Below, piece after piece: positions 1 through 64,000 of a stretch of DNA of 64,000 nucleotides. The notes below the pieces were generated by a model. It searched no databases, had not been told where the DNA came from, and saw only the letters and a list, made by a program, of their open reading frames with translations. Origin of the DNA: Clostridia bacterium. GTDB taxonomy: Bacteria; Bacillota; Clostridia; RUG12999. The DNA is taken from NCBI GenBank assembly GCA_045633565.1, contig JAZQYO010000026.1:915-64914 (forward strand). Direction: 5' to 3'. The position numbers and the translations under genes are program-made. Positions within the stretch are counted from its first letter, which is position 1; each line of letters opens with the position of its first letter.

Positions 1-272
1 GCAATTATTCCTGCAACGTGTGTACCATGACCGTTTTCATCTGTCACATCATCGCTGTCCGGTGAAGTGAAATTTCTGATTTTTTTCACTCTGCCGGCAA
101 GGTCGGGATGATAAAGGTCAACGCCTGAATCTATCACCCCAATTTTTATGCCCTCCCCCATGCTTTCGTGCCATTCAAGATTTGCGCCGGCCATGCGGAC
201 GCCATAATCCATTCGTTCACCGCCGGTATCCTGCACTATGCTTTTTACATTATATTTCAATAGTTTTTCCAT
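1..272 (-). CDS. Subtilisin-like serine protease (peptidase S8), N-terminal part; gene continues past the left edge of the window
   Basis: Reverse-strand translation from ATG at 272-270 (RBS GGAGGGG 5 nt upstream) gives ...GIKIGVIDSGVDLYHPDLAGRVKK...DENGHGTHVAGIIA, i.e. the Asp and His catalytic-motif regions of subtilases. Not in the ORF track because it is truncated by the window edge. Confidence 0.7.
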   Translation of the reverse strand, partial: MEKLLKYNVKSIVQDTGGERMDYGVRMAGANLEWHESMGEGIKIGVIDSGVDLYHPDLAGRVKKIRNFTSPDSDDVTDENGHGTHVAGII

Positions 273-805
273 ATTCCCCTCCAAAAAAAGGACTTGCTTT
301 TGCAAGTCCTACATCCTGAAAATTGATTTCACAATACCGCAAAGACATTTTGGCATTTTAATAACAACGACCTTCATATCATAACTCCTTTCCACTATTT
401 GCAAAGCAGACTAAACCCTGCCCAGATAAGCAGTATACCAAGCAAGAAAACAAGCCAGGAGGAGGGCATGCAGACAGTTATAATTACGCTCACACCCACT
501 CCTATAATAAGTATCCCCGAAGCTCCCCTGCGTCGTTTCATCTCCTCACCCGTCCTTTGTTATTATATTATTCAGACAACAGGATTTTGGTTAATAATAA
601 AGGTTGTCGAAAATTGGCGAACGAAATAAGGTATAAAAGTATTGCATTTTTTCAATTGTGGTGCTATAATAAAGATGCTAAACCAATTCAATATTTTTTG
701 ACATTGCGACATGTTTTTTTACTTATGGTAAAAATGCATGCTCTATTTCAACATGTCGTTTATGTCATATGAAATTGGTTTAGCAACCGGAGCTATGCGT
801 TTTTC

Positions 806-836
806 GTGCGTGGCTTTATGTCACGCACTTTTTTTA
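806..836 (+). terminator. Rho-independent terminator (GTGCGTG..CACGCAC + T7)
   Basis: Perfect 7-bp GC-rich stem gtgcgtg / cacgcac with 9-nt loop followed by ttttttt on the + strand; lies in a 700-bp region without long ORFs. Confidence 0.5.
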
Positions 837-898
837 ACCCATGTGCACTAAGGTTAAAATGATGCATTCTCCACAAATATTTAGATAGGAGACGAGAT

Positions 899-1012
899 AT
901 GGACAACTATAAAGAAATGTATTTGGAACTTTTTAATGTAATTACCGATACTATAACAAAACTAAAAGAAGCACAGAAAAAAGTTGAAGAAATGTATACA
1001 AATCAAGAATAA
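899..1012 (+). CDS. Small hypothetical protein, 37 aa (MDNYKEMYLELFNVITDTITKLKEAQKKVEEMYTNQE)
   Basis: ATG at 899 preceded by AGGAGACGA RBS-like sequence 5 nt upstream; ends at TAA 1010-1012 just before the A-run/hairpin at 1014-1027. Below the ORF-track size cut-off; coding status unproven. Confidence 0.3.
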   Translation: MDNYKEMYLELFNVITDTITKLKEAQKKVEEMYTNQE

Positions 1013-1019
1013 TAAAAAA

Positions 1020-1317
1020 GCACATTCTCCGGCGGTTGGTCTTAGGGAGAAATCGGTTCCCAAACCATATTTTCAGTTTATACTACATCAAAAAGCATGG
1101 TAATACGCCAGTATTACCATGCTTTTAATCTTTGTATAATTCTAAAAATCTGTATTTGGGAACTGCTTTGCATCACAAAAATCATTATTTTGTGTGCAGA
1201 ATTAGGAAAAACCATGCAAAAATCCTGTCGGATTTTAAATGGTTTTGACAACATTCTGTGCCAAAATATTGGTTTTTTGACGAATAATCCCCAACACCAA
1301 CCGCCGTCTGAATGTGC
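1020..1317 (+). repeat. Dispersed ~277-bp element (core 1030-1306) with perfect 11-bp terminal inverted repeats CGGCGGTTGGT/ACCAACCGCCG, sitting inside the loop of a bidirectional terminator hairpin (GCACATTC ... GAATGTGC flanked by A6 / T5); copy 1 of 2
   Basis: About 85% identical by eye to 54312-54610. Internal perfect hairpin 1095-1122 (GCATGGTAATAC gcca GTATTACCATGC + TTTT). Promoter-like TTGACA and TGtATAAT motifs inside. Ends abut the stop codons of convergent genes. Confidence 0.6.
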
Positions 1318-1325
1318 TTTTTATT

Positions 1326-1670
1326 TTAAAATAATCCAGGTATGTTCATTCCGCCTGTTAAGGCTCCCATTTTTTCCTGTGTGAGTGCGTCCGCTTTTGA
1401 AAGTGCATCATTTACAGCGACCATCACAAGGTCCTGAAGCATTTCAACATCATCCGGGTCAACCGCCTCGGGTTTAATGTTGATTTCAAGTATTTCTTTT
1501 TTACCGGTAGCTTTAACAGTTACCATTCCGCCGCCGGAGGATGCTTCAACCTGAGTTTCTTCTATCTCCTGCTGAGCTTTAAGCATCTGCTCCTGCATTT
1601 TCTGTGCCTGCTTCAACATGTTATTCATATTTCCGCCACCCGGAAATCCTGCAAATTTATTCGCAGCCAT
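1326..1670 (-). CDS. ybaB: YbaB/EbfC family nucleoid-associated DNA-binding protein
   Basis: ORF-track protein [28 protein letters not shown]... is typical YbaB. ATG at 1670-1668 with GAGGTG RBS 7 nt upstream; the track start at 1679 is an upstream in-frame GTG. Conserved ybaB-dnaX neighbourhood. Confidence 0.9.
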
Positions 1671-1687
1671 TTTTATCACCTCGTAAT

Positions 1688-3217
1688 TTATTCATATATT
1701 TCGACAAAATCGAAATTTTTAATTTTTTCAATAAGCTGTCCCGTCTGCTCCGCTGTCACACTCTGTTCAAATGCAATTTTGTGCGGACGTGTTCCGCAGA
1801 CTTTTTCAATGGAGCTTAAGATTATCTCCTTAAATCTTTCATTGCTGACAAAATTTATGGCGTTAGCTCCCTCTTCAGTTGAAGCAATAAGCATAAAAAC
1901 ATCACCCTCGCCTGCCGGAGTCAGCTTGTTTAAAAAGCCGGGCAGACCTGGATTTGTGTTTTTGATTTCGTCAACAATTTCCTTCCACATATCCTTATAT
2001 TTGCCATTAAACCGAATTTTCTTTTTCTCGGGAGCCTTTTCCGGTGCTTTTTCCATCTTCGGTTTTTCCTGCTGAACATTAACCACAGGAACACCCTTTT
2101 CCATTTTCTGCTCCAAAGCGGCAAGTCTGTCCGCCATGGCTTCAGCAGAATTGTCATAAATGGGCATACAAAGCTTCAAAATTCCCGTTTCAAGAACTAT
2201 CCTCGGAGATGCTGCATATTTCATATTCTGCGAGGTTTCGGAGAATATTTTTATACAGTTTACCAGCTTCTCATAGGTGAAGTTTTCGGCGGTTTCCCTA
2301 AACTTTTCACTCCCGCCGTCCGGCGTAATTTTACTCATAACCATATCACGGGTAAGTTTCATAATCCCGTCTAAAATTCTTGCCGGGCTTCTGCCCTCCT
2401 GCACACCTTCGCCAATAGCAGTCACCGCATCATAAGCGTCACCTTTTGCAATATCCGTCATAATCCGGTTTGAGAGCGCCATGTCGGGCGCACCAAGAAT
2501 ACCTATTACATCTTTGTATGAAAGCTCTTTCTGTCCGAAAGCTATACACCTGTCAAGAATACTGATGGCATCTCGCATGGAGCCATCCCCCATGGTCGCA
2601 ATGACATCCATAGCGTCATCGGCAATGGTTATTCCGTCCTGTGATGCAAGACGGGCAAGATGACCTTTTATATCATCCTGCGTAATTGAACGGAAGTCAA
2701 ACCGCTGACATCTGGACAAAATTGTCGCCGGAAGTTTGTGAACCTCGGTAGTCGCCAGGATAAAAATTACATGTTCGGGCGGTTCTTCGAGCGTTTTTAA
2801 AAGCGCATTGAATGCACCCGGCGAAAGCATGTGCACTTCGTCTATAATATAAACCTTATATTTTGTAACCGAAGCTGTGTAAATAACATCTTCCCGGATG
2901 TCCCTGATGTTATCAACACCGTTATTTGACGCAGCATCCATTTCAATAACATCCATAATACTGCCATCCAAAATGCCTTTGCAGATTTTGCACTGGTTAC
3001 AAGGATTTCCATTCTCGTTATTCTCACAGTTAATGGCACGGCTGAAAATTTTCGCCGTGGAGGTTTTACCCGTTCCTCTTATACCTGTAAAGAGATAAGC
3101 ATGGGCAAGTCTGCCGGACACTATTTCATTCTTAAGCGTCTTTGTAATATGCGTTTGACCTACCACATCGTCAAAAGTGGTTGGTCTGCTTCTACGGTAT
3201 AGCGCCTGATATGCCAT
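1688..3217 (-). CDS. dnaX: DNA polymerase III subunit gamma/tau
   Basis: 509-aa product with AAA+ P-loop [20 protein letters not shown], zinc-binding Cys cluster [15 protein letters not shown] box and clamp-loader signatures; RBS AAAGGAGGG upstream of ATG 3217. Confidence 0.95.
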
Positions 3218-3265
3218 GCTTGTCCCTCCTTTAAAGTTAAGCGGATTCCGCTTTTATGTAAAATA

Positions 3266-3540
3266 AAGCCGTACACCTTAATATCGAATTATCCCGGTTG
3301 CCCGTATCATACTTTGCGACTCAAAACCGGCATCCCTGCGGCACATAGTACAAAACCGCTTATCGCTGCTCGGTTCCCCGCCTGACGAGGTTCACGGCGC
3401 ACTATTGCGCAGGACCGATTTATCAACATCAACAAAGTATGACCGACTGCATCAGAATAACCCTCAAATAAGGAATTCCCCCTTGCTATAGCGGATTGCA
3501 AGTACAGGGCACCGCTAACTCCCCGGATAGTACGGCCAAT
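3266..3540 (-). ncRNA. ffs: Signal recognition particle RNA, long Bacillus-type with Alu domain
   Basis: Minus-strand sequence GGGGAGUUAGCGGUGCCCUGUACUUGCAAUCCGCUAUAGCAAGGG ... GUCCUGCGCAAUAGUG ... GUCAGGCGGGGAACCGAGCAGC ... GUGCCGCAGGG matches the Alu-domain and domain-IV motifs of Firmicutes scRNA. The 5'/3' ends (GCCGUAC / GUACGGC) can pair. Position directly upstream of dnaX is the conserved Firmicutes arrangement. The boundary is approximate, about 10 nt either way. Confidence 0.85.
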
Positions 3541-3713
3541 GTCAGCCTGCGAGAACTTTCGCAGGCTGAGATTGCAATAGATAGTATATCATATTTTTTT
3601 CATAATTGCAACAGTTATTCTTTAAACTTGCAACTTTATTTTTTGTGAAATAATTTTTTAGTTGGGATTTCACACAGAAATTGATTTTATGTTCTGAAAG
3701 AAAAAACAATGCT

Positions 3714-4094
3714 TTATTTAGCATTGTTTCTATACTCATTGATTATTTCTATATTTTTCAATAACAATTCCTTTTCTTTGGGTGAAAATGTTTCTGTTAA
3801 TTCTGCAACTTTTTTTACAAAATGATTGTTCCCAGATTTGTTGTTCAAATCTCCAAAAAGCAAACTATCTATTGATATTTCAAGAACATTTGCAATCTTT
3901 ACTAATGTTTCAAGTGAAGGTATTCCTTTTGCTCTTTCTATCTGTCCTATAAAGGTAGTTGATACATCAAGTTTTTCTGCTAATTGTTCCAATGTGTATT
4001 TTTTCTCTTTTCTTTGTTTCCTTATATGTTTCCCTAATAATTCATAGTTCAAAACATTAACACCTACCTTTATTTTAATTGTAACACTATACAC
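3714..4094 (-). CDS. XRE-family helix-turn-helix transcriptional regulator
   Basis: HTH segment YTLEQLAEKLDVSTTFIGQIERAKGIPSLETLVKIANVLEISIDSLL is classic HTH_XRE. The true start may be the internal TTG near 4050 (AAGGTAGGTG RBS) rather than ATG 4094. Divergent from a block of small membrane-protein genes. Confidence 0.75.
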   Translation of the reverse strand: MYSVTIKIKVGVNVLNYELLGKHIRKQRKEKKYTLEQLAEKLDVSTTFIGQIERAKGIPSLETLVKIANVLEISIDSLLFGDLNNKSGNNHFVKKVAELTETFSPKEKELLLKNIEIINEYRNNAK

Positions 4095-4202
4095 TTATCA
4101 TTGACAGAATACAGAATCTTAAAACATTAACTAAAATCTGTATTTTATATTGACAGTTATGTAGTTTTTTGTTATAATGTGTCATAATAGGAGGCGACAA
4201 AC

Positions 4203-4487
4203 TTGAAAAATAAGTCATTTTTTTCACAAATTATGCTATTAGTTATTATATCTTTAATTTCTGTAGTATTGACTGTTGGCATTGCCCTTTTGGTAGGTTC
4301 TTCTAATACAACATTGTTTGATTTTAAAAACCTTAATTTTTCCAATATGATACCTGTTTTAATATTAGGTGGTTTCATCAGTTGTGTTGTTGTTGGTATA
4401 ACGGTTCTTTTTGTTGCTAGGTCAATATTTTATAAAGTTAAAAATTATTTATCAGAAGAAGATAAAAATGGAGGAGACAAAAAATGA
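4203..4487 (+). CDS. Small membrane protein (2 predicted TM helices)
   Basis: TTG start at 4203 with AGGAGG RBS 7 nt upstream; two hydrophobic segments (LLVIISLISVVLTVGIALLV and IPVLILGGFISCVVVGITVLFV). Confidence 0.5.
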   Translation: MKNKSFFSQIMLLVIISLISVVLTVGIALLVGSSNTTLFDFKNLNFSNMIPVLILGGFISCVVVGITVLFVARSIFYKVKNYLSEEDKNGGDKK

Positions 4488-4927
4488 AATGTACTAATCA
4501 CCCAGAAATTGATGCACAAGGAATGTGTGCATACTGTGGCAAACCTTTTTGTAAAGACTGCCTTGTAGAAGTAAAAGGAAGAATGTATTGCAAAAATGAC
4601 CTTGGTAATGTTCTTGATGAAGCAAAACAATCTTCAAGTGGTCAACCAACAATTAACATTACCAATAGCAACGAGAGTGTTAATACCAACACCCATGTTA
4701 ATGGTGGTTTTTACGGTGGTCCTAGGAAGAGTAAAATGGTTGCTTTAATTTTATGTATTATTGGTTTCTTTGGTATTGGCGGTCTTCACAGAATGTATGT
4801 AGGTAAAGTAGGTAGTGGTGTTGTTCATTTCCTTACATATGGCATTTGTGCTATTGGGACAATAATTGACTTAATCTCAATTTTGTCTGGTGGATTTAGA
4901 GATAGTTATGGACAACCTTTGGTATAA
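4484..4927 (+). CDS. Zinc-ribbon plus TM2-domain membrane protein
   Basis: N-terminal CxxC...CxxC (CTNHPEIDAQGMCAYCGKPFCKDC...YCKNDL). C-terminal MVALILCIIGFFGIGGLHRMYVGKVGSGVVHFLTYGICAIG matches the TM2 domain pattern. RBS GGAGGAG; start codon overlaps the upstream stop (ATGA). Confidence 0.65.
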   Translation: MKCTNHPEIDAQGMCAYCGKPFCKDCLVEVKGRMYCKNDLGNVLDEAKQSSSGQPTINITNSNESVNTNTHVNGGFYGGPRKSKMVALILCIIGFFGIGGLHRMYVGKVGSGVVHFLTYGICAIGTIIDLISILSGGFRDSYGQPLV

Positions 4928-5312
4928 AACTAAAAACATTGACAGCAGAAAAAGACATACCTTACATTCTTTGGGTGTAGGGTTTGTCTTTTTTGTTGTA
5001 TTATTCTTATTAACAAAGCTCTTTTCTATATCTTTATGCCCTATAAAAAACATTTTTGGTGCATCTTGCTTTGGTTGTGGTATGACAAGAGGGTTCATAT
5101 CAATCTTAAATCTTGATTTCAAAACTGCATTTGAGTATAATGTTTTATCTATACCTTTATTTGTGAGTATTGCTCTATACTGTATATTCTCTTTAATAGA
5201 TTTTTTTCTTGACAAAAACTATGTATACATTATCGAAAAACAACTTGCTAAAAAATATATGTACTTGATATATATAATAATCTTGATAATGGCAACCATT
5301 TTAAATAATTAG
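4908..5312 (+). CDS. DUF2752-like membrane protein
   Basis: CPIKNIFGASCFGCGMTRGF motif (CP...C.GCG.TR) typical of DUF2752, plus three to four hydrophobic helices. The start is uncertain: the track uses GTG 4890, and the first ATG is at 4908. Confidence 0.55.
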   Translation: MDNLWYKTKNIDSRKRHTLHSLGVGFVFFVVLFLLTKLFSISLCPIKNIFGASCFGCGMTRGFISILNLDFKTAFEYNVLSIPLFVSIALYCIFSLIDFFLDKNYVYIIEKQLAKKYMYLIYIIILIMATILNN

Positions 5313-5470
5313 ATTTAATACTGTATCAAGGATGTTTCTAATAGTACACCAACACTTTTGACCATTATTTACTCTTTTGTGTCTATTAATTTTAGAAAAC
5401 TATGGGCTTTACGGGGCAAGCCCATAGAAAAGCGCGATCAAAAAATCTTCCGAAAAAAACCGACACTTAT

Positions 5471-5500
5471 AAAAAAGGCTCCCTTGTGTAAAGGGAGCTG
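5471..5500 (-). terminator. Terminator hairpin downstream of the DUF559 pseudogene (GCTCCCTTTACACAAGGGAGC + T6 on the minus strand)
   Basis: Seen directly. An inverted copy of the same hairpin, including its loop, occurs at 5899-5920. Confidence 0.55.
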
Positions 5501-5862
5501 TCAACGGAGTTGACTGAGGGATTGTTTAACTGTATTATCAATAAATACACATACTCCCTCAAAGTTTTTGTTTATATCAAGATTTGATATTCTTATAACT
5601 TTTAATCCATATTGTTCTAAAAGCTCTGTTCTTAGTGTATCTTTTTCTATTCCTCTATCATCATAATGCTGAGAACCATCAAGTTCTATGACTAGTTTTG
5701 CTTTGGCACTGTAAAAATCAACAATATATTTTCCTATAACTTTCTGCCTTATAAACCTAACAGGGTATTCCCTTAAGTAATCATACCAAAGGTGTTTTTT
5801 GTCATATTATTTCGAAGTGTTTTTGCAAGTGGTACAATTTCTTTGTTGTGTTTATAGTCCAT
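5501..5862 (-). pseudogene. DUF559 (Vsr-like endonuclease fold) gene disrupted by a frameshift in a poly-A tract
   Basis: Reverse translation gives MDYKHNKEIVPLAKTLRNNMTKNTFGMIT*. In the +1 frame it continues LWYDYLREYPVRFIRQKVIGKYIVDFYSAKAKLVIELDGSQHYDDRGIEKDTLRTELLEQYGLKVIRISNLD..., the DUF559 core. The A6 run at about 5806 would need A7 to fuse the frames. RBS GGAGGGA before ATG 5862. Missed by the ORF track, which only reports pieces of 60 aa or more. Confidence 0.6.
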
Positions 5863-5896
5863 TGCAATCCCTCCGAGTTGCTTCGCAACCCACCTC

Positions 5897-5925
5897 CCTT
5901 TACACAAGGGAGGCTTTTTAATAAT
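5897..5925 (+). terminator. Hairpin CCTCCCTTTACACAAGGGAGG + T6 (plus-strand terminator); inverted copy of the 5478-5499 hairpin
   Basis: Seen directly; lies 24 bp beyond the stop of the SNF2 helicase gene. Confidence 0.5.
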
Positions 5926-5948
5926 CTTTTCTACGAAACATCGAGTTA

Positions 5949-8768
5949 TTATTCTTTAAAGAGCCATTTAATTTCTTCATAGGAAAGCGAGGCAAGCATT
6001 GTTTCCCCTGTTTCAAGAACGCTGTCCACCATATCCTGTTTAAGTTTTTTAAGCTCACAGATTTTTTCTTCTATAGTGCCGGTGGCAATAAGCTTTGTCA
6101 CCTGGACCACCTTTGTCTGCCCAATTCTGTGGGCGCGGTCTGTTGCCTGGTTTTCCACCGCCGGATTCCACCACGGGTCATAGTGAATAACCATATCCGC
6201 ACCGGTCAGGTTAAGCCCCGTTCCGCCTGCACGCAGGGAAACAAGGAATATATCGCACATTCCCTCATTAAATGATTTTACCATGTTAAATCTCTGCTCA
6301 CTTTTGGTACTGCCGTCAAGATAATAGTGGCTTATTCCCATTTCAGAAAGCATATCGGAAATCATGCCCAGCATACTTGTAAACTGTGAGAAAATAAGTA
6401 TTCTGTGTCCTGCCTGAATTCCCGATTCAACTATGTCTTTCAAAAGATTAAGCTTGCCGCTTTCACCGTCATAATTTTCGATAAATAATGACGGGTGACA
6501 GCAAAGCTGACGCAGTCTTGTTAAAAGTGCAAGAATTCTTATACGATTTTTCTCAAACTCACCATTGTCGCCAAGCAGGAATACCTCCTCTTTGGCTTTT
6601 TCCGCAAAACCGATGTAAAGCTTCTTTTGTTCTTCGGTAAGCTCGCAGGGCAGATAGCTTTCAATTTTTTCGGGAAGCTCTGCCATAACCTCGCTTTTCA
6701 GTCTTCTGAGTATAAACGGACGGATATGCTTTTGCAGCATACCAAGTGCCTCTTTATCTTTTTCTTTTACAATGGGAAGTTCATAAACCGCCCTGAATTT
6801 ATGTCTGCTGTAAAGATATCCGGGCATGACAAAATCAAACACCGACCAAAGCTCTAAAAGTGTGTTTTCAAGCGGTGTGCCGGTAAGTGCAAAAAAGCTG
6901 TCCGCTTTTATCTGTTTAACAACTTTGGCACTTAAGGTGTTGGGGTTTTTAATATGCTGCGCCTCATCTATAAAGCAATATGCAAACTCTGTATCTGAAT
7001 AAAGATTTAAATCGTTTCTCAAAAGTCCGTAAGAGGTTATCGCAAAATGCGCATCCGCAATATTTTCCACTGCCTGCTCACGCATTTGCGGGCTTCCGCT
7101 TAATATTACCGTTTTAGCCTCAGGCGCAAACTTTGCAATTTCCGACGACCAGTTGAATATAAGCGAAGTGGGCACTACTATAAGTGTAGGCTTTTTATTA
7201 TTTTCATATTCGCTCATGACAAATGCTATGGTCTGCAGGGTTTTACCAAGTCCCATTTCGTCTGCTAAAATCCCGCCAAAACCAAGCTCTGCCAGAGATT
7301 TCATCCATTTAACACCCGTTTTCTGATATGGTCTTAAAACACTGTCAATATGCGGGGGGATTTCCACTTCAGTTTCACTTTTTTTAAATCTTTTCACAAA
7401 TTCCCTGAATTTGTCATCTCCGCTGATTTTAATGGCAGAATCACCCAAATCTTCAAGGAAAAAGGCACGTGCGAGACTTACCGTTCCGCCTGCCCTGTCT
7501 GCCTCCACATTTTCAAGCAGCTTTGCCGCCTGAGAAAGCGGTTTTGCGGAAAGGTTTACAAATGACCCCGATTTTAAGTGATAAAACTTTCTTTTTTCAC
7601 GAACTGCGTCCATTATATCGGCAAGCTCTTCATCATCTATACCTTCAATGGACAAATTAAATTCCAGCATATTTCCGGCGCCAAGGCTGACGCCGCCGTT
7701 ACCTTTTGTAGGGGTAACCACTTCTAAATTAAACCTGTCCGAATAAAAAATCTCAGACAGTTCTTTCATCTGAAAAATTCCTTCGCTCAAAAAATCGTAC
7801 AGCTTGTACTCATCTGACAGATATAAAACACCCTCCTCGGGCATAAATCCGAGACTTGCCGCAAGGCGGATAAATTCATTTTCCTTTCGCACGTCACGTA
7901 TGAGGATTTTTTCTCCCTGTGCAGGCTTTTCGCCAAGGAAATGATTGAATTCTTCACCACCATAGCAAAATCTCACCGTTGCCGAAACGGTGCCGTAATC
8001 TGTTCTGTCCAGATATGTTTTAATTTTAAGCTGACCTACCGTTACATCCTTCTTGATAGTGCTGTCAATTTCCACATGCCCTATCTGTCGAACAAAGGGA
8101 AATACCCTTGTTATAACGTCATACTTGTCCTCATTTTTAAAAACAATACTACCATCTGATGCGGCTTCTTTCAGCCGGGCAATTATTTGGGCATGGGCTC
8201 TTTTTAAAACATGAATGCTTCCTTCAAAGAAGATAACATCACAAGCTTTTGTAAGTGGCACAATACTTCCCAGTTTGTCGCAACGCAGAATTATATACCC
8301 GCCCTGCTTTAAAGCTTCAAAGGAAAGAGCCGGAAGGACAGCTGCCACACTTATGTTACCGGACATTCCTCCGATTATTTCTGTTTCTTCACCGCAGAGC
8401 TGCTGCATAACCGGCAGAATATACTTCTCAGGTAGTCTGACCTCTCTGCCGGACGGCATATTTTCGCCAAAAATCACCGTCATCAGGTTTATAAATCCCA
8501 AAATGTTCCGAGTGAATTCTACTCTTCCGGGATTAAATGTAAAACCCTTGCCGAATTTTATCGGCTCGCCTGATTTAAGCATTTTAAAAATATGCGCAAA
8601 TTCTTTTACCGAATAAAGTCTGGATGTCCCGATTTTCAGGCTGAGAAATAGTCCGTCATCATTTATTCTGAGCACAGGAACAAGTCTTACAGTCTGAGGC
8701 TGTCCACCCGGTGTCATGGTTGAAAATGCCGATATTAAATTTTTGGATTTGTCCGAATGGGCAGTCAT
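5949..8768 (-). CDS. SNF2/RAD54-family DEAD-like helicase (bacterial YwqA/RapA-like), 939 aa
   Basis: SNF2_N motifs (LADEMGLGKTLQTIAF, DEAQHIKN) and helicase-C motifs (LVSLRAGGTGLNLTGADMVIHYDPWWNPAVENQATDRAHRIGQ) in the C-terminal half; long N-terminal region. Confidence 0.85.
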   Translation of the reverse strand: MTAHSDKSKNLISAFSTMTPGGQPQTVRLVPVLRINDDGLFLSLKIGTSRLYSVKEFAHIFKMLKSGEPIKFGKGFTFNPGRVEFTRNILGFINLMTVIFGENMPSGREVRLPEKYILPVMQQLCGEETEIIGGMSGNISVAAVLPALSFEALKQGGYIILRCDKLGSIVPLTKACDVIFFEGSIHVLKRAHAQIIARLKEAASDGSIVFKNEDKYDVITRVFPFVRQIGHVEIDSTIKKDVTVGQLKIKTYLDRTDYGTVSATVRFCYGGEEFNHFLGEKPAQGEKILIRDVRKENEFIRLAASLGFMPEEGVLYLSDEYKLYDFLSEGIFQMKELSEIFYSDRFNLEVVTPTKGNGGVSLGAGNMLEFNLSIEGIDDEELADIMDAVREKRKFYHLKSGSFVNLSAKPLSQAAKLLENVEADRAGGTVSLARAFFLEDLGDSAIKISGDDKFREFVKRFKKSETEVEIPPHIDSVLRPYQKTGVKWMKSLAELGFGGILADEMGLGKTLQTIAFVMSEYENNKKPTLIVVPTSLIFNWSSEIAKFAPEAKTVILSGSPQMREQAVENIADAHFAITSYGLLRNDLNLYSDTEFAYCFIDEAQHIKNPNTLSAKVVKQIKADSFFALTGTPLENTLLELWSVFDFVMPGYLYSRHKFRAVYELPIVKEKDKEALGMLQKHIRPFILRRLKSEVMAELPEKIESYLPCELTEEQKKLYIGFAEKAKEEVFLLGDNGEFEKNRIRILALLTRLRQLCCHPSLFIENYDGESGKLNLLKDIVESGIQAGHRILIFSQFTSMLGMISDMLSEMGISHYYLDGSTKSEQRFNMVKSFNEGMCDIFLVSLRAGGTGLNLTGADMVIHYDPWWNPAVENQATDRAHRIGQTKVVQVTKLIATGTIEEKICELKKLKQDMVDSVLETGETMLASLSYEEIKWLFKE

Positions 8769-8786
8769 GTTACCAGAGCCTTTCAG

Positions 8787-10163
8787 TTAGATTTTTTCAA
8801 AGAATACTTTATATCCTTTATAAGCGGAATATATGTCAGCTTTAGCTGCAATTTCAAAAGGTGAGTGCATGGATAAAAGCGGTACACCGCAGTCAATCAC
8901 TTCAAGGTCGAGGTTTGCAATATACTGTGCAACAGTTCCTCCGCCTCCTTCATCAACCTTGCCAAGCTCTCCTATCTGCCAGAAAACTTTTTCTTCATCA
9001 AGCAGATTTCTGATTTTATAAATAAGCTCTGCAGAAGCATCGCTCGAACCGCCTTTGCCTCTTGAACCTGTATATTTCATAAAAGCAAGTCCCTGATTGA
9101 GTTTGGGTGTGTTCTGTTTTTCAAAAACACCTGCATAAAGCGGGTCAAAAGCCGCACAAACGTCTGCAGACAGACAAACTGATGCGGACAGACATTTTCT
9201 CAGCTTAAGGTCGGAATAGTTTTCTTCTGACAAAGAAATCATTTCCGCAACCGTATTTTCGAAAAATCTTGATTTCATTCCGGTGTTACCCATTGAGCCG
9301 ATTTCCTCTTTATCTGCAAGCATACAAACGGCAGTTTTCTCCCCTGCGCCGGAATCTAAAAGTGCTTTGAGTCCTGTGTATGCACACACTCTGTCGTCAT
9401 GACCGTAGCTGCCCACAAGCGACCTGTCAAATCCGACATCTTTGGGGGCTACTGCAGGGTAAATTTCAAGCTCTGCCGAAATAAAGTCCGCTTCAGTTAT
9501 GCCATACATTTCGTTCAGCAATTTTAAAAGAGCGTCCTTTAGGCTTTCTTCCTTGTCGTCAGACGGAATTGTTCCTATTATTACGCTTAAATTTTCACCT
9601 TCAATTACCTCTTTTGCCGGTTTTGTCATCTGAGACGCTGCAAGATGAGGAAGAAGATCGGATATGCACAGGCAGAAATCATCACCACTTACATGAATTT
9701 TCACCGGACCGTTTTTGGTCATCACAACACCACTCATACCAAGCGGAAGTGCCGTCCACTGATATTTTTTAATGCCACCATAATAATGTGTTTTAAAATA
9801 GGCAATTCCACCATCTTCAATTACCGGGACAGGTTTTAAATCAAGTCTTGGTGAATCAATATGTGCCGCCACAACTGCGAGTCCCGCTTCCGCCATAGGC
9901 CTTTTTCCTATTTTTGCAAGCAGAATACTTTTTTCGCGGTTAACCGCATAAACACAGTCCCCAACCGAGAGACTTTTCATATCAGAAAGCGGCCTGTAGC
10001 CTGCTTTTTCAGCCATTTTAACAATTTCTTCAACGCACAGGCGTTCTGTAACTCCTGTAGCCATGAAAGTTTTGTATCCTTCGGAAAAATTCATTATTTC
10101 CTTTTTCAAAGATTCGTCCGATTCTTTCCACACATTTTTAGGTTCATAAGAAAAGTTACCCAT
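8787..10163 (-). CDS. M18-family aminopeptidase
   Basis: 458 aa; metal-ligand regions HIDSPRLDLKP and GHDDRVCAY typical of the M18/M42 aminopeptidase fold. RBS GGAAGGAGAA lies inside the 3' end of the upstream SLT gene. Confidence 0.8.
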   Translation of the reverse strand: MGNFSYEPKNVWKESDESLKKEIMNFSEGYKTFMATGVTERLCVEEIVKMAEKAGYRPLSDMKSLSVGDCVYAVNREKSILLAKIGKRPMAEAGLAVVAAHIDSPRLDLKPVPVIEDGGIAYFKTHYYGGIKKYQWTALPLGMSGVVMTKNGPVKIHVSGDDFCLCISDLLPHLAASQMTKPAKEVIEGENLSVIIGTIPSDDKEESLKDALLKLLNEMYGITEADFISAELEIYPAVAPKDVGFDRSLVGSYGHDDRVCAYTGLKALLDSGAGEKTAVCMLADKEEIGSMGNTGMKSRFFENTVAEMISLSEENYSDLKLRKCLSASVCLSADVCAAFDPLYAGVFEKQNTPKLNQGLAFMKYTGSRGKGGSSDASAELIYKIRNLLDEEKVFWQIGELGKVDEGGGGTVAQYIANLDLEVIDCGVPLLSMHSPFEIAAKADIYSAYKGYKVFFEKI

Positions 10164-10165
10164 TT

Positions 10166-10717
10166 TTATTCTCCTTCCGTATAGAGCTTTTTGTAGTTTT
10201 CATAATACTTAAGCGTTTTATAAACATAATCGCGGGTTTCCTCAAACAAAATGTCATCTAAAACCAGCCCGCCCGCATCATTTTTCCACTGGTTTACATT
10301 TGTACTGCCTGCATTATATGCCGCCAGTGCCGCTGTCAGATTACCGTCATGGTCCAAGATAAGCTTTGCCAGATACCAGCTTCCTACCGCAATATTTATC
10401 TCCGGCGTGAAAATATCACCCTCTATGCCCATTTTTTCCATTGCCCAACCGGCAGTTTCGGGTGTTATCTGCATAAGCCCCTGCGCATCTTTGTGCGACC
10501 TGGCATCTTCATCAAACTTGCTTTCCGCCTTTATTACCGAATAAATAAGATGCTCATCAACACCAAACTTTTCAGCCGACGCCGTCACATATTCCCGGTA
10601 TTTTTTGGGATACTCAAATTTTCTCAAGTATGGTTTATATAACATAGTGGCAACCACCGCTACCACTATTAATAAAATCGCAACAAGTGCTCTTTTTTTA
10701 TTCACCAAGATAATCAA
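10166..10717 (-). CDS. Lytic transglycosylase (SLT domain) with N-terminal membrane anchor
   Basis: AESKFDEDARSHKDAQGLMQITPETAGW... matches the SLT catalytic-Glu region; N-terminal TM helix. Confidence 0.8.
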   Translation of the reverse strand: MIILVNKKRALVAILLIVVAVVATMLYKPYLRKFEYPKKYREYVTASAEKFGVDEHLIYSVIKAESKFDEDARSHKDAQGLMQITPETAGWAMEKMGIEGDIFTPEINIAVGSWYLAKLILDHDGNLTAALAAYNAGSTNVNQWKNDAGGLVLDDILFEETRDYVYKTLKYYENYKKLYTEGE

Positions 10718-11282
10718 TTATATCGCTCCTAAGACTTTCAACACTTCCGTTATTTGCAATTACTTTGTCCGCCATCTCCATCAGTTTCTCCTGGGACATC
10801 TGCGAACGCACCCGTGAGAGAGCTTCTTTAAACTCAATACCGTCACGGGCCATTATTCTATTTATACGCACATCTTCCGGTGCACATACCGCAACAGTTT
10901 CGGTGCAGAGGTCTACAATTTCCTTAACAGAAAATAAAAGCGGAGCATCTATTATTATAAGTGAATTCTCGCAGCTTTCTACCAGGTCAGCAATTTTTTC
11001 GGCAATCGCCGGGTGCAGAATTGAGTTAAGTTTTCCCAGTGCATTTTTATCATTAAATACAATTCTGCCCAATGCTTTTCTGGAAAGCTTGCCATTTTCA
11101 AAGACTTCTTCGGAAAATTCCTCTCTTATTTTTCGCAGAACTTCCATATCAGAATCGGTTATTTCATGGGAAATTTTATCTGCATCTATCACACAGGCGC
11201 CAAGAGAGGCGAAAATTTCCGCCGCAAGGGATTTGCCGCTGCCGCTACCACCTGTCAGCCCTATAACTCTATTTTGCGTCAT
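10698..11282 (-). CDS. coaE: Dephospho-CoA kinase
   Basis: IGLTGGSGSGKS P-loop, 194 aa. Conserved polA-coaE order. Confidence 0.9.
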   Translation of the reverse strand: MTQNRVIGLTGGSGSGKSLAAEIFASLGACVIDADKISHEITDSDMEVLRKIREEFSEEVFENGKLSRKALGRIVFNDKNALGKLNSILHPAIAEKIADLVESCENSLIIIDAPLLFSVKEIVDLCTETVAVCAPEDVRINRIMARDGIEFKEALSRVRSQMSQEKLMEMADKVIANNGSVESLRSDIIDYLGE

Positions 11283-13902
11283 ACCAGCTTGTTCCCTCCC
11301 CTACATCTACCGGAATGGGCACACTTAAATTTGCTGCAGTTTCCATACAGCTTTTTAAGATTTCAGCCACCTGTTTTATTTCATCCTTGTGCGCTTCAAC
11401 AATCAGCTCGTCGTGCACCTGCAGAATAAGTCTTGATTTATAACCGCCACTTCGTAGTGCTTCATGAACCTTAACCATTGCAAATTTTATAATATCTGCC
11501 GAGCTGCCCTGAATTGGCGTGTTAAGTGCCACTCTTTCTCCGAAAGAGCGTTCAATGAATTTTTGTGATTTCAGTTCGGGAATATCACGGCGTCTGCCGA
11601 AAATGGTTGTTACATACCCGTTTTCCTTCGCAAATGCTACCGTGTCCGCCATATACTGACGCACTCCCGGATATTTATCAAGATACCCTTCAATATACTC
11701 CGCAGCCGTTTTCTTTGAAACGTGCAAATCTCCGGCAAGTGCAAAATCGGAAATTCCGTAAATAATACCAAAATTAACAGCTTTCGCATTACTTCTCATC
11801 TGAGAAGTTACCTCCTCCGGTTTAACATGAAAAACCTGAGAAGCCGTTATTGTATGAATATCCTCGCCATTTATAAAAGCGTCGGTGAGTACCTCATCAC
11901 CCGAAATGTGCGCAAGTATTCTAAGTTCAATCTGTGAATAGTCTGCGTCAAGCAGCACATAGTCGCTGCTACCGGCAACAAACATTTTCCGCATCTGACT
12001 GCCTATTTCAGTTCTGACTGGGATATTCTGCAGATTTGGCTCGGTTGAGCTTATTCTGCCCGTTGCCGTAACCGTCTGATTAAACTTTGAATGAATTCTT
12101 CCGTCAGTGGGATTTATAAGAGGCAAAAGTCCGTCAATATAAGTGGATTTTAATTTCGTCAGCATACGATAATTGCTGATGCTTTCAATTATTTCATGTT
12201 TGCCCGAAAGCTTATCTAAAACGTCCGCATCGGTGGAATATCCCGTTTTTGTTTTGCGGATTACAGGAAGTCCCAGCTTTTCAAAAAGCACTTCGCCAAG
12301 CTGTTTGGGTGAATTTATGTTAAACTCACCGCCCGCCAGGTCATAAATATTCTTTGTCAGAATATCAATTGTACTCGCAAGCATTTCACCAAATTCCGAA
12401 AGTGCAGCCTTGTCCACCTTAAAACCAATTGTTTCCATGTCACTGAGTACATACGCAAGCGGAAGCTCTATTTCATAATAGAGTTTCTCCTGACCACGTT
12501 CTGAAATAATTTTCGAAAATTCTTCTTTTAATTTTAAAACGCCATTTGACAACTTTGCTGCATAACCCGCAATCTCTTCTTTGGGCAGGCTTAATGGATT
12601 TACCGACTTTTTACCTTTTCCAAACTTTTCTTCCAGCGTTTCAAACCCCAAAAGCCCACCTATATCATAACTTGACTTTACAGGATTTACAACATAACCG
12701 GCAAGTGATGTGTCAAAGCAGACATCATTAAGTTTTATCCCATAATTCTTTAAAATAAGCAAGTCTTCTTTTAAGCTATGGGTAATTTTTTTCGCATCAC
12801 ACTCAAATATATTTTTAATATCCTCAGGAACAAGCCCTGCAAAAAGTCCCGACCCGAACAGAAATACCCAATGTTTCTGAGCCGATACAGAAACGATGCA
12901 TATTTCTCCCTCAAATGTTAAAATATTATATGCAAATTCAGAAAGTCCCGAAATTTCCTCAATCGCCATTTTTGCCGCTGTGGCATCTTCTATGATTATC
13001 ACCTGTAGTTTTTCTTCCGGTTTCTCTTTTGCCGAAATGCCGAATTTATCAAGCAGCTTTGTAAACTCCAGCTTTGTGAAAACTTCAGCTAATTTTTCAT
13101 TGTCAAATTCACGGACAGTATATTTTCCCGGCTCAAAATCTATGGGCACGTCTGTGAAAATTTCTGCAAGTTCATAGCTTAAATATGCCATTTCACGGTC
13201 ATTTTCAAGCTTTGTTTTCACTGCACCTTTTATGTTTTCTATATTCTCATAAACACCATCTAAGCTACCGTATTCATTTATCAGTTTAACTGCAGTTTTT
13301 TCACCTATGCCGGCAACCCCCGGAATATTATCCGAGCTGTCACCCATCAGGCTTTTTATATCTATCATCTTTCTGGGAACTACTCCATAGTCCTCCATAA
13401 TCTTTTCGGGCGTTATAACCTTTGTTTCCGACTTACCCATACGGGTGGAAGTCAGATAAATTGAGGTTGTGTCTGATGCAAGCTGAAAAGAGTCACGGTC
13501 GCCTGTTGTGATGATACATTCTATTCCCTTTTCACTGCATTTTTTCGCAACCGTACCAATAATGTCATCTGCCTCGTATCCTGCCATTTCAAGCATGGTG
13601 ATGTTCATTGCCGAAAGCACCTCTTTTAAGAGAGGCATCTGCATAGCAAGTTCCTCCGGCATACCTTTGCGCTGAGCCTTATAGCCGTCATATCTTTTGT
13701 GACGGAAGGTTTTTTCACGCATGTCAAAGCAGACCGCCAGAAAATCCGGGCGGTCATTTTCAAGATATTTTGTCAAAATATTTAAAAATCCGTAAACAGC
13801 ATTGGTGTAAAGCCCCTCTTTTGTAGATAAAAGAGGAACTCCGTAAAAGGCACGGTTTATAATACTGTTTCCGTCAATCACCATGAATTTTTTCATGCTC
13901 AC
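11269..13902 (-). CDS. polA: DNA polymerase I
   Basis: 877 aa with 5'-3' exonuclease N-terminus (GNSIINRAFYG, DNIPGVAGIGEKTA) and family-A polymerase motifs (DYSQIELR, KAVNFGIIYG, QVHDEL). Confidence 0.95.
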   Translation of the reverse strand: MSMKKFMVIDGNSIINRAFYGVPLLSTKEGLYTNAVYGFLNILTKYLENDRPDFLAVCFDMREKTFRHKRYDGYKAQRKGMPEELAMQMPLLKEVLSAMNITMLEMAGYEADDIIGTVAKKCSEKGIECIITTGDRDSFQLASDTTSIYLTSTRMGKSETKVITPEKIMEDYGVVPRKMIDIKSLMGDSSDNIPGVAGIGEKTAVKLINEYGSLDGVYENIENIKGAVKTKLENDREMAYLSYELAEIFTDVPIDFEPGKYTVREFDNEKLAEVFTKLEFTKLLDKFGISAKEKPEEKLQVIIIEDATAAKMAIEEISGLSEFAYNILTFEGEICIVSVSAQKHWVFLFGSGLFAGLVPEDIKNIFECDAKKITHSLKEDLLILKNYGIKLNDVCFDTSLAGYVVNPVKSSYDIGGLLGFETLEEKFGKGKKSVNPLSLPKEEIAGYAAKLSNGVLKLKEEFSKIISERGQEKLYYEIELPLAYVLSDMETIGFKVDKAALSEFGEMLASTIDILTKNIYDLAGGEFNINSPKQLGEVLFEKLGLPVIRKTKTGYSTDADVLDKLSGKHEIIESISNYRMLTKLKSTYIDGLLPLINPTDGRIHSKFNQTVTATGRISSTEPNLQNIPVRTEIGSQMRKMFVAGSSDYVLLDADYSQIELRILAHISGDEVLTDAFINGEDIHTITASQVFHVKPEEVTSQMRSNAKAVNFGIIYGISDFALAGDLHVSKKTAAEYIEGYLDKYPGVRQYMADTVAFAKENGYVTTIFGRRRDIPELKSQKFIERSFGERVALNTPIQGSSADIIKFAMVKVHEALRSGGYKSRLILQVHDELIVEAHKDEIKQVAEILKSCMETAANLSVPIPVDVGEGTSWYDAK

Positions 13903-14570
13903 ACCTCAGCAGCTTTAATAACTTCCCTGTGTATTTCTTCAATGGACAGCGGCTCACCATTTCTGCCGCACATAACATGCTCCCAGCCGAATTTTTCGGC
14001 TACTTCAAGGGCAGCGCTGTATGTAGCCGCAAGATATTCTTTATTTCTTTCGTGAATATCCTTTTTCTCCGAGCCGTCAATTTTATTTGCCCTTGCCGCC
14101 ATAAGCTTTGCAGCAATATCCATAGGCATATCAAGAAAAATAACCTTGTCCGGTCTTGGAAGTCCAAGCAGAGTATATTCAAAATTATCAAGCCATTCAA
14201 GATACTTGTTTCTTTCATCAGTGTCGGTAATTTTACTTGCCTGATGGATCATATTCGAGGTTGTATATCTGTCTGCAACTATGGTGCCACCCTCGTTTAA
14301 AAACTGCTGAAAATCAGTTTTGTAGGTTGCGTATCTGTCAACCGCAAAAAAGGTGGATGCGGCATAAGCATTAACACAGTCGGGCGAATTTCCAAAATTT
14401 CCCCCAAGGTACATTCTCACCAGAGCAGATGAATCACTCTTATAGTTTGGGAACTCGATTCTTTTAACCTTTTTCCCAATAATTTCAAGATGCTCCACAA
14501 GCAGTCTGCTCTGCGTTTCCTTGCCGCTTGAATCAAGGCCTTCTATAACAATAAGTTTACCCTTATTCAT
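13899..14570 (-). CDS. tmk: Thymidylate kinase-like nucleotide kinase
   Basis: P-loop [14 protein letters not shown] resembles the Tmk consensus EG.DGSGK.TQ, plus a DRY..S motif ([16 protein letters not shown]); 223 aa. Overlaps thyX by 8 nt. Confidence 0.7.
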
Positions 14571-15291
14571 ATTTTTTCCTCATTTCAGCTATCTTGCCGC
14601 AGGACATTTTGCCTTCCGGGCAAGGACCTGCCACGCAGGACGGACCTGCTTTTTTAAATATAGTCGGTGCTATATCTTTCACAAGTCTGTACATCTGATA
14701 TGCACACTCTCTTATTTCCCACTGTGCACGGGTGCAGCATCTGTGGTGGAAAAAGTTATAAAGGCTTCTTGCGTTCATAGTAACAATCATATTTGTTTCG
14801 CAGGCGTTGGGCAGGATATATCTTGCATCCTCCTGAGCCGCTTTTTCTGCCGCTTTTTCGTCCAGACCCGCAGAAATATGCTGCTCTTTTAAAATATCAG
14901 CAAGACGGTTATAGTCCTCTACGTCCTTTTCCATTGCCTCTAGATAAATCTTTTTAGCCTCGGGGTTTTTTTCAATCTCGGGCGGAGTTACAAATGAAAA
15001 GCTTTTTTCACTCACATATCTCTGAGATTTTACACTGTAGGACGCAATTCTGTGACGTGTAAACTGAGCAAGCAGACTTCTGCTTACCCCCTCAATTCCA
15101 AAGGTAAATGAAATGTGCTCAATGGGGCTTTCATGCCCCAAATCCATGAGCATATTTAAAAATTTCTCTGTTTTTTCATTATCCAGTCCGTCCATAATGT
15201 CACTTACCTTTGCTGACGAATAGCAAAGCTTTGCAGCAGAGGCAACAATTTTCTCCGGGTTTGGTGTATATGCTAAAAGCTGTACGTTCAT
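14563..15291 (-). CDS. thyX: FAD-dependent thymidylate synthase ThyX
   Basis: ThyX signature RHRxxxxS ([16 protein letters not shown]); 242 aa. Confidence 0.9.
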
Positions 15292-15312
15292 AATATCATT
15301 ACTCCTATAAAA

Positions 15313-16047
15313 TTATTTGCCTGTAAGTTTATGCCATATAACCTTGAGCATAAATTTGGGCAGTGCAAGCATTCTGAAAAAACGTTTTGGCTCTTTCATA
15401 AGACGGTAAAACCATTCGAGTCCCAGCTTAATATAAATGTCCGGCGCACGTTTTACATTTCCGGCATAAACATCAAGGCATCCACCAAGTCCCATTGCAA
15501 CTTTTGCGTTAAGCTTTTTCCTATTTTCAAAAATCCACTTTTCCTGTTTGGGACAGCCAAGGCAAACAAAAAGAATGTCCGGTGTTTTTTCATTTATGTC
15601 CTCTATAATGCGTATTTCCTCCTGGGCATCAAAATATCCATCATGAGTTCCAACTATTTTTATGCCCGCATATTTTGTTTCAAGCACTTCTTTTGCCTTG
15701 TCTGCAACTCCCGGTGCCGCACCGAAAAGATAGAAAGTTTTACCGGAGCTTGCTGCCTTTTCCATAATTTTCAGTGAAATGTCGTAACCGGATGCTCTCT
15801 GGGCAATCGGTCTTGAAAGAATTTTTGATGCGTAAATTATCCCTATTCCGTCAGCAGTTAAAAGATTTGCACTGTTTAAAACATCTTCAAATTCTTTGTC
15901 CTTTACTGCTGCCATAACCATTTCCGAGTTGGGAGTAAAAACATAGTGAAATCCGTCCTCCTCAAGCATGCTCATTATGTAATCAGCAGAGCCGTCAACT
16001 CCGAGGCAGGAAAATTTCACACCTAAAATATCAACCGTGTTCATCAT
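15313..16047 (-). CDS. WecB/TagA/CpsF-family glycosyltransferase
   Basis: 244-aa product with the typical family fold sequence (DILGVKF..., GAAPGVADKA, CLGCPKQEKW). Confidence 0.8.
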   Translation of the reverse strand: MMNTVDILGVKFSCLGVDGSADYIMSMLEEDGFHYVFTPNSEMVMAAVKDKEFEDVLNSANLLTADGIGIIYASKILSRPIAQRASGYDISLKIMEKAASSGKTFYLFGAAPGVADKAKEVLETKYAGIKIVGTHDGYFDAQEEIRIIEDINEKTPDILFVCLGCPKQEKWIFENRKKLNAKVAMGLGGCLDVYAGNVKRAPDIYIKLGLEWFYRLMKEPKRFFRMLALPKFMLKVIWHKLTGK

Positions 16048-16183
16048 ATTTATTCACCACCGGTAATTATTTTTTCCGTAAATTTTATTATACACCAAAC
16101 TGCAAAAAAATTCAATAGAAATGATTGATTTTTATTATAAAGTATGTTAAAATATATTCTGCCGATGAAGGGGGTGATGTGCC

Positions 16184-16714
16184 GTGGCATATACTTTAAA
16201 AGACGATATGGCTGTTAAAATGGCGATTTTATATGTAATCGAAAAATTCAAAGACGGTGTTACCGGAGAGATTTTGACCGATGTGGCTATTTATGCCTGC
16301 GGCATAAATTACTTCACGCTCAGACAAATGCTTTTCTCATTGGAACAGGATGAATTTATTATTTCATTTACCAGCGAACACGGAGAAATGTTTATAATAA
16401 ACGAAAAGGGCGAAGAAGCGCTCGGTTTTTTTGTAAAAAAACTGCCTTACCATTTCCGCGAGGATGTAACAGAATATATCTACAGTCTGCGCCCTGATGA
16501 ACTTCCCGGCAATAAATTCCTGTGCGATTTTGTTCCGGCAAACGATCTTGAATATAACGTTTTCCTTGAATATAAAGAAGAGGGCACAACCACTTTAAAA
16601 ATGGAATTTAAAGCCGGTGATCGCGAAAATGCACAGAAAACCGTTAATCTGATTAACAAAAATAAAGACAAAATTTTCGGCGATATTTACAAATATATAA
16701 TGGAACTTAAATAA
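16184..16714 (+). CDS. Conserved hypothetical protein, 176 aa, no recognised family
   Basis: ORF with moderate codon bias and no recognised catalytic motif; followed by a bidirectional terminator. Confidence 0.45.
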   Translation: MAYTLKDDMAVKMAILYVIEKFKDGVTGEILTDVAIYACGINYFTLRQMLFSLEQDEFIISFTSEHGEMFIINEKGEEALGFFVKKLPYHFREDVTEYIYSLRPDELPGNKFLCDFVPANDLEYNVFLEYKEEGTTTLKMEFKAGDRENAQKTVNLINKNKDKIFGDIYKYIMELK

Positions 16715-16715
16715 A

Positions 16716-16750
16716 AAAAGCATTTTCAGACGAAAATGCTTTTTTTATTT
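16716..16750. terminator. Bidirectional rho-independent terminator (AAAAAAAGCATTTTC aga cGAAAATGCTTTTTTT)
   Basis: Perfect 10-bp stem flanked by A7 and T7; lies between convergent genes. Confidence 0.65.
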
Positions 16751-17969
16751 ATAATCTGTATGTTCCGGGAAGGTCACAACACTTGCGTGTATCAAATACA
16801 ACTTTCCCTTTGAGCCTGTCCATATTCTCCAGAATATGATTGTGGCTCACCATAATAACTACCAAATCGGTATCAGCAAGAAACTTATCAAAGTCGTGAT
16901 ACTGATTAGGTACAATATCTGCTTCAAAAAACGGGTCGTAGGACTTAATGGGCGCCGCAAGATGTCTCTCCTGGCTTTCTAAAAGCTGAATTGTGGGTGA
17001 CTCACGAGAATCATCAACATTTTCCTTATAGGAAAGACCGTATAGACCCACTCTTGAAATGTCAGAAATGTTATTTTCTTTCATAATTTCATAAATTCTG
17101 TTTAACACAAAATCAGGCATACCGTCATTGGTTTTCATTGATTCATCAATAACTTTCGCAAGACTGGGATAATCCCCAACCAAAAACCACGGGTCAACAG
17201 AAATGCAGTGCCCGCCAACACCCGGTCCCGGTTGAAGAATGTTTACCCTGGGGTGCATATTACAGATTTTTATAATTTCATAAACATCCATATTGTCATG
17301 ACGGCAGATTTTTGCAAGTTCGTTTGCAAAGGCGATGTTTACTGCCCTGTATGTGTTTTCAACAACCTTTGTCATTTCTGCAGTACGTATGTCCGTAACA
17401 ACAATATCCCCTTTACAGAAAGATGCGTAAAGATTTTTTATTTTTTCTCCCACACTTTTATCGTCTGCACCGATTGTACGATTGTTGTGCAAAAGCTCGT
17501 ACACCATATTGCCCGGAATGATTCTTTCGGGTGCGTGAACAAGATTTATGTCCCTGCCGATTTCAAATCCGCTGTCTTCTATTACAGGACGCACATATTT
17601 ATCAATCGTGCCCGGCGATACCGTGGACTCAATAACCACAGTTGCTCCTTTCGGACACAGCTCAAGAATGGTTTTAACCGCAGAAACCACATAGCAGGCA
17701 TCAACCTTTTTGCTAAATTTATCATAGGGTGTCGGAACCGATACTATGTATGTATCCGTCACCTGATATTCGGTAGTAAATTTAACCCCCGCCTTCACAG
17801 CATCTGCAAAAAGCTCATCAAGACCTTCTTCTTTAAATGTAGTTTTTCCGGCGTTTAAGGTTTCAACAAGCTGTTTATTATAGTCTGTGCCTACAACATC
17901 CACGCCATGTGCCGCAAGCATGAGAGCCGTGGGAAGTCCTATGTAACCAAGTCCTATTACATTAATCAT
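16749..17969 (-). CDS. UDP-sugar dehydrogenase, UDP-N-acetyl-D-mannosamine dehydrogenase-like
   Basis: N-terminal Rossmann INVIGLGYIGLP; 406 aa; UDP-glucose/GDP-mannose dehydrogenase family length and layout. Confidence 0.8.
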   Translation of the reverse strand: MINVIGLGYIGLPTALMLAAHGVDVVGTDYNKQLVETLNAGKTTFKEEGLDELFADAVKAGVKFTTEYQVTDTYIVSVPTPYDKFSKKVDACYVVSAVKTILELCPKGATVVIESTVSPGTIDKYVRPVIEDSGFEIGRDINLVHAPERIIPGNMVYELLHNNRTIGADDKSVGEKIKNLYASFCKGDIVVTDIRTAEMTKVVENTYRAVNIAFANELAKICRHDNMDVYEIIKICNMHPRVNILQPGPGVGGHCISVDPWFLVGDYPSLAKVIDESMKTNDGMPDFVLNRIYEIMKENNISDISRVGLYGLSYKENVDDSRESPTIQLLESQERHLAAPIKSYDPFFEADIVPNQYHDFDKFLADTDLVVIMVSHNHILENMDRLKGKVVFDTRKCCDLPGTYRL

Positions 17970-17973
17970 CTTT

Positions 17974-19128
17974 CTACTCTCCTTGTATGTTTTTTAAAAA
18001 ATCTATCAGTTTACCAAATTCGTTTTCCCAGTTTACTTCTTCGGCAAGTCTTTTTGCATTTTCGGCGCAGACATTATAAAATTCCCTGTCTGTATAAAGC
18101 TTTATTACCGCCTCTGCAAAAGCCTCCGGAGTGTTTTCCCTAAGTACAATTCCAAAATTATATTTATCATTCAAATATCTGTGTTCCGGGATATCCGACA
18201 TAATAACAGGAAGTCCCGCCGCCACATATTCAAATATTTTGTTTGAAACAGAAAGCTTGAAATTAAGACAGATGGGCTCGGTAATTGCCACACCCACATA
18301 CGATTTTGCAGCTTCAGGAACAAGCTCCTGAACGGTTACTGACGGGTAAAAAACAAACCTGTTTTTCTTATCAAGTTGTGCGACTGTATCTCGCAGTTCC
18401 TGCTCCATTGCACCAAATCCGCGTATTGCAATCCGGATATCATCATAATCGTCAAAAAGGCCGCACGATTTTGCCATTATATCGTATCCCCTGCCACGGT
18501 AAAACCATCCATGGTTAAGCACTTCAAAACCTTCATTTTTTTCATGTTGTCTGATTACCGGTATTTCTTTTTTAGGGGCACAATTGGTGATTACCATCGG
18601 CTTTTTAATTTTATATTCCTTGGCAAAGTATTCTGCTGCAGCATGGCTGACGCAAATCATCAGGTCAACCCTTTTCACCATATACCTTTCTGCCATTTTA
18701 TAAAGTATCGCAAGTTTACTTTTTTTTGCTGTGAAATTTTCAACACACACTTCGTGAGAGTCATAAATAATCCTACAGCCAAGCTTCCTTTTTGCCGCAA
18801 AAGCAGGAATAAGTGCATTAAGATCATTAGCATGAATAACGTCAGGTTTTTCTGCAATTATTGCATCACGCACCACCTCAAACGAAAGCTTTTCACGTTT
18901 GAATTTGTTTAATATTCCCTTCTGATGTCCCACATATCTTTCGTCTATTTCAGTTATAACCGTTTTGCACGGAATAAGGGAAACTTTTTCTTTATCGTAC
19001 CTTTTGCTCTTGCTCCCAATAGTCACAACATCAATTCCATGCGCAAGGTACTCATTGATTTGTTTTCTCACACGCGGGTCATACCAAACAGAATTGAGTA
19101 CCACATCACATACCTTCATCAAATTCAC
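17974..19128 (-). CDS. Glycosyltransferase family 4
   Basis: 384 aa, GT4-type C-terminal domain; sits in an operon with a dehydrogenase and a WecB-family transferase, suggesting cell-wall polysaccharide synthesis. Confidence 0.7.
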   Translation of the reverse strand: MNLMKVCDVVLNSVWYDPRVRKQINEYLAHGIDVVTIGSKSKRYDKEKVSLIPCKTVITEIDERYVGHQKGILNKFKREKLSFEVVRDAIIAEKPDVIHANDLNALIPAFAAKRKLGCRIIYDSHEVCVENFTAKKSKLAILYKMAERYMVKRVDLMICVSHAAAEYFAKEYKIKKPMVITNCAPKKEIPVIRQHEKNEGFEVLNHGWFYRGRGYDIMAKSCGLFDDYDDIRIAIRGFGAMEQELRDTVAQLDKKNRFVFYPSVTVQELVPEAAKSYVGVAITEPICLNFKLSVSNKIFEYVAAGLPVIMSDIPEHRYLNDKYNFGIVLRENTPEAFAEAVIKLYTDREFYNVCAENAKRLAEEVNWENEFGKLIDFLKNIQGE

Positions 19129-19251
19129 CTACTGTTTTTCTTATTAAACATTTCACACCAATTTAATTATATACCATATATAATAAAAAATCAATCTTTT
19201 AAATTAAAAAAATATGCACCTCCAAAAGAAAGTGCATATCATTTACCTTTT

Positions 19252-19794
19252 TTAATTTTCCATGTGTCTGCCTAAAAAGTTTGCAGCTGTCTGCGCAAGC
19301 TTGGTTTCCACCTCGCCGGGAATCCCTTTCTCGTTTGACACAACCACTACACTGCCCAGACAATCTCCCTCCGAAATAATTGGAACTGCAACGCCCATCT
19401 GATATTTGTCATTGCCTTGGGCAATATAAAGCTGTTTCCCGTCCGACTGACTTACTACATACGGCACTTTTTCATCCATAATTTTCTCCAGGTCACTGGA
19501 AACCGGCTTTTCTGAAAGCTCCTTTTTGGACGCTCCCGAAACCGCAATAATAGAGTCCTTGTCGGTAATACAAACGGGGTATCCGCTTGTTTTGGAAAGA
19601 GATTCCGCGTAGTCGGACGCAAACTCGCCAAGTTCACCTATAGGCGAATATTTTTTAAAAATCACTTCGCCGTCACGGTCTGTAAAAATCTCAAGTGGGT
19701 CTCCCTCTTTTATGCGGAGAGTACGTCTTATTTCTTTAGGTATTACAACACGACCGAGGTCATCAATTCGTCTTACAATTCCTGTCGCTTTCAT
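19252..19794 (-). CDS. spoVT: Stage V sporulation protein T (AbrB-family regulator with GAF domain)
   Basis: N-terminus MKATGIVRRIDDLGRVVIPKEIRRTLRIKEGDPLEIF is the AbrB/SpoVT swapped-hairpin domain; 180 aa. Confidence 0.9.
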   Translation of the reverse strand: MKATGIVRRIDDLGRVVIPKEIRRTLRIKEGDPLEIFTDRDGEVIFKKYSPIGELGEFASDYAESLSKTSGYPVCITDKDSIIAVSGASKKELSEKPVSSDLEKIMDEKVPYVVSQSDGKQLYIAQGNDKYQMGVAVPIISEGDCLGSVVVVSNEKGIPGEVETKLAQTAANFLGRHMEN

Positions 19795-19951
19795 ATAATA
19801 AATCTCCTTTTTGTAAATTTTACAAATTTATTATTTGAAAAAGCGTGAAATTTATCCAATGAAAATTTTGTCAATGGTAAACATCCCGTCTTGACTTTTA
19901 TAAAATATAATGATATAATTATAAAAAATAATCTTTTGGAGGCTATTTATA

Positions 19952-20098
19952 ATGACCAGAATTAAAACTATTGAAACAAGAAATATTGAAAAATCTGTTA
20001 AAAATGGTGGCTGCGGCGAATGTCAGACATCCTGCCAGTCAGCTTGTAAAACATCCTGCGGTGTTGCTAACCAGCAGTGCGAAAACAACAATAAATAA
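19952..20098 (+). CDS. scfA: SCIFF (six cysteines in forty-five residues) ribosomal peptide precursor
   Basis: 48-aa peptide MTRIKTIETRNIEKSVKNGGCGECQTSCQSACKTSCGVANQQCENNNK, near identical to the conserved GGCGECQTSCQSACKTSC SCIFF core. RBS GGAGG. Missed by the ORF track because it is under 60 aa. Confidence 0.9.
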   Translation: MTRIKTIETRNIEKSVKNGGCGECQTSCQSACKTSCGVANQQCENNNK

Positions 20099-20109
20099 TT
20101 AAAAAACAC

Positions 20110-20145
20110 TAAACCGCCGCCTTTTCAGGCGGCGGTTTTTAGTAT
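20110..20145 (+). terminator. Terminator/attenuator hairpin between SCIFF and its maturase (AAACCGCCGCCttttcaGGCGGCGGTTTTT)
   Basis: Perfect GC stem plus T-run; partial read-through of this kind is typical in SCIFF operons. Confidence 0.55.
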
Positions 20146-20151
20146 AGAGGA

Positions 20152-21534
20152 TTGAAAAATATGGTTCATCAGTATAAACTAAACGGATATAACATAGTGC
20201 TTGATACTGCAAGTGGCTCGGTTCACGTTGTGGATGAGGTGGCGTATGACATTATTGCCATGTACAAAGAAAAAAGCCGTGAGCAAATCACAGCCGAAAT
20301 TTTGAAAAAATATTCTCATCTGCCCGATGTAAATGAGGCAGAAATTTCAGAATGTCTGGACGATATCGCCTCGCTTGAAGATATGGGCAAGCTTTTTTCA
20401 GAAGACAAGTATGAAGAACTTGCAAAAAACTATAAATCTGATACTAGCGTTATAAAAGCAATGTGTTTGCACATTGCCCACACCTGTAATTTAAACTGCT
20501 CTTACTGCTTTGCAAGTCAGGGCAAATATCAGGGTGAGCGCTCGCTTATGAGTTTTGAGGTAGGCAAGCAGGCGTGTGATTTTCTTGTTGCAAACTCAGG
20601 TACCCGCAAAAACCTTGAGGTTGACTTTTTCGGCGGTGAGCCTCTTATGAACTGGGACGTTGTCAAAAAGCTTGTTGAATATGCAAGAAGCATAGAAAAA
20701 GAGCATAATAAGAATTTCCGTTTTACTCTCACCACAAATGGAGTTCTCTTAGATAACGACAAAATAGAATTTTTAAACCGCGAAATGAGCAATGTTGTTT
20801 TAAGTCTTGACGGCAGAAAAGAAATCCACGACCATTTCAGAAAAGATTATAATGGCAATGGAAGTTACGACCTTATTTTGCCCAAATTTAAAAATTTTGT
20901 AGAAAAACGTGATGGCAAAAACTATTATATGCGCGGAACTTTCACCCACAACAACACCGATTTTACAAATGATATTTTTCACATGGCAGACCTCGGATTT
21001 ACCGAGCTGAGTATGGAACCTGTTGTTTGTCCCCCATCCGACCCATATGCACTGACACTCGAGGATATGCCAAAACTTTTTGAGCAGTATGAAATTCTCG
21101 CAAAAGAAATGATAAAACGAAAAAAAGAAGGTCGTCCATTCACCTTCTATCACTATATGCTTGACCTGAAAAATGGTCCTTGCATTTACAAGCGAATTAC
21201 AGGATGTGGCTCGGGAACAGAGTACATGGCAGTTACCCCCTGGGGCGAACTTTTCCCCTGTCATCAGTTTGTAGGCGATGAAAAATACAGTCTCGGTAAC
21301 ATCTGGGATGGCGTTAAGAACACCGCTGTTCAGGACGAGTTTAAAAAATGCAACGCATATTCCCGTCCCGAATGTAACGATTGCTGGGCAAGGCTTTACT
21401 GCTCGGGCGGATGTGCCGCAAACTCCTACCATGCAACCGGCTCTATCAGTGGCATATACGAGTATGGCTGTGAGCTGTTTAAAAAACGCATTGAATGTGC
21501 AATTATGATGCAGATTGCCGAGGAAGAAGAATGA
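20152..21534 (+). CDS. scfB: SCIFF radical SAM maturase (thioether-forming, SPASM domain)
   Basis: CNLNCSYC radical-SAM cluster motif near residue 110, C-terminal Cys-rich SPASM region (CNDCWARLYCSGGCAAN); 460 aa; directly downstream of SCIFF. Confidence 0.9.
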   Translation: MKNMVHQYKLNGYNIVLDTASGSVHVVDEVAYDIIAMYKEKSREQITAEILKKYSHLPDVNEAEISECLDDIASLEDMGKLFSEDKYEELAKNYKSDTSVIKAMCLHIAHTCNLNCSYCFASQGKYQGERSLMSFEVGKQACDFLVANSGTRKNLEVDFFGGEPLMNWDVVKKLVEYARSIEKEHNKNFRFTLTTNGVLLDNDKIEFLNREMSNVVLSLDGRKEIHDHFRKDYNGNGSYDLILPKFKNFVEKRDGKNYYMRGTFTHNNTDFTNDIFHMADLGFTELSMEPVVCPPSDPYALTLEDMPKLFEQYEILAKEMIKRKKEGRPFTFYHYMLDLKNGPCIYKRITGCGSGTEYMAVTPWGELFPCHQFVGDEKYSLGNIWDGVKNTAVQDEFKKCNAYSRPECNDCWARLYCSGGCAANSYHATGSISGIYEYGCELFKKRIECAIMMQIAEEEE

Positions 21535-22841
21535 ACACTCCCATAGCAGATTTTGTAAAAAAATATTCGGAAAACGATTTTTCACGCTTTCACATGCCGG
21601 GACACAAGGGCGAAAGCTTTCTCGGATGCGAAAAATTTGATATTACAGAAATAGACGGTGCGGACGTTCTGTCCTGTGCCGACGGAATAATTTTTGAGAG
21701 CGAAAAAAACGCATCTTCCCTTTTTAAAACTGCTCACACATTTTATTCTGCCGGTGGGTCAACTGCTGCAATTTATGCGATGTTGGCACTTTCAGGTGGC
21801 AAAAAAATACTTGCGTCAAGAAATGTCCACAAGGCTTTTGTTAATGCCTGTGCACTACTTGATTATCAAGCTGTCTGGCTGATGTCGGAAGAAATTTCAG
21901 GTGTATTAAGCTGCAAGATTTCCGCAAAATCTGTAGAGGAAAAGATTTTGTCCGAAAAGCCTGCTGCCGTTTATCTTACATCCCCTGATTATCTTGGAAA
22001 CGTTCAGGATATTGCGGGAATATCGGAGGTCTGCAGAAAGTATGGCATTCCGCTTTTGGTGGATAACGCACACGGTGCATACCTTGGTTTTCTTGAAAAA
22101 TCCACGCACCCCATTTATCTGGGTGCAACCGTCTGCTGCGACTCGGCGCACAAAACTCTTCCCGTTTTGACGGGGGGTGCATATCTGCACATATCAAAGG
22201 ATGCTCCTGCAGACTACCTGTCAAACGCACGCGAAAAACTGGCACTTTTTACTTCCACAAGTCCCTCTTATCTGATTTTGAAGTCGCTCGATTTGTGCAA
22301 TGCATATCTTACAGATGGCTTTAAGAAAAAACTTGCAGATTGTATAGAAAAAACAAGTTCAGCAAAAGAATTTATCAAATCTCGTGGTTTTAGCGTGCTG
22401 GGCAGCGAGCCTCTTAAAATAACAATAGATGCCGCTGCATCCGGTTACAGCGGCTACACATTGGCGGAAAAATTGCGTGAAAACAAAATTGAGCCGGAAT
22501 TTTCTGATAATGACTATGTTGTCTTAATGGTCACTCCACAAAACTCTGATGGAGATTTTACAAGACTTGAAAATGCCTTTTCATCTATAAATCCAATGCC
22601 GGCTATTGCAAAAAAGGACCTTGTCATATCAGCGCCAAAACAGCGGATGTCCATTCGTGAAGCTGTTTTTTCAGACAGCGAAACAGTCTCTGTTTCTTCT
22701 GCCATTGGCAGAATTTGTGCGGCTGCCACTGTTTCCTGCCCGCCGGCTGTCCCAATTGCAATAAGCGGAGAGGAAATAACAAAGGAAATCGCAGAGTTGT
22801 TTTTATACTACGGAGTAGAAAAAATACGTGTTGTAAAATAA
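21531..22841 (+). CDS. Orn/Lys/Arg decarboxylase-family PLP enzyme
   Basis: From ATG 21531 (ATGA overlap with the scfB stop) the protein begins MNTPIADFVKKYSENDFSRFHMPGHKG..., the hallmark N-terminus of this decarboxylase family. The track's 21495 start is an upstream in-frame extension. Confidence 0.8.
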   Translation: MNTPIADFVKKYSENDFSRFHMPGHKGESFLGCEKFDITEIDGADVLSCADGIIFESEKNASSLFKTAHTFYSAGGSTAAIYAMLALSGGKKILASRNVHKAFVNACALLDYQAVWLMSEEISGVLSCKISAKSVEEKILSEKPAAVYLTSPDYLGNVQDIAGISEVCRKYGIPLLVDNAHGAYLGFLEKSTHPIYLGATVCCDSAHKTLPVLTGGAYLHISKDAPADYLSNAREKLALFTSTSPSYLILKSLDLCNAYLTDGFKKKLADCIEKTSSAKEFIKSRGFSVLGSEPLKITIDAAASGYSGYTLAEKLRENKIEPEFSDNDYVVLMVTPQNSDGDFTRLENAFSSINPMPAIAKKDLVISAPKQRMSIREAVFSDSETVSVSSAIGRICAAATVSCPPAVPIAISGEEITKEIAELFLYYGVEKIRVVK

Positions 22842-22842
22842 A

Positions 22843-22876
22843 AACCCGACAACTTTCGTTGTCGGGTAATTCTTTA
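22843..22876 (+). terminator. Terminator (AAAACCCGACAACtttcGTTGTCGGGTaattcttt)
   Basis: GC stem plus a T-rich tail after the decarboxylase gene. Confidence 0.55.
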
Positions 22877-22882
22877 TATTAT

Positions 22883-23212
22883 GAGTATCCCTGTAAGCCG
22901 GGTTCTGTTTTTCAGACAATTATCTATCTACGCCTGCCATTGCTGACAGGCTTTAGCCATATAAGGGGAAACGTCGGGCAAACTTAACTTCCCCAATGTT
23001 GCTCCAGGTGGGGTTTACAGCACGATACTGTCTCCAATACCGTGGGTGAGCTCTTACCTCGCCTTTCCACCCTTACCGCAAAAATGCGGCGGTATATCTC
23101 TGTTGCACTATCCTTAGAGTCGCCTCCACCGGACGTTATCCGGCACCCTTGCCCTGCGGAGCCCGGACTTTCCTCACGCACCTTCTGGTGCCCGCAATTG
23201 TCCGGAATACTC
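22883..23212 (-). ncRNA. rnpB: RNase P RNA, bacterial type A-like
   Basis: Minus-strand sequence contains GAGGAAAGUCCGGGCUCCGCAGGGCA, GGUGCCGG.UAACG.CCGG, AGUGCAACAGAGA, GGUAAGGGUGGAAAGG, GGUAAGAGCUCACC and ACAGAACCCGGCUUA. The P1 ends GAGUAUUCC / GGGAUACUC pair. Track ORFs 22984-23214(-), 23042-23497(+) and 23149-23394(+) overlapping it are spurious. Confidence 0.85.
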
Positions 23213-23219
23213 AAGTTTT

Positions 23220-24503
23220 TTATTCGTCCTCGTCCTCATCCTCGGGAACACTTAAATATTCAACCTTTGCAAAAACAACTCTGTTGTCTTCAACTTCTTC
23301 TATTTCAATTCGCAGGTTTTCATATTCAAAAAATTCTCCCGGTTCGGGGATTTTGCCTAAAACCTCTGTCACCCAGCCACCTAATGTATTGTAACGGCTT
23401 TCAATTTCATTTCCGTCAAAATCAATGGCGTCAAGCATATCGCTTGTATCCATATTACCATTCACACGGAAGCTTGTGGGTGAAAGTGTTTCTATAAGCT
23501 GAAGAACCTCGTCATGCTCGTCCCATATTTCCCCGACAAGTTCTTCAAGAATATCCTCCATTGTAACAACACCAGCCGTACCGCCATACTGGTCGGTAAC
23601 GATTGCAAGCTGAACCTTGTCCTTCTGCATTGCAGAAAGAGCATCGGAAATTTTCATTGTATCGGGCAGGTAGAGCACTTCCTGAAGAATACCTTCAACA
23701 TCCACATCCCCTTTTGTAACAAGAGCAGACAGAAAATCCTTTGCATTCAGTATACCGATAATTGTATCAATCGACTCCCTGTAAACAGGAATTCTTGTAT
23801 ATTTTTCCTCTAAAACCGCTTCCTTGATTTTTTCAATACCTTTTTCTATATCTGCAGCAACAAGGTTTACCCTCGGTGTCAGAACCTCGCCAACGGTTAT
23901 ATCGTCAAAGTCAAGAGCATTTTGGGCAAGCTCACGTTCAACCTCTTCCAAAACTCCCTCATCCTGAACCTCGTCCATAATTACCTTAAGCTCGTCCTCG
24001 GTGTATGACGGTTTTTTCTCTTCCCCGTCATCTTTTCGCGAAACAACTGCTCTCACACCGGAGAAAAGAATTGATATGGGCAAAAGCAGTTTTGTAACAA
24101 ATATGAGAGTTTTTGCAATGGAAAGAAGCAATGCTTCTGCATTTGTTTTAGCTAAACTTTTAGGCAGTATTTCGCCAAATACCAAAACAAGAACCGTCAT
24201 CACAACTGTGGCAATGAACGCTCCGTGAATTTTCCATACATTCGTTGCCAGAACTGTTGCAAGAGAAGTTGCAACAATATTTACTATGTTGTTGCCGATA
24301 AGTATTGTTGAAATTGTCTTATCGTAATTGTTTATAAGCTTCAGCGCAGTTTTTGCCTTTTTATCGCCATCATCAGCCTTTGCTTTGATTTTCAGTCTGT
24401 TCGAAGCAGTAACCGCTGTTTCCGACGATGAAAAAAACGCCGATAAAAAAATTAAAATAATAATACTGATTATGCTGATACTAAACCCCGCACTACTGTC
24501 CAA
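23220..24503 (-). CDS. CNNM/DUF21-CBS-CorC_HlyC family membrane protein (hemolysin-like, putative divalent-ion transporter)
   Basis: DUF21 transmembrane N-terminus (IISIIILIFLSAFFSSSETA), CBS pair and C-terminal CorC/HlyC domain. The track start at 24587 would put a consensus promoter inside the ORF. The likelier start is TTG 24503 (GGAGTG 10 nt upstream), which puts the first TM helix at the N-terminus. Confidence 0.8.
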   Translation of the reverse strand: MDSSAGFSISIISIIILIFLSAFFSSSETAVTASNRLKIKAKADDGDKKAKTALKLINNYDKTISTILIGNNIVNIVATSLATVLATNVWKIHGAFIATVVMTVLVLVFGEILPKSLAKTNAEALLLSIAKTLIFVTKLLLPISILFSGVRAVVSRKDDGEEKKPSYTEDELKVIMDEVQDEGVLEEVERELAQNALDFDDITVGEVLTPRVNLVAADIEKGIEKIKEAVLEEKYTRIPVYRESIDTIIGILNAKDFLSALVTKGDVDVEGILQEVLYLPDTMKISDALSAMQKDKVQLAIVTDQYGGTAGVVTMEDILEELVGEIWDEHDEVLQLIETLSPTSFRVNGNMDTSDMLDAIDFDGNEIESRYNTLGGWVTEVLGKIPEPGEFFEYENLRIEIEEVEDNRVVFAKVEYLSVPEDEDEDE

Positions 24504-24543
24504 GTTATAACCACACTCCAATAAATATATTTTTACATAATGT

Positions 24544-24572
24544 ATTATACACGACCCATCTTCTTTTGTCAA
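24544..24572 (-). promoter_or_regulatory. Consensus sigma-A promoter (TTGACA-17-TATAAT) for the CNNM-family gene
   Basis: Minus-strand ttgacaaaagaagatgggtcgtgtataat; lies inside the ORF-track version of the ORF, supporting the shorter gene model. Confidence 0.5.
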
Positions 24573-24666
24573 CATAAGAAATTTCATTTTTTTATAAATA
24601 ACTATTGCTTTTTTCTTTTTCCTGTGATATAATTTTCGTTGTTGATAAATAGCATATAAATCACAT

Positions 24667-24689
24667 GCGGATGTGGCGGAATTGGCAGA
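24667..24689 (+). other. 23-nt exact duplicate of the 5' end of the downstream tRNA-Leu (GCGGATGTGGCGGAATTGGCAGA), followed by about 150 nt of unrelated GC-rich sequence
   Basis: Identical to 24839-24861, then diverges; cannot form a tRNA. Preceded by an extended -10 (TGaTATAAT, 24625-24633). Confidence 0.5.
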
Positions 24690-24838
24690 TTTGAGCCTGA
24701 GCGCTGCCGGGGGTCAGATGTAGCGATGGCGAAAATGCGCAGTGGTCGAAACCTTTAGGTTTCGGGTACCGCAAGCCGTATCGCGGGCGCGGCTGACTTT
24801 GCAGCCACAACAGATTTTCAACTTAATATCAATTATAT

Positions 24839-24925
24839 GCGGATGTGGCGGAATTGGCAGACGCGCTAGCTTCAGGTGCTAGTGAAAGCAATTTCATGCA
24901 GGTTCAAGTCCTGTCATCCGCACCA
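24839..24925 (+). tRNA. tRNA-Leu (anticodon CAG), class II with long variable arm, CCA encoded
   Basis: Acceptor GCGGATG/CATCCGC, anticodon stem CTAGC/GCTAG with loop TTCAGGT, variable arm TGAAAGCAATTTCATGC, T arm AGGTTCAAGTCCT, 3' ACCA. Confidence 0.9.
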
Positions 24926-24930
24926 AACAG

Positions 24931-24977
24931 TAGAAATCCGAACCTTGTACCAATTGGTGAAGGGTTCGGATTTTTAT
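24931..24977 (+). terminator. tRNA operon terminator (GAAATCCGAACC ... GGTTCGGATTTTTATT)
   Basis: Long hairpin plus T-run directly after the tRNA-Leu CCA end. Confidence 0.6.
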
Positions 24978-25025
24978 TATATCTCGACTATCCTAACTTT
25001 AATAGTAAACTTAAATAGCATAAAA

Positions 25026-25049
25026 GCACTTGCATTCTTCTGCAAGTGC
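25026..25049. terminator. Bidirectional terminator hairpin AAAA-GCACTTGC-attcttct-GCAAGTGC-TTTT downstream of the RT gene
   Basis: Its 8-bp stem is identical to the stem that flanks the 277-bp element copy at 54312-54610, making it look like an unoccupied copy of that element's insertion site. Confidence 0.6.
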
Positions 25050-25053
25050 TTTT

Positions 25054-26025
25054 CTAATTTACTTTGTAGTTTTTATCAAATGCATATTTCTTTATCGTCG
25101 GAAATATTGACGAATCAACTTGTTGAGCCGCAACAACTAACCCTCTTAATCTACGTCTACTTTCTGTATCTTCAGGATTCTGTTTTAACTTTTCAAATTC
25201 ATCTTTTATATTTTTTCTCATTGAATTTCTGACGGAGACTTTTCCGGTTTTATTTATAACGGCACCAGTTATAACCTTTGGGTAAAGCTTTGAATAAGAT
25301 ACTTCTTTACCTGCCGATAACTGATACCCATATTTTTTCACAATTAATTTAATTTTAGTCTTGATTCGGTTTGATATTACATTCTTTGACGAAAAAGTAA
25401 CATCATCAACATAAATGGTCATAACCATACCATTATTATCACACAATCGTTGCAATTCGTCAAACATTTTATGATTTACCATATAAGAAAGTATTTGACT
25501 TGTCGGAGAACCGGAAATTAAATGATTTCTTGTTGTAACGCCTTTAACATTTAAGAACTCATTTATTTTATCTATATCTTTAACATTTGCAACATCTATA
25601 TCTACAGTTGATATATTTGTCAGAAACTCTGCTATATCTGATGAGGTTCGTAGCTCATCCTTAAAAAAAGAATAAACTCTTTCGCGTGGAATGCTTGGAA
25701 AGAATGCTGTAAAATCTATTTTGTATACATATTTGTTCCCTTTATGCCAATAAGCATTTTGAGCATATGACTTTCCCTTTACACCCGAAAATACATTGTC
25801 AGGCACTACAATAGCATATAATAATTTTTTTACTCTTGATTGAATTTCTTTTAATATATCGTCTGGTTTTTCTATAATCCTAGGCTTCACAGTTTCATCT
25901 ATGTATGGTTCAATTAACGAGCATACATATTTTTGTTCAAAAATGTGGTTGTCTGATATGTTCAAATAATATTTTAATAATTTTTTAGAATGAAGTTGAA
26001 ACAACTTACAGTTTGTATATATCAA
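25054..26025 (-). CDS. Retron-type reverse transcriptase, 323 aa
   Basis: RT motifs PRIIEKPDDILKEIQSRVKKLL (motif 1), FSGVKGKSYAQNAYWH-GNKYVYKIDFTAFFPSI (retron NAxxH plus the D..FF.S box), LISGSPTSQIL (QG.P.SP-like), IYVDDVTF (YxDD), GYQLSAGKEV, and PKVITGAVIN (retron VTG region). Closely parallels Ec86 RT. TTG start with GAGGTG RBS. Confidence 0.85.
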   Translation of the reverse strand: MIYTNCKLFQLHSKKLLKYYLNISDNHIFEQKYVCSLIEPYIDETVKPRIIEKPDDILKEIQSRVKKLLYAIVVPDNVFSGVKGKSYAQNAYWHKGNKYVYKIDFTAFFPSIPRERVYSFFKDELRTSSDIAEFLTNISTVDIDVANVKDIDKINEFLNVKGVTTRNHLISGSPTSQILSYMVNHKMFDELQRLCDNNGMVMTIYVDDVTFSSKNVISNRIKTKIKLIVKKYGYQLSAGKEVSYSKLYPKVITGAVINKTGKVSVRNSMRKNIKDEFEKLKQNPEDTESRRRLRGLVVAAQQVDSSIFPTIKKYAFDKNYKVN

Positions 26026-26061
26026 CAGGTTAACACCTCATTATTTTTAAGTGTGCTGGTA

Positions 26062-26247
26062 TTAGTAGTTTTCTGCTATGCTAATTAACAAACGGATAAC
26101 ATTAGCACGCAGTTCAGGACTACAAAATGATACAACCAGTGTTAGGCATACAATAGCGATGAGTGTCATTACCAAAGATTTGCCATCAATAGAAAATGTA
26201 TTACCACTAAGAATGTTAATGGTAATTTTTTTATCCGCTTTCTTCAC
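26062..26247 (-). CDS. Small single-TM protein, 61 aa, co-transcribed upstream of the RT; candidate retron effector or accessory protein
   Basis: GTG start with strong RBS AAGGAGGTG 7 nt upstream; one hydrophobic helix LVMTLIAIVCLTLVVSF with positively charged flanks. Confidence 0.5.
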   Translation of the reverse strand: MKKADKKITINILSGNTFSIDGKSLVMTLIAIVCLTLVVSFCSPELRANVIRLLISIAENY

Positions 26248-26262
26248 GAATTTTCACCTCCT

Positions 26263-26561
26263 TGTTATTTTTGGCCTCAAACAAAAGTTTAAGGACTCCC
26301 CAATCCTCTAATAACAAAGAGATAATAGCCGTATACCAATAACACCAGCACATTCTAACTCCCCATATATTAATGGAGATTATTCTACACTACAACATTC
26401 ATCACCATATCAATCGTTATAGTTATATTTTCTATAAGAATAAACGAGTGTATGATATAAAGTGTGTCTGCTGTTGTAAAAATGCATCCATGCTTTCACA
26501 CGATGCCGCCCACAAAAATTATGAGCCACATTGGGAGTAAGTCTGACTATTTTTACACTGG
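26263..26561 (-). ncRNA. About 300-nt untranslated leader of the small-ORF/RT operon; candidate retron msr-msd-like non-coding RNA
   Basis: Transcript start inferred from the promoter at 26568-26596. Contains CTTACTCCCAA (26540-26530) that can pair with GGGGAGTTAG (26363-26354) or GGGGAGTCCT (26300-26291), plus several local hairpins. No ORF of 60 aa or more. Confidence 0.3.
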
Positions 26562-26567
26562 TATATT

Positions 26568-26596
26568 CATTATATCATAAAAGTTGTTGAAATTCA
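26568..26596 (-). promoter_or_regulatory. Near-consensus sigma-A promoter TTGAAT-17-TATAAT driving the leader, small ORF and RT
   Basis: Minus-strand cttgaatttcaacaacttttatgatataatg. Confidence 0.5.
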
Positions 26597-26698
26597 AGAT
26601 TTTAACTAAAATATAGATACTTTTTTATCCGCACATTCGTCAAATTAAATGCCTTCTGATAAAATGAAGATACCAAATTTAAAGGAGGCGTTCACGCA

Positions 26699-27082
26699 AT
26701 GAAGGAAAAATTTATTGAAAACGGAATTGAGTATGTAAGAAACGGCGATTACTACATTCCAAACCTAAAAGCACCTGAAGGAACTTACAACATCGGCAAG
26801 TATGGCAGGTTGCACTCAATATTTATTAAAGAAAATCGCCCAACAGTTTACTCAATGAAAATGCTCAACGGAACTTGGCTTGCATATCTTGAAGAAATTG
26901 ACACAACTGCAAAGGAAATGATTGATAAGCTCATAAAAGATATGGCGGTCCAGCAAGGAATCACTGAAGAACTCAAAGCAAAAGACCAAATTGCGTGGGT
27001 GGGTGCTATGAACAACATTCGCCACTCAGCAGAAGAATTTGTATTGCGAGATTTTGTCTATTCGATGGAGGTACAAAAATGA
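26699..27082 (+). CDS. TnpV-like transposon-associated protein
   Basis: MKEKFIENGIEYVRNGDYYIPNLKAPEG..IGKYGRLHSIFIKENRPTVYSMKMLNGTWLAYLEEID...ITEELKAKDQIAWVGAMNNIRHSAEEFVLRDFVY follows the TnpV family pattern (GDY.IP.L, IG.YGR, EH.P, ..G.L..HL.EID, VTEELKA.DQM.WV..MNNI). RBS AAAGGAGG. Confidence 0.65.
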   Translation: MKEKFIENGIEYVRNGDYYIPNLKAPEGTYNIGKYGRLHSIFIKENRPTVYSMKMLNGTWLAYLEEIDTTAKEMIDKLIKDMAVQQGITEELKAKDQIAWVGAMNNIRHSAEEFVLRDFVYSMEVQK

Positions 27083-27375
27083 GCTTTCTTGATGAATTAT
27101 ATTACGGTAATATCAACCCAAATGAAAATCGAAACAGAAAACCTCTTCCTTATGAAAAAGCTGTGAGAACCTTTTCTGATATTGAAAGTAAACTGTCAAA
27201 GGAATTAAATGGAGAAAATTTGAAACTTTTTAATGAGCTTGTAAATGCAAGTGATGAAATAAGTGCTACAAGCGGCGTTGAAAATTTCAAAACAGGATTC
27301 AGACTTGGAATTATGATGATGTGCGACAGCTTATTGTTTGATAACAGCACCATCCTAAAAGATATTAAGTTTTAA
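27079..27375 (+). CDS. Hypothetical protein (MSFLDELYYGNINPNE...), 98 aa, translationally coupled to the tnpV-like gene
   Basis: ATGA start/stop overlap; RBS GGAGG. This N-terminal motif is, from memory, common next to tnpV-like genes in Firmicutes mobile elements. Confidence 0.5.
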   Translation: MSFLDELYYGNINPNENRNRKPLPYEKAVRTFSDIESKLSKELNGENLKLFNELVNASDEISATSGVENFKTGFRLGIMMMCDSLLFDNSTILKDIKF

Positions 27376-27390
27376 CGGAGGTATTTCAAA

Positions 27391-27957
27391 ATGAAAAAAT
27401 CAATCATATCCATCATATCAATCGTATCAGTTTTAATAAGTTCTTGTTCTGTAAATGCAGCAGAGGTGCCGAGAGAGTCGGCACCCTGCACTGCCACAAA
27501 TGATGCAATAGTTATTGTTGAAACTTTTATTGGCGATATTTTAACCGAAGTGCAGAACGGTTTGGGATATGCCGATGCAAGAGCAAAATCAAACCGCATA
27601 TTCTTCAACGCTTGGCTGAATGGTCAGACAAATGGTTACAGCTACGGTGAGCTTGTTGACATAGCCAATAATGCGATATGGCAATATCGGGATATGTATC
27701 TGCGACCTGATTTCTATGCAAACAATCTTGAAAAAGTCAGAGTTATTATTACACCTGTAATTGAAGATTATAAATCAGGCAGAATCACTTATGCAGAAGC
27801 AGAATTTGATGCCCGTGTTAAAATCTATCAATCAGTAAATCCAAACTTCAATCCCGATGTGGAATATATGAAAGACCCGATATACAGAGATATTCCATCA
27901 GTGGATAACAGCTTATTTACATTAGCAAGAAAAATACTTATTGAGAACTGCCATTAA
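27391..27957 (+). CDS. Predicted secreted lipoprotein, 188 aa
   Basis: Signal peptide MKKSIISIISIVSVLISSCS with lipobox LISSC; RBS GGAGG; terminated by a bidirectional hairpin. Confidence 0.55.
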   Translation: MKKSIISIISIVSVLISSCSVNAAEVPRESAPCTATNDAIVIVETFIGDILTEVQNGLGYADARAKSNRIFFNAWLNGQTNGYSYGELVDIANNAIWQYRDMYLRPDFYANNLEKVRVIITPVIEDYKSGRITYAEAEFDARVKIYQSVNPNFNPDVEYMKDPIYRDIPSVDNSLFTLARKILIENCH

Positions 27958-27990
27958 ACCAATAAAAGAGCGACCGTTTTGGTCGCTCTT
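27958..27990. terminator. Bidirectional terminator (AAAGAGCGACCgttttGGTCGCTCTTT)
   Basis: Perfect 11-bp stem between convergent genes. Confidence 0.6.
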
Positions 27991-27996
27991 TGAATG

Positions 27997-28191
27997 TCAT
28001 TCATTTACTTTATCTATAAAGAAATTTACACTTCCGCATTCGCCACATACAAAAGCGGCTATTTTATTGCTTTTGGGAAAAAGTTTTTTTGAGTCTTTAT
28101 TCGCAATAAAGTATAGTTTAAAACTATCAGCAGTTTGAACATCACCTAATACTAAGTTTGCTGAACCACAGCAAGAACATTTTCTTTCCAT
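27997..28191 (-). CDS. Small zinc-ribbon protein (CxxC...CxxC), 64 aa; last gene of the long minus-strand operon
   Basis: MERKCSCCGS...FVCGECGS; immediately downstream of ftsH. Confidence 0.45.
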   Translation of the reverse strand: MERKCSCCGSANLVLGDVQTADSFKLYFIANKDSKKLFPKSNKIAAFVCGECGSVNFFIDKVNE

Positions 28192-28204
28192 AAAAACCTC
28201 CTTA

Positions 28205-30016
28205 TTATTTATCCAAGTAATCCATAAATTCTTTGCCGGTAATTGTTTCTTTTTCGTATAAATGTAAACTTAATTCAGTCAATTTTTCTTTGTTTGCTTC
28301 TAAAAGTTTTATTGCATCATTGTGAGCAGACTTAATAATTGATAAAACTTCTTTGTCAATTTTTGTAGCAGTTTCTAATGAGCAATTCAAACCATATTCT
28401 GTTTGTAGATACTGAGAACTTTCTGTACTTAAAGCCATCATATCAAACTCGTCACTCATACCGAACCTTGTAACCATTCCACGAGCAATTTGAGTTGCTT
28501 TTTCCATATCATTTGCGGCTCCGGTTGTATAATAGCCGTATATCACTTCTTCCGCAGCACGACCTGCAGTTAAAGCCACAATTCTATTATACAAATCTTC
28601 TCGACTGTATAGCACTTTGTCTGCATCATCAATTTGCATTGTATATCCAAGCGCACCTGATGTTCTAGGAACAATAGTAATTTTATGTACGGGCGTTGAC
28701 TTAGTTAATAACGCAATGGCAAGTGCGTGACCAATCTCATGATATGAAACAATTAATTTATCCTTGTCAGACACTAATGCATTTTTTCTCTGATATCCAA
28801 CGGCAACAACATCTATTGCTTCATCGAAGTCCTCTTGTATAACATAATCTCTTTTCATTTTTACGGCTCTTAAAGCAGCTTCATTTACTATATTGGCAAT
28901 TTCAGCTCCTGATACACCACTCGTTGCTTTTGCGATTAGGTTAAAATCGACTTCACTATGTATTTTAACATTTTTAGTGTGAACTGTCAATATATCCAAT
29001 CTGCCATTATAGTCAGGCAACTCTAACGGAACCCTTCTATCAAATCGACCAGGTCTTAGTAAAGCTTTATCTAATGATTCAGGGCGATTTGTAGCAGCAA
29101 GTATAACGATATTACTTTTATCATTAAACCCATCCATTTCAATAAGTAATTGATTTAATGTTTGCTCTCTTTCGTCATTACCCGTATTATTTACACCACT
29201 GCCATCACGTTTTTTACCAATAGTATCTATTTCGTCAATAAAAATAATACACGGTGCTTTTTCTCTTGCTTGTTGAAATAACTTTCTTACTTTTGCAGCT
29301 CCCATTCCTACATACATTTCAACAAATGCAGAACCCGAAATAGAAAAGAAAGGAACATTCGCTTCACCTGCAACAGCTTTTGCCATTAATGTTTTTCCCG
29401 TTCCCGGTGGTCCTACCAACAGAACACCCTTCGGAATTTTAGCACCGATTGAATTGTATTTATCAGAATCATGTAAATAATCAACAATTTCAAGCAAAGT
29501 TTCTTTAGCTTCGTCTTGCCCTGCCACATCTGCAAATGTAGTTTCACAGTTTTCAATCACATCAAAGTTCTTGTCATCAAATCTAAGCTTTGTAGATTCC
29601 CAAAAGTTTTTGGTGCCATCTTGTTTTGTGATTTTTGAGATCCCTTTAAACAACGAAAGAACAACAAACCACGGAAGTATCCATTGCAAAAAGAAGTTTC
29701 TTGATTTTGTTGTTTTAGACTTCTCAGTTTTGTCATATACAACATTTTCTGTTTCTTCTAATCTTGAAATTAATCGTTCATCAGTTTCCAATTTTGCTAC
29801 TTCAAAAGCATTGTTTTCTTTGGAGTTGGTATAATATATTAATTTATCATCATGTATTTGAACTTCGGTTATAACTTTATTGTCCAAAGAATTAATAAAC
29901 TCACTGTATTCAACTTTAGTTTTGTTCTCCCCAACATTGGGGAGAACAAACATATCGAATACGATGACACTTATGGTCAATATGCACCAAATTATTACCT
30001 TTCCATATTTTTTCAT
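28205..30016 (-). CDS. ftsH: ATP-dependent zinc metalloprotease FtsH (accessory paralog in the AT-rich island)
   Basis: Two N-terminal TM helices, AAA+ Walker [19 protein letters not shown], Walker [16 protein letters not shown]41 HEIGHAL zinc site; 603 aa. Confidence 0.9.
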
Positions 30017-30037
30017 ATATTATACCTTCTTAAATAA

Positions 30038-32575
30038 TTATTTCTTCGCAGCTACAATTATTCTAATTCTTCCGCCACTTTTTTGTGATTTATCATAATA
30101 TGCTTGTATTGAATACAATTCACGCTCAGCAATTAATTCGTCTAATCCTAAAATCAAGTATGTTCCTGAATAGTTTCTTAAATAAACAACAACTTCATCA
30201 GAAATAGCATAAGATGTTTGTCCACTCTTAAGATGTGTATTGTTTATTTCTGAAACAGAACCTTTTAATAAGGTTAAAGACTGCATACTCTTCAGTTCTT
30301 CATCTTGGATAATGAATTTTGCAGGCGTTCCTCTTGATACGGAAGTAAACATCCTATCGCTTGTGGAATAAGTATATACTGTTCCGGCAATATCATACTC
30401 ATATTCACCCGACATAAAATATTCATCAGATTCATTCTTAACTTTCGTTACAATACCGTATTTAATCATATCTCCGGTAACATTATTTAGGATTAATTTT
30501 GAAACTTTATTCTTTTCATCTAATTCATAATAAGCAACACTATTTGAACTTAGTGTAACCCCATCTATACGTTGCGGATAAATAGATTTGTACAAAGTAG
30601 CGTCACTTGAAGATGTGGAATAGACATCAAGAATTTTTACATCTGTTGACAAGTCATAAGTTCCAATAGTTTTATTATCCCAATCAAGCTTGCCTGAAAT
30701 TGTATATTTATCTGTTATTCTACTTAATTTAGCTTTTTCATTTTCAAACGAAACTTTTACTATTGCATTAACATAGCTTTTGCAAGAGGTATTCGTTATA
30801 TAATCTGTTTCAGTTCCATCAGGAGCGACTAAGCAAGCATAATATGATTTTGTACTAGTATTATCAACCTTAAACTCTTTTGCTCCTGCTTCTTTAACAA
30901 AATATACCAAGTTCTGTGTTTTTGCAGACGGAGTGATTACATCTGCAACTTTACCGTCCTTACCCAACAATAGCGTTATTGTATCGCCGTAATTAACGCT
31001 ACCATTTGATGATAATTTATTAAATGCAGTTGAACTTTCTATATCATAATTCTTACCGGATACAGTAATGCTACTTGGTGTATCTTTGTTTGGTGTTGCA
31101 TTCTGATATACACCTGTATATTGCTTGTTATATGCAAATACCATGTTCAAATCATTAGAATAATATAAAATATCGTTTACTTGAACATCTGATGAACTAC
31201 ATTTTACTCCATTTCTAATAATTGATGCAGTTGAAACATCTACAGAGAATTTATTTTGCCATCCACCTGAAGCTGCCGTAACCGGACCAATATATTCACC
31301 TTTTTCTACACTAATATAAGAAATAATATTATTAGTGTATTTAACATTGAATACATCGCCAATAACAAGTTCAGACTTTATATCGCCGTAAGTATATTTG
31401 TTATTTCCTTTATATACAACAACATCATCATTTATTGTTAATTGCTGCATTGTGTTACCTTTATATACAAGAACGGAATCGTTTAATGCAGAATAATAAA
31501 CATATTTAGTCAAATCAGCCTGAGCTATGGTGTTTGAGGTAGTTTCATTAACAACTATATATTGTATAATTCCATTGTTATATCTAATAGATAAAACATC
31601 TCCCAAGTTTAATGAGTCTTTAATAGTAGCATATGTTGTTTTTGTTCCATCCTTATATGTTACAACATCATTATTAATATTTAGTTCGTATCGAACATTA
31701 TCAAGATAAGTAACTATTGTGTCATCAAGAATTGATGATACAACATATTTTTTTACTACATAATTTCCTTCTTGTTCTGTAGAAGATGATGGGGTAACCG
31801 CTACAAATCCTAGAGCATCCCCATATTGGTCTAAAAGCAATGTCCCTTTTTGACCGACATAGTTTTTGCTTAAAACATATTTAGATTCAAAAGTACCGTT
31901 ATCTGTTAATATATTTCCGGCTGCATCAATAGATATAATCTCAACATTTTCTTTTAAAGAATAGTTCAAGTCGGCAACATAATCATTGTTAGATTTATTC
32001 TTTGCTATGAGCATATTTTTTATAAGAGTTGCCACATCTCCTCTAGTCATTTCTTGACCTGCTACGCAATTTACGCCATTGAGTAGTCCTAAGTTTTGGG
32101 CGATATTTATCGGACCATAAGGCCACGAAATGGCAAAATCATCATTTGTATATCCTAACAATCTAACTATTATAGCTAAACATTCTTCAAAAACAATAGT
32201 ATTATCAGGCTTAAATGTAGCATCTTCATATCCCGATATCAAAGAATTTTCAAGTGCAACATAAATATATGGCGCTCCCCAATAGGTGTACTTTACATCT
32301 TTAAAAATAGAAACTTGAATACTGCTTGACACTAGGCTTCTATATTTTGATGCTTCTACAATTAATTTAGTAAATTCGGCTCGGTTAATTTGATTTTCTA
32401 AACGCAATTCACCGTCTTCGTACCCTGATAAAATACCTAAATTCATAAGAACTGATACATCGTTACTTGATGCAAAAACAGAAATGCTTGTGTTAGTCAG
32501 CAGAAGCAAACTTAGAATCAAACAAATTATTTTTCTTTTCATTAAATCACCTCTAACATCATAAGTTTTATTCAT
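30038..32575 (-). CDS. Large SLH-domain cell-surface protein, 845 aa, with internal beta-rich sequence repeats
   Basis: Signal peptide; three S-layer-homology segments (GILSGYEDGELRLENQINRAEF..., SLISGYEDATFKPDNTIVFEECLAII..., GLLNGVN...); two about 70-aa internal repeats (VVSSILDDTIVTYLDNVRYELNINNDVVTYKDG... and YYSALNDSVLVYKGNTMQQLTINDDVVVYKGN...). Confidence 0.8.
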   Translation of the reverse strand: MNKTYDVRGDLMKRKIICLILSLLLLTNTSISVFASSNDVSVLMNLGILSGYEDGELRLENQINRAEFTKLIVEASKYRSLVSSSIQVSIFKDVKYTYWGAPYIYVALENSLISGYEDATFKPDNTIVFEECLAIIVRLLGYTNDDFAISWPYGPINIAQNLGLLNGVNCVAGQEMTRGDVATLIKNMLIAKNKSNNDYVADLNYSLKENVEIISIDAAGNILTDNGTFESKYVLSKNYVGQKGTLLLDQYGDALGFVAVTPSSSTEQEGNYVVKKYVVSSILDDTIVTYLDNVRYELNINNDVVTYKDGTKTTYATIKDSLNLGDVLSIRYNNGIIQYIVVNETTSNTIAQADLTKYVYYSALNDSVLVYKGNTMQQLTINDDVVVYKGNNKYTYGDIKSELVIGDVFNVKYTNNIISYISVEKGEYIGPVTAASGGWQNKFSVDVSTASIIRNGVKCSSSDVQVNDILYYSNDLNMVFAYNKQYTGVYQNATPNKDTPSSITVSGKNYDIESSTAFNKLSSNGSVNYGDTITLLLGKDGKVADVITPSAKTQNLVYFVKEAGAKEFKVDNTSTKSYYACLVAPDGTETDYITNTSCKSYVNAIVKVSFENEKAKLSRITDKYTISGKLDWDNKTIGTYDLSTDVKILDVYSTSSSDATLYKSIYPQRIDGVTLSSNSVAYYELDEKNKVSKLILNNVTGDMIKYGIVTKVKNESDEYFMSGEYEYDIAGTVYTYSTSDRMFTSVSRGTPAKFIIQDEELKSMQSLTLLKGSVSEINNTHLKSGQTSYAISDEVVVYLRNYSGTYLILGLDELIAERELYSIQAYYDKSQKSGGRIRIIVAAKK

Positions 32576-33689
32576 ATCGCAGAGCTTCTATTGGATTCAT
32601 ATCAGAAGCTTTTTTAGCAGGAAGATAGCCAAACACTATACCAATGCCACAAGATACTACAACCGCTATTATTACCGCTTTAAATGATATAATTAAAGCC
32701 ATTTTCATCAATTTCGTTACAAGCCAAGACAGTCCTATTCCAAAAATAACTCCAAAAATTCCACCAATTAGACTAGTTGTAATAGCTTCAACAATAAATT
32801 GACTCATAATATCCCAAGGAGTAGCGCCAATTGATTTTCTTATGCCGATTTCTTTAATTCTTTCAGTAACAGAAACCAACATAATATTCATTATACCTAT
32901 ACCACCAACAAGCAAAGAAATAGCAGCGACTCCAACAAGAATTGCAGATATTCCATCTAATAAAGAATTCATTGTATCTTGAATATCGGTCATGCTAATA
33001 ACTGAATATGCTTCATCATCTTTAAAAATGCTAAACAGAAAATTTGAAATAAGAAACTTTGCTTTATTGTTCATTTCCGAACTAACAGTAGAAAATGAAA
33101 TACTGTCAATACTATTAGTGTGTGTTAATCTTTGCACAACAGTATATGGAATCAATATCGCATCATCGGTTGTTCCTTTTTCATTGGAACTTGCTTTATT
33201 AAGCACTCCACAAACTTTAAAGGTATAGCCCTTGATTTTAATTTCTTCACCTATAACATCTGTTTTTCCAAAAATTGTTTTTGCAGCATACGAACCAAGT
33301 ACGCAAGTGTTGATTTTCCCTTCAACATCTAAATATGAAAAAAACTTTCCACTTGCCATACTCGCTCCGTTTACCCTGCAATACATTTCACTTACACCAT
33401 TTACCGGAGTTTCATAGGATATATTGTTTTTTTTAACTTTCGGATCACCTAATGACATACTTACAGTAAAAGAATCTATCACATCTCTGTTGTCATTATA
33501 TAGATCCACTAATTGTTCCATTTCTATCGGTTTATCTATTTTTCCCGTTGTCACGGCAGAAATTTTATTTGAGCCTAATGATTGAAACGACTCGATTATC
33601 ATATTGCTAAACCCATCCATTATGGCTACTAAAGTAATTACTGCCGCTATGCCTATAATAACACCAAGCATAGTGAGAAAACTTCTCAT
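32568..33689 (-). CDS. ABC transporter permease, FtsX/MacB-type
   Basis: 373 aa; N-terminal TM, large extracytoplasmic domain, and C-terminal FtsX 4-TM block (GIRKSIGATPWDIMSQF). Confidence 0.85.
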   Translation of the reverse strand: MRSFLTMLGVIIGIAAVITLVAIMDGFSNMIIESFQSLGSNKISAVTTGKIDKPIEMEQLVDLYNDNRDVIDSFTVSMSLGDPKVKKNNISYETPVNGVSEMYCRVNGASMASGKFFSYLDVEGKINTCVLGSYAAKTIFGKTDVIGEEIKIKGYTFKVCGVLNKASSNEKGTTDDAILIPYTVVQRLTHTNSIDSISFSTVSSEMNNKAKFLISNFLFSIFKDDEAYSVISMTDIQDTMNSLLDGISAILVGVAAISLLVGGIGIMNIMLVSVTERIKEIGIRKSIGATPWDIMSQFIVEAITTSLIGGIFGVIFGIGLSWLVTKLMKMALIISFKAVIIAVVVSCGIGIVFGYLPAKKASDMNPIEALRYE

Positions 33690-33738
33690 TTTATTTACAC
33701 TTAAGCTTCTTAAGGCTAATAAAAAAGGCTGAATAATA

Positions 33739-34428
33739 TTAATTTAAACCATCTCCATTTGTATCCGCAACGATTTTTCCGTCACTTAATTGAATTATTC
33801 TATTGGTCTTATTTGCTATTGACATATCGTGGGTAATAATAATTACAGTAGAACCTTCATCGTGTAATGATTTCAAAATATTCAAAATTTCCACACCTGT
33901 TTTTGAATCCAAAGCACCCGTTGGTTCATCCGCTAATATAATTGATGGTTTTGCAACGATAGCTCTCGCTATTGCTACTCTTTGTTGCTGACCACCTGAA
34001 AGTTGTGATGGTAAATTGTTTTGCCTATCAGCCAATCCCACTATTTCCAAAGCTTCTATTGCATACTTTCTCCTTGCTTTTCGTGTTAACCCATAATACA
34101 ATAGTGGCAATTCCACATTTTCAAGTATAGTCAACTTTTGTATTAAATTGTATTGTTGAAAAATAAAACCTATTTCACGATTTCTCAAGTGAGCTTGTTC
34201 AATGGCATCCAATGTGCTAACATCTTTATTGTTTAATAAATATGTTCCGCCGGAAGGTACATCAAGACATCCCAAAATATTCATACAAGTAGATTTACCC
34301 GAACCTGATGCACCTACAATAGAAACAAACTCTCCGTCATTGATAATCAAAGAAACTCCATCTAAAGCTCTAATTTCTCTTTCTCCATCTTTATACAATT
34401 TAAAAATATTTGATAATTCTATCATCAA
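33739..34428 (-). CDS. ABC transporter ATP-binding protein, MacB/LolD/YknY-type
   Basis: Walker A GASGSGKST, signature LSGGQQQRVAIARA, Walker B ILADEPTGALD. Confidence 0.9.
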   Translation of the reverse strand: MMIELSNIFKLYKDGEREIRALDGVSLIINDGEFVSIVGASGSGKSTCMNILGCLDVPSGGTYLLNNKDVSTLDAIEQAHLRNREIGFIFQQYNLIQKLTILENVELPLLYYGLTRKARRKYAIEALEIVGLADRQNNLPSQLSGGQQQRVAIARAIVAKPSIILADEPTGALDSKTGVEILNILKSLHDEGSTVIIITHDMSIANKTNRIIQLSDGKIVADTNGDGLN

Positions 34429-34436
34429 ATCACCTA

Positions 34437-36038
34437 TTATTCTGTTTCTCCAAAGACAACTACACTATCATCTTCTTTAAGACCACTTATAATCTCGATA
34501 TATTCACCGCCATTCAAACCAACTTCAACTTCAATTTCTTTTGTTAATTGCTTGTTTGAATCTTTATTTAAAATAGTAACTATGTTACCTCTATTAACTG
34601 CATAAGAGGGAACCATAAGGACATCCTCTCTTGAATCAATTTCCATAGTTGCAGTAACATTCATACCGGGAATAAGCACCTCTGTATCTTCCGTAAGATT
34701 TATCACAATCTTCACCGGATATACCGTAACATTATCTTCTGTAATACCCACCGTACTTATGTTATCCACATATCCTGAATATGTTTCGGCATTATATGCA
34801 TCAGGAACAATGGAAACTTCTTGACCTTCATAAACATCTTTAATGTCAGTTTCATCTACATTTATGTAGAATATCAAAGAAGACAAATCCTCTATTCTTG
34901 CCATTGAACCATCGACAGTACTAGTATTAAGTTTTTCGCCCGCTTTAGCACGTTTTTCTACAACTTTGCCCGAAATAGGAGCTGTTATTTTATAATCATT
35001 TAATTGCTCATTATAGCTATCAAGAGTAAACTGAGCATCGCTTATTGCAGATTTATTATCTGAAAGTTGTTTTTCTAAAGCAGAATTATATATTGTTGCA
35101 ACATTTGTTCCTACCGAAACAGAGTCACCAACTTTTTTGCTTATCGATTTAACTGTCCCACTTGCTTCAGAACGTATTGTGTATGTTTGTGCATAGTTAA
35201 AACTACCAATTGAGTTGCAAGCATATTCACCAACTAAAGCTGAAGCTTTATCACCTGATTTTATAGCACCGGGATTCTGGACTCTGATTTCAATAGATGT
35301 CACGGGAACGCCATGTGTATTCAACAATGTACCCGTTGCTTTATATGAAACAGTTCCGTGAACTTTTTTACTTGAGCCTTGTATTTGTACAGTTGCACTT
35401 TGACCTACAGAAATATTCTGTGCATCTTCTGCAAGAAAGTCTATTGTTAGAATCATGTTATCAAAATCTATAACATCAGCAATTTCAGCACCTTCAGATA
35501 CAACATCGCCTTCTTTTATATGTAATTTAGTTATTGAACCGGAAACATTAGATGTAATTGATAGTTTAGACATTTCAGCTTGTGTTTGTCTATATGTTTC
35601 CTGAGCTTTCGCTAAATCATTTTTAGCAATTTTAATATTTTTGTCTAGTTCAGTATGACTTATCAAATATAATAAATCTCCCTTTTCAACCATTTGTCCT
35701 TCTTCAAAATAGTCCTCTAATATATCACCATCAACTAGAGAAGTAATATCGTAGTGATTGATAGCTTCAATAGTGCCACGACCTTCAACATTCCTTACAA
35801 CATCCCCACGTTTAACTTCTATGATTGTCGCATTTTCCATCTGTCTAATATTAGCATCTTGAATTGTATTCTTAATATAAATTACTAATAAAATAATTAC
35901 AATTATAGCGACTATACCAAAAGTACTTAATATACCCGTGACCAACTTGTTGTCTAGTTTAAATTTTTTATTTAATTTTTTTGTATATTTTTTGCTTTTT
36001 TTTCTTCTGAATTCGCTTTCAGGGATGTTTAATGGCAT
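34437..36038 (-). CDS. HlyD-family membrane-fusion (periplasmic adaptor) protein, 533 aa
   Basis: N-terminal TM anchor, coiled-coil and biotinyl-lipoyl-like segments; its order with the ATPase and FtsX permease mirrors B. subtilis yknXYZ and macAB. Confidence 0.8.
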   Translation of the reverse strand: MPLNIPESEFRRKKSKKYTKKLNKKFKLDNKLVTGILSTFGIVAIIVIILLVIYIKNTIQDANIRQMENATIIEVKRGDVVRNVEGRGTIEAINHYDITSLVDGDILEDYFEEGQMVEKGDLLYLISHTELDKNIKIAKNDLAKAQETYRQTQAEMSKLSITSNVSGSITKLHIKEGDVVSEGAEIADVIDFDNMILTIDFLAEDAQNISVGQSATVQIQGSSKKVHGTVSYKATGTLLNTHGVPVTSIEIRVQNPGAIKSGDKASALVGEYACNSIGSFNYAQTYTIRSEASGTVKSISKKVGDSVSVGTNVATIYNSALEKQLSDNKSAISDAQFTLDSYNEQLNDYKITAPISGKVVEKRAKAGEKLNTSTVDGSMARIEDLSSLIFYINVDETDIKDVYEGQEVSIVPDAYNAETYSGYVDNISTVGITEDNVTVYPVKIVINLTEDTEVLIPGMNVTATMEIDSREDVLMVPSYAVNRGNIVTILNKDSNKQLTKEIEVEVGLNGGEYIEIISGLKEDDSVVVFGETE

Positions 36039-36056
36039 ACTATCGTCCTCTCAAAA

Positions 36057-36893
36057 TTACTCGTTAATATCAAATCTATTAAACCAAATTGTACCAACAA
36101 CTATTGTTAGTATGCAATAAAGAGCTATCGAAATAAATGAATAAATTATCATATCCGAACTTAACTGCATACTTGAAAATTCATCCATATAAGTAGAAGG
36201 GAATATATAACCTAAATAATAGAAAGCATAACTCTTGCTTTGTAAAGTTGCGACAGTAGAAAGCAATATATTTTCTAAAATGCTGATAGCAAAATATGAA
36301 ATTACAATTATGGTTTCGTTATGTATTAATATGGAAAGTACAATAGCTAATCCTGAATATGATACATGGGATATTCCTACTCTCAGAGCAATGAATAATA
36401 TATTCAGTATTTGCATTATTGAAAATTCTGTACCCCAACCGTACATGATTGTTGCTACCAAAGTTGTAAATACAGCCATAAATAATGTTATACCAACAAC
36501 TGTAATTGAAAACGCAATATACTTACCTACAAAAATTTCATTTCTTGTTAAATCGGTAGTGAACAGATTTCTAATCGTTTTCTTAGAAAAGTCAGATGTA
36601 AAGAAAAATACAATTAGAAAAGGAATAAAATAATAAAACAACGAATTGAAGTCCATTATTGAAAATGCTTCAAATCCCGTTTTTACTATAAAAGTATCTT
36701 CTACAGTGGAATAATCAAGATTTCCCCACAAGCAGATTAACTTTACAATAGACACCATATTTAACATTACCCAAATTACAGAGAATGTCAAAAGAACTTT
36801 TATAGACTTACTTTTGAGAAACTTATAAAGCTCTGCTTTAACAATATTTGACATTTTCGTTCCCTCCTTCGGTGTAAAGCATAAACAATTCAC
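36057..36893 (-). CDS. ABC-2-type transporter permease (6 TM)
   Basis: Polytopic hydrophobic 278-aa protein directly downstream of an ABC ATPase. Confidence 0.6.
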   Translation of the reverse strand: MNCLCFTPKEGTKMSNIVKAELYKFLKSKSIKVLLTFSVIWVMLNMVSIVKLICLWGNLDYSTVEDTFIVKTGFEAFSIMDFNSLFYYFIPFLIVFFFTSDFSKKTIRNLFTTDLTRNEIFVGKYIAFSITVVGITLFMAVFTTLVATIMYGWGTEFSIMQILNILFIALRVGISHVSYSGLAIVLSILIHNETIIVISYFAISILENILLSTVATLQSKSYAFYYLGYIFPSTYMDEFSSMQLSSDMIIYSFISIALYCILTIVVGTIWFNRFDINE

Positions 36894-37758
36894 TCATTGA
36901 TACATTCGATATTCTAACATCCAATCCTATATTTTCATTTCGCAGACGCTCGGAAAAATCATTGAGTTTTTTCAATGATACTTCATCGTTTCCTTTATTA
37001 ACTAATCTTATCGTATTAGCGATACTATCTACAAAAAATATTCTTAAATCGGATTCATGTTTTTTGATAAAATCTTTTTTTGCTTCCTCATTATCAAACT
37101 GTAAATCAATACATTTTGTGACTATCTCTATTTCTTCTTTTTTAAACTCAGTCACAATTTTTGAATTATGTAAAATGGCATAGTGAGTTGCAAGATTATC
37201 TGTTTCTCGAATCAAATGACTAGAAAGGAAAATAGTAACTCCTCTTTCTTTATTTAAGCGATATAATAAATCTTTAACTTCGATAATTCCTGCAGGATCT
37301 AAACCGTTAAGAGGTTCATCTAAAATGATGAAACTCGGATTGCCCATAATTGCTCTTGCCAAAGCTAATCGCTGTTTCATTCCTAATGAGTATTTTTTTA
37401 CCTTTTTCTTATTTTTCCAATCCAACCCAAGAAATTCCAACGAAGATTTAATTTCGTCATCTCCGCATCCAATAAGCAATGCATAATACTTAAGATTTTC
37501 ATATGCATTCATATTCTCAAAAAATGTAGGTGTTTCAATGATTGCTCCGATACCGTTATCATTATCGTTATAATTAAACTCACATTCTCCTGAATCGGTT
37601 TCTACCATTCCTAATGCTATTTTCATCATAGTTGTTTTTCCGGCACCATTTAAACCAAGAAGAAAAAATATACTTCCTTCCGGTATAAATAAACTCATGT
37701 TTTTCAGGACTTCTTGTCCTTTATAATTTTTGCAGACATTGCTATATCGTATATTCAT
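36838..37758 (-). CDS. ABC transporter ATP-binding protein
   Basis: Walker A GLNGAGKTT, signature LSLGMKQRLALARA, Walker B ILDEP. Confidence 0.85.
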   Translation of the reverse strand: MNIRYSNVCKNYKGQEVLKNMSLFIPEGSIFFLLGLNGAGKTTMMKIALGMVETDSGECEFNYNDNDNGIGAIIETPTFFENMNAYENLKYYALLIGCGDDEIKSSLEFLGLDWKNKKKVKKYSLGMKQRLALARAIMGNPSFIILDEPLNGLDPAGIIEVKDLLYRLNKERGVTIFLSSHLIRETDNLATHYAILHNSKIVTEFKKEEIEIVTKCIDLQFDNEEAKKDFIKKHESDLRIFFVDSIANTIRLVNKGNDEVSLKKLNDFSERLRNENIGLDVRISNVSMSELFMLYTEGGNENVKYC

Positions 37759-37774
37759 CGTTCATCCTCCTTGT

Positions 37775-38284
37775 TTAGCTTGGTATTGTTAAGAAAATTG
37801 AAGCTATTCCAACAATTATACTTATAGCTATGTTTTTCTTTTTGCTTGTTTCATTTATTATTATAGGTAAGTACTTGTAAGTTGATATTGCCGTTAATAC
37901 ATAAAAAGGAATAAAACTTATCAACCCAACAGTTCCGTATGTATAAAAAGCATTTCCAACAGTTAAGAAACCAACCGTATTAGTTGCTATTGTTAATGGG
38001 AAATACATTAGAGAACAAGCAGAAAGATGCATGAATTTTTTTATATCAAATTCTGTTCCTAATGCAGCTCCAACAAAGTAAGCTATAACAGCCAAAGCAA
38101 CTATTGTAAGACTATGCGTAAAAATCGGTGTAATTATTGCGATTGCTATTGAAAGCAAAATTGGCAACCCCGTTCCTTTAACTACATCAAAATTTAAAAC
38201 TAAGTTCAACAACGAAAGTAGAACACTACATCCGAATGATATAAATAATTTCGTTTTTAAAGGTAATTCACTAATCTTTTTCAT
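37775..38284 (-). CDS. Polytopic membrane protein, 169 aa
   Basis: Four to five hydrophobic helices; no recognised motif. Confidence 0.5.
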   Translation of the reverse strand: MKKISELPLKTKLFISFGCSVLLSLLNLVLNFDVVKGTGLPILLSIAIAIITPIFTHSLTIVALAVIAYFVGAALGTEFDIKKFMHLSACSLMYFPLTIATNTVGFLTVGNAFYTYGTVGLISFIPFYVLTAISTYKYLPIIINETSKKKNIAISIIVGIASIFLTIPS

Positions 38285-38297
38285 GTTATCCTCCTAT

Positions 38298-38807
38298 TTA
38301 TACAATTATATTAATGAAGTATGGTGTTACAAATGCTTCAATTGCAGCACAAAATGCCACAAACAATATATGTAAAAGAAATATTAATACATATTTCTTA
38401 AAATTCGTTCTTATAAATTTTTCGCCTTTATTAACGATATAACCGGTTGCTAAAATACATGGTATTTCAAATATTCCATGTGGCAATAAAAGCAGGAGAA
38501 GTCCTATATTACTTTTAAGTATAAATCCAACTGTATAACCAAGCACCATTCCGTTAACGCCATATAGACAGTAAGCCACTCTATTCGTAAAGATAATAGA
38601 AATATAGAATACGCATATCAAAAATCCGTTGTTCTTGAACAACTCAATAAACTTATCAATTCCATATATTTCATTGAAATTATTATACCCCGTTTCCATT
38701 AACGGTTTTTCAAAAATTAATCCCACTATGATTCCCAAAGCCATTGCAAGAAAATATATTTTTGATGGATAAGCCATAAAGCCTAACTTTTTGCAAATCT
38801 TGTTCAT
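38298..38807 (-). CDS. SpoIIM/DUF95-like membrane protein
   Basis: LLLLLPHGIFEIPCILATGY matches the conserved LPHG.FE.P core of the SpoIIM/DUF95 family; 169 aa, 4-5 TM. Confidence 0.6.
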   Translation of the reverse strand: MNKICKKLGFMAYPSKIYFLAMALGIIVGLIFEKPLMETGYNNFNEIYGIDKFIELFKNNGFLICVFYISIIFTNRVAYCLYGVNGMVLGYTVGFILKSNIGLLLLLLPHGIFEIPCILATGYIVNKGEKFIRTNFKKYVLIFLLHILFVAFCAAIEAFVTPYFINIIV

Positions 38808-38936
38808 ATATAATCACACTCTTTAAATTTTGTATTTAATTTAGTAAAAGAAGCTCGACAATGGCAAGCTTGGCTCTCAAAGCTCGCCACGTCTTACTTA
38901 CATTATAATGTTGCTATGTAACTTTTTGGGTAGTGA

Positions 38937-39188
38937 TTATTCGCCAACTACTGTTAAGCCAACAAGTACTACTTTAATCCAAGTTGCAACAGGGCAGAAA
39001 ATAGCAATCAAAGTAGCTACTTTAGAAAAAGCATTTGCATATTTGATTGATAATGCTAACCACTTAGGCATCTTCTTGCCAGTGTGCTGATATACGATAT
39101 TGATGATACCGAACTGCATCATTGCACAGAGAAGAGCTGTTGCAGCCAAAGACACATTAGTTACGCTTCTTTTAATTGCGTTTGTCAT
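38937..39188 (-). CDS. 83-aa hydrophobic cationic peptide, paralog B (bacteriocin-like or small 2-TM protein)
   Basis: MTNAIKRSVTNVSLAATALLCAMMQFGIINIVYQHTGKKMPKWLALSIKYANAFSKVATLIAIFCPVATWIKVVLVGLTVVGE; RBS GGAGG 8 nt upstream; about 85% identical to the tandem neighbour. Confidence 0.55.
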   Translation of the reverse strand: MTNAIKRSVTNVSLAATALLCAMMQFGIINIVYQHTGKKMPKWLALSIKYANAFSKVATLIAIFCPVATWIKVVLVGLTVVGE

Positions 39189-39223
39189 GATCGTTTCCTC
39201 CGAACTTCAAACCGTATTAGGTA

Positions 39224-39475
39224 TTAGTCGCCAACAAGTGTTAAGCCAACAAGTACTACTTTAATCCAAGTTGCAACAGGGCAGAAAAGTGCAATTAAGG
39301 TTGAAACCTTAGAAAGAGCACTTGCGTACTTGATTGACAATGCTAACCACTTAGGCATCTTCTTACCTGTGTGCTGATACACGATATTGATGATGCCGAA
39401 CTGCATCATTGTGCAGAGAAGAGCTGTTGCAGCCATAGAAAGGTTTGTTGCGCTTCTTTTAATTGCATTTGTCAT
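39224..39475 (-). CDS. 83-aa hydrophobic cationic peptide, paralog A
   Basis: The proper start is ATG 39475 (MTNAIKRSATNLSMAATALLCTMMQ...) with GGAGG RBS; the track's 39520 start adds a non-conserved 15-aa extension that has no RBS. Confidence 0.55.
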   Translation of the reverse strand: MTNAIKRSATNLSMAATALLCTMMQFGIINIVYQHTGKKMPKWLALSIKYASALSKVSTLIALFCPVATWIKVVLVGLTLVGD

Positions 39476-39543
39476 GTTTGTTTCCTCCATTTTGAAAATG
39501 ATATATATTTTACCTGACATCTATGATGCCAGGGAGAGCCCAC

Positions 39544-40968
39544 TTATCTTAAGACTTTGTGTGAAACTCGAATTGTCATCAACACTATTATGATGTTTAT
39601 AATAGTCATAATTGCTGATGAAAAGTATTGGTTTATAGGAAATAAAAATGTTGAAACCACTATCATAAGTGATGGAGTAAATACAACAATTTTAATTATT
39701 CCATTTATAAAAAGTAACAAGTTATCAGATGTGTTTTCATTTTTATATATTCCAAAAAATATCAACTCTGAAGATAGCGAAAGCATTAAAAAACTTAAAT
39801 ATGTTACTGCTAACAATGAAGAATTTATATCATAAGCATTAAAAAAATCTATAACACCAATCATCAATAGTCCTATTGCAAATTGATTCGCCAAGTATGG
39901 AATTGATATTTTGACGAACTTCGTAATAGGTGTTTCCGGAATCAAGTGAATGTAATGTTTTTTGAATTCTGTTTCAAAAATATCCAACCCAAAAATAAAA
40001 CCGGATAATAAGGCATATACAAGCAAGAATATACATCCAATTGACGTTCCGTATGCATCACCAAATGTTTCACATAGTCCAACGCATAGAATTGCAAGTA
40101 TAATCCCAAAGATTGCAATTACAACTTGCTTAATCTGAAAGGCTTTATTACGCCACATTTCTACATATATTTTTTTACATATACTAGTGACATTTTTCTC
40201 TTTATATTCTTTTGAAGAAGTTTCCCAATCTAGTTGCGTATCTATAATAGGATTTGTTTCAGAATCACCTAAAAATACTTTTTTACAAGCTCTTAATACA
40301 AAGGTGAACAAACAAAAGCTAATGTTAGCTATTAGAAAACCAACTTGTGAATTTTTATATAATCCTATTATTCTTTCTGTCTTATTTGTAGCGAAATCGT
40401 ATTTAGAAAGATAATACCATATAAAAGACAGAAATATAACACAACAGATAGTTGAAATTACCTTTGCTAATGATTTGACACTTTTTTTATTTATTAAGCA
40501 ACTATATAACAAAGAAAAAACATTAATTTCGGCAATAATTGATAATATCGCTATACTTATCATCAGCGGAAGCTCATGTGTGTTTTCCATGCAAAAATAC
40601 AATACAAAATATGCAAAAGAAAAAACATTCGCACAAACTAAAAAAACACATTTTTTCCTAAACTCATAATTGCATATATCAATAGCTCGTATGGGAGAAG
40701 TAAGCAAAAACTGCTTGTCTGCATTTTTTATATTAAAGTTTTTTGAAAAAGCAAAATATGCGAAACCTAATAACCATAACCCAATTATGAGAATAAAATA
40801 TATAGCTATTAGCAAGTCACCGTTTTCTATTGTTATCCTCTCATTGCTAAACAAATCCGAGGCAAACGTGAACAACACAAAAGCGATTACTAAAATGTAT
40901 TTAGCCTGAAGTAAATTCTTTAGCTTATTTTTAATTGTGCATATTTCTAAAAAGCTAATAGCATCCAC
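39544..40968 (-). CDS. Large polytopic membrane protein, 474 aa, partner permease of the adjacent ABC ATPase
   Basis: Ten or more hydrophobic helices; 3-nt gap to the upstream ATPase gene. Confidence 0.6.
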   Translation of the reverse strand: MDAISFLEICTIKNKLKNLLQAKYILVIAFVLFTFASDLFSNERITIENGDLLIAIYFILIIGLWLLGFAYFAFSKNFNIKNADKQFLLTSPIRAIDICNYEFRKKCVFLVCANVFSFAYFVLYFCMENTHELPLMISIAILSIIAEINVFSLLYSCLINKKSVKSLAKVISTICCVIFLSFIWYYLSKYDFATNKTERIIGLYKNSQVGFLIANISFCLFTFVLRACKKVFLGDSETNPIIDTQLDWETSSKEYKEKNVTSICKKIYVEMWRNKAFQIKQVVIAIFGIILAILCVGLCETFGDAYGTSIGCIFLLVYALLSGFIFGLDIFETEFKKHYIHLIPETPITKFVKISIPYLANQFAIGLLMIGVIDFFNAYDINSSLLAVTYLSFLMLSLSSELIFFGIYKNENTSDNLLLFINGIIKIVVFTPSLMIVVSTFLFPINQYFSSAIMTIINIIIVLMTIRVSHKVLR

Positions 40969-40970
40969 TT

Positions 40971-41672
40971 TTATTCCTCCATTTTTATTTTTAAATTCAT
41001 AAAAATATCTTCCAATTGTTTTTGACCTGATAAAGCGCTTTTTTCATATTCAGAAAGCAACACACCGCCTGAAATTACTATTGCTTTATCCCATAGCTCC
41101 TCTACACTTTCTAAAATGTGAGTACTTATCAAAATTGTACATCCCTCATTTTTGAGTTCTTTCATAATTTCTTTTAATTCTTGTATTGCAAATATATCAA
41201 GTCCAACAAATGGCTCATCAAAAATAATTACTTTGGGGTTTATAAGCAAAGCACAACATATATTTAATTTTTGCTTCATTCCCTTTGAAAGTTCTTTGCC
41301 AATTTTTCTGCTATGTTCTGTTAAATCAAAGCGTTCAAGAAGTTTTATGGATTCCTTTTCCCAATTTTTCAACTTATAAGCCTTTGCAATAAATTGCAAA
41401 TGTTCTGATATTGTCAAATAATCATATACTTCTGCAACTTCGGGTACATAACCCAACACTTTCTTAGCTTCAATACTATTGCTTTTGTACCCGTCTATAT
41501 AAGCTTCACCTGAACAGTTAAGAGTTCCAATTATGCAATTAATGGTTGTTGTTTTTCCGGCTCCGTTTGGACCAACTAAAATGCCAATTTCACCGCTTCG
41601 CAATTCAAAACTAATATTTTCAATTATCTTCTTTTTTCTAATCGTCATAGACAGTCTTTTTGTGATTAGCAT
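40971..41672 (-). CDS. ABC transporter ATP-binding protein
   Basis: Walker A GPNGAGKTTT, signature LSKGMKQKLNICCAL, Walker B IIFDEP. Confidence 0.85.
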   Translation of the reverse strand: MLITKRLSMTIRKKKIIENISFELRSGEIGILVGPNGAGKTTTINCIIGTLNCSGEAYIDGYKSNSIEAKKVLGYVPEVAEVYDYLTISEHLQFIAKAYKLKNWEKESIKLLERFDLTEHSRKIGKELSKGMKQKLNICCALLINPKVIIFDEPFVGLDIFAIQELKEIMKELKNEGCTILISTHILESVEELWDKAIVISGGVLLSEYEKSALSGQKQLEDIFMNLKIKMEE

Positions 41673-42232
41673 GATATTCCCTCAATCTTTTGATAAATAT
41701 AATTTAATTTTTCCGAAACCAATTCACTATTTTCCCACAAGCAAAAATCATGAATCGTTGCAACAAACAACAAATAGTACGGTCTTAACATATCGTGGGG
41801 AACATGATAAATATCAGATAACTCACGAGAGTAATTCATATACTTTCCGTATATGGGTAATAATTTATCCCTGCATTTTTCGCCATATTTAGGGCTTGAA
41901 ATTACCTGATAAATATATCGCATCATTGATTTCTCATTTGATAACATTTCAAATGCTTTCACGAATAAAGTTTTTAAATTGGGTGTTTCATCAAATGATA
42001 ATGCTGCAATCTTTTTGTCAAGAGTGTTCATATATCTAACTGCACACTCAACAACAATTTCATCTTTAGAATCAAAGTAAATATACAATGCCGCTTTATA
42101 AGTTTTGCAATAATTTGCTAACTCATTAATGCTTGTATTCTCCAATCCTTGTTTTACAAATAATTCAAAGCATTTATCCAAGAGTTGATTTTTCTTTTGT
42201 TCTTTATGCTCCTCGCTAAGCACAACAAACAC
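41666..42232 (-). CDS. TetR/AcrR-family transcriptional regulator; first gene of the about 14-kb minus-strand operon
   Basis: N-terminal HTH LDKCFELFVKQGLENTSINELANYCKTYKAALYIYFDSKDEIV. Confidence 0.8.
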   Translation of the reverse strand: MFVVLSEEHKEQKKNQLLDKCFELFVKQGLENTSINELANYCKTYKAALYIYFDSKDEIVVECAVRYMNTLDKKIAALSFDETPNLKTLFVKAFEMLSNEKSMMRYIYQVISSPKYGEKCRDKLLPIYGKYMNYSRELSDIYHVPHDMLRPYYLLFVATIHDFCLWENSELVSEKLNYIYQKIEGISC

Positions 42233-42282
42233 CTCTTTTAAAAATCCATACCGACCGGTAGGTATATTTTTTGCCTAAAAAA

Positions 42283-42315
42283 AATAGTTTTCACCACATA
42301 ATTGTGATTATGTGG
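42283..42315. promoter_or_regulatory. Perfect palindrome TTTTCACCACATAATTGTGATTATGTGGTGAAAA about 50 bp upstream of the TetR gene; candidate operator
   Basis: 11-bp arms with a 4-nt centre. A related inverted version (CCACATAATcacaATTATGTGG) occurs at 42524-42556. Confidence 0.4.
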
Positions 42316-42458
42316 TGAAAACAGAACAACAAGTGTCATTTGTTTGCAAATTTAGGCACGAAAACAAGACCGATGTTAGTCAATAAAGTTTCATCGGTCA
42401 ATTTTTGATGTCTATTTTTGTGCATATCGGAGATTTTTTGTAATTTATACTAAAATTA

Positions 42459-42490
42459 TTGATTTTTTGTGTTGTGTGTGATATAATATT
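42459..42490 (+). promoter_or_regulatory. Consensus promoter TTGATT-17-TATAAT on the + strand, pointing into the 3' end of the integrase gene; would make a roughly 65-nt transcript ending at the 42524-42556 hairpin + T6
   Basis: ttgattttttgtgttgtgtgtgatataat, then the hairpin GTTCCACATAATcacaATTATGTGGTC TTTTTT. Confidence 0.4.
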
Positions 42491-42557
42491 TTATGTATTT
42501 TTAATGGTTGTTTTTATAAGTGTTCCACATAATCACAATTATGTGGTCTTTTTTATT

Positions 42558-43397
42558 TTACCACCTTAAAAGCCCGAGTTTTTGGATTTGCCTACGGTGG
42601 ACCTCGCCCGTACTCATCGTGTAAATCCTTGTAGTATTTACTGATGAGTGTCCTAAAATATCGGCAAGTCTTACGATATCTTTCTGCAAGCTGTAATAAG
42701 TTCTTGCAAAAAGATGTCTAAAACTGTGAGGGTACACTTTATCCTTTGATACTCCAGCAATTTCACATAACGCTTTTAACATCTTCCATATATGGCTTCT
42801 GTCAAGAGGCTTACCATTACGGCTCACGAAAACGGAGCCGTTTTTTATATTGTGTTCCCGAATATATCCCTTTAACATTTTACAAAGCTCTTTAGGAAGA
42901 ATTACAATACGCATTTTGCCTTTGCAATTTATTACCGCTTGTCCCGAATGAACGGCTGATGTAGTAATATAGCGTAATTCACTTACACGGATACCTGTAC
43001 TCGCTATGGTTTGTATCAGGTAATAAAGCCTTTGATTTTTCTTATCATTTGCCGCCGTGAGTAATCGCTCATATTCCGCTTTTGTCAGTTCCTTGTCTTT
43101 GCTTGAAAATATCTGCCTTTGTATTTTTAGTGCCTTTATCCGTATATCATGCCATTCCATAAATGCAAAGAAGCTATTAAGGGAAGATATTGCCGCATTG
43201 ACACTTGCAGGAGCATATTTTTCACAAAGTTCCTTTTTATACTCCAAAGCCAATACCTTTGTTACTTCCTGACCGCACAGCCAAGCCATAAAAAAGGTTA
43301 TATCACGAATATATTTTTCTATGGTATTTTCACTCTTTTCCTCCTCAATTAGATAATTTTTAAAGCTCAAAATAAGCTCATTTGTGATTTTTCTCAT
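42558..43397 (-). CDS. Tyrosine site-specific recombinase (phage-integrase/Xer-like), 279 aa
   Basis: N-terminal SAM-like domain; C-terminal catalytic box HSFRHLFARTYYSLQKDIVRLADILGHSSVNTTRIY (R...H..R...Y). Confidence 0.85.
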   Translation of the reverse strand: MRKITNELILSFKNYLIEEEKSENTIEKYIRDITFFMAWLCGQEVTKVLALEYKKELCEKYAPASVNAAISSLNSFFAFMEWHDIRIKALKIQRQIFSSKDKELTKAEYERLLTAANDKKNQRLYYLIQTIASTGIRVSELRYITTSAVHSGQAVINCKGKMRIVILPKELCKMLKGYIREHNIKNGSVFVSRNGKPLDRSHIWKMLKALCEIAGVSKDKVYPHSFRHLFARTYYSLQKDIVRLADILGHSSVNTTRIYTMSTGEVHRRQIQKLGLLRW

Positions 43398-43602
43398 TCA
43401 AATCAACTTCCTTTCCTTTATGTATTCTACCACTTACATAAACAAACTATTTAGAAGTCATCAATGAATTTTAGCATTTACACAAATCTCCACTAAAAGT
43501 CTATTTAATAAGCGGTATTTTGACAAATGTGCGGATTTACAGATACAAATTAAGCCCGAATATGCAAGCTGAATTTTGCTTGTATATTCGGGCTTTTATA
43601 TT

Positions 43603-45828
43603 TTAATAATATTTTTTTATTTCTTTAATTAATTCACTCTCATCCACATCATTAGGTACAAAATCTGTCCTAACATGCTCACCTGTAATCAAATAAGTTT
43701 GCCACGCATCTAATGCCGCCATGTAATCTTCATCTAATGTAGATAGGTTTGAATATTTTCCAACATAACAGTTTCCTGCATCCCAGGATTCATGACTTAC
43801 GGGATATGTATATCCATAACCATAATCTCTGATAACCTTTATGTATCCATCTTCGTCTATAATTAATTGATTGTGAACTCTATCGTCAGCTTTTTGCATA
43901 GCATTTTTTAGTTCTTCTTTTGTAAACAGATGCGTTGGTTTCTTTTGCCCTTGTTTAAATTCAATAGTAAACACACGTATTATCGGTTCATCATAGCCGT
44001 TGTCCCTACATAGACTGCCAACTAATTGATTAATATTGTTACTTATTTCAATAGCTGCTTCTCTGTTGGACACCCAATAACACTCATTAGAATTATCTGC
44101 GTTTTGCCTTCTAATAAATCCATCTTTGCACAAATAAAGGTGTTCCTCACACAATATATCAGAAAAATCTATTGTTCTTTCTAGAGCAAAAACAAATAAA
44201 AACTTACAACTATCACCAACATTATCTTCAACCAATAAATCTTTAAAACACCATTCTTCATAATTGTTTTCTATGAAGTCATCAGGGTAATTGTTTTTAT
44301 CGTTCGCTTTTTCTTCTTCAAAAACAAAAGGATTTTTGTCAAAAATGCGTGAGCGCAACACTTTTTCTTCGGAAAAACCTTTTGATACTGCGACTTGAGT
44401 TATATCAATTAGGCGTTCAATATATTTTCTAAATTCGTCACTAGTACATTGTCCATGCCTTCCATCATATGTTCCATTGATATGGTTGTACGGACCACCT
44501 TTTAGAACAAAAAGAAATTTGCCCCTCAAATACCTACAGAGAGTTTTAAATCCTTCGGGGAGCGGTGTTCCTTCATCATAATCATAAACACCATACTGAC
44601 TATATTGAGCAGATACATAATTTCCCGGATAATCTTCTACAAGTGTTTCTCTATCATATACATCAGCAAAAATCGGTTCTAATTCTTCGAGTTCAAGCAA
44701 AAAATAATTCCATGTATACTTTTCTGCAAAGGACTCATAAATAAGACATTTTGGTTTGCATAAATAACAGATTCCCAATGTATCATATACATAAATACAT
44801 CCGTCTTCGTTAGCTTTTTCGGCTTTCTTAAAATCCAATCCGCCTTTAGTTGATAATAGCATATGATTATATGCGGGAGAAGTACCTACTATATTCAAAA
44901 CCTCAATAATTTTGTCAAGATTTCGCCATACTGCACTTTCTTGCCCAAACGGAAATAAATATTTATTTAAAAATTCCCAATCGCTTTTTTGTGAAAGGTC
45001 ATCGTCATCTAATATAGATATATAATTTTCTAAAGCACTTTTAAACTGCTGTATGGTTGGTCTTTCTTCAGGGCTATTATTTGTGGATTTTTGTAATAAA
45101 TCTTCTAGTTCTACCAAGTGTATCATTTGAAATTTATCAATAAATCTTAAGCCATGTTGTTTATCGTTAAAATTATAAACTCCTTCAAATCCTTTTTCTT
45201 CGCCTGATAATATAATCCATAGCGTCTTAGCCAAAGAATACACATCTGCTTTTTTACCATCTGAATGTTTGGGATCTCTCTTCATCTCCGGTGCCATAGT
45301 GAAAATTGCACCTAAAGCTTTGTCAGAGCGAGTAAGGGCATTATTACTTTCAGGGAATTCAACTAACCCGAAATCCCCGAAGCAAAAACAATTATCATAA
45401 TAGTATAAGTTAGCAGGTTTTATATCTCTGTGAGCTATATTTTTTTGATGAAGTTCCGAAAGAGTTTGGGATAGTTGAATAAAAGCCGATACAACCGTTG
45501 CTATAAACTCTTTTGTATCACTATCATCTTTATGTAAAACATCAGTAATAGGTTGTGCGATGGGCATTACATATTGATATTTTCTATAGGAATAATCCAA
45601 AATAGGCAACACGCCACTAATATCTTTACATTGAAGCATTATCTTTATTTCATCAATAAAGCGAAGCTTGGGCTCTCTTTTCTTCTTGGTCAAAACTTTC
45701 AAAGCATATATATTGTTATTATTTTGATTTCTAACCTTATATACTTTAGCATTTCCACCTCCACCTAATGGCACATTTTCAATTAAGCTGTATTTTTTAT
45801 TCCATACTTTTATATATTCATCATTCAT
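43603..45828 (-). CDS. Ser/Thr protein kinase with long C-terminal domain of unknown function, 741 aa
   Basis: Glycine loop LGGGGNAKVYKV, VAIK-like YALKVL, catalytic loop HRDIKPANL, DFG, APE (MAPE). Confidence 0.8.
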   Translation of the reverse strand: MNDEYIKVWNKKYSLIENVPLGGGGNAKVYKVRNQNNNNIYALKVLTKKKREPKLRFIDEIKIMLQCKDISGVLPILDYSYRKYQYVMPIAQPITDVLHKDDSDTKEFIATVVSAFIQLSQTLSELHQKNIAHRDIKPANLYYYDNCFCFGDFGLVEFPESNNALTRSDKALGAIFTMAPEMKRDPKHSDGKKADVYSLAKTLWIILSGEEKGFEGVYNFNDKQHGLRFIDKFQMIHLVELEDLLQKSTNNSPEERPTIQQFKSALENYISILDDDDLSQKSDWEFLNKYLFPFGQESAVWRNLDKIIEVLNIVGTSPAYNHMLLSTKGGLDFKKAEKANEDGCIYVYDTLGICYLCKPKCLIYESFAEKYTWNYFLLELEELEPIFADVYDRETLVEDYPGNYVSAQYSQYGVYDYDEGTPLPEGFKTLCRYLRGKFLFVLKGGPYNHINGTYDGRHGQCTSDEFRKYIERLIDITQVAVSKGFSEEKVLRSRIFDKNPFVFEEEKANDKNNYPDDFIENNYEEWCFKDLLVEDNVGDSCKFLFVFALERTIDFSDILCEEHLYLCKDGFIRRQNADNSNECYWVSNREAAIEISNNINQLVGSLCRDNGYDEPIIRVFTIEFKQGQKKPTHLFTKEELKNAMQKADDRVHNQLIIDEDGYIKVIRDYGYGYTYPVSHESWDAGNCYVGKYSNLSTLDEDYMAALDAWQTYLITGEHVRTDFVPNDVDESELIKEIKKYY

Positions 45829-46682
45829 TTTAATTTATCTCCTATATATTTTCTCATTTTCTTTATTGCTTTTTTATATACATTTTCTATAGCATCAGGT
45901 GTAAGACATAGCTTTATTGCCATTTCCGAAAGCTTTACCTTTTTAGGCTTCAGCTTAAAGCAATCGGGACAAAATGCCAAGTATTCTGAAACGACCAATC
46001 TTTCTCTGTAATCAAGCCTTTCAAATGCTTCTTTTACATAATTAAGGCGTTCTGTTGCTAATAACACCCGAAGCGGCTCGAAATCGGTATCGCTCGTTAT
46101 ATCCGCAAGTGTTTCTTCGGATTCTTCGTCGGCATAGCTTACATAGAAATCCGCAATATTCATATTCGCAATGCCGCTTAAAAGAATTTCCTTTACATTC
46201 TTTACCGACAAATTAACCTCTTTGGATATTTTTCGGATAGCTTCGGTTGAATAGCCATATTCTCCATACAATCTCATAATCTGACGGAGAGTGCGATATT
46301 TATTTTTACTTGGAACTGTCAATCCGGTACGCATCTGCCTTATGTATTCGTGGATTTCATTCCACTCAATACGCACCTTATAGGTTATAAAGCTACCGTG
46401 TGCATCTTTATCATAACTTTGTAATGCTTTAAAAATTCCCGTTACACACGCCTGCTTTATATCTGCAAAATGACCTTTCATTGAATATCTCTCAATAGCT
46501 TCTTTTGTGGTATCGTTCAGTACGGGTTCGTAGTAGTGGAGAAACCACATTAAGTATTTGTCATCCTGCTCGGCAATATATAAATCAATATATTCCTGCA
46601 AACCATCTTTTTTAGGTGGCACCGGATATATCTGATAAATGTATAAATCCTGTTCCCAATTTTTCACGGCACTCACCTCCAT
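45825..46682 (-). CDS. Sigma-70-family RNA polymerase sigma factor, 285 aa
   Basis: Region-2-like FADIKQACVTGIFKALQSYDKDAHGSFITYKVRIEWNEIHEYIR and region-4 HTH LDYRERLVVSEYL...SEMAIKLCLTPDAIENVYKKAIKKMR. Confidence 0.7.
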   Translation of the reverse strand: MEVSAVKNWEQDLYIYQIYPVPPKKDGLQEYIDLYIAEQDDKYLMWFLHYYEPVLNDTTKEAIERYSMKGHFADIKQACVTGIFKALQSYDKDAHGSFITYKVRIEWNEIHEYIRQMRTGLTVPSKNKYRTLRQIMRLYGEYGYSTEAIRKISKEVNLSVKNVKEILLSGIANMNIADFYVSYADEESEETLADITSDTDFEPLRVLLATERLNYVKEAFERLDYRERLVVSEYLAFCPDCFKLKPKKVKLSEMAIKLCLTPDAIENVYKKAIKKMRKYIGDKLK

Positions 46683-46690
46683 TCGCCGTG

Positions 46691-47836
46691 TTACTCTTTT
46701 TTGATTCTGTTATTTACTTTTTGATATAAATTATCTCTTTCCATATCTCTTTGATACTCCTCAAAAGTATATTTTTTCTTATAATCGTATCGGGTTTTAA
46801 GTTCTTTTGCTAATTCTTTTGCTGCCTCTGCAAAATCTTCGCTTATTTTTCCTCTTGAAGCTTCGGTGCGGATGCAGGCACAACGCTTGGTATAAATATC
46901 CTTTATCGGATCATTTCCTGCAAGCTCTTTTCTTCCTACCATAGCCGCATACTGTCTGCAAGTGAGTTCTTTTCCGTCTGTTATATCAAGCGGAGCAAAT
47001 CCCGTACAGTATTTTTGCTTACGCATGCTTTCCATAAGGAAATATGTTTCGCACACTTCACATTGACGGGGATAATGTCCAAATGAAAGACCTTCAAAAA
47101 AGTCTGTAAGTATAAAGCTGTAAAAAGTTCTGAAATGAAGCCTTTTTACAATAATTTTCTTTTTGCCTTTTGTTATAGTTGCATATTCCGCTGCAATACC
47201 ATACCTTTCAACGCCGAATGTTTCATATGCGTGGGTTATAAGTTTGTTCTCGTTGTAATGCTCGGATAAATCCTCTAATCCCCATACAAACTCGGTTAGT
47301 TTTTCAAAAGCCTTTATCATATCGTTTCCGATATTTTCATAAAACTGCAAAAGTGCTTTTACACGGGAAAGTAGTTTGTTTGCTTCTTTGGAGAACTCTG
47401 CATATCCTTTGGGAAGTATGTCAAGGGACATTGCACCCTTATCTTTTAAAGAAACCTTCGCTCTCTGCTGATAGTAATTTAAAATATAATCCGCATTTTC
47501 TTTTGTAAAAGTTTCTGCTATCAGTTTTTTCTCAGCTTCAATATCTAAATACTGAAACGGACTAATACACGGAAGAATATCTAGGATATTTAATATTTCT
47601 TTTCCGGCTCTTACAAAATCGTAATCGTTTATATACCCTTTTTCCATTTGGGAGGATAGCATCCAATTATCATAACGCATTGATGCTATTCTTGCTCCGT
47701 TGTCATTTTCTTCATATTGATTAAGAAAATCTACCGCAAAACTGCCTATAAGAAACTTGTTACTTTTGATATATACGAACTTATCTCTGTAATCGGCAGT
47801 AAAAAATTTAATTTTATCAGGCATCTTTATCACCAC
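46691..47836 (-). CDS. Hypothetical protein with C-terminal multi-Cys zinc-ribbon region, 381 aa
   Basis: QCEVCETYF...YCTGF...LTCRQY...KRCACIR cysteine pairs; first gene of a three-gene minus-strand operon with the sigma factor and kinase. Confidence 0.5.
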   Translation of the reverse strand: MVIKMPDKIKFFTADYRDKFVYIKSNKFLIGSFAVDFLNQYEENDNGARIASMRYDNWMLSSQMEKGYINDYDFVRAGKEILNILDILPCISPFQYLDIEAEKKLIAETFTKENADYILNYYQQRAKVSLKDKGAMSLDILPKGYAEFSKEANKLLSRVKALLQFYENIGNDMIKAFEKLTEFVWGLEDLSEHYNENKLITHAYETFGVERYGIAAEYATITKGKKKIIVKRLHFRTFYSFILTDFFEGLSFGHYPRQCEVCETYFLMESMRKQKYCTGFAPLDITDGKELTCRQYAAMVGRKELAGNDPIKDIYTKRCACIRTEASRGKISEDFAEAAKELAKELKTRYDYKKKYTFEEYQRDMERDNLYQKVNNRIKKE

Positions 47837-48090
47837 CCAAGAAAATTATAACATATTTTGTTACGAAATACAAGATGTATAGATTTAATTGCATTGAAAA
47901 CCGCACAAATACAAGGGTTTTGATGTGTTGCGTTTTTTATTTTTAATGTGTTATGCAATACTTTGCCTATTTGAAAATCCTCACATTCTATATAGTAGAA
48001 AGGGCAAAACAAGCCATTTCTTAATACGCACGCTTCGCCGTCTGATTTTTCAGGCGGCTTTTTTCGTGCAACGAAAGTGAGGTGAAACTG

Positions 48091-48930
48091 ATGAACAGAA
48101 TGTTCAAAATCAACGAGGCGGAACGCTTCAAATTTGTCCGTGTGCCAAAGGTATTATTTGAAGCTCGGTACAAAAATTTATCTACCGATGCAAAAATTCT
48201 TTACAGCTTATTGTTTGAGCGTATGGAATTGTCAAGAAAAAACGGATGGCACGATGATGATGGAAGTGTTTACATCTATTTTACATTGGAGGAGGTGTGC
48301 GAGGTTTTAGGATGTGGACACGACAAGGCAACAAAGCTGTTTTGTGAGCTTGAAAGCTATGCACTTTTACGCCGTAAAAAACAAGGCTTCGGTAAGCCTG
48401 CAAAGCTCTATGTACTTAAATTTTATGAAGAGTGCGAAAATACCGCAGTCTTGAATGCGGATTTGCCGCAGTTTGATGTGCTGAATAACGGAAGAACAGA
48501 GTACGGTTTTTCCGCAGGTAATAATACTGATATAAATAATAATTATATTAGTAATACCAATCTATCTATCAGCAGATACGATGTCGATGCGACAGAACAA
48601 AGAATAAAAGAGCAACTTGAATATGACATCTTAATAACAAAAGTTGGCAAAGAAACGGCAGAGGAAATTGTTCTGCTTATTACCGATGTTATATGCGGCA
48701 CAAGCGAAACCGTGCGAATAGGCAAAAGTGAATTTCCAAGAGAGGTAGTTCGCTCACGGCTTTTCAAATTAAACTGTGAGCATATCGAATATGTTGTTGA
48801 TTGTATGAAAGAGAATACAACAAATGTCAGAAATATTCGCTCATATCTGCTTACCGCCTTGTATAACGCACCGGCAACCATAGACAACCACTATCGGGCA
48901 AAGGTTAATCACGACCTTTACGGAAAGTAA
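48091..48930 (+). CDS. Replication initiator RepA N-terminal-domain protein (Firmicutes plasmid/ICE type)
   Basis: VPKVLFEARYKNLSTDAKILYSLLFERMELSRKNGWHDDDGSVYIYFTLEEVCEVLGCGHDKATKLFCELESYALLRRKKQG matches the RepA_N family pattern. ATG 48091 with GAGGTGA RBS; the track start 48082 is an upstream GTG. Confidence 0.75.
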   Translation: MNRMFKINEAERFKFVRVPKVLFEARYKNLSTDAKILYSLLFERMELSRKNGWHDDDGSVYIYFTLEEVCEVLGCGHDKATKLFCELESYALLRRKKQGFGKPAKLYVLKFYEECENTAVLNADLPQFDVLNNGRTEYGFSAGNNTDINNNYISNTNLSISRYDVDATEQRIKEQLEYDILITKVGKETAEEIVLLITDVICGTSETVRIGKSEFPREVVRSRLFKLNCEHIEYVVDCMKENTTNVRNIRSYLLTALYNAPATIDNHYRAKVNHDLYGK

Positions 48931-48955
48931 ACTAAAAATACGGAGGATTTTTATT

Positions 48956-49255
48956 ATGAGAATTTTATCAAGAAATCAGTTTGCAATGTCAAACTTCAAC
49001 AGAGACGGTTATGAGTTCAATGAGATTGAAGGGACCTTCAAAGGAACTATGAGATTTGCAGTATGGGGCAGAAAATGCAACGCCATTGCTTATGTTGAAT
49101 TGGATGATGGTAGAAAAATTATGTGTACTGCTTTTCAGCAACCCGATGACTATTTAGGAATACCCGAAATAGACTTCGGAACAAGAGTGGAAGTTGTCTA
49201 TGAAAGGGGCAAACGAGGCAACATTCGCCTTAAATCAATACAAAGGGCAGAATAA
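48956..49255 (+). CDS. Hypothetical protein, 99 aa
   Basis: RBS ACGGAGGA; typical small ICE accessory ORF. Confidence 0.45.
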   Translation: MRILSRNQFAMSNFNRDGYEFNEIEGTFKGTMRFAVWGRKCNAIAYVELDDGRKIMCTAFQQPDDYLGIPEIDFGTRVEVVYERGKRGNIRLKSIQRAE

Positions 49256-49397
49256 CTGTCCGGTACTGTAACGAGCAGGGAACTTGTATTGCACAAATTC
49301 CATAAAAGGCGGGACTTCCTTTCGGAAATCCTGCCTTTTGTCTTTGGGGAGTTCCCCAATCCCCCGAAAATTACATTTTAAATAGGAGTTGATTTTA

Positions 49398-49676
49398 ATG
49401 AAAGAAAGAGCAAATTCAATTTATGTGCGTGTTACCGAAAAAGAGAAAATACGCATAAAAAACAAAGCCGACAAATGCGGCTTGACACTTTCGGAATATT
49501 TAAGAAAACGAGCTTTAGGCTATTCTCCAAAAGCTCTCTTGCCCGAAAGCTTTTATGAGTTTTCAGGTAAGCTCAGCGATTTATATGAACAGATTGATAA
49601 GGGTTACAGTGCTGAACTTGAAGAAAGAATTTTATCTCTGATTGATGAAATTCAATTAAAGCTACTCGCACCATAA
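49398..49676 (+). CDS. mobC: MobC-like relaxosome accessory protein (ribbon-helix-helix)
   Basis: RANSIYVRVTEKEKIRIKNKADKCGLTLSEYLRKRALG matches the MobC family pattern; directly upstream of the relaxase. Confidence 0.7.
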   Translation: MKERANSIYVRVTEKEKIRIKNKADKCGLTLSEYLRKRALGYSPKALLPESFYEFSGKLSDLYEQIDKGYSAELEERILSLIDEIQLKLLAP

Positions 49677-49696
49677 AGAAAGGAGATTGATGAATA

Positions 49697-51070
49697 ATGG
49701 CAACTACGGGATTTTGGCCTATTAAAGGCTCATTAAGGGACGTTATAAAATATGCAGACAATCCCGACAAGACCACTAATCCAAAGTATCTTGATGATGA
49801 CTTGGCTTCCGTACTCAAATACGCAGAAAATGATGATAAAACGGATATGAAAATGTTTGTAAGCGGTATCAACTGCTTGGCGGTACGAGCTTACGAGCAA
49901 ATGATGATAACAAAACGCTTTTACGGAAAAACGGTCGGAAATGTGGCATATCACGGCTATCAAAGTTTTAAGTCAGGGGGAGTCACACCTAAAGAAGCTC
50001 ACGACATAGGACTTGAAACTGCACGGCGTATGTGGGGTAAGGATTATGAGATTGTTGTTACAACACATCTAAACACCGACAACATACATAACCACATTGT
50101 CATAAATTCTGTATCTTTCAAAACTGGAATTAAATTTGAAAACCATATTTCAGACCATAGACGGTTAAGAGAAATATCCGATGAGATATGTAAGGAATAC
50201 GGGAAGTCGGTTCTTGAAAATGCTGACTTTTACAACGGTGACAGAAATGCATATTGGGTACATAAGCACGGTGGTAAAACCCGTAGAGATATTCTCCGTG
50301 AGGATGTTGACGATGCAATAAATAATTCTGCAAGCTATGTGGAGTTTGTCGCTCTTATGAAGCATAAAGGATATGTCTTTTCAAGGTCTGAGGCAACAGA
50401 CCATCCATCTGTTAAAGCTCCTACTTGGGAAAAAGCAATCCGTTTTGACCGATTGGGTAACGAGTATAAAAAGGACAGGATTTTAGAAAGAATCAGGCAA
50501 ACGGGCAATCGGGCTCATTTTAATCAGTTCAGCGAACCATATAAGAAAACAAGAGCTAAATATCGTCAAACACCACTTAAAGAACTTGAGTATCAACTGC
50601 GGCGTGTAAAATATATGGATACACTTGAAGCTCTGTTTTATTTGTTTATGGAACTATTAAAGCCAAGCACCCCTACACCGAAATACACGCCGCCGTTATC
50701 TCCGGAGCTCCGGCAGGAATTAAGAAAACTCGAACAATATCAAAAGCAATTCAGGCTCTTGCACGATGAAAATATTCATACCGTGCCGGAGCTTGAAGCA
50801 TTTATAGGAAAATTATCAATGCAGATATCCGAGCTTGAGGAAGAACGTTCAAAGACGGATAACAAACGAAGACGAGCTAAAACCGTTGAGGATAAAGATA
50901 TGTATTTGTCCGAAATCAGAGGTATATCCGCACAGATAAAGCCTATAAGAGATAAGCTCAAAACCGCAAAAGCCACTTTGGAAACTGTACCGAAAGTGCA
51001 ACGCCTACTTGATGTTGAACGGGAAATGGAAAGAAAAATTGAAAAGAGAAATAAGGAGAAATCACTATGA
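49697..51070 (+). CDS. Relaxase/mobilization nuclease (MobA/MobL family)
   Basis: N-terminal relaxase domain with the HxH motif (HLNTDNIHNHIVINSV) and C-terminal coiled-coil; 457 aa. Confidence 0.85.
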   Translation: MATTGFWPIKGSLRDVIKYADNPDKTTNPKYLDDDLASVLKYAENDDKTDMKMFVSGINCLAVRAYEQMMITKRFYGKTVGNVAYHGYQSFKSGGVTPKEAHDIGLETARRMWGKDYEIVVTTHLNTDNIHNHIVINSVSFKTGIKFENHISDHRRLREISDEICKEYGKSVLENADFYNGDRNAYWVHKHGGKTRRDILREDVDDAINNSASYVEFVALMKHKGYVFSRSEATDHPSVKAPTWEKAIRFDRLGNEYKKDRILERIRQTGNRAHFNQFSEPYKKTRAKYRQTPLKELEYQLRRVKYMDTLEALFYLFMELLKPSTPTPKYTPPLSPELRQELRKLEQYQKQFRLLHDENIHTVPELEAFIGKLSMQISELEEERSKTDNKRRRAKTVEDKDMYLSEIRGISAQIKPIRDKLKTAKATLETVPKVQRLLDVEREMERKIEKRNKEKSL

Positions 51071-51921
51071 GAAATGTGCAAAAACTTGATGTAACAAAAT
51101 TAAAGGAATTTGAAAATCATCCCTACAAGGTAAAACACGATGATGAAATGGAAATGCTGATTGAAAGCATAAAGGAACACGGGATTTTATCTCCTATCAT
51201 CGTCAGACCACTTGAAAATGATGAATACGAAATAATCTCAGGGCACAGAAGGTTATTTGCAAGCAAACGGGCAGGACTTACGGAAGTTCCTGCTCTTGTT
51301 GTTGAATTGGATAGAGATAACGCCGCAATAGCACTTGTTGACAGTAATCTGCACAGAGATAACATTTCACTAAGCGAAAAAGCCTTTGCCTACAAATTAA
51401 AGATGGAAGCTATGAGCAGACAAGGACATAGGACAGATTTAACTTCGGGACAACTTGTCCCGAAGTCTGATGACAACAGAACATCTGCTGAAATCGGTGA
51501 GCCATACGGTGAAAGCTATAAAACCGTGCAACGCTACATACGGCTTACTTATCTACATCCTAAACTTTTGGAATATGTGGATGAAGGGCGAATTGCTTTC
51601 ACTCCGGCAGTAGAACTTTCATATCTAAATGACATTGAACAACAAGACCTCATACAAACAATTGAGAGCGAGGATTGCACCCCTTCATTATCTCAGGCGG
51701 TTCGTATGAAAAAGTTAAGTCAGCAAGGCTTGCTTGATGACGATAAAATCTTTGAGATTATGTCGGAGGAAAAAGCAAATCAAAAGGAACGGATTAAAAT
51801 TCCGACTGAGCGTGTAAGGAAATACTTTCCCGAAAGCTATACTAAAGCACAAATCGAAGATGCTATTGTCAAGCTCTGCGAAGCCAATTTCAAACGCAAG
51901 CAAAAGCAGCAGGAACGATAA
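51067..51921 (+). CDS. ParB/Srx-like nuclease-domain protein
   Basis: ILSPIIVRPLENDEYEIISGHRRLFASKRAGLTEVPALVV is the ParB N-terminal box; ATGA overlap with the relaxase stop. Confidence 0.8.
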   Translation: MRNVQKLDVTKLKEFENHPYKVKHDDEMEMLIESIKEHGILSPIIVRPLENDEYEIISGHRRLFASKRAGLTEVPALVVELDRDNAAIALVDSNLHRDNISLSEKAFAYKLKMEAMSRQGHRTDLTSGQLVPKSDDNRTSAEIGEPYGESYKTVQRYIRLTYLHPKLLEYVDEGRIAFTPAVELSYLNDIEQQDLIQTIESEDCTPSLSQAVRMKKLSQQGLLDDDKIFEIMSEEKANQKERIKIPTERVRKYFPESYTKAQIEDAIVKLCEANFKRKQKQQER

Positions 51922-51956
51922 ATTAAATAAAATCTTGATGGAAGGAGAATGAAACA

Positions 51957-52115
51957 GTGAGTAACAAGAGCAATGTAATTCAAATTCCACAGCACGAGAT
52001 TGATGCACTTGCTCGCTGTTTATTGCCTGACCTTATGGCTTTTTACGAAAGCGAAGAAGGGCAAAAAGAATTTGAACAATGGAAAAAGGACCTTGAAAAC
52101 AAGGAAATTGAATAA
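51957..52115 (+). CDS. Small hypothetical protein, 52 aa, GTG start
   Basis: RBS GGAGAA 7 nt upstream; followed by a GC hairpin plus T-run (52121-52155). Confidence 0.3.
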   Translation: MSNKSNVIQIPQHEIDALARCLLPDLMAFYESEEGQKEFEQWKKDLENKEIE

Positions 52116-52120
52116 TTTTA

Positions 52121-52155
52121 CTAACGGGCGTCGCTGATTGCGATGCCCGTTTTGC
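52121..52155 (+). terminator. Terminator (AACGGGCgtcgctgattgcgatGCCCGTTTTG)
   Basis: Seen directly. Confidence 0.5.
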
Positions 52156-52222
52156 ATCACACATTTGTACAATTAAAAAGTTAATGATATAAAAGGTATA
52201 TACCACGAAAGGAAGTGAATTT

Positions 52223-53737
52223 ATGAATGCGGTAATATATGCACGATATTCTTCGGACAATCAGCGTGAAGAATCTATCGAAGGTCAGCTCAGGGAATGT
52301 AAAGAATTTGCCGAAGCGAATGATATGATTATAGTTGATACTTACATAGACAGAGCGTTATCAGCAAAAACTGACAATCGCCCTGAATTTCAGCGAATGA
52401 TAAAAGAAAGTGCAAAGGGAGCTTTCGAATTAGTTATAGTTTGGAAATTAGACCGCTTTGCCCGTAACCGATATGACTCTGCACATTATAAAGCGGTATT
52501 GCAGAAAAACGGCGTTAAAGTTGTTTCTGCAACAGAGAAAATCTCACAAACTCCCGAAGGCATTTTGCTTGAATCTTTGCTTGAAGGTATGGCAGAATAC
52601 TACTCAGCAGAATTGGCAGAAAAGGTTACACGAGGACTTACCGAAAATGCCTTAAAATGCAAATACAACGGCGGAACCTTGCCAATCGGGTATGCGATTG
52701 ACGAAAATCAATTCTTTGTTATAGATCCTCTTACCGCACCTGCAGTATTGGATGCTTTCAAGCATTATGCAGAAGGTGCAACAATGCAGCAAATTACCGA
52801 TGAATTAAATTTAAGAGGTGTTCGTACTAAAAAGAACACTCGGATTACATTAAATACAGTAACCCGAATGTTACACAACAGAAGATATATTGGCGAATAC
52901 AAATACAGCGATATAACTACTCCAAACGGAATACCTCCGATAGTTCCGGTAGATTTATTTGAAAGGGTACAAGATATGATGAAAGCAAACAAAAAGGCTC
53001 CGGCAAAGCATAAAGCAGAAGATGAATATTTACTTACCACAAAACTTTTTTGCGGTAAATGCAAATGTCTTATGGCAGGCGAAAGCGGTACAAGCCATAC
53101 AAAGCACGTTCATCGCTATTATAAGTGTGTCAGCGTAAAATATCACAGAGGATGCGACAAAAAGACGGTTCGCAAGGAATGGATTGAAGATATTGTAATC
53201 TCTTATTTAATGAAGATAATCTTTGATGATGACCTAATGGACAAATTGGCAGATGCACTTCTTATACATCTGCATAAAGAAAATGACACTCTGCCGATTC
53301 TTCAAAAGCAGTTTGCAGAAACTCAAAAAAGTATTGATAATATGCTTAACGCAATTCAGCAGGGTATTTTTACAACCTCAACCAAAGAACGACTTGAAGC
53401 TCTTGAAAGAGAGAAAAGCGAATTATCCGTACAGATAATGAAAGAAGAATTGAGCAGACCTAATCTTACAAAAGAGCAAATACTCTTTTGGATACACAAA
53501 TTCAGAAAACTCAATCCGAAAAAATTGGAGCATCGCAGAAGACTTATAAATAGTTTTCTCAATTCTGTTTACTTATTCGATGACAAAATTATAATTGATT
53601 GTAACTACAAAGACGGCACAGAAACTATTACTTTCGAGGAAATAGAAAATTCTGCCTTGGGTTCGGATTTAACATCACTCGCTGCACCATATCGAAGCAA
53701 AGTCAGCTTTGCTTCGATTTTTTATGGGAAAACATAG
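52223..53737 (+). CDS. Large serine recombinase (resolvase/invertase catalytic domain plus recombinase and zinc-ribbon domains), 504 aa
   Basis: N-terminus AVIYARYSSDNQREESIEGQLREC...DRFARN with catalytic Ser; C-terminal Cys-rich and coiled-coil domains, as in TnpX/TndX/SpoIVCA-type recombinases. Confidence 0.9.
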   Translation: MNAVIYARYSSDNQREESIEGQLRECKEFAEANDMIIVDTYIDRALSAKTDNRPEFQRMIKESAKGAFELVIVWKLDRFARNRYDSAHYKAVLQKNGVKVVSATEKISQTPEGILLESLLEGMAEYYSAELAEKVTRGLTENALKCKYNGGTLPIGYAIDENQFFVIDPLTAPAVLDAFKHYAEGATMQQITDELNLRGVRTKKNTRITLNTVTRMLHNRRYIGEYKYSDITTPNGIPPIVPVDLFERVQDMMKANKKAPAKHKAEDEYLLTTKLFCGKCKCLMAGESGTSHTKHVHRYYKCVSVKYHRGCDKKTVRKEWIEDIVISYLMKIIFDDDLMDKLADALLIHLHKENDTLPILQKQFAETQKSIDNMLNAIQQGIFTTSTKERLEALEREKSELSVQIMKEELSRPNLTKEQILFWIHKFRKLNPKKLEHRRRLINSFLNSVYLFDDKIIIDCNYKDGTETITFEEIENSALGSDLTSLAAPYRSKVSFASIFYGKT

Positions 53738-53762
53738 ATTTTATGGAAGAGGATTTCAAATA

Positions 53763-54299
53763 ATGAGTAAAAAAGTTCTGGTTTTATCTGGCAGTCCCCG
53801 CATAAATGGTAACTCAGATATTCTATGCGACGAATTTATGAGAGGGGCTATTGAAAATGGCAATGCTGTTGAAAAAATTCGTATTGCTGAAAAAAATATT
53901 GGCTTTTGCAGAGCCTGTTATGCTTGTAAAGATGCCGGCGTCTGTTTAGTCAAAGATGATATGGCAGAAGTTCTGCAGAAGATGATTGATGCTGATATCA
54001 TTGTTCTTGCAAGCCCCATATATTTTTATTCGGTTAATGCTCAGCTCAAGGCATTGATGGACAGAACATTTGCCCGTGGGTTGGAAATAAAAAACAAAGA
54101 GTTTTATTACATAGTAACCGCCGGTGACTCAAGAACCGAATTTTCCTCAACAGCACTTGCATGTTTCCGTGGTTATGCCGACTGTTTTGAAGGCTCCCTG
54201 GAAATGGGCATCATCCGCGGCATGGGCGTGTCCGAAAAAGGTGACGTCAAAAATACCGAGGCAATGACAGAAGCCTATGAAATGGGTAAAAAAGTATAA
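53763..54299 (+). CDS. NADPH-dependent FMN reductase / flavodoxin-like iron-sulfur flavoprotein
   Basis: MSKKVLVLSGSPRINGNS...SPIYFYSVNAQLKALMDR is the flavodoxin-like NADPH-dependent FMN reductase family fold; RBS GGAAGAGGA. Track start 53709 is an upstream extension. Confidence 0.7.
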   Translation: MSKKVLVLSGSPRINGNSDILCDEFMRGAIENGNAVEKIRIAEKNIGFCRACYACKDAGVCLVKDDMAEVLQKMIDADIIVLASPIYFYSVNAQLKALMDRTFARGLEIKNKEFYYIVTAGDSRTEFSSTALACFRGYADCFEGSLEMGIIRGMGVSEKGDVKNTEAMTEAYEMGKKV

Positions 54300-54311
54300 C
54301 CATCACAAAAA

Positions 54312-54610
54312 GCACTTGCAACGGCGGTTGGTCTTAGGGAGAAATCGGTTTCCAGACCATATTTTTAGTTTATACTTCATCAAAAAGCACCGTAATACGC
54401 CAGTATTACGGTGCTTTTAATCTTTGTCTAATTCTAAAAATCTGATTTTGTAAACTGACATTGCATCATAAAAAACATTATTTTGTGTACAGAGTTAGGA
54501 AAAACCTTGCAGAAATCCTGGTGGATTTTAAAAGGTTTTGACAACACTATGTGCCAAAATTATGCTTTTTGGACGATTAATCCCTAACACCAACCGCCGA
54601 ACGCAAGTGC
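54312..54610 (+). repeat. Copy 2 of the about 277-bp TIR element (core 54322-54599) inside a bidirectional terminator hairpin (GCACTTGC ... GCAAGTGC, A5 / T6 flanks)
   Basis: Same 11-bp TIRs as copy 1. The internal hairpin GCACCGTAATAC gcca GTATTACGGTGC shows compensatory substitutions relative to copy 1. TTGACA-17-TATGCT promoter-like motif near the 3' end. Confidence 0.6.
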
Positions 54611-54622
54611 TTTTTTCTGTAG

Positions 54623-55327
54623 TTACACATTTTCAAATGTTCCGGCGACACAGATTTCTTTTTCTTTTGTCTGCATATGCACATAAAATCCGCCGGGAAT
54701 TTCTTTTGTGCACACCTGGAGCTCATCTCCGAGGTATGCCTGTTTTTTATAGAGCAATTTAACATCGGTAAACTGAAAATCAAAGGGCAGTGCATCCATT
54801 AAAAGCTCTGCGCCTTTCTGATTATTAAGATGCCCGTTTGTGTCAATTTCCTTATTTGCTATTTTCACTGTATACTCAGGCACTTCAATTTCAAACAGGG
54901 GCGCTTTTTTATATTCAAAGAATTCATCTTCAAACTGGAAAAATTCATAAGCGTCAAACATCTCAGCAGGAATTCTACCGATTTTATTTTTCCCGGTATC
55001 AAACAAGAACCAGTTTGCAATTGATTTTGCAACAACTTCTCCATTTTGGCGGATAAAACATCCTCTTGCGGAGGTTGTTCCCTTAAGACTTTTAACCGCA
55101 GTTGCAACTTCGACCGGTTCCCCCGTCTTAACCGGTTTTTCAAACCGGGCATTTATCCCCTGCATCAGCCACGCCAAATTCATATTTTTCAGCGTCAGCA
55201 TATCATATCCGCACCGTGCAGAATCTTTGGTCGAAACATCTTGAATCATATCAAGCACCGAGCTTACCTTAATATTCTCAAAATCTTTATAATCACCGTA
55301 TCTCGTTTCATATTTAAAAGTAAACAT
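54623..55327 (-). CDS. Acyl-ACP thioesterase
   Basis: 234 aa, two hot-dog halves; family-typical NGHLNN motif. Confidence 0.75.
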   Translation of the reverse strand: MFTFKYETRYGDYKDFENIKVSSVLDMIQDVSTKDSARCGYDMLTLKNMNLAWLMQGINARFEKPVKTGEPVEVATAVKSLKGTTSARGCFIRQNGEVVAKSIANWFLFDTGKNKIGRIPAEMFDAYEFFQFEDEFFEYKKAPLFEIEVPEYTVKIANKEIDTNGHLNNQKGAELLMDALPFDFQFTDVKLLYKKQAYLGDELQVCTKEIPGGFYVHMQTKEKEICVAGTFENV

Positions 55328-55351
55328 ATTTCCTCTCTCTATTTTATTAAA

Positions 55352-56401
55352 TTACTTTAACTTTCTTCTCATTCTGTTAAGATGTCTTTCAAAATTTCCG
55401 CTTGAAATAAACTCAGCAAGGATATGCTGGTCAAGCACAGGAACAGAACATGAAAATTCTCCCAGCTTCTTTTCATAAACCGGAATAAGTGCTGTAGGCA
55501 GAATCATATACCCCATTCTCATGGACGGAGAAAGACTTTTTGAAAAAGTATTTATATATATGACAGACTCTCCTCTGTCCATCGAATACAGCGACTCTAT
55601 GGGCTGACCGGGAATGAAAAATTCGCTGTTAAAATCATCTTCCACTATATAACGGTCTTTTTTTGCCCATTTTAAGTATTCATACCGTTTTAGTGCAGAA
55701 GTTGTTACGCCCGTCGGATAACTTTTAAAAGGTGTTACATGCAGAACATTAATCACACCTCCATAAAGCTCGTTTTTGTCAATTCCGTCACTGCCCATTT
55801 TAAGCTTTTTTATCTTTGCTCCCTCGGCGGTGTAAACCGCTTCAATCTGCTCATAAGACGGATTTTCTATCCCGTACACTTTATCTCTGCCCAGTATTTT
55901 TACCACAGTTTCGTAAAGCTGCTCGGAACCCGAGCCGATAATAATCCTTTCCGGCGCTGCAACCATTCCGCGGTATCTTAACAGATAGTCCGCAATGGCA
56001 TTACGCAGCACTTCGCACCCCTTGTTGGGTGATTTTATAAACAACCGTTCTCCCTTTTCCGATATAACCTTACGGATTGTTTTAAACCACACCGAATATT
56101 CAAAATCATGCGGCTGGATTGCAGCCGTGTTTTCTTCAAGATAGGAAAATGCAGGCTCAATGTTTTTTTCTGCCGTCGGAAAAATATTAATTTCGCAGAC
56201 AAAATATCCGCTTCGCTGACGGGAAATTATATATCCCTCATCAATCAGCATGTTGTAGGCTTTTTCAACCGTTACAACGCTGCATCCCGTGCGGTCTGCC
56301 TCAGTCCGTTTTGATGGCAGCTTTTCGCCTGCTTTATATTCGCCGCTGATTATTTTATTTTTTATGGTCCTGTATATTCCCAAATACTTTTTATCTTTCA
56401 T
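55352..56401 (-). CDS. MocR/GntR-family regulator (HTH fused to aminotransferase-like domain), short 349-aa form
   Basis: N-terminal GntR HTH YRTIKNKIISGEYKAGEKLPSKRTEADRTGCSVVTVEKAYNMLIDEGYI; fold-type-I aminotransferase-like remainder; divergent from pdxK. Confidence 0.7.
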   Translation of the reverse strand: MKDKKYLGIYRTIKNKIISGEYKAGEKLPSKRTEADRTGCSVVTVEKAYNMLIDEGYIISRQRSGYFVCEINIFPTAEKNIEPAFSYLEENTAAIQPHDFEYSVWFKTIRKVISEKGERLFIKSPNKGCEVLRNAIADYLLRYRGMVAAPERIIIGSGSEQLYETVVKILGRDKVYGIENPSYEQIEAVYTAEGAKIKKLKMGSDGIDKNELYGGVINVLHVTPFKSYPTGVTTSALKRYEYLKWAKKDRYIVEDDFNSEFFIPGQPIESLYSMDRGESVIYINTFSKSLSPSMRMGYMILPTALIPVYEKKLGEFSCSVPVLDQHILAEFISSGNFERHLNRMRRKLK

Positions 56402-56494
56402 CTGGTTATATAAAAAACTCCTTTTTTGGATATTTAACTATTATCAGTTTTATATTATAATACAAAAAAATAAGCTTGTAAAGGAGTTTTTGTT

Positions 56495-57325
56495 ATGAAT
56501 TATAAAAGAATACTCACCATTCAGGATATTTCATGTGTCGGTCAGTGTTCACTGACTGTTGCACTTCCCATTCTTTCCGCCTGCGGAATTGAAACTGCGG
56601 TCCTTCCGTCGGCTGTTTTGTCGACACATACTGCGGGTTTTTCAGGCTACACCTTCCGCGACCTTACGGACGATATGCCTGAGATTGCAGCGCACTGGCA
56701 GAAGGAAAATATTAAGTTTGATGCCGTTTACACAGGCTATCTTGGCAGCGCAAAACAGATAGATTATGTTGCCGATATTTTTGCCACCTGCGGCAATAAT
56801 GTCTGCATCAAGATTGTTGACCCTGCAATGGCAGACGGCGGCAAGCTTTATCCCGGTTTTGATGAAAAGTTTGTTGATGCCATGAAAACTCTGTGCGCAA
56901 AAGCAGATTTTGTTCTTCCCAATATAACAGAAGCGTGCTTTTTAACCGGAATGGAATACAAAACCGAATATGACCGTGCATACATAGACACTCTCATAGA
57001 AAAACTTATTAATATCGGATGCAAGAACATAGTTTTAACGGGCGTTTCATATCAGGCAGGTAAAACAGGTATAGTTGTTTACGAAAACGATACCTATTCA
57101 TATTACGAGCATGAACTTCTGCCCAACAGTTGCCATGGTACGGGAGATATTTACGCTTCTGCCTTTGCAGGCGCTCTGACACGTGGCAAAAGCGCTTATG
57201 ACGCTGCAAAAATCGCAGGTGACTATGCCGTTTTATGTATTAAGGCAACCGCCGGTGATGATTCTCACTGGTATGGCGCAAAATTTGAGCCTGTGCTCGG
57301 AGAACTTATAAAATCACTTGCATAA
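56495..57325 (+). CDS. pdxK: Pyridoxal/pyridoxine/pyridoxamine kinase
   Basis: ribokinase-like PfkB fold with the PdxK/PdxY N-terminus (ILTIQDISCVGQCSLTVALPILSACG) and the C-terminal GTGDxxA anion-hole motif. Confidence 0.85.
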   Translation: MNYKRILTIQDISCVGQCSLTVALPILSACGIETAVLPSAVLSTHTAGFSGYTFRDLTDDMPEIAAHWQKENIKFDAVYTGYLGSAKQIDYVADIFATCGNNVCIKIVDPAMADGGKLYPGFDEKFVDAMKTLCAKADFVLPNITEACFLTGMEYKTEYDRAYIDTLIEKLINIGCKNIVLTGVSYQAGKTGIVVYENDTYSYYEHELLPNSCHGTGDIYASAFAGALTRGKSAYDAAKIAGDYAVLCIKATAGDDSHWYGAKFEPVLGELIKSLA

Positions 57326-57341
57326 AAAGGAGTGTAACCAA

Positions 57342-57851
57342 ATGTCACAATCAACCAGAACTACATATCGTCTTTGCTTAGCGGCTGTTTTTATGGCACT
57401 CAACATTGCTATGAGTTCATTTGGAATCCCCGTTCCGGGAGGTCATTTGTACCTGAATGACGTCATAATCTGTACTGCTGCAATCATTCTCGACCCCTTT
57501 TCCGCTTTCGCAGTAGGAGGTATAGGTGCCTTTTTGGGCGATTTACTCTTTTATCCTTTGCCTATGTTTGTATCCCTTGTAACACACGGTCTGCAGGCAG
57601 TTGTTATTTCCGTTTTTTCTCATCACGTGCTGAAAAAACATCCTGTTATTTCTTCAGGAATCGGAGTAACCTTGGGTGCAATTATAATGATTGTCGGATA
57701 TTCGTTGGGCAGAGCATTTATCTACAGCACACCTGAGTATGCAATTCTGAAACTTCCTTACCAGGTCCTTCAGGCTGTTGTAGGTGCAGTTGCAGGAATG
57801 CTCATTTGCTGGAAACTCCGTCTTGTAGCATATCTGAATAAAAACAAATAA
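57342..57851 (+). CDS. ECF-transporter substrate-capture (S) component, putatively for a vitamin B6-related substrate
   Basis: 170-aa, 5-6 TM protein; ATG 57342 with AAAGGAGTG RBS; genomic context with pdxK and a MocR regulator. Confidence 0.6.
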   Translation: MSQSTRTTYRLCLAAVFMALNIAMSSFGIPVPGGHLYLNDVIICTAAIILDPFSAFAVGGIGAFLGDLLFYPLPMFVSLVTHGLQAVVISVFSHHVLKKHPVISSGIGVTLGAIIMIVGYSLGRAFIYSTPEYAILKLPYQVLQAVVGAVAGMLICWKLRLVAYLNKNK

Positions 57852-57971
57852 TTAAACTTGATTAATTCTGCTAATTTTCAATTGTCCCCCACCTGTATTT
57901 TTTAATAAAAAAGGTTGTAAATGTAGAATTTTTGTGATATACTGTATATAATTTTCTTAGAGGTGAAAGTA

Positions 57972-58901
57972 ATGGTATATAACAATATTCTCGAAGCATT
58001 GGGAAACACACCCATGATAAAGCTCATACATATCCCCGACGCCGACTGTGCAGACATTTTAGTCAAGTTTGAAGGTCTAAATGTGGGCGGCTCAATTAAA
58101 ACACGTACCGCTTACAATATGATTTGCGCAGCAGAAAAAGCGGGTATAATAAATAAAGATACCATTATCGTTGAACCCACAAGCGGCAATCAGGGCATTG
58201 GTCTTGCGCTTGTAGGTGCGGTAAAGGGTTATAAAACAAAAATCATCATGCCCGACTCGGTTAGTGAAGAACGTCGAAAACTTGTACGCCACTATGGTGC
58301 AGAGGTTATTTTGGTTCACGATGCGGAAAACATTGGTTTATGTATTGAAGAATGTTTAAATCTTGCTCTCAAAATGCAGGCTGAGGATAAAAATGTGTTT
58401 GTCCCCCAGCAGTTTGAAAATCCTGCAAATCCGCAGATTCAGCGTGAGCAAACAGCTGTTGAGATTTTAAATCAGGTAAACGGTCCCATTCACGGGTTCT
58501 GCTCAGGAATAGGTACGGGCGGCACCATAACCGGTATTGGTGAGGTTTTAAAGGAAGCAAATCCTGACATTGAAATTTGGGCAGTTGAGCCGGAGGACGC
58601 TGCAATACTGTCGGGCGGGTCAATCGGAACGCATCTGCAGATGGGCATTGGCGACGGTATTATCCCTAAAATTTTAAATCAGGATATTATTGACGATATC
58701 TGCATTATAAACGACCGGGAAGCTATACAGACCTCTAAAGACCTTGCTTCAAGAGAAGGTATTATGTGTGGAATTTCAAGTGGCACAAACGTTGCCGCTG
58801 CAATAAAACTTGCTAAAAAGCTGGGCAGGGGTAAAACGGTTGTAACCGTCCTTCCCGATACTGCCGAAAGATACTTCTCCACACCACTTTTTGACGAATA
58901 A
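57972..58901 (+). CDS. cysK: Cysteine synthase A (O-acetylserine sulfhydrylase)
   Basis: PLP-lysine motif SIKTRTAYNMI, TSGNQGIGLA, GIGTGGTITG. ATG 57972 with GAGGTG RBS; the track start is an upstream GTG. Confidence 0.9.
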   Translation: MVYNNILEALGNTPMIKLIHIPDADCADILVKFEGLNVGGSIKTRTAYNMICAAEKAGIINKDTIIVEPTSGNQGIGLALVGAVKGYKTKIIMPDSVSEERRKLVRHYGAEVILVHDAENIGLCIEECLNLALKMQAEDKNVFVPQQFENPANPQIQREQTAVEILNQVNGPIHGFCSGIGTGGTITGIGEVLKEANPDIEIWAVEPEDAAILSGGSIGTHLQMGIGDGIIPKILNQDIIDDICIINDREAIQTSKDLASREGIMCGISSGTNVAAAIKLAKKLGRGKTVVTVLPDTAERYFSTPLFDE

Positions 58902-58930
58902 TACAGAATAAGACGGGTAACTTACCCGTC

Positions 58931-60031
58931 TTATTTTATTATCATCATACATGCGGTAAGAATAATTACAAAGCCGAAGTTGAACACTGAAAACCATGCG
59001 ATATACCTAAGTCCGCCCCCGGGATTATGTTTAACATATTCCCTGAAGGTTATAAGACTTGCAAGAGATGCAATAAGCGTCCCTGCACCGCCGATGTTTA
59101 CACCCAAAAGCAAATCCCTGTAGTTTTCAGTAAACTGGGACAGCAGTATTGCCGAGGGTACATTGCTTATAACCTGACAGGACAGGATGGAGAAAATCAG
59201 CGTGCTTTTATCAAGCAGGAAGGAGAAAAACTCTCTTACCACTCCAATCCTTGCCATGTTTCCTGAAAATATAAAGAAAAAAACAAAGGTTAAAAGCAGT
59301 GGATAGTCCACCGATTTAAGTGCTTTTCGGTCAAACAGCACAAGCGCAAACGGAATCACTATCAGCCCTGCTATATAAGAAATTCCTCGGAATACAATGG
59401 CAATTGAAAGTGCAAAAAGCAGCAGATAAACAGCCGTTCTCCACGGACTTAAAGCTATTTTTTCGTCTGAAATTTCAAGCGGTTCTGGTTTTACAAAAAG
59501 GCAACACACCGTTATAATTACAATGGAAATTATAAAAGGCGGTGCCATAATGGACATAAATTCGCCTGCCGGAATTTCAAATTTTGTGTAAAGATAAAGA
59601 TTTTGCGGATTGCCGAAAGGTGTCAGCATTCCGCCAAGATTTGCGGCAATATTCTGCATAATACAGGTGAACGCCATGTACCTTTGTTTACCACTCGTGG
59701 TCAGCACAAAATAGCCCAGAGGAAGAAATGTGAGTAGCGCCATGTCGTTGGCAATAAGCATAGAGCCAATAAAAGTTATGTAAACAAGAGCGAGTATCGC
59801 CATCCGTGCATTTTTGAAAAGGCGGACAATTTTCCGTGCAAGCATGTAGAAAAAATTAATATTTTTCAGTGCGCACACCACCGCCAGCACGCAAAAAAGG
59901 CAGGTGAGCGTCTTAAAATCAAAGTAGCTCACGTACCCTCCATCGGGCGGGATTATAAATGCCGTTATGATTGCAGCAAACATTGCCACTATCATAACAA
60001 CATTTTTCTTGACAAAATTTTTTATAATCAT
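58931..60031 (-). CDS. ArsB/NhaD-superfamily anion permease, 366 aa
   Basis: Ten or more TM helices with the family-typical internal duplication. Confidence 0.65.
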   Translation of the reverse strand: MIIKNFVKKNVVMIVAMFAAIITAFIIPPDGGYVSYFDFKTLTCLFCVLAVVCALKNINFFYMLARKIVRLFKNARMAILALVYITFIGSMLIANDMALLTFLPLGYFVLTTSGKQRYMAFTCIMQNIAANLGGMLTPFGNPQNLYLYTKFEIPAGEFMSIMAPPFIISIVIITVCCLFVKPEPLEISDEKIALSPWRTAVYLLLFALSIAIVFRGISYIAGLIVIPFALVLFDRKALKSVDYPLLLTFVFFFIFSGNMARIGVVREFFSFLLDKSTLIFSILSCQVISNVPSAILLSQFTENYRDLLLGVNIGGAGTLIASLASLITFREYVKHNPGGGLRYIAWFSVFNFGFVIILTACMMIIK

Positions 60032-60044
60032 AGCTTTTTGAACT

Positions 60045-60962
60045 TTATCCTTCTTTTTTATAATTCAGCATTATTATACCGGTGGACACAAGAACAAGTG
60101 TGATTATCAGATTAAGCGGAGCAACTGTGCTTTCTTCTGCAAGCATAAGGTTTGACAGAATTACACCGAACACGGGAGTCATAAAGGTATAGATTGTAAC
60201 TTTAGATACCGCATTGAATTTAAGGAGTACGCCCCAAAGCGAGTATGCAACCGCAGATAAAAAAGCAAGGTAAACAATCACGCCTACTGCAGCCATACTG
60301 TCGAATTTAACCATTCCGCCGGACAGTGCACCCACAAGAATCATTACAAGTCCGCCCATAAAGAACTGGTAGCCGCTTATGATAACCGGGTCCTCAAATT
60401 TTGAGTAGCGTTTTGACAAAACCGAGGATGTTGCCGATGCAATCGCAGAGAAGATTACAAATGCGTCACCGGTGAAATTCATATTAAAATCAAGACCATT
60501 TAAGTTAACAAGTACAATCCCCGCAAATCCGATTATGCAGGCGAAAATCTTTTTGAACGTAACCTTTTCAAGTCTGAATAAAAAACCTGCAATTAAAACT
60601 GCAAAAAAAGCAGTCGACCCACTTGCAATTGTGCCTTTAACGCCCGTTGTGTTGGAAAGTCCTATATAGAAAAATATGTATTGGATAACCGTCTGAAAAG
60701 CAGCTACATTTGCCACTTTAAGAAGGTTTTCTTTTTTCGGCAGCAAAAATTCTCTTCTTGCTATGCTGTAGATTATAACCGTTAAAATGCCGGCAAGGGT
60801 AAATCTTATCCCCGCAAAAAGGATAGTGGACGAAACTGTCTTTTCAGGCAGTATAAGTTGGTAGCCTATCTTTATAAAAGGTGTTGCACTTCCCCACAGC
60901 GCACAGCACAAAAGTGCAATTATCGCAACAATTATCCGGTTTTTAAATATTTTGCTTTTCAT
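60045..60962 (-). CDS. EamA/DMT-family transporter
   Basis: Ten TM helices in two EamA halves. The proper start is ATG 60962 (MKSKIFKNR...) with GGAGAGGAAAA RBS; the track extension to 61037 has no RBS and overlaps the upstream gene. Confidence 0.75.
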   Translation of the reverse strand: MKSKIFKNRIIVAIIALLCCALWGSATPFIKIGYQLILPEKTVSSTILFAGIRFTLAGILTVIIYSIARREFLLPKKENLLKVANVAAFQTVIQYIFFYIGLSNTTGVKGTIASGSTAFFAVLIAGFLFRLEKVTFKKIFACIIGFAGIVLVNLNGLDFNMNFTGDAFVIFSAIASATSSVLSKRYSKFEDPVIISGYQFFMGGLVMILVGALSGGMVKFDSMAAVGVIVYLAFLSAVAYSLWGVLLKFNAVSKVTIYTFMTPVFGVILSNLMLAEESTVAPLNLIITLVLVSTGIIMLNYKKEG

Positions 60963-61902
60963 TTTTCCTCTCCGTAATTTTACTTTCTGTGTATTTTTTC
61001 GGAACAACAAAGTTAACTGCCGACGGCACAATTTCAAACTCAGTTCTTCCGGCTGTTATAATCTCTCCGTCAATGCAGATTTTCATTTCACCGTCAAGCG
61101 GAGTTAAAACCACTTTTTTGCATTTGGTATTATGAATCACCTTTTCAATCCCCGCCAGATTTATATGCGTGCCTTTCATATAATGGGGCAAAAGTGATAA
61201 AAATTTCAGCCTTGAAACGTTATAAACAACATTTATATTAATCAGTCCGTCATATATTGAAGCAAGAGGATTGCTCAAAATCCCTCCACCGCAGTATGAG
61301 CCGTTAGCTATAGAGGCGAGCAGCAGTCTGCCACTATAGAACTCTTCATCGTCAATCTCAATTTTTAAATTTGCACCTTTTTTCTTTATAAGGTTTGCAA
61401 AAATAGAAAGAAGATATGCAAACGGGCCCGAAATAAACGGCTTTTTCTTCATATTTGCTGTAAGGTCAGCGACATTGCAGTCAAACCCGATGTTGAACAT
61501 ATTAATGCAGTATCCCGACACTTCTTTACCGCCCAAAACAGTTTTGTATTTTATTGCATCACATTTTATCGTGCCTCCGGAAAGCTGACTTTTTATGTCG
61601 GCAAAATCCCCCGCCATTTTAAAATTACGGCAAAAATCATTCCCTGTACCTTTTGGCAACACGCCAATTTGGGCTTCTGTGCAGTCTGCCAAACCGTTTA
61701 ACACTTCGCTCAGCGTACCGTCACCACCACAGGCAATAAACCTTGCCGGTCCGTTTTTTTGGCAGTATTCTTTCACAAACCATGTGGCGTCGCCTTCGCA
61801 TTTTGTTATGTATATTTCCGCCGACTTTGCGGCATCAGAAATAAGTTTTTCCGTCTCTTTTCCTGTGCCCGCCCTGGGGTTTATAACAAAAACTGTTTTC
61901 AT
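60943..61902 (-). CDS. Diacylglycerol/lipid kinase catalytic-domain protein (YegS/DagK family)
   Basis: MKTVFVINPRAGTGKE...ACGGDGTLSEVLNGL DAGK_cat motifs. Start ATG 61902 with GGAGGTG RBS; the track start 61953 is an upstream extension. Confidence 0.8.
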   Translation of the reverse strand: MKTVFVINPRAGTGKETEKLISDAAKSAEIYITKCEGDATWFVKEYCQKNGPARFIACGGDGTLSEVLNGLADCTEAQIGVLPKGTGNDFCRNFKMAGDFADIKSQLSGGTIKCDAIKYKTVLGGKEVSGYCINMFNIGFDCNVADLTANMKKKPFISGPFAYLLSIFANLIKKKGANLKIEIDDEEFYSGRLLLASIANGSYCGGGILSNPLASIYDGLININVVYNVSRLKFLSLLPHYMKGTHINLAGIEKVIHNTKCKKVVLTPLDGEMKICIDGEIITAGRTEFEIVPSAVNFVVPKKYTESKITERKNEKQNI

Positions 61903-61976
61903 GTGCGGCACCTCCAAAAAACAAATCCTTTTACATTTTATCACAAAATCCATCAGGTTTCAAGGGCATTAGCGGT

Positions 61977-62777
61977 TTACTGTTTCCTACAGACCTCCGT
62001 CAGCATAAATGCATGATTCATCGGACCTGAACCCTTGCCTAAATTGAGCATTGCCGAAAGGGCGCCCGTAATATAATCCTTTGCTCTCTTTACCGATTCT
62101 ATAAGGTCAAATCCATTGGCAAGGTTTGATGCAATAGCACTCGAAAGGGTGCATCCTGTTCCGTGGGTGTTTGGATTATCTATTCGTTTGCTTTTAAACC
62201 AATAATAGTCTCCGTTTTCATATAATAGGTCATTGGCATCATTGATGTTGTGACCACCCTTTAACAGAACGACACATCCGTATGCATCGCTTAATTTTTC
62301 TGCCACAGTCAACATATCATCTTTGCTTTTAATTGAAAGCCCTGATAAAACTTCTGCTTCAGGAATATTCGGCGTAACAATAGTTGATATGGGTAAAAGT
62401 TCATTTGTTAAAGCCTTTACTGCATCTGCTTTCATAAGCCTCGACCCGCTTGTAGCTACCATAACAGGGTCTACAACTATATTTTTCGCCTCATAATGTT
62501 TTAGTCTGTCAGCTATTACACTTATCAGCTCACTTGAAGGTACCATTCCGATTTTCACCGCATCAGGAAAAATGTCCTCAAATACGGCGTCAAGCTGCTC
62601 GCCTAAAAATTCTGGTGTCACTTTGGAAATAGCTCTTACGCCGGTAGTGTTCTGTGCCGTAAGTGCGGTTATGGCACTCATAGCGTACACCCCATTCATG
62701 GTCATTGTTTTAATATCTGCCTGAATACCTGCGCCGCCGGAGCAATCACTACCTGCGATTGTTAATGCTGTTTTCAT
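61977..62777 (-). CDS. thiD: Hydroxymethylpyrimidine/phosphomethylpyrimidine kinase
   Basis: LTIAGSDCSGGAGIQADIKT N-terminus and C-terminal GTGCTLSSAIA anion-hole motif. Confidence 0.85.
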   Translation of the reverse strand: MKTALTIAGSDCSGGAGIQADIKTMTMNGVYAMSAITALTAQNTTGVRAISKVTPEFLGEQLDAVFEDIFPDAVKIGMVPSSELISVIADRLKHYEAKNIVVDPVMVATSGSRLMKADAVKALTNELLPISTIVTPNIPEAEVLSGLSIKSKDDMLTVAEKLSDAYGCVVLLKGGHNINDANDLLYENGDYYWFKSKRIDNPNTHGTGCTLSSAIASNLANGFDLIESVKRAKDYITGALSAMLNLGKGSGPMNHAFMLTEVCRKQ

Positions 62778-63403
62778 AATATTCCTTTCACCGCCTCTTT
62801 AATCTCCCGTGCCGCATTTTGGGGGCTATCCGCCTTCATTATGGCTGAAACCACACATATTCCAGCTGTACCAATGCCTTTTAACACATCTATATTATCC
62901 TTATTTAATCCACCGATAGCGTTGACCGGAATGGGTACGGCACGGCAGATTTTTTCAAGGGTTTGTGTTGAAGTAAGAACCGTTTTCACCTTTGTGGTGG
63001 TGGGGTAAATTGCCCCCACCCCCAGGTAATCTGCACCTTGACGGCAAGCACGGATTGCCTGCGGAACGGTTTTTGCGGTTGCTCCTATTATCATATCTTT
63101 ACCGCAGATTTTCCTTGCAATATCAATTGGCATATCACTTTGACCCAGATGAACTCCCTCAGCCCCGATTGCCATTGCAACGTCAATTCTGTCATCAATA
63201 ATCAGCGGAACATTATATTTCCTTGCCAATGTATGAACTTTTTCAGCCAGATCAATATATTCCCTTATGGTTTTATCCTTTTCACGAAGCTGCAAAAGGG
63301 TAACTCCGCCTTTCAGCGCCTCTTCAATTCTGCACAAAAACTCCTTTTCGTCAAAAACTGTGCTGTCGGTAATAAAATATAATTCCGGGTTAAATTTCTT
63401 CAA
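62774..63403 (-). CDS. thiE: Thiamine-phosphate synthase
   Basis: 209 aa with the TIM-barrel ThiE fold (LYFITDS..., GADYLGVGAIYPTTTK). Confidence 0.9.
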   Translation of the reverse strand: MKKFNPELYFITDSTVFDEKEFLCRIEEALKGGVTLLQLREKDKTIREYIDLAEKVHTLARKYNVPLIIDDRIDVAMAIGAEGVHLGQSDMPIDIARKICGKDMIIGATAKTVPQAIRACRQGADYLGVGAIYPTTTKVKTVLTSTQTLEKICRAVPIPVNAIGGLNKDNIDVLKGIGTAGICVVSAIMKADSPQNAAREIKEAVKGIL

Positions 63404-64000
63404 GAATTTGTTCCTCCATTTTCAAATATTTTTCCACATTGGTCAGCGTGGACAGGTTATCCAGAAGGCTTATCATAAAACTTCCGTTTCCCTTTTCGGT
63501 TTCGGCAAGCTCACCACACACGCCCAAAACCGCACAAGCCGCAACTGCTGCTTCCGTACCAGCTGCAGCTGATAAATAGGTTGCACAAAGTGCTCCAAGC
63601 ATACATCCCGTGCCGGTAACTTTTGAAAGCTTTTCACATCCGTTTTTTATCCGGGTTACTCTTTTGCCATTTGTAATAATATCAATTTTTCCGCTTGCAA
63701 GAACTACTGCTCCGTTTTTTTCTGCCAACTTTGCTCCAATGCCACTGATATCCCCCAACTTTTCAGCATCCACTCCCGCAGAATAATATTCCGGATTCTG
63801 CAAAGCGACAATTTCCGAATAATTTCCCTTTATTATAGCCGGACGATATTTCTCTATAAGCTTTAACGCCAGTCTTCTTCGCAATCCGGAGCAGGCAACT
63901 CCCACAACATCAATAACAATCGGGATACCTTTTTCTGCCGCTGTAGCTGCCGCTATCTGCATGGATTTTATCCTGACTTCGGTAATATTTCCAAAGTTTA
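63390..64000 (-). CDS. thiM: Hydroxyethylthiazole kinase, 5'-truncated by the window end
   Basis: IPIVIDVVGVACSGLRR...VTGTGCMLGALCA matches the ThiM core. The reading frame stays open to position 64000, so the true N-terminus lies outside the window. thiM-thiE-thiD operon. Confidence 0.85.
   Translation of the reverse strand, partial: NFGNITEVRIKSMQIAAATAAEKGIPIVIDVVGVACSGLRRRLALKLIEKYRPAIIKGNYSEIVALQNPEYYSAGVDAEKLGDISGIGAKLAEKNGAVVLASGKIDIITNGKRVTRIKNGCEKLSKVTGTGCMLGALCATYLSAAAGTEAAVAACAVLGVCGELAETEKGNGSFMISLLDNLSTLTNVEKYLKMEEQILEEI

Follow-up and report, generated by a model that had tools for sequence, protein, structure and literature searches.

A family of short inverted-repeat elements inserted into the loops of intrinsic-terminator hairpins in Clostridia

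The window, by which we mean the whole 64,000-nt stretch of clostridial DNA analysed here, contains two copies of one short element of 277 and 278 bp, respectively (Table 1). Their coordinates and sequences are as given in a preliminary description of this DNA, which had put the identity of the two copies at about 85%; a BLAST alignment gives 88.5%. Both copies start with CGGCGGTTGGT and end with its reverse complement (in copy 1 this end is ACCAACCGCCG). The terminal inverted repeats are perfect over the 11 bp already noticed there and, with mismatches, can be followed for about 19-20 bp (CGGCGGTTGGTnTTrGGGA). The 11-mer, with at most one mismatch, occurs four times in the window, each time at one of the four element ends, while 0.44 occurrences are expected and none of 100 shuffles reaches four. 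Scanning the whole window with the 19-mer end pattern and up to five mismatches gave no match besides the known ends. To the left of copy 1 lies a 37-aa ORF and to the left of copy 2 the gene of an FMN reductase. To the right a minus-strand gene follows in each case, ybaB at copy 1 and the gene of an acyl-ACP thioesterase at copy 2. In both cases the element is embedded between the two halves of a terminator hairpin, the context of copy 1 being AAAAAA-GCACATTC-TC, element, TC-T-GAATGTGC-TTTTT and that of copy 2 AAAAA-GCACTTGC-AA, element, AA-C-GCAAGTGC-TTTTTT. The stop codons of the minus-strand genes had been described as abutting or overlapping the right-hand half of the split stem. They do abut the T-run but do not overlap the stem, as they are found 8 nt (1326-1328, copy 1) and 12 nt (54623-54625, copy 2) outside of it.

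Table 1. Position of the two element copies, their structural parts and the split host terminators in the window.
Feature	Position	Strand	Sequence or extent	Remarks
Element copy 1	1030..1306	+	277 bp, non-coding	BLAST and nhmmer against other copies; interval exactly absent from L043
Left terminal inverted repeat, copy 1	1030..1048	+	CGGCGGTTGGTCTTAGGGA	presumed transposase binding site
Right terminal inverted repeat, copy 1	1288..1306	-	reverse complement CGGCGGTTGGTGTTGGGGA	
Arm A, long imperfect hairpin	1056..1163		alignment columns 28-136	helices 3 and 4: 21/40 pairs changed on both sides, 92-98% of cells paired
Arm-A tip, 16-bp hairpin	1091..1126		AAAAGCATGGTAATAC-GCCA-GTATTACCATGCTTTT	8/16 pairs covary, 98.3% of cells paired
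Junction hairpin between the arms	1164..1172		3 bp, alignment columns 137-146	
Arm B, long imperfect hairpin	1173..1280		alignment columns 147-254	helices 6 and 7: 17/39 pairs changed on both sides, 93-98% of cells paired
Split host terminator of copy 1, left half	1014..1029		A-run 1014-1019, stem arm GCACATTC 1020-1027, duplication TC 1028-1029	
Split host terminator of copy 1, right half	1307..1322		duplication TC 1307-1308, loop base T 1309, stem arm GAATGTGC 1310-1317, T-run 1318-1322	
Element copy 2	54322..54599	+	278 bp	88.5% identical to copy 1
Terminal repeats, copy 2	54322-54340 and 54581-54599			
Arm-A tip hairpin, copy 2	54383-54418			
Split host terminator of copy 2, left half	54307..54321		A-run 54307-54311, stem arm GCACTTGC 54312-54319, duplication AA 54320-54321	
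Split host terminator of copy 2, right half	54600..54616		duplication AA 54600-54601, C 54602, stem arm GCAAGTGC 54603-54610, T-run 54611-54616	

For both copies we found orthologous loci that do not contain the element. The loci orthologous to that of copy 1 were obtained with the exact YbaB protein (L040, L041, L042, and L043). The first three of these loci, which are 98.5-99.6% identical, contain the element. L043 belongs to a related strain with an identical YbaB protein and with flanks that are 92-94% identical, and it lacks exactly the positions 1030-1306 of the window. At this place it has an uninterrupted hairpin, AAAAAAGCACATTC-AGA-GAATGTGCTTTTTTT, which is the same as GCACATTC-AGA-GAATGTGC. 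The minus strand of the window at copy 1 reads GCACATTC-AGA[element]GA-GAATGTGC. From this comparison it follows that the element entered the 3-nt loop and duplicated GA, which is TC on the plus strand. The empty site of copy 2 was reached via homologues of the thioesterase. L130 is syntenic with the copy-2 region (PfkB, GntR, thioesterase, and FMN reductase, about 84% nucleotide identity), and its convergent thioesterase and FMN reductase genes are only 41 bp apart, with the spacer AAAAAAGCACTTGC-GTT-GCAAGTGCTTTTT (that is, GCACTTGC-GTT-GCAAGTGC). Stem and position are the same as in the window, whose reconstructed loop AAC is the inverse of the GTT in L130. A further locus, L135, stops 18 nt past the gene and is uninformative on the insertion site, and exact-protein look-ups with the long YbaB start, the thioesterase, the FMN reductase, and P0001 were unsuccessful. 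Thus, the element is mobile, the terminators were present before it inserted, and the insertion duplicates two base pairs of the terminator loop. A miniature inverted-repeat element (MITE) that targets terminator loops had been one of the two readings offered in the preliminary description, to be given up if the element and its flanks were conserved as a unit at a single type of orthologous locus, or if the genome had only these two copies and no empty-site hairpins with matching stems. This reading stands, because the unit is not tied to a single kind of orthologous locus and genuine empty sites were found for both window copies, and it is further supported by the 2-bp duplication and by the unrelated terminators in which copies reside in several genomes.

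A further hairpin in the window, at 25026-25049, had been regarded as an empty site of copy 2. It does have the same 8-bp stem as the copy-2 site but is not an empty allele of it. It belongs to a different locus, where it follows a reverse-transcriptase gene as terminator, and it is part of a strain-variable segment (about 28.8 kb) absent from L130. It is possible that this hairpin is itself a target of the element.

Scanning a genome collection with the end pattern resulted in 39 loci, and a metagenome scan resulted in 83. Beyond the window, the family comprises twelve further copies or remnants in other Clostridia/Oscillospiraceae metagenome assemblies. Full copies were found at L001, L003, L016, L021, L023, L027, and L037 in the genome collection and at L096 in the metagenome scan. 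Shortened forms are those at L009 (163 bp, with an internal deletion), L053 (42 bp, consisting of the two repeats only), and L014 (a 29-bp relic), and those at L012, L019, and L033 are partial copies located at contig ends. All real copies come from metagenome assemblies of Clostridia, Oscillospiraceae or Eubacteriales, and the names of many isolates and samples suggest the ruminant gut as habitat of the hosts. The sample of the family is small and amounts to about 14 loci, every one of them from a draft metagenome assembly. Three metagenome-assembled genomes contain three loci each, and two copies are found within the 64 kb of the window alone. The closest relative of a copy can be present in the same assembly (L003 and L027 with 95.6% identity, L001 and L009 with 94.9%), which is consistent with spread inside genomes. 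Across several genomes the copies have unrelated neighbours and sit in unrelated terminators. Among the 39 loci of the genome scan, the high-GC loci as well as L024, L028, and L030 are chance matches. L028 is located inside a 733-aa ORF; L024 and L030, and also L085, look like chance matches in coding sequence, where no element sequence continues past the 19-mer. In the metagenome scan only L096 and L053 are real, and about 20 of the 83 loci represent one conserved gene in which the 19-mer occurs by chance and in which the sequence upstream of it is identical as well.

To characterise the target, the flanks were joined and one copy of the duplication was removed, which could be done for 13 sites with both flanks, the two window copies included. 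At most sites the joined flanks build a canonical terminator-like hairpin composed of an A-run, a GC-containing stem, a loop of 3-6 nt, and a T-run, and the stems have no sequence in common. A strict test for the loop of a terminator-like hairpin (energy of at most -11.9 kcal/mol, at least six pairs across the junction, and a loop no longer than 8 nt) is passed by nine of the 13 sites, compared to 3.0% of 3000 random window positions (binomial p of about 1e-11). The sites of L003 and L016 are borderline, and those of L021 and L053 do not contain a convincing terminator. An identical dinucleotide flanks the element at nine of the 13 sites (TC, AA four times, TT three times, and TA), while an identical 2-bp duplication is absent from the remaining four, namely L001 (TT/AA), L021 (AA/TT), L003, and L053. 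The sites are found 3' of genes, mostly in the gaps between convergent genes, and the orientation of the element follows no rule relative to transcription. Taken together with the empty sites, the element lands in the loops of pre-existing intrinsic-terminator hairpins.

The alignment of the 11 full copies provided a Y-shaped consensus fold consisting of the terminal-repeat stem, arm A, the junction hairpin, and arm B. Standard base pairs are present in 95.5% of the 1125 cells, and 41 of the 103 pairs show changes on both sides. None of 500 shuffles reaches any of the five pairing measures. If the partners are slid by one to three columns as a control, pairing decreases to 38-47% and the number of double-sided pairs to 3-11. 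The changes are not evenly distributed over the element. The terminal repeats have a mean pairwise identity of 93-94% across the copies, and not a single one of the 18 pairs of helix 1 covaries. The interior is 72% identical (about 70-77% in the arms), and all covariation is found in the arms. In helices 3 and 4 the 21 double-sided pairs are accompanied by no pair changed on one side only. The repeats of about 19 bp are therefore conserved in sequence and the interior is conserved as a double hairpin, and it seems that what matters at the ends is their sequence, presumably recognised by a protein, while in the interior it is the shape that is kept. The tip of arm A corresponds to the perfect 12-bp hairpin of the preliminary description, which becomes 16 bp long if the A/T ends are counted. 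Compensatory changes in this hairpin had been used there as an argument for selection on the structure; the changes are real, and the argument extends to the whole interior. The tip is preceded by an A-run and followed by a T-run, both invariant across the alignment, and was picked up on the plus strand by the terminator scan in both window copies. As its reverse complement ends with TTTTT, the tip is terminator-like for either direction of transcription and could function in both. Compared with shuffles, the folds of single copies have z-scores of -12.5 to -14.3 on both strands. The plus strand folds somewhat better in eight of the 11 copies, and arm B keeps conserved tandem G:U pairs. However, wobble counts over a strand-neutral set of pairs are balanced (46 G:T versus 42 A:C) and give no clear sign of an RNA made from one strand. 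In the predicted minimum-energy structures, the two half-stems of the host terminator are base-paired to one another around the insert, which is the case in all 11 copies for the plus strand and in 10 of the 11 for the minus strand.

The element is non-coding. None of its ORFs is conserved or has a protein homologue, and this includes the ORF at 1097-1384, which had already been judged spurious. A protein query made from the open frame that spans the element, meant to reveal wrongly called ORFs, gave no match. The promoter-like boxes that had been noted, TGTATAAT and TTGACA-17-TATGCT, do exist, but in one copy each, and they are not kept across the family. The Rfam search proposed in the preliminary description gave no family match within the element at the gathering threshold, and a permissive search gave weak generic hairpin matches only. 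An autonomous partner, i.e. an element with these ends and a gene of its own, was found neither in the window nor in the 39 genome loci, the 83 metagenome loci, viral contigs, plasmids, and phages. In detail, the whole element as query found nothing in the plasmid and phage collections, a 32-nt end query matched plasmids twice by chance, and two end patterns resulted in chance matches and then none in viral contigs. The missing partner is weak evidence given that draft metagenome assemblies usually lose insertion sequences. An all-against-all comparison of the ORFs around the copies did not show any shared neighbouring gene, and a Pfam search with 30 ORFs, including most of those in the variable segment, did not detect a DDE transposase.

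Based on these data the element is probably a non-autonomous DNA transposon, that is, a MITE, which is moved in trans, inserts into terminator loops, and by folding onto itself probably preserves termination in the host. It is short (277-278 bp) and non-coding, it has terminal inverted repeats and a 2-bp target-site duplication with empty alleles (L043 and L130), and single genomes contain several dispersed copies. In this reading, a transposase acting in trans would bind to the terminal repeats and would cut the palindromic terminator at its dyad with a stagger of two nucleotides, similar to the behaviour of IS30. The variable duplicated dinucleotide fits such a staggered-cut enzyme of the DDE type. 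Host repair of mismatched junctions, as in the IS30 pathway, might account for the four imperfect duplications. Both the enzyme and the family it belongs to are guesses, and the link to IS30 is one of resemblance and not of membership. Because the insert is self-complementary over its whole length, a transcript arriving from either side could fold it away, so that the separated stem arms of the host terminator would meet again just before the U-run. An additional terminator-like hairpin, possibly a bidirectional one, may be supplied by the tip of arm A. Judged by the predicted folds, termination of the flanking genes is probably preserved, which would make terminator loops near-neutral landing sites.

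The covariation could stem partly from the correction of quasi-palindromes by intrastrand template switching instead of selection. Carried to its end, this would mean that the element is a MITE with unselected compensatory changes and a functionless fold. Such a process would be compatible with double-sided changes that far exceed the one-sided wobble intermediates and with Watson-Crick pairing on both strands without clear strand bias. However, pairing amounts to 92-98% in every arm in spite of an identity between copies of only about 70%, the A-run and the T-run that flank the tip of arm A without variation look like a terminator that has been kept, and the tandem G:U pairs in arm B would have been left uncorrected. 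In addition, the plus strand folds better in eight of 11 copies. We therefore regard a completely functionless fold as rather unlikely.

It is also conceivable that the enzyme recognises the shape of the DNA. Its target would then be the terminator hairpin in extruded or single-stranded form, and its substrate the conserved Y-shaped fold. This would be a structure-guided pathway outside the known insertion sequence families and without a conventional parental insertion sequence. If true, the strictly conserved pairing on both strands, the missing partner, and the choice of loops independent of their sequence would all reflect the mechanism of movement and not selection at the level of the host. 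We would not expect this to be the case.

It is harder to imagine the element as a single-strand element of the REPIN/RAYT or IS200/IS605 style, in which an HUH enzyme would act on the conserved hairpins and a hairpin loop exposed as single-stranded DNA would serve as target. REPINs are known to keep their hairpins through compensatory change, and the interior of the element is likewise conserved as structure and not as sequence; furthermore, the hairpin-loop target without shared stem sequence and the equal pairing on both strands would be in agreement with such a substrate. But long terminal inverted repeats conserved in sequence and a target-site duplication, as present here, are foreign to both IS200/IS605 elements and REPINs, the flanking bases vary, no fixed tetra- or pentanucleotide is found beside one of the ends, and neither a TnpA or RAYT gene nor any other shared gene is near the copies. 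This makes movement as a single strand very unlikely.

Also scarcely probable is movement by a serine recombinase, in which case the terminal repeats would correspond to the recombinase half-sites, the 2-bp repeat to the crossover dinucleotide, and the palindromic terminator to an attB-like site. The 2-bp repeats on the flanks, the length of the terminal repeats (about 20 bp), and the palindromic nature of the target are typical of the sites of large serine recombinases, and genes of large serine recombinases are present at a distance of 585 bp from copy 2 (52223-53737) and of 53 bp from the copy at L009. However, serine recombinases require identical dinucleotides in donor and target, and a family of elements moved by them should keep a single one, like the GA in Tn4451 and Tn5397. 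Instead of one constant crossover dinucleotide we found TC, AA, TT, and TA, the last being even palindromic, and this variability argues against a serine recombinase. Furthermore, the target stems have no shared sequence, the recombinase gene of the window belongs to the strain-variable segment of about 28.8 kb, which is inserted beside a tRNA gene, and no such gene is found near 11 of the 13 loci.

The other reading offered in the preliminary description, a structured RNA or regulatory cassette, i.e. an immobile gene of a non-coding RNA or a 3'-UTR cassette acting in cis with the outer stem as a covarying part of the RNA, could be based on the very strong fold (z of about -13), the extensive covariation, and the outer stems that vary among copies with complementarity kept, but it is extremely improbable, being largely refuted by the orthologous loci that carry an intact short hairpin without the element, in addition to the 2-bp duplication, the unrelated neighbours in several genomes, the lack of an orientation rule and of a clear strand bias in the wobbles (46 G:T and 42 A:C), the absence of an Rfam match, and the unconserved promoter boxes.

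If the element is a MITE with this target, it would be a clear additional example of a mobile element in bacteria whose landing site is set by the shape of a functional signal, here an intrinsic-terminator loop, and not by sequence. The self-complementary arms and the internal terminator-like hairpin look suited to keeping this signal working, which would be a "safe-haven" strategy. With such an insert, about 280 nt of stable double-stranded RNA become part of the 3' ends of the transcripts nearby. The inserts also have practical consequences because they break metagenome assemblies, as seen for the three copies at contig ends, and because the element could be misread as the gene of a structured RNA in covariation screens. 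The transposase, once found, could provide an enzyme that recognises the geometry of hairpins or palindromes.

We found neither a description of this sequence family nor of a MITE inside terminator loops in the literature. Therefore, both the family and its target seem to be undescribed, while the general class of MITEs is well known. MITEs of the Correia and ERIC type are also non-coding, have inverted repeats, form long hairpins when transcribed, and can affect the ends of transcripts. They differ from the element in sequence, hosts, and target sites, the target of Correia elements being TA, and we know of none that has been reported in terminator loops or with a Y-shaped fold of two arms. 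IS1397 and ISKpn1 differ from the element in that they are autonomous members of the IS3 family and duplicate 3-4 bp of their target, which is the repeated REP family and not ordinary terminators. They resemble the element in that they are mobile and specific for short palindromes outside of and downstream of genes (PMC3184786, PMC1525189).

The SPRITE, BOX, and RUP repeats of Streptococcus pneumoniae are small, AT-rich, and dispersed as well, with strong predicted folds and an enrichment between convergent genes (PMC3049150). SPRITE contains a terminator-like hairpin, and no partner insertion sequence of it is known (PMC3049150). However, SPRITE resembles a terminator instead of sitting inside one, it belongs to another host lineage, and it has no sequence similarity to the element. 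It is only about 105 bp long with AAAA/TTTT ends, and its fold consists of one 18-bp duplex and a U-rich tract (PMC3049150), so that length, ends, and fold are all different; a duplication or an empty site has not been established for SPRITE (PMC3049150). Group IIC introns are mobile and use the stem-loop of intrinsic terminators as landing mark (PMC7923331). In contrast to the element, they are ribozyme retroelements without inverted repeats that insert after the stem-loop and not into its loop, and the element matched no intron RNA family.

In its target behaviour the element is closest to the IS30 family, whose members have terminal repeats of 20-30 bp, insert into the centre of palindromes, and generate 2-bp duplications (PMC9333248), and all of these are found in the element, too. 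IS30 itself inserts at the central two base pairs of nearly palindromic hot spots, producing 2-bp repeats, and mismatches at the junctions are left to host repair (PMC9333248). The differences are that IS30 is 1.2 kb long and encodes its own transposase, whereas the element comprises 277 bp without a gene; an IS30-family gene or matching ends were not found in the loci searched. In addition, the hot spots of IS30 are defined by sequence, while the targets of the element share only their shape, an A-run, a stem, a short loop, and a T-run, but not the sequence of the stem.

The terminator stem split by copy 2 (window 54312-54610) is identical in L130, the syntenic relative in which this hairpin is uninterrupted (3206-3246). 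The 3-nt loop reads AAC in the window, as reconstructed, and GTT in L130, and therefore the loop is inverted between the two stem arms. Judged by sequence resemblance, the window may also contain an unoccupied counterpart of the insertion site at L023, a locus elsewhere with a copy of the element, because the flanks of the L023 copy (L023 1051-1087 and 1365-1385) are similar, at 83% identity, to the hairpin at 5893-5913 (CCTCCCTT-TACAC-AAGGGAGG) together with about 36 nt on its upstream side. The rebuilt target of the L023 copy is CCTCCCT-TACAC-AGGGGAGG.

Concerning the position of the duplication within the loop, only sites with an odd-length loop and a clear duplication were counted, which applies to seven of the 13 insertion sites. 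In six of these the duplicated 2 nt abut the stem arm on the left-end (arm A) side of the element and the spare loop bases are found on the right, the exception being the site at locus L014. The two element ends may be unequal in target capture, although seven sites are too small a sample for certainty.

Shortened forms of the element are listed in the table. The 163-bp form and the 29-bp relic are still located inside terminator loops and flanked by duplications (AA and TT), while the 42-bp form has divergent genes on either side and no clear terminator at its site. Three element copies (loci L012, L019, and L033) are located at extreme contig ends, in agreement with a repeat that breaks short-read metagenome assemblies, and therefore the copy numbers of the element in these assemblies are underestimates. 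Copy 1 and the copy at locus L096 are both preceded by homologous small ORFs, but the L096 copy has another neighbour (pyrR), another stem, and the reversed element orientation. These seem to be independent insertions into the terminators of homologous small genes.

Coordinates of shortened element forms, open reading frames, and genes (window positions unless a locus is named)
Feature	Position	Strand	Remark
163-bp form	L009 4404-4566		most of arm B lost
42-bp form	L053 5948-5989		consists of the two terminal repeats, separated by 4 bp
29-bp relic	L014 5269-5297		
37-aa ORF, MDNYKEMYLELFNVITDTITKLKEAQKKVEEMYTNQE	903-1016	+	upstream neighbour of copy 1
Small ORF	L096 692-810	-	homologue of the 37-aa ORF; precedes the L096 copy
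126-aa ORF	3714-4094	-	in 2.3-kb stretch
147-aa ORF	4484-4927	+	in 2.3-kb stretch
140-aa ORF	4890-5312	+	in 2.3-kb stretch
Shorter ORFs	within 3628-5948		in 2.3-kb stretch
Reverse transcriptase, 323 aa	25054-26025	-	RVT_1, E 1.6e-11
Large serine recombinase	52223-53737		ORF extends about 54 nt beyond the segment junction

The window also differs from its relatives in larger segments. A 2.3-kb stretch flanked by the SRP RNA gene and the SNF2 helicase gene (3628-5948), which contains only small ORFs, is absent from the copy 1-carrying loci L040/L041 of a 98.5%-identical strain. Compared with syntenic L130, a segment of about 28.8 kb (24923-53683) is present in the window only. In L130 a terminator and then the FMN reductase gene come directly after the counterpart of the tRNA gene at 24839-24922, and the tRNA 3' end, GCACCA, is repeated at the segment junctions. 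The reverse transcriptase gene adjoins the tRNA gene at the left edge of the segment, and the hairpin at 25026-25049, which the preliminary description had regarded as an empty site, is instead the terminator of this gene. Elsewhere the segment encodes an FtsH homologue, an SLH-domain protein, several ABC transporters, a TetR regulator, a tyrosine recombinase, and a Ser/Thr kinase. Its right-hand part, with DUF6076, RepA_N/DUF6017, a MobA/VirD2 relaxase, a ParB-like protein, and the large serine recombinase, looks like an integrative mobilisable element.

Follow-up and report, generated by a model that had tools for sequence, protein, structure and literature searches.

How is a toxin held in check in a retron that lacks the protein on which its studied relatives depend? 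To our knowledge, Type VI is the sole retron type in which the reverse-transcribed DNA reportedly switches the toxin on rather than off. The restraint of that toxin differs between the two systems characterized so far, being translational and exerted through the RNA together with an HTH protein in Retron-Vpa2 (10.1101/2025.10.22.683967) and post-translational through the HTH protein in Retron-Sen3 (10.64898/2026.04.27.721009). The question is raised here by a reverse transcriptase (RT) operon in a 64,000-nt stretch of DNA from a Clostridia bacterium (the window), in which the original prediction, made from the letters alone, had seen a retron-type operon that pairs a structured noncoding RNA (ncRNA) with an ORF for a small hydrophobic effector. 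Our analysis supports that description, the effector role being a predicted one, and every feature then listed was recovered, its position exact or off by 1 to 2 nt. The survey covered 78 related loci, of which 72 come from genomes and 6 are viral, and the RNA comparisons used 38 nonredundant relatives.

Organization of the locus

The operon is a compact cassette of 1.6 kb whose features are collected in Table 1. A near-consensus promoter lies where it had been proposed, and its -10 box, TATGATATAAT, is kept among relatives in an alignment of 53 loci; the consensus scan that located it found 13 promoter-like sites across the region against 9.5 expected, which is no enrichment. Transcription is predicted to start near 26562-26563. 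The leader upstream of the small protein gene (SP), which had been described as about 300 nt without an ORF, measures ~315 nt and is free of real ORFs, containing only short ones in unconserved frames. Two of these (40 aa, 26231-26353; 39 aa, 26410-26529) were considered as hidden genes and rejected because the frames differ in relatives, the products have a low-complexity look, and indels shift the frame. The SP stop codon is separated from the RT start by 36 nt. Downstream of the RT there is no ORF, and the anticipated terminator directly adjoins the gene.

Table 1. Features of the cassette and its border, in window positions
Feature	Position	Strand	Basis or remark
Promoter, TTGAAT-17-(TG)TATAAT	26569-26597	-	Consensus scan; -10 box kept in 53-locus alignment
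5′ element of the RNA, UACCAGUGU	26555-26563	-	Pairs with SP coding sequence 26135-26142; exact 8-nt inverted repeat
a1 arm, CAGACUUACUCCCA, closing the msr-msd	26532-26545	-	a1/a2 duplex in 38/38 relatives
msr stem-loops (SL1 26508-26526; SL2 26484-26506)	26484-26526	-	RNAalifold
Variable region, long imperfect hairpin, candidate msd (template for reverse transcription)	26369-26483	-	Folding
a2 arm, also direct-repeat copy DR1, UGGGGAGUUAGA	26354-26365	-	Duplex with a1; repeat with DR2
IR1, GUGCUGGUG, 5′ arm of the helix enclosing the SP gene	26343-26351	-	Pairs with 26053-26061
Riboregulator (anti-RBS strand, DR2, inner hairpin, RBS)	26255-26321	-	Fold and alignment
Anti-RBS strand, CUCUUUGUUAUU	26310-26321	-	Predicted to pair with the RBS
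DR2	26293-26303	-	Repeat of DR1
Inner hairpin	26275-26293	-	4/5 pairs compensated
SP RBS, AAGGAGGTG / AAGGAGGUG	26255-26263	-	Invariant among relatives
SP, 61 aa, GTG start, predicted membrane toxin	26062-26247	-	Conserved position; hydropathy; AlphaFold2 model
IR2, UACCAGCAC, 3′ arm, directly after the SP stop codon	26053-26061	-	Pairs with IR1
Retron RT, 323 aa, TTG start, YVDD catalytic box	25054-26025	-	PADLOC RT_VI; Pfam RVT_1
Intrinsic terminator, operon end	25022-25053	-	13-bp stem, then T-rich tail
tRNA-Leu(CAG), convergent with the operon, marks the island edge	24839-24925	+	ARAGORN and Rfam

The placement at the edge of an AT-rich island next to tRNA-Leu was borne out by the tRNA calls and by a GC shift, the content being 0.29-0.34 over ~25 to 47 kb compared with 0.39-0.45 on the flanks. 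A direct-repeat search for the far att site found no repeat of the tRNA-Leu 3′ end at ≤3 mismatches. Three related loci (L001, L076, and L078) keep both the terminator and the tRNA adjacency. In the flanks of the relatives, only RT and SP are conserved; the cassette recurs in differing genomic contexts, and it does so as a promoter-to-terminator unit only. Its setting is mobile and defence-like, with a TnpV neighbor, tRNA or tmRNA adjacency, and six copies on predicted viral contigs.

The reverse transcriptase is of the retron class

By its sequence, the RT is assigned to the retron class and, within it, to PADLOC class RT_VI, the Type VI group of retron RT clade 3. The retron signatures named in the original prediction are all present (NAYWH, DFTAFFPS, YVDD, and VITG), and residues N90, A91, H94, D104, Y205, D207, D208, T253, and G254 are invariant even when canonical HTH-linked Type VI RTs are included. 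The PADLOC RT_VI profile scored 238 bits (3.3e-71) against 123 bits for the runner-up class; the same profile gave 255-263 bits for HTH-linked canonical RTs and 203-247 bits for the other members of the HTH-less branch. Retron RT classes made up all of the best 25 of 43 PADLOC matches, and RT_IV was absent from those 25. Pfam returned the generic RVT_1 only, NCBIfam gave retron families as best matches, the PDB sequence matches were all retron RTs, and the best 18 Foldseek matches were retron RTs, with group II intron, DRT2, and DGR structures ranking lower. On the PADLOC and PDB/Foldseek evidence, a group II intron, DGR, Abi, or DRT identity was rejected, and the class originally assigned holds.

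An unrooted neighbour-joining tree, built without Type IV or V outgroups, places the HTH-less RTs on one separate branch. These enzymes share a branch-specific insertion of 24 aa (residues ~143-167) that is missing from canonical RTs. We considered whether an HTH had been fused to the RT N terminus and rejected this, as the N terminus aligns with those of ordinary retron RTs and the extra length is the internal insertion. Both reading frames, that of the RT and that of SP, are unbroken in 70+ species-level genomes (RT identity 37-77%), and an exact-sequence look-up in public assemblies returned no identical copy of the window RT.

No HTH gene accompanies the RT

The HTH of Type VI retrons is a Cro/C1-type protein (cluster 2_1; PADLOC HTH_VI) whose gene overlaps the RT or lies just ahead of it. 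Searching six-frame translations with an HMM, we found no HTH_VI-type gene near the RT of the window, and none within ~4 kb of the RT in any of the 72 genome or 6 viral loci. The same HMM detected the partner at about -280 to -355 in 38/38 assessable canonical loci. The missing gene, which the original prediction had overlooked, is the real oddity of this locus. In the Type VI set of Mestre 2020 (PMC7736814), an HTH accompanies about 78% of entries, so the family definition tolerates its absence, and yet both studied mechanisms depend on it. We found no description of an HTH-less Type VI variant in the searchable literature. In Vpa2 and Sen3 it is the HTH that keeps the toxin in check, so another factor must take over that task here.

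The small protein has a transmembrane-grade segment

The strong RBS and 61-aa ORF proposed for the operon are both present, and leader and small ORF alike are kept in homologous loci. SP homologs occur in 53/72 genome loci, ending 23-57 nt ahead of the RT start, and in the most distant loci other families of small hydrophobic ORFs occupy the same position. The maximal 19-residue Kyte-Doolittle (KD) hydropathy of SP is 2.61, corresponding to a transmembrane-grade segment; the median of this maximum is 2.75 in the HTH-less branch compared with 1.31 for canonical SPs. An AlphaFold2 model (pLDDT 74.8) shows a β-hairpin (residues 7-21), a hydrophobic helix (22-40), and a further helix (44-60). No domain was assigned to SP by Pfam, PADLOC, or NCBIfam, and no similarity was detectable to 11 canonical SP candidates, among which the Vpa2 SP was not included. 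Published SP clusters are likewise dissimilar to one another. By analogy with the effectors of characterized Type VI retrons, SP would be toxic.

A conserved RNA fold contains an msr-msd-like domain

The structured RNA that had been suspected is supported by covariation. The 538-nt transcript folds with z = -6.1 relative to shuffles. Across 54 consensus pairs, 95.0% of positions are paired, compared with 89.8% in shuffled alignments, none of which equaled the real value (0/500), and with 33-49% in slid controls. Pairs changed on both sides number 32 against 13 expected, a count reached by 0/500 shuffles; they fall in SL1, SL2, IR1:IR2, the inner hairpin, and the within-CDS helix.

The complementary pair CTTACTCCCAA / GGGGAGTTAG, which had been likened to retron a1/a2, is the a1/a2 stem: it is formed in 38/38 relatives with sequences differing between loci, and each a1 fits the a2 of its own locus better than those of other loci (permutation, 0/500). 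In retrons generally, a conserved branching guanosine at the end of a1 primes cDNA synthesis. Such a residue was not located: the position after a1 holds G in ~2/3 of the sequences and A in the window, and an invariant UGG follows 3-5 nt further on. Compensatory changes were found at 16/17 pairs of the msr stem-loops. The variable region has an unconserved sequence and folds as a hairpin of ~100-140 nt in most of the 38 relatives; z is -3.2 for the candidate msd hairpin of the window and ≤-2 in about half of the relatives. A covariance model of the 5′ RNA domain detects the independent copies on viral contigs (E 5e-20 to 0.01) and only members of the branch, with no matches in canonical Type VI loci, and RNA homology with the latter is therefore unproven. 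No Rfam family matched the leader, the published hybrid-RNA models not being part of that database; in a scan with a permissive E-value, the tRNA alone was significant and other hits were at chance level.

By analogy with Vpa2 and Sen3, the RT would synthesize msDNA from this template. Type VI retrons tested in E. coli were mostly without detectable msDNA at rest, and activity of the window retron therefore cannot be assumed.

Long-range helices involving the SP gene and a co-varying repeat

The helix IR1:IR2, which encloses the SP gene, is 98.8% paired and compensated at 6/9 pairs, and it was also found independently by a repeat finder; the window arms remain complementary over 28 nt, at 79%. 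The SP coding sequence itself carries RNA helices, one internal (26232-26239 with 26091-26098) and one joining 26135-26142 to the 5′ element of the transcript. The latter crosses IR1:IR2 and shows five doubly changed pairs and a covariation of 0.402 against 0.253, a value reached by 0/500 shuffles. The 5′ element is also wobble-compatible with IR1 (97.7% paired), the changes there being one-sided only and the shuffle control uninformative, and from the sequence an alternative helix between the two is a possibility. The real compensatory support for the 5′ element lies with its pairing to the coding sequence rather than to IR1. Few stretches in the alignment of relatives are as well conserved as the noncoding spacer TAATACCAGCACACTTAAAAATAATGAGGTG.

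Between IR1 and the SP gene lies a putative riboregulator. In the minimum-free-energy fold, the RBS is paired to the anti-RBS strand, and this helix can form at 98.8% in the 38 sequences; it is almost invariant, with two compensated pairs, both owed largely to one sequence, and covariation therefore neither supports nor refutes it. The second GGGGAGT noted in the leader is real and co-varies with the first. In the window, DR1 and DR2 form an exact 8-nt direct repeat with its second copy at 26295-26302, and a direct repeat of 6-10 nt is present in 38/38 sequences, in 15 variants in which both copies change together. DR2 co-varies with both DR1 and a1. In classical retrons, a2 is not copied into msDNA. 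Since DR1 lies within a2, the Vpa2 model, in which msDNA pairs with the riboregulator repeat, is not directly transferable.

Proposed mechanism and alternatives

We consider it probable, at roughly 0.7, that the locus is a Type VI retron complete in itself, with two proteins, and that it works as follows. A single promoter would give a hybrid RNA of ~510 nt followed by the RT gene. This RNA would hold an msr-msd with its a1/a2 stem, two msr stem-loops, and long variable msd hairpin, and, 3′ of it, a riboregulator burying the Shine-Dalgarno sequence of the 61-aa membrane-toxin gene SP. The RT would convert the msd into msDNA. In the uninfected cell, SP would stay untranslated because its RBS is paired, and host nucleases would presumably keep msDNA low. 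Phage infection would let msDNA build up, and the riboregulator copy of the co-varying direct repeat would then be bound by a complementary strand, supplied by the msDNA 5′ end or by a released a1 arm. The RBS would thereby be opened, and SP would be made and inserted into the membrane, stopping the cell before the phage cycle ends (abortive infection). Both the trigger and the defence function are proposed by analogy with Vpa2 and Sen3. Unlike in those systems, there would be no HTH to repress reverse transcription or neutralize SP, and the RNA fold, perhaps with the RT, would be the only safety catch.

More tentatively, and as a reading we rate below an even chance, the pseudoknotted hybrid RNA may by itself gate a membrane toxin throughout a widespread lineage of gut Clostridia that has no protein antitoxin or repressor. 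In this scheme, a1, a2/DR1, and a decoy DR2 would change in step, the 5′ end would clamp the toxin coding sequence, and reverse transcription or a1 release would flip the RNA and start translation.

The alternative that survives best, unlikely as it is, holds that the cassette is an addiction module of a mobile element, similar to toxin-antitoxin systems, in which the RNA or an RT-RNA complex acts as antitoxin to SP and defence is secondary or absent. Its location at the edges of mobile elements, beside TnpV, tRNA, or tmRNA genes, would suit such a role; a small hydrophobic toxin whose RBS is predicted to be sequestered recalls type I toxin-antitoxin systems, and the HTH-SP pair of Sen3 is a toxin-antitoxin module independent of RT and ncRNA. 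However, a pure RNA antitoxin needs neither the catalytically intact RT nor the retron-type template hairpin that are conserved here, and the tested retron relatives, Type VI included, are all anti-phage. Addiction and defence roles of the cassette are not mutually exclusive.

An ordinary Type VI retron served in trans by an HTH gene at another site in the genome is, in our view, distinctly improbable. Viability or repression depends on the HTH in both characterized systems, and candidates can be named: a generic XRE-type HTH ORF lies ~21 kb from the RT in the window, and loci L070 and L071 show very weak matches ~900 nt upstream (E about 5e-4). The former, however, scores 32 bits, as a generic XRE protein would, far under the 77-165 bits of true partners. 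No HTH_VI-like ORF was found within ~4 kb in 78 loci, against its presence in every assessable canonical locus, and a cassette moving only from promoter to terminator would leave a trans partner behind.

Less probable still is a decaying or domesticated remnant that has lost its HTH and whose RT and RNA have ceased to function together as a defence system, as might be supposed from the loss of a component that is essential in the studied relatives. Against this, RT and SP are intact in the 70+ species-level genomes with invariant catalytic residues, compensatory changes maintain the RNA helices, conservation extends to promoter, RBS, and terminator, and six copies reside on predicted viral contigs, which together indicate purifying selection on all three parts. 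We dismiss the proposal that the RT is of another defence class (Abi, UG/DRT, or DGR) or from a group II intron and the leader an unrelated spacer, for although Pfam sees only RVT_1 and Rfam nothing in the leader, PADLOC, NCBIfam, PDB, and Foldseek all rank retrons first and the leader is conserved and structured.

Implications

The locus is a compact retron of the Type VI kind from a gut-Clostridia lineage without an HTH. A lineage in which the HTH is missing and RT, RNA architecture, and toxin-like ORF all persist amounts to a natural deletion experiment, which can reveal the core layer of the system. It also brings Type VI into anaerobes that abound in gut and rumen (Faecalibacterium, Ruminococcus, and Oscillospiraceae) and into their prophages. 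If gating by RNA only is true, it would constitute a minimal "cDNA-activated translation" immunity, and the HTH of Vpa2 and Sen3 would be an add-on outside the core mechanism. The cassette, at 1.6 kb and with a clearly delimited riboregulator, makes direct testing feasible, and msDNA-gated translation, if it occurs, would be open to repurposing.

Comparison with known retrons

The order of ncRNA, SP, and RT, which had been taken as departing from the classic arrangement, is the defining layout of Type VI (Mestre 2020, PMC7736814), and an effector ORF inside the retron RNA has already been published for Retron-Vpa2 (bioRxiv 10.1101/2025.10.22.683967) and for Retron-Sen3 (bioRxiv 10.64898/2026.04.27.721009). 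To speak of a previously undescribed retron was therefore an overstatement. As far as sequence can tell, the leader and SP gene share the anatomy of the published Type VI "hybrid RNA" descriptions.

Retron-Vpa2 (Type VI, Vibrio parahaemolyticus; Zhang et al.) has in common with the window an SP RBS that is buried in a stem, by prediction in the window, a 3′ end beyond the SP stop that pairs back to the region beside the msr-msd arm, a short direct repeat with copies in the msr-msd arm and the riboregulator, and an RT of the same PADLOC class. It differs in having, between SP and RT, an HTH gene that represses msDNA accumulation and whose loss is toxic; no such gene is present in the window. 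The window SP is 61 aa long, with a β-hairpin near its N terminus and a helix of transmembrane grade, one repeat copy is part of a2 and not of an msd loop as in Vpa2, and the host is a Gram-positive anaerobe.

With Retron-Sen3 of the cl2075 lineage (Type VI, Salmonella; Garcia-Rodriguez et al.), the window shares terminal inverted repeats of the ncRNA, a long hairpin with a variable center, IR1-IR2 long-range pairing that flanks the SP gene, a sequestered RBS, which is a predicted trait in the window, and an SP coding sequence under RNA-structural selection. The Sen3 HTH binds the RT and serves as protein antitoxin to SP, a layer missing from the window, whereas the window has an IR1:IR2 helix compensated at 6/9 pairs and an additional helix between 5′ end and coding sequence that crosses it.

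Canonical HTH-RT Type VI loci, such as those of Acinetobacter pACICU1 and Staphylococcus haemolyticus pShVSI35_2, lie on plasmids and prophages and resemble the window in RT profile class, with similar scores, and in an upstream small ORF. They differ in that RT identity is ~30%, an HTH_VI gene overlaps or abuts the RT, the RT has no 24-aa insertion, and the SPs are amphipathic proteins of 47-56 aa (median maximal KD 1.31 compared with 2.75 here). Type IV retrons, for example Retron-Eco6/Ec48, form the sister group within RT clade 3 and likewise combine a retron RT with a membrane effector and have no DNA-binding partner; their effector has two TM segments and lies downstream of or overlapping the RT, whereas that of the window is a single-TM mini-protein embedded in the RNA upstream.

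The locus encodes a retron RT of Type VI class

The original prediction had described a minus-strand array of a promoter, an ORF-free leader, an RBS, a 61-aa ORF, a reverse transcriptase (RT) and a terminator, and our analysis upholds this array, at 25022-26597. The RT signature motifs it quoted are all in the sequence (NAYWH, DFTAFFPS, YVDD, and VITG), and their key residues do not vary even when distant relatives are compared. The best PADLOC model for the RT was RT_VI (3.3e-71, 238 bits; second-best model, 123 bits), and the best 25 of its 43 PADLOC matches were all to retron RT classes. For calibration, three annotated HTH-plus-RT plasmid loci (Acinetobacter pACICU1, Staphylococcus haemolyticus, and Acetobacter) were used; their RTs scored 255-263 bits on RT_VI and the genes upstream 100-125 bits on PADLOC HTH_VI, while five further RTs of the window's lineage scored 203-247 bits on RT_VI. 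Pfam returned RVT_1 alone, and the top NCBIfam matches were retron families, under the family cut-offs. Every match in a PDB sequence search was a retron RT, and 18 retron RT structures ranked above the first group II intron, DRT or DGR enzyme when compared with the AlphaFold2 model (pLDDT 84.7). Profile, PDB and structure matches thus bear out the retron call, and by its PADLOC profile the RT falls in the Type VI class.

[quoted passage not shown] 2020, PMC7736814). In Retron-Vpa2, msr-msd and the coding sequence of the small protein (SP) form a single "hybrid RNA"; the SP is a toxin under translational repression, its derepression requires the msDNA that builds up upon infection, and msDNA is otherwise held low by HTH (Zhang et al. 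2025, bioRxiv 10.1101/2025.10.22.683967). In Retron-Sen3, HTH is the protein antitoxin of the SP, the ncRNA has been described with IR1-IR2 pairing on either side of the SP, and the SP coding sequence is under structural selection (Garcia-Rodriguez et al. 2026, bioRxiv 10.64898/2026.04.27.721009). Given these accounts, the order of ncRNA, small protein and RT, which had been taken as an anomaly, is the ordinary Type VI layout. The locus is real and was correctly called a retron; the gene order and the effector embedded beside the ncRNA, put forward as new, are already published.

Features of the retron locus and its surroundings (window coordinates unless a related locus is named)
Feature	Position	Strand	Remark
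Promoter	26569-26597	-	TTGAAT-17-TATAAT, TG upstream
Leader	between promoter and RBS	-	~315 nt, no conserved ORF
RBS	26255-26263	-	AAGGAGGTG
SP ORF	26062-26247	-	61 aa, GTG start
SP-to-RT spacer	between SP and RT ORFs	-	36 nt
RT ORF	25054-26025	-	323 aa, TTG start
Terminator	25022-25053	-	13-bp stem
a1 / a2 (arms closing msr-msd)	26532-26545 / 26354-26365		
IR1 / IR2 (long-range arms around SP gene)	26343-26351 / 26053-26061		IR2 right after SP stop
Anti-RBS helix	26310-26321 / 26258-26269		
Helix inside SP coding sequence	26232-26239 / 26091-26098		
5' end / SP coding sequence helix	26555-26562 / 26135-26142		
Direct repeat GGGGAGT	26358-26365 and 26295-26302		DR1 in a2, DR2 in riboregulator
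tRNA-Leu(CAG)	24839-24925	+	convergent with operon
TnpV (PF14198)	26699-27082	+	divergent from retron
TnpV + DUF6809 gene pair	26699-27375	+	divergent from retron promoter
FtsH-like protease	28205-30016		AT-rich island
Tyrosine recombinase	42558-43397		AT-rich island
Ser/Thr kinase	43603-45828		AT-rich island
DUF6076 protein	46691-47836		AT-rich island
SLH-domain protein, MacB/FtsX, HlyD, ABC-transporter genes	within 25000-47800		AT-rich island
tRNA-Leu beside cassette, L001	2433-2519		
tRNA-Leu beside cassette, L076 and L078	~6342-6428		

The window RT belongs to a lineage without the HTH gene

At E <= 1e-10 the RT had 491 homologues, with metagenomes as the main source. Scanning a single genome for each species yielded 72 related loci (RT identity 37-77%), the majority in Clostridia (Oscillospiraceae, Faecalibacterium, Ruminococcus, Caproiciproducens, and Clostridium methylpentosum) and a few in Bacilli. 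In 53 of them, an SP homologue precedes the RT start by 23-57 nt, and different small hydrophobic ORF families occupy this position in the most distant loci. Clustering of all flanking ORFs limited conservation to RT and SP; apparent leader "ORFs" vary in frame between genomes and were ruled out as genes on that ground. Members of the HTH-less lineage are also present on six predicted viral contigs from IMG/VR (L081-L086), where the same 5' RNA domain is spaced from the RT as expected; phages or prophages therefore carry the system too.

HTH genes were sought with an HMM made from three HTH_VI proteins. In 38 canonical, HTH-linked loci it located HTH at positions of about -280 to -355, but beside the RT it had no match in the window, in any of the 72 genome loci or in any of the six viral loci. 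Its sole match in the window was a generic XRE-type HTH ORF at ~4094 on the minus strand (six-frame segment WIN|-|59907; 32 bits, E 3e-8 against a small local database), 21 kb from the retron and far under the 77-165 bits of true HTH_VI partners. In a neighbour-joining tree, one split sets 71 of 74 HTH-less RTs apart; of the other three, two come from truncated loci and one from a locus that has a weak HTH match. Whereas canonical Type VI RTs lack it, all HTH-less RTs examined carry a 24-aa insertion (IDVANVKDIDKINEFLNVKGVTTR in the window; residues ~143-167, 25525-25599), which separates the conserved segments TVD and NHLxSGSP and in which a helix is predicted at 151-160.

The hybrid RNA is conserved in structure

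The nucleotide sequence of the leader is strongly conserved except in a central variable block. RNA structure was tested on an alignment (A2) of 38 non-redundant sequences. The long-range complementary pair noted originally is the a1/a2 stem, which forms in 38/38 sequences although its sequence differs between lineages. Compensatory changes occur at 16 of 17 pairs of SL1 and SL2, and in most sequences the variable block forms a long hairpin, as expected of the msd. IR1:IR2 is 98.8% paired with six of nine pairs compensated; the anti-RBS helix is equally paired (98.8%) yet nearly invariant. An inner hairpin and a helix inside the SP coding sequence are further elements. Over the whole structure, 95.0% of cells are paired (89.8% in shuffled and 33-49% in slid controls) and 32 pairs show double changes (13 in shuffles), values matched by 0/500 shuffles; with a fold energy z of -6.1 for the window transcript, the predicted structured leader is confirmed. 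The second GGGGAGT repeat is likewise real: both copies are present in 38/38 sequences, in 15 variants, and co-vary with a1 (permutations 0/500, 0/500, and 0/2000).

The RNA 5' end also pairs with the SP coding sequence, with five pairs compensated and a covariation of 0.402 versus 0.253, reached by 0/500 shuffles. This helix crosses IR1:IR2; the two form either a pseudoknot or alternative states. The 5' element is wobble-compatible with IR1 as well (97.7% paired), without compensatory support. A covariance model of the 5' domain detects the independent viral copies, matches distant HTH-less loci weakly at the correct position, and has no match in canonical Type VI loci.

The small protein

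In the SP model (pLDDT 74.8), a beta-hairpin at the N-terminus is followed by a hydrophobic helix (22-40) and then by another helix; the peak 19-residue Kyte-Doolittle hydropathy of the protein is 2.61. The median maximum is 2.75 across lineage SPs versus 1.31 for 21 canonical SP candidates. The SP-family profile matched no canonical SP and only 42 clusters (43-109 aa) among 1.84 billion representatives. Residues 8-21 (26185-26226), modelled as the beta-hairpin, have the consensus VVIINGDNNKV. The motif reappears upstream of the RT in the most distant HTH-less loci (L063-L065), in small ORFs that are unrelated to the SP in other respects (e.g. VVVTIIGDNNTVVFDG); these effectors may have it as their conserved functional core. 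Entropy in the SP codons is 1.08 at third versus 0.93 at first positions (0.77 versus 0.74 in the C-terminal part), near-equal variability that fits overlapping protein and RNA-structure constraints.

The cassette lies in a mobile context

As originally described, a tRNA-Leu adjoins the operon at an AT-rich island: from ~25 to 47 kb, GC drops from 0.39-0.45 to 0.29-0.34. The island itself (25000-47800) spans ~22 kb; a repeat of the tRNA-Leu 3' end was sought at its far edge and none was found. Near-identical relatives keep TnpV, retron, terminator and tRNA-Leu and differ past the tRNA; in close relatives, the cassette is accompanied by the tRNA-Leu and by the hairpin that lies between this gene and the RT terminator (24839-25021). 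The L078 tRNA-Leu is a different isoacceptor (anticodon TAG). The TnpV/DUF6809 pair occurs near the cassette, on either side, in six related loci, which suggests that a TnpV-type mobile element carries the retron along. In ~15/59 related loci, a tRNA (Pro, Val, Ser, Trp, or Leu) or tmRNA gene is found a few hundred nt or less from the cassette. The TnpV neighbours and this adjacency therefore place the cassette at the border of integrative elements, where defence genes are typically located.

Proposed mechanism and comparison with published Type VI retrons

By analogy with Retron-Vpa2, the best-supported model is an activation of the SP in four steps. The SP would be kept translationally silent within the hybrid RNA while the msd is copied by the RT; msDNA accumulating during infection, or released a1, might then pair with DR2 and free the RBS, and the SP would injure the membrane and abort the infection.

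We found no description of an HTH-less variant in the Vpa2 and Sen3 preprints or by full-text literature search. Since HTH is absent from ~22% of the Type VI entries of Mestre et al. (2020, PMC7736814), some lineage members may already be catalogued. What remains distinctive is a Type VI variant that lacks HTH across its lineage, has a transmembrane-grade SP and carries an additional pseudoknot-type helix. The fit to Retron-Vpa2 is imperfect, as DR1 here overlaps a2, a segment that classical retrons leave uncopied, and the priming G has no assignable position. The lineage is also missing HTH, and with it both the Vpa2 brake on reverse transcription and the Sen3 protein antitoxin, so RNA-level repression, msDNA turnover by host nucleases, or the RT itself would have to suffice. 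The topology matches that of Retron-Vpa2 and Retron-Sen3, with one arm each for msr-msd, riboregulator and coding sequence and with the 3' end folded back, and the SP codon-position pattern agrees with the overlapping protein and RNA-structure constraints reported for Retron-Sen3-type SP genes.

What the first reader, a model, noticed from the sequence alone, without database searches (positions are those of the whole stretch)
37775..41672. Tandem 83-aa paralogous hydrophobic cationic peptides inside a TetR-controlled multi-ABC-transporter operon that also encodes a SpoIIM/DUF95-like protein: bacteriocin-like cluster?
Two adjacent genes (38937-39188 and 39224-39475) encode about 85%-identical 83-residue proteins. 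Each has its own GGAGG RBS. Both have a polar N-terminus (MTNAIKRS), a signal-like hydrophobic stretch, a lysine-rich amphipathic middle (HTGKKMPKWLALSIKY) and a very hydrophobic C-terminal helix ending in VGE/VGD. Upstream are a dedicated ABC ATPase and a 474-aa permease. Downstream are a DUF95/SpoIIM-family membrane protein, another membrane protein, a second ABC-2 exporter and a YknXYZ/MacAB-like tripartite exporter. The combination of small hydrophobic peptide(s), DUF95 protein and ABC ATPase is the hallmark of circular-bacteriocin and other class II bacteriocin loci. However, the peptides lack a double-glycine leader and end in an acidic residue, which is unusual for head-to-tail cyclised bacteriocins. 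They may therefore be a new peptide family, or simply paired 2-TM immunity or accessory proteins.
Basis: partly seen in the sequence, partly recalled or inferred. Interest (0 to 1): 0.65.

Follow-up and report, generated by a model that had tools for sequence, protein, structure and literature searches.

The report
Undescribed circular-bacteriocin-like peptide gene cluster
Two adjacent genes encode near-identical 83-residue precursors of a rare, undescribed peptide family, distantly related to gassericin A-type circular bacteriocins and surrounded by the full maturation, export and self-protection gene set; this adds a new branch to a known class of antimicrobial peptides.

Summary
Two 83-aa ORFs lie on the minus strand (39224-39475 and 38937-39188). 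They are 88% identical, and each has a GGAGG ribosome-binding site. They sit between a TetR / ABC ATPase / 474-aa PF16962 permease block and a SpoIIM/DUF95 gene, a 169-aa membrane protein, an ABC-2 exporter and a HlyD-MacB-FtsX exporter.

The peptides match no Pfam or NCBIfam model. Only about two dozen relatives (79-101 aa) exist among 5.8 billion protein clusters. In all 12 loci with readable flanks, the peptide gene lies directly upstream of a DUF95 gene, and three loci have a 56-57-aa immunity-like ORF in between.

Profile-profile comparison links the family specifically to subgroup ii circular bacteriocins (gassericin A / butyrivibriocin AR10). Probability is 90-93% with the C-termini in register. 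Shuffled, reversed and subgroup i controls all score at background.

My best reading is a complete circular-bacteriocin gene cluster with a duplicated structural gene. I predict a leader of about 27 aa and a cationic 56-aa core (I28-E83). Cyclisation, secretion and activity are untested. The acidic C-terminal residue is atypical, and the cleavage site is uncertain (positions about 19-31).

This is a new member of a known kind and is moderately interesting.

The parts
41666..42232 (-). TetR-family regulator. Its stop overlaps the start of the ATPase gene.
   Evidence: Pfam TetR_N 42.9 bits. An orthologue occupies the same position in L001 (31% identity). Only a remnant is left in L003.
40971..41672 (-). 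ABC ATPase (the 'D' component), 233 aa
   Evidence: Pfam ABC_tran 91 bits. It is 30% identical to GaaT of the gassericin A cluster and 28% identical to As-48D. It is conserved in L001, L003, L007, L014 and L019.
39544..40968 (-). 474-aa polytopic membrane protein (PF16962 ABC_export). It is the presumed permease partner of the ATPase and sits in the position and size class of the 'B' proteins of circular-bacteriocin clusters.
   Evidence: Pfam ABC_export 75 bits. A 458-510-aa counterpart is present in L001, L003, L007, L014/15 and L019. In L007 the counterpart scores only 16.2 bits, below the 29.7-bit cutoff. It is the most divergent gene of the cluster, 28% identical between the window and L001. 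It has no BLAST similarity to As-48B.
39224..39475 (-). Precursor peptide, copy 2 (83 aa, ends VGD). GGAGG at 39484-39488.
   Evidence: identical to P0002
38937..39188 (-). Precursor peptide, copy 1 (83 aa, ends VGE). GGAGG at 39197-39201. Predicted leader is residues 1-27 and predicted core is I28-E83 (56 aa).
   Evidence: identical to P0001. hhalign and HMMER alignments to subgroup ii precursors. Core-length constancy across the family.
38851..38899 (-). Stem-loop after the second structural gene, followed by a short T-rich tail (CTTTTAC). Likely a terminator or attenuator that separates the highly expressed peptide genes from the machinery genes.
   Evidence: Terminator-like hit. RNA fold of the spacer gives -32.4 kcal/mol, z = -4.7. 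The same hairpin is read in L003 with base changes on both sides of the stem and a longer T run.
38298..38807 (-). SpoIIM/DUF95 membrane protein (the 'C' component, class-defining for circular bacteriocins), 169 aa
   Evidence: Pfam PF01944 50.2 bits against a cutoff of 26.9. It is 28% identical to GaaD, including the LPHGIFE motif. It follows the peptide gene directly in all 12 loci.
37775..38284 (-). 169-aa polytopic membrane protein (Yip1-like or C1-like accessory or immunity component)
   Evidence: No Pfam hit in the window. The L001 orthologue gives a weak Yip1 hit, 25.4 bits against a cutoff of 28.6. A 158-182-aa counterpart always follows DUF95. Yip1 proteins are common in circular-bacteriocin clusters (PMC8534725; PMC8659200).
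36838..37758 (-). Second ABC ATPase, 306 aa (closest NCBIfam model is the lantibiotic-protection type)
   Evidence: Pfam ABC_tran. NCBIfam TIGR03740 199 bits, below its 309.75-bit cutoff. Conserved in L001, L003, L009, L014, L019, L021 and L023.
36057..36893 (-). ABC-2 type permease, partner of the second ATPase (presumed immunity exporter)
   Evidence: Pfam ABC2_membrane_4 25.6 bits, just under the 27-bit cutoff. L001 and L019 orthologues hit ABC2_membrane families.
34437..36038 (-). HlyD/YknX-type membrane-fusion protein (counterpart of As-48F)
   Evidence: Pfam HlyD_3 112 bits and HlyD_D23 93 bits
33739..34428 (-). MacB-type ABC ATPase (homologue of As-48G)
   Evidence: Pfam ABC_tran. 45% identical to As-48G on pPD1, E 4e-58.
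32568..33689 (-). MacB_PCD + FtsX permease (homologue of As-48H)
   Evidence: Pfam MacB_PCD 116 bits and FtsX 82 bits. 29% identical over 272 aa to As-48H.

Best explanation
This is a complete biosynthetic gene cluster for a head-to-tail cyclised (circular) bacteriocin of a previously undescribed peptide family, with the structural gene duplicated in tandem.

**Shown here**
- The two 83-aa genes are real and under purifying selection.
- They belong to a very rare family of 79-101-aa peptides.
- That family is always encoded directly upstream of a DUF95/SpoIIM gene and a 158-182-aa membrane protein.
- Where flanks allow, an ABC ATPase with a PF16962 permease and a second ATPase with an ABC-2 permease are also present.
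- The family is remotely but specifically similar to the precursors of subgroup ii circular bacteriocins (gassericin A, butyrivibriocin AR10, paracyclicin, plantaricyclin), with the C-termini coinciding.

**Inferred by analogy with the AS-48 and gassericin A systems**
1. The TetR repressor controls one minus-strand operon.
2. The two peptide genes have strong ribosome-binding sites and are followed by a stem-loop. Precursor mRNA therefore exceeds machinery mRNA.
3. Each precursor has a leader of about 27 residues: a basic N-terminus, a hydrophobic membrane-targeting stretch and a conserved Q-F-(G/D/N/S) end.
4. The leader is removed and the 56-residue core (I28 to E83 or D83) is joined head-to-tail and exported. 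This is done by a membrane complex of DUF95, the 169-aa protein, the ATPase and the PF16962 permease.
5. The producer protects itself with the ABC-2 exporter and the HlyD-MacB-FtsX exporter, which are homologues of As-48FGH.
6. The two products (net charge +5, GRAVY 0.9; predicted cyclic average masses 6140.4 and 6095.4 Da) kill related Gram-positive bacteria by inserting into their membranes.
For: **Gene set**
- Precursor, DUF95 and ATP-binding protein together are the published minimum for every circular-bacteriocin cluster (PMC8534725; PMC8659200). All three are present.
- The layout parallels as-48ABCC1DD1EFGH on pPD1 (As-48G 45% identical, As-48H 29%).
- It also parallels the cerecyclin cluster, which has a membrane protein B, DUF95, an ATPase, a Yip1 protein, ABC genes and a regulator.
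- In the gassericin A cluster gaaA is likewise followed directly by SpoIIM.

**Family and context**
- 22 proteins in 5.8 billion clusters and 10 in 1.84 billion representatives. None carries a Pfam domain on record, and the 11 members scanned directly here had no significant hit.
- The peptide gene is followed by DUF95 in 12 of 12 loci.
- L007, L008 and L022 have an extra 56-57-aa 2-TM immunity-like ORF.
- L007 and L014/15 have agr-type quorum-sensing genes just upstream.

**Remote homology**
- hhalign against mature subgroup ii: probability 89.9%, E 1.7e-6, P41-E83 aligned to P14-A58.
- hhalign against full precursors: probability 92.6%, E 4.6e-7, 73 columns.
- Controls: 150 column shuffles reach at most 18.8 against real scores of 33.9 and 39.3, and reversed profiles score 12. 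Four subgroup i families give probability 0.2-1.5%.
- HMMER aligns paracyclicin and butyrivibriocin precursors end to end. It places their known Asn|Ile cleavage site at G27|I28.

**Core prediction and expression signals**
- From I28 the core is 55-58 aa in all 22 members, against 58 aa in subgroup ii. The leader varies from 22 to 44 aa.
- No other small ORF in the cluster could be the precursor.
- dN/dS between the copies is 0.12.
- The stem-loop after the peptide genes is conserved.
- Multi-copy structural genes are known for this class.
Against: - There is no experimental evidence for secretion, cleavage, cyclisation or activity.
- Pfam PF12173 and PF09221 and NCBIfam circular-bacteriocin models do not hit any of the members scanned, even at E up to 10. 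HMM-to-sequence scores against subgroup ii are only 10-17 bits.
- The C-terminal residue in the window clade is Glu or Asp, and Lys or Gln in some relatives. Known circular bacteriocins end in a hydrophobic or aromatic residue, which is thought to be needed for cyclisation (PMC8659200).
- The residue before the predicted core is Gly in the window. It is not the conserved Asn of subgroup ii.
- hhalign on full precursors prefers another register, with QFGI aligned to QFGI. That would start the core about 4-9 residues earlier.
- A 56-aa core would be shorter than any characterised one (58-76 aa).
- The window has no small 50-60-aa immunity gene.
- AlphaFold2 models are low confidence (pLDDT 60-64). 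They gave no structural match in the PDB, so a saposin-like fold is not shown.
- The large membrane protein is not detectably related to As-48B.
Confidence: 0.65

Rival explanations
1. The peptides are leader-cleaved but linear (not cyclised) hydrophobic cationic bacteriocins or signalling peptides. They are exported by the ATPase / PF16962 transporter. DUF95 and the 169-aa protein act only in immunity or export.
For: The charged C-terminal residue (E or D, and K or Q in relatives) does not fit the hydrophobic C-terminus thought necessary for cyclisation. No cyclising enzyme has ever been identified for this class, so the presence of DUF95 does not prove cyclisation. Agr-type quorum-sensing genes lie next to some family members.
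Against: DUF95 next to a small peptide gene is treated as class-defining for circular bacteriocins. The family aligns to subgroup ii circular precursors with both C-termini coinciding to the residue. Core length is held at 55-58 aa, as expected if both ends must meet. Of the 22 members, 14 end in Ala or Leu, as in subgroup ii.
Confidence: 0.15
2. The 83-aa proteins are not secreted. They are small 2-3-TM integral membrane subunits or immunity proteins of the DUF95/ABC complex. The toxic product is either encoded elsewhere or does not exist.
For: They have three hydrophobic segments. AlphaFold predicts long helices at 2-25, 28-36, 42-64 and 69-82. The N-terminal region, including the putative cleavage site, is well conserved. 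There is no recognisable signal-peptidase or GG site. The window has no separate small immunity gene.
Against: L007, L008 and L022 carry a distinct 56-57-aa 2-TM immunity-like ORF in addition to the peptide. No other candidate precursor ORF exists in the window cluster. Similarity is to bacteriocin precursors, which have equally hydrophobic leaders and cores. The lead position in the sub-operon, the strong ribosome-binding site, the following stem-loop and the tandem duplication are typical of structural genes.
Confidence: 0.12
3. The cluster is a decayed or silent remnant carried on a mobile element and makes no product in its host.
For: It lies next to a tyrosine recombinase and conjugative-element-like genes. 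The L003 copy has lost the TetR gene. About a quarter of circular-bacteriocin clusters were judged non-functional in a published survey.
Against: All 12 genes are intact, with coupled or closely spaced starts. dN/dS of the peptide genes is 0.10-0.31. The whole set is syntenic and intact in L001 and L003.
Confidence: 0.05

Closest known systems
Subgroup ii circular bacteriocins (gassericin A / acidocin B, butyrivibriocin AR10, paracyclicin, plantaricyclin A; Pfam PF12173 BacteriocIIc_cy)
   Same: Precursors are 80-94 aa. The leader is polar, then hydrophobic, and 22-36 aa long. The core is very hydrophobic, about 58 aa, with a G-V-T-(L/I)-P-x-W motif and a (V/A/T)-(S/T/A)-A type C-terminus. The structural gene lies directly upstream of SpoIIM/DUF95 and is followed by an immunity gene, an ATPase and a permease. 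Profile-profile probability is 90-93% and specific.
   Different: No PF12173 hit. This family has its own conserved core motif, QFGIIxIVYxxTGWKMPKWLA. The core is 55-58 aa, and 56 aa in the window. The residue before the core is G, D, N or S rather than a conserved Asn. The window clade is cationic (+5, pI 9.8) rather than neutral or acidic, and ends in Glu or Asp. The cluster has a 474-aa PF16962 permease and a MacB-type tripartite exporter, which the gaa cluster lacks.
Enterocin AS-48 / bacteriocin 21 cluster (as-48ABCC1DD1EFGH, pPD1)
   Same: The inventory is the same: structural gene, large polytopic membrane protein, DUF95 protein, further membrane protein, ATPase, and an accessory HlyD-like / ATPase / FtsX-permease exporter. 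As-48G is 45% identical and As-48H 29% identical to the window proteins.
   Different: The peptide is unrelated to AS-48 (hhalign probability 1.5%). The large membrane protein is not detectably related to As-48B. There is no 56-aa D1-type immunity gene in the window. The window has an extra ABC-2 exporter and a TetR regulator.
Cerecyclin (cyc) cluster of Bacillus cereus, and other clusters with Yip1 proteins and multiple structural genes
   Same: The cyc cluster has a precursor, membrane protein B, DUF95, an ATPase, a Yip1-family protein, accessory ABC genes and a regulator (PMC8534725). [quoted passage not shown]
   Different: Those peptides belong to subgroup i families (NKR-5-3B or circularin-like). 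The taxa are Bacillales, whereas the named relatives of this family are Clostridia (Faecalimonas, Senegalia, Anaeromonas).

Membership tests
Circular (head-to-tail cyclised) bacteriocin gene cluster | Small precursor peptide gene clustered with a SpoIIM/DUF95 (PF01944) gene | tested here: met
   PF01944 50.2 bits against a cutoff of 26.9, 129 nt downstream of copy 1. The same adjacency is seen in 12 of 12 loci of the family.
Circular (head-to-tail cyclised) bacteriocin gene cluster | ATP-binding (ABC) protein in the cluster | tested here: met
   Three ABC ATPases. The first is 30% identical to GaaT.
Circular (head-to-tail cyclised) bacteriocin gene cluster | Peptide bond between the first and last residue of the core, after leader removal | not testable with these tools
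   Needs MS/MS or NMR of the product. Predicted cyclic masses are given.
Circular (head-to-tail cyclised) bacteriocin gene cluster | Hydrophobic or aromatic C-terminal residue (W, Y, F, L, A) | tested here: not met
   The window copies end in Glu and Asp, as do L001 and L003. Of the 22 family members, 14 end in Ala or Leu and 8 in E, D, K or Q. The requirement is proposed in PMC8659200.
Circular (head-to-tail cyclised) bacteriocin gene cluster | Small (about 50-60 aa) 2-3-TM immunity protein | tested here: inconclusive
   There is none in the window. A 56-57-aa ORF is present in L007, L008 and L022, and a 52-aa ORF in L014/15. Immunity genes are also missing from some accepted clusters.
Circular (head-to-tail cyclised) bacteriocin gene cluster | Compact 4-5-helix saposin-like fold with adjacent termini | tested here: inconclusive
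   AlphaFold2 predicts four helices, but pLDDT is only 60-64. Foldseek against the PDB gave no match.
Subgroup ii circular bacteriocins (PF12173, gassericin A-like) | Match to the family HMM | tested here: not met
   No PF12173 hit at E up to 1 or 10 for the 11 members scanned. My own HMMs give 10-17 bits.
Subgroup ii circular bacteriocins (PF12173, gassericin A-like) | Profile-level homology across the core, including the C-terminus | tested here: met
   hhalign probability 89.9-92.6%, E 1.7e-6 to 4.6e-7. Shuffle, reversal and subgroup i controls are all at background.
Subgroup ii circular bacteriocins (PF12173, gassericin A-like) | Conserved asparaginyl cleavage site (Asn|Ile) and a 58-aa neutral or acidic core | tested here: not met
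   In the aligned register the site is Gly27|Ile28 in the window, and G, D, N or S across the family. The core is 56 aa, +5, pI 9.8. An Asn30|Ile31 site exists in the window clade but is not conserved in the family.
AS-48-type cluster | As-48B-like large membrane protein and AS-48-family peptide (PF09221) | tested here: not met
   No BLAST similarity to As-48B. The peptide has no PF09221 hit. hhalign against the AS-48 family gives probability 1.5%.
AS-48-type cluster | Accessory As-48FGH-type exporter (adaptor, ATPase, FtsX permease) | tested here: met
   45% identical to As-48G and 29% identical to As-48H. HlyD domains are present in the adaptor.
Double-glycine-leader class II bacteriocins | GG/GA leader and an ABC transporter with a fused C39 peptidase domain | tested here: not met
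   There is no GG motif in residues 1-30. The ATPases are stand-alone proteins of 229-306 aa without a peptidase domain.

The most novel reading that the evidence does not exclude
[quoted passage not shown] It would have the smallest core yet (55-58 aa, 56 here). In the window clade, ring closure would go through a C-terminal Glu or Asp rather than a hydrophobic residue.

The peptide, DUF95, ATPase and PF16962 permease diverge together (28-63% identity between the window and L001). The immunity exporters stay at 76-91% identity. The cluster would therefore be a compact natural system for asking which membrane component recognises the leader and performs cleavage and ligation. That step is the long-standing unknown in this class.
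Probability: 0.3. Interest if true: 0.65.

Novelty: new member of a known kind. Interest (0 to 1): 0.5.

Why it matters
**For genome mining.** Circular bacteriocins are sought as stable antimicrobials. Current pipelines require the core peptide to hit PF12173 or TIGR03651 (PMC13289728). They will therefore miss this family. Its motifs are absent from the searchable literature and from the held supplement tables of three large surveys. A profile built from the 22 sequences would close that gap.

**For biology.** The family links a subgroup ii-like peptide scaffold to a subgroup i-like gene inventory. It shows a cationic derivative of an otherwise neutral scaffold. It also offers members with charged C-termini that test the proposed rule that cyclisation needs a hydrophobic C-terminal residue.

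**For ecology.** The named relatives are gut and anaerobic Clostridia (Faecalimonas, Senegalia, Anaeromonas), and the cluster sits beside mobile-element genes. This is relevant to competition within the gut microbiota.

Tried and rejected
- **Pfam and NCBIfam scans of both peptides and nine distant relatives.** No bacteriocin family was hit, only noise.
- **AlphaFold2 with 4 and with 22 sequences.** pLDDT was 64 and 60, too low to judge a saposin fold. Foldseek against the PDB gave no match.
- **tblastn of the 474-aa permease against PLSDB plasmids.** No match.
- **BLASTP of the permease against As-48B.** No similarity. As-48B itself has no Pfam hit, so I call the two proteins positional analogues only.
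- **Look-up of the contig encoding P0001.** Cluster look-ups returned no names or accessions.
- **Contigs for P0005, P0007, P0010 and P0012.** Too short for context.
- **The search for related loci with the 22-sequence alignment.** The 13-sequence alignment worked.
- **First shuffle script.** It hung and was rerun.
- **Lipoprotein reading, considered and rejected.** The Cys at position 21 is not in a lipobox and is absent from P0004.
- **Sec signal peptide with an AXA site, considered and rejected.** No such site is present.
- **One copy as immunity and the other as toxin, considered and rejected.** The copies are 88% identical, and other loci have only one copy.
- **N30|I31 as the cleavage site, entertained first.** It resembles the Asn|Ile site of subgroup ii, but Asn30 is not conserved in the family. 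Alignment and core-length constancy favour G27|I28. The site remains uncertain.

Full report
**1. Observation**

All genes of the region lie on the minus strand. ORFs 39224-39475 and 38937-39188 each encode 83 residues. They share 73 of 83 identical residues (88%) with no gaps. At the DNA level this is a 271-nt direct repeat at 88% identity with 287-nt spacing. Each ORF has GGAGG 8 nt upstream of its ATG.

Between the two copies dS is 0.44 and dN/dS is 0.12. Against the orthologues in two other assemblies dN/dS is 0.10-0.31. The duplication is therefore old and both copies are under purifying selection. This rules out an assembly artefact or chance ORFs.

- TetR_N (41666-42232)
- ABC_tran (40971-41672)
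- PF16962 ABC_export (39544-40968)
- SpoIIM/DUF95 at 50.2 bits against a cutoff of 26.9 (38298-38807)
- an unclassified 169-aa membrane protein (37775-38284)
- a second ABC ATPase plus ABC-2 permease (36838-37758 and 36057-36893; the permease's ABC2_membrane_4 hit is 25.6 bits, just under the 27-bit cutoff)
- HlyD (34437-36038), a MacB-type ATPase (33739-34428) and a MacB_PCD+FtsX permease (32568-33689)

No other small ORF in the cluster is a plausible peptide gene.

**2. How common is the peptide, and where does it occur?**

The peptides hit no Pfam or NCBIfam family.

- A word-indexed search of 5.8 billion protein clusters found only four sequences. These are the two window copies, one from a Faecalimonas MAG at 88% identity, and one metagenomic sequence at 60% identity.
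- An exhaustive HMMER profile search of 1.84 billion representatives found ten proteins at E up to 1e-3.
- A profile search of the 5.8-billion set found 22.

All are 79-101 aa. None carries a Pfam domain on record, and the nine distant members I scanned directly gave only noise. They share the core QFGIIxIVYxxTGWKMPKWLA.

I could read flanking DNA for 12 independent loci: the window, L001/L002, L003 (same as L006), L007, L008, L009, L013, L014/L015, L019, L021, L022 and L023.

- In every one the peptide gene is directly followed by a SpoIIM/DUF95 gene and then a 158-182-aa membrane protein.
- In three loci a 56-57-aa two-helix ORF of the kind typical of circular-bacteriocin immunity proteins lies between the peptide gene and DUF95.
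- Where the contig is long enough, there is also an ABC ATPase with a 458-510-aa PF16962 protein and a second ATPase with an ABC-2 permease. In L007 the PF16962 hit is weak (16.2 bits, below cutoff).
- Two clades have agr-type quorum-sensing genes immediately upstream: a LytTR regulator, a kinase and AgrB in both, plus a 49-aa AgrD-like ORF in L014/L015.

That criterion is clearly not met.

**3. Relation to known bacteriocins**

I took 13 mature subgroup ii circular bacteriocins from the supplement of Vezina et al. 2020 (PMC7132975). I took eight full precursors from Table S1 of Major et al. 2021 (PMC8659200).

hhalign results for the 22-member alignment:
- Against the mature set: probability 89.9%, E 1.7e-6. 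P41-E83 of the window peptide aligns to P14-A58, so the last residues coincide.
- Against the full precursors: probability 92.6%, E 4.6e-7 over 73 columns.

Controls:
- 150 column shuffles of either target reach at most 18.8 or 18.5, against real scores of 33.9 and 39.3. Reversed targets score 12.
- Four subgroup i families (amylocyclicin, AS-48, circularin A, carnocyclin/aureocyclicin) give probability 0.2-1.5%.
- Subgroup ii itself scores only 5-67% against those same subgroup i families.

The new family is therefore specifically and remotely related to the gassericin A / butyrivibriocin AR10 group. The shared features are visible by eye. One example is CGVAIPKWVAIAAASGMGIAA (P0010) against VGVTVPAWIAEAAAAFGIASA (butyrivibriocin AR10).

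Plain HMM-to-sequence scores are only 10-17 bits. That explains why PF12173 does not detect the family.

**4. Leader and core**

HMMER aligns the paracyclicin and butyrivibriocin precursors end to end with the family profile. It places their experimentally known Asn|Ile site exactly at G27|I28. Ungapped extension of the hhalign match (P41 to P14) gives the same position.

- I28 is nearly invariant, as is Ile1 of subgroup ii.
- The preceding residues form a conserved Q/N-F-(G/D/N/S) motif.
- Counted from I28, the core is 55-58 aa in all 22 members, against 58 aa in subgroup ii. The N-terminal part varies from 22 to 44 aa.

I therefore predict a 27-aa leader and a 56-aa core. The leader resembles subgroup ii leaders, which are polar and then hydrophobic.

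This is an inference, not a result. hhalign on full precursors prefers a register that pairs QFGI with the QFGI of subgroup ii, which would start the core a few residues earlier. The window clade also has an Asn30|Ile31 that mimics the subgroup ii site. I give the boundary as residues 19-31, most likely 27|28.

The window cores carry net charge +5, pI 9.8 and GRAVY 0.91. Most relatives, and subgroup ii itself, are near neutral.

**5. The machinery compared with characterised clusters**

In pLgLA39, gaaA is followed by SpoIIM (GaaD), the 53-aa GaaI, an ATPase and an ABC-2 permease. GaaD is 28% identical to the window DUF95 protein and shares LPHGIFE. GaaT is 30% identical to the window ATPase.

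On pPD1, the AS-48/bac21 cluster has the structural gene, a 556-aa membrane protein, SpoIIM, an ATPase, a 56-aa immunity gene and the EFGH exporter. As-48G is 45% identical and As-48H 29% identical to the window proteins. As-48B is not detectably related to the PF16962 protein.

The literature states:
- Precursor, DUF95 and ATP-binding protein are the common minimum of all such clusters.
- Yip1 proteins and accessory three-gene ABC sets are frequent.
- Clusters with two or three structural genes, about 82% identical, exist.

A stem-loop follows the second peptide gene (38851-38899, z = -4.7). It recurs in L003 with base changes on both sides of the stem. This fits attenuation between the structural genes and the machinery genes.

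Between the window and L001, the two halves of the cluster have diverged to different degrees:

| Gene | Identity, window vs L001 |
|---|---|
| TetR | 31% |
| ATPase | 59% |
| PF16962 permease | 28% |
| Peptide | 60% |
| DUF95 | 63% |
| 169-aa protein | 59% |
| ABC-2 ATPase / permease | 77% / 76% |
| HlyD | 83% |
| MacB-type ATPase | 91% |
| FtsX permease | 81% |

The two halves appear to have different histories or constraints. The permease diverges fastest, as expected if it contacts the peptide.

**6. Interpretation**

The best-supported explanation (confidence about 0.65) is a complete circular-bacteriocin cluster. Its duplicated structural gene belongs to an undescribed, rare family that is a distant branch of subgroup ii.

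The main points against are:
- the charged C-terminal residue (E or D here; K or Q in some relatives; A or L in 14 of 22);
- the lack of a conserved Asn before the core;
- the absence of a small immunity gene in the window;
- low-confidence structure models;
- the complete lack of experimental data.

Rival readings are:
- a linear leader-cleaved peptide (0.15);
- a membrane-resident subunit or immunity protein (0.12);
- a silent remnant (0.05).

**7. Novelty**

The family's motifs occur in no paper text of the library. They are also absent from the held supplement tables of three genome-mining surveys. No source names the proteins.

The kind of system is well known. New subgroups continue to be described, for example altitudin S with a 76-residue core. 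I therefore rate this a new member of a known kind and of moderate interest.

Two unusual features are worth testing: the acidic C-terminus and the 56-aa cationic core on a subgroup ii-like scaffold.

Noticed in passing
window 28205-32575 (minus strand): An 845-aa SLH-domain protein (30038-32575) starts 8 nt inside the end of the FtsX permease gene. It is followed 21 nt later by a 603-aa FtsH-type AAA/M41 protease (28205-30016). The same two genes follow the cluster in L001 (85% identity, and 71% over the part held) but not in L003. No leader peptidase is known for circular bacteriocins, so a linked membrane protease is worth a look. It may simply be the housekeeping ftsH next to the insertion site.
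   Followed up: partly
window 42243-42546: The 22-nt palindromic sequence CCACATAATCACAATTATGTGG occurs twice in opposite orientation (42294-42315 and 42525-42546), against 0 expected by chance. Both copies lie between the tyrosine recombinase gene and the TetR gene. One is followed by a T run on the minus strand and the other by a T run on the plus strand. These may be back-to-back terminators or recombination sites. A separate near-palindrome, ATACCTACCGGTCGGTAT, sits just upstream of the TetR ribosome-binding site and could be the operator.
   Followed up: partly
window 42558-51070: The cluster abuts mobile-element-like genes: a tyrosine recombinase (42558-43397), a 741-aa protein with a Ser/Thr kinase domain (43603-45828), an unclassified 285-aa protein (45825-46682), a DUF6076 protein (46691-47836), and further ORFs at 48082-48930 and 49697-51070 that I did not classify. 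In L003 the same recombinase lies next to the cluster. The bacteriocin genes are probably cargo of an integrative element.
   Followed up: no
window 32568-42232 compared with L001 410-9895: Divergence is mosaic. The regulator, biosynthesis and peptide half is 28-63% identical, while the ABC-2 and HlyD-MacB-FtsX half is 76-91% identical. This suggests module exchange or different constraints on the two halves.
   Followed up: partly
L007 6812-9577; L014 6820-9743; L015 1631-4554: Distant family members are preceded by agr-type quorum-sensing genes: a LytTR response regulator, a histidine kinase and AgrB, plus a 49-aa AgrD-like ORF in L014/L015. The window clade uses a TetR regulator instead. 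The regulatory input has been swapped between clades.
   Followed up: no
L008 6865-9725: Upstream of the Anaeromonas gelatinilytica family member are two paralogous secreted proteins of about 101 aa (no Pfam hit). They flank an ABC ATPase and a 398-aa permease. This may be a second, unrelated bacteriocin-like module.
   Followed up: partly
window 39526-39543; L003 9934-9945; L001 3132-3143: A short G/C-rich motif (GGGCTCTCC / CGGCTCTCC) is conserved immediately after the stop codon of the PF16962 gene in all three close loci, ahead of the A/T-rich spacer and the peptide ribosome-binding site. Its function is unknown. It could be part of a processing or promoter element for the peptide genes.
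   Followed up: no
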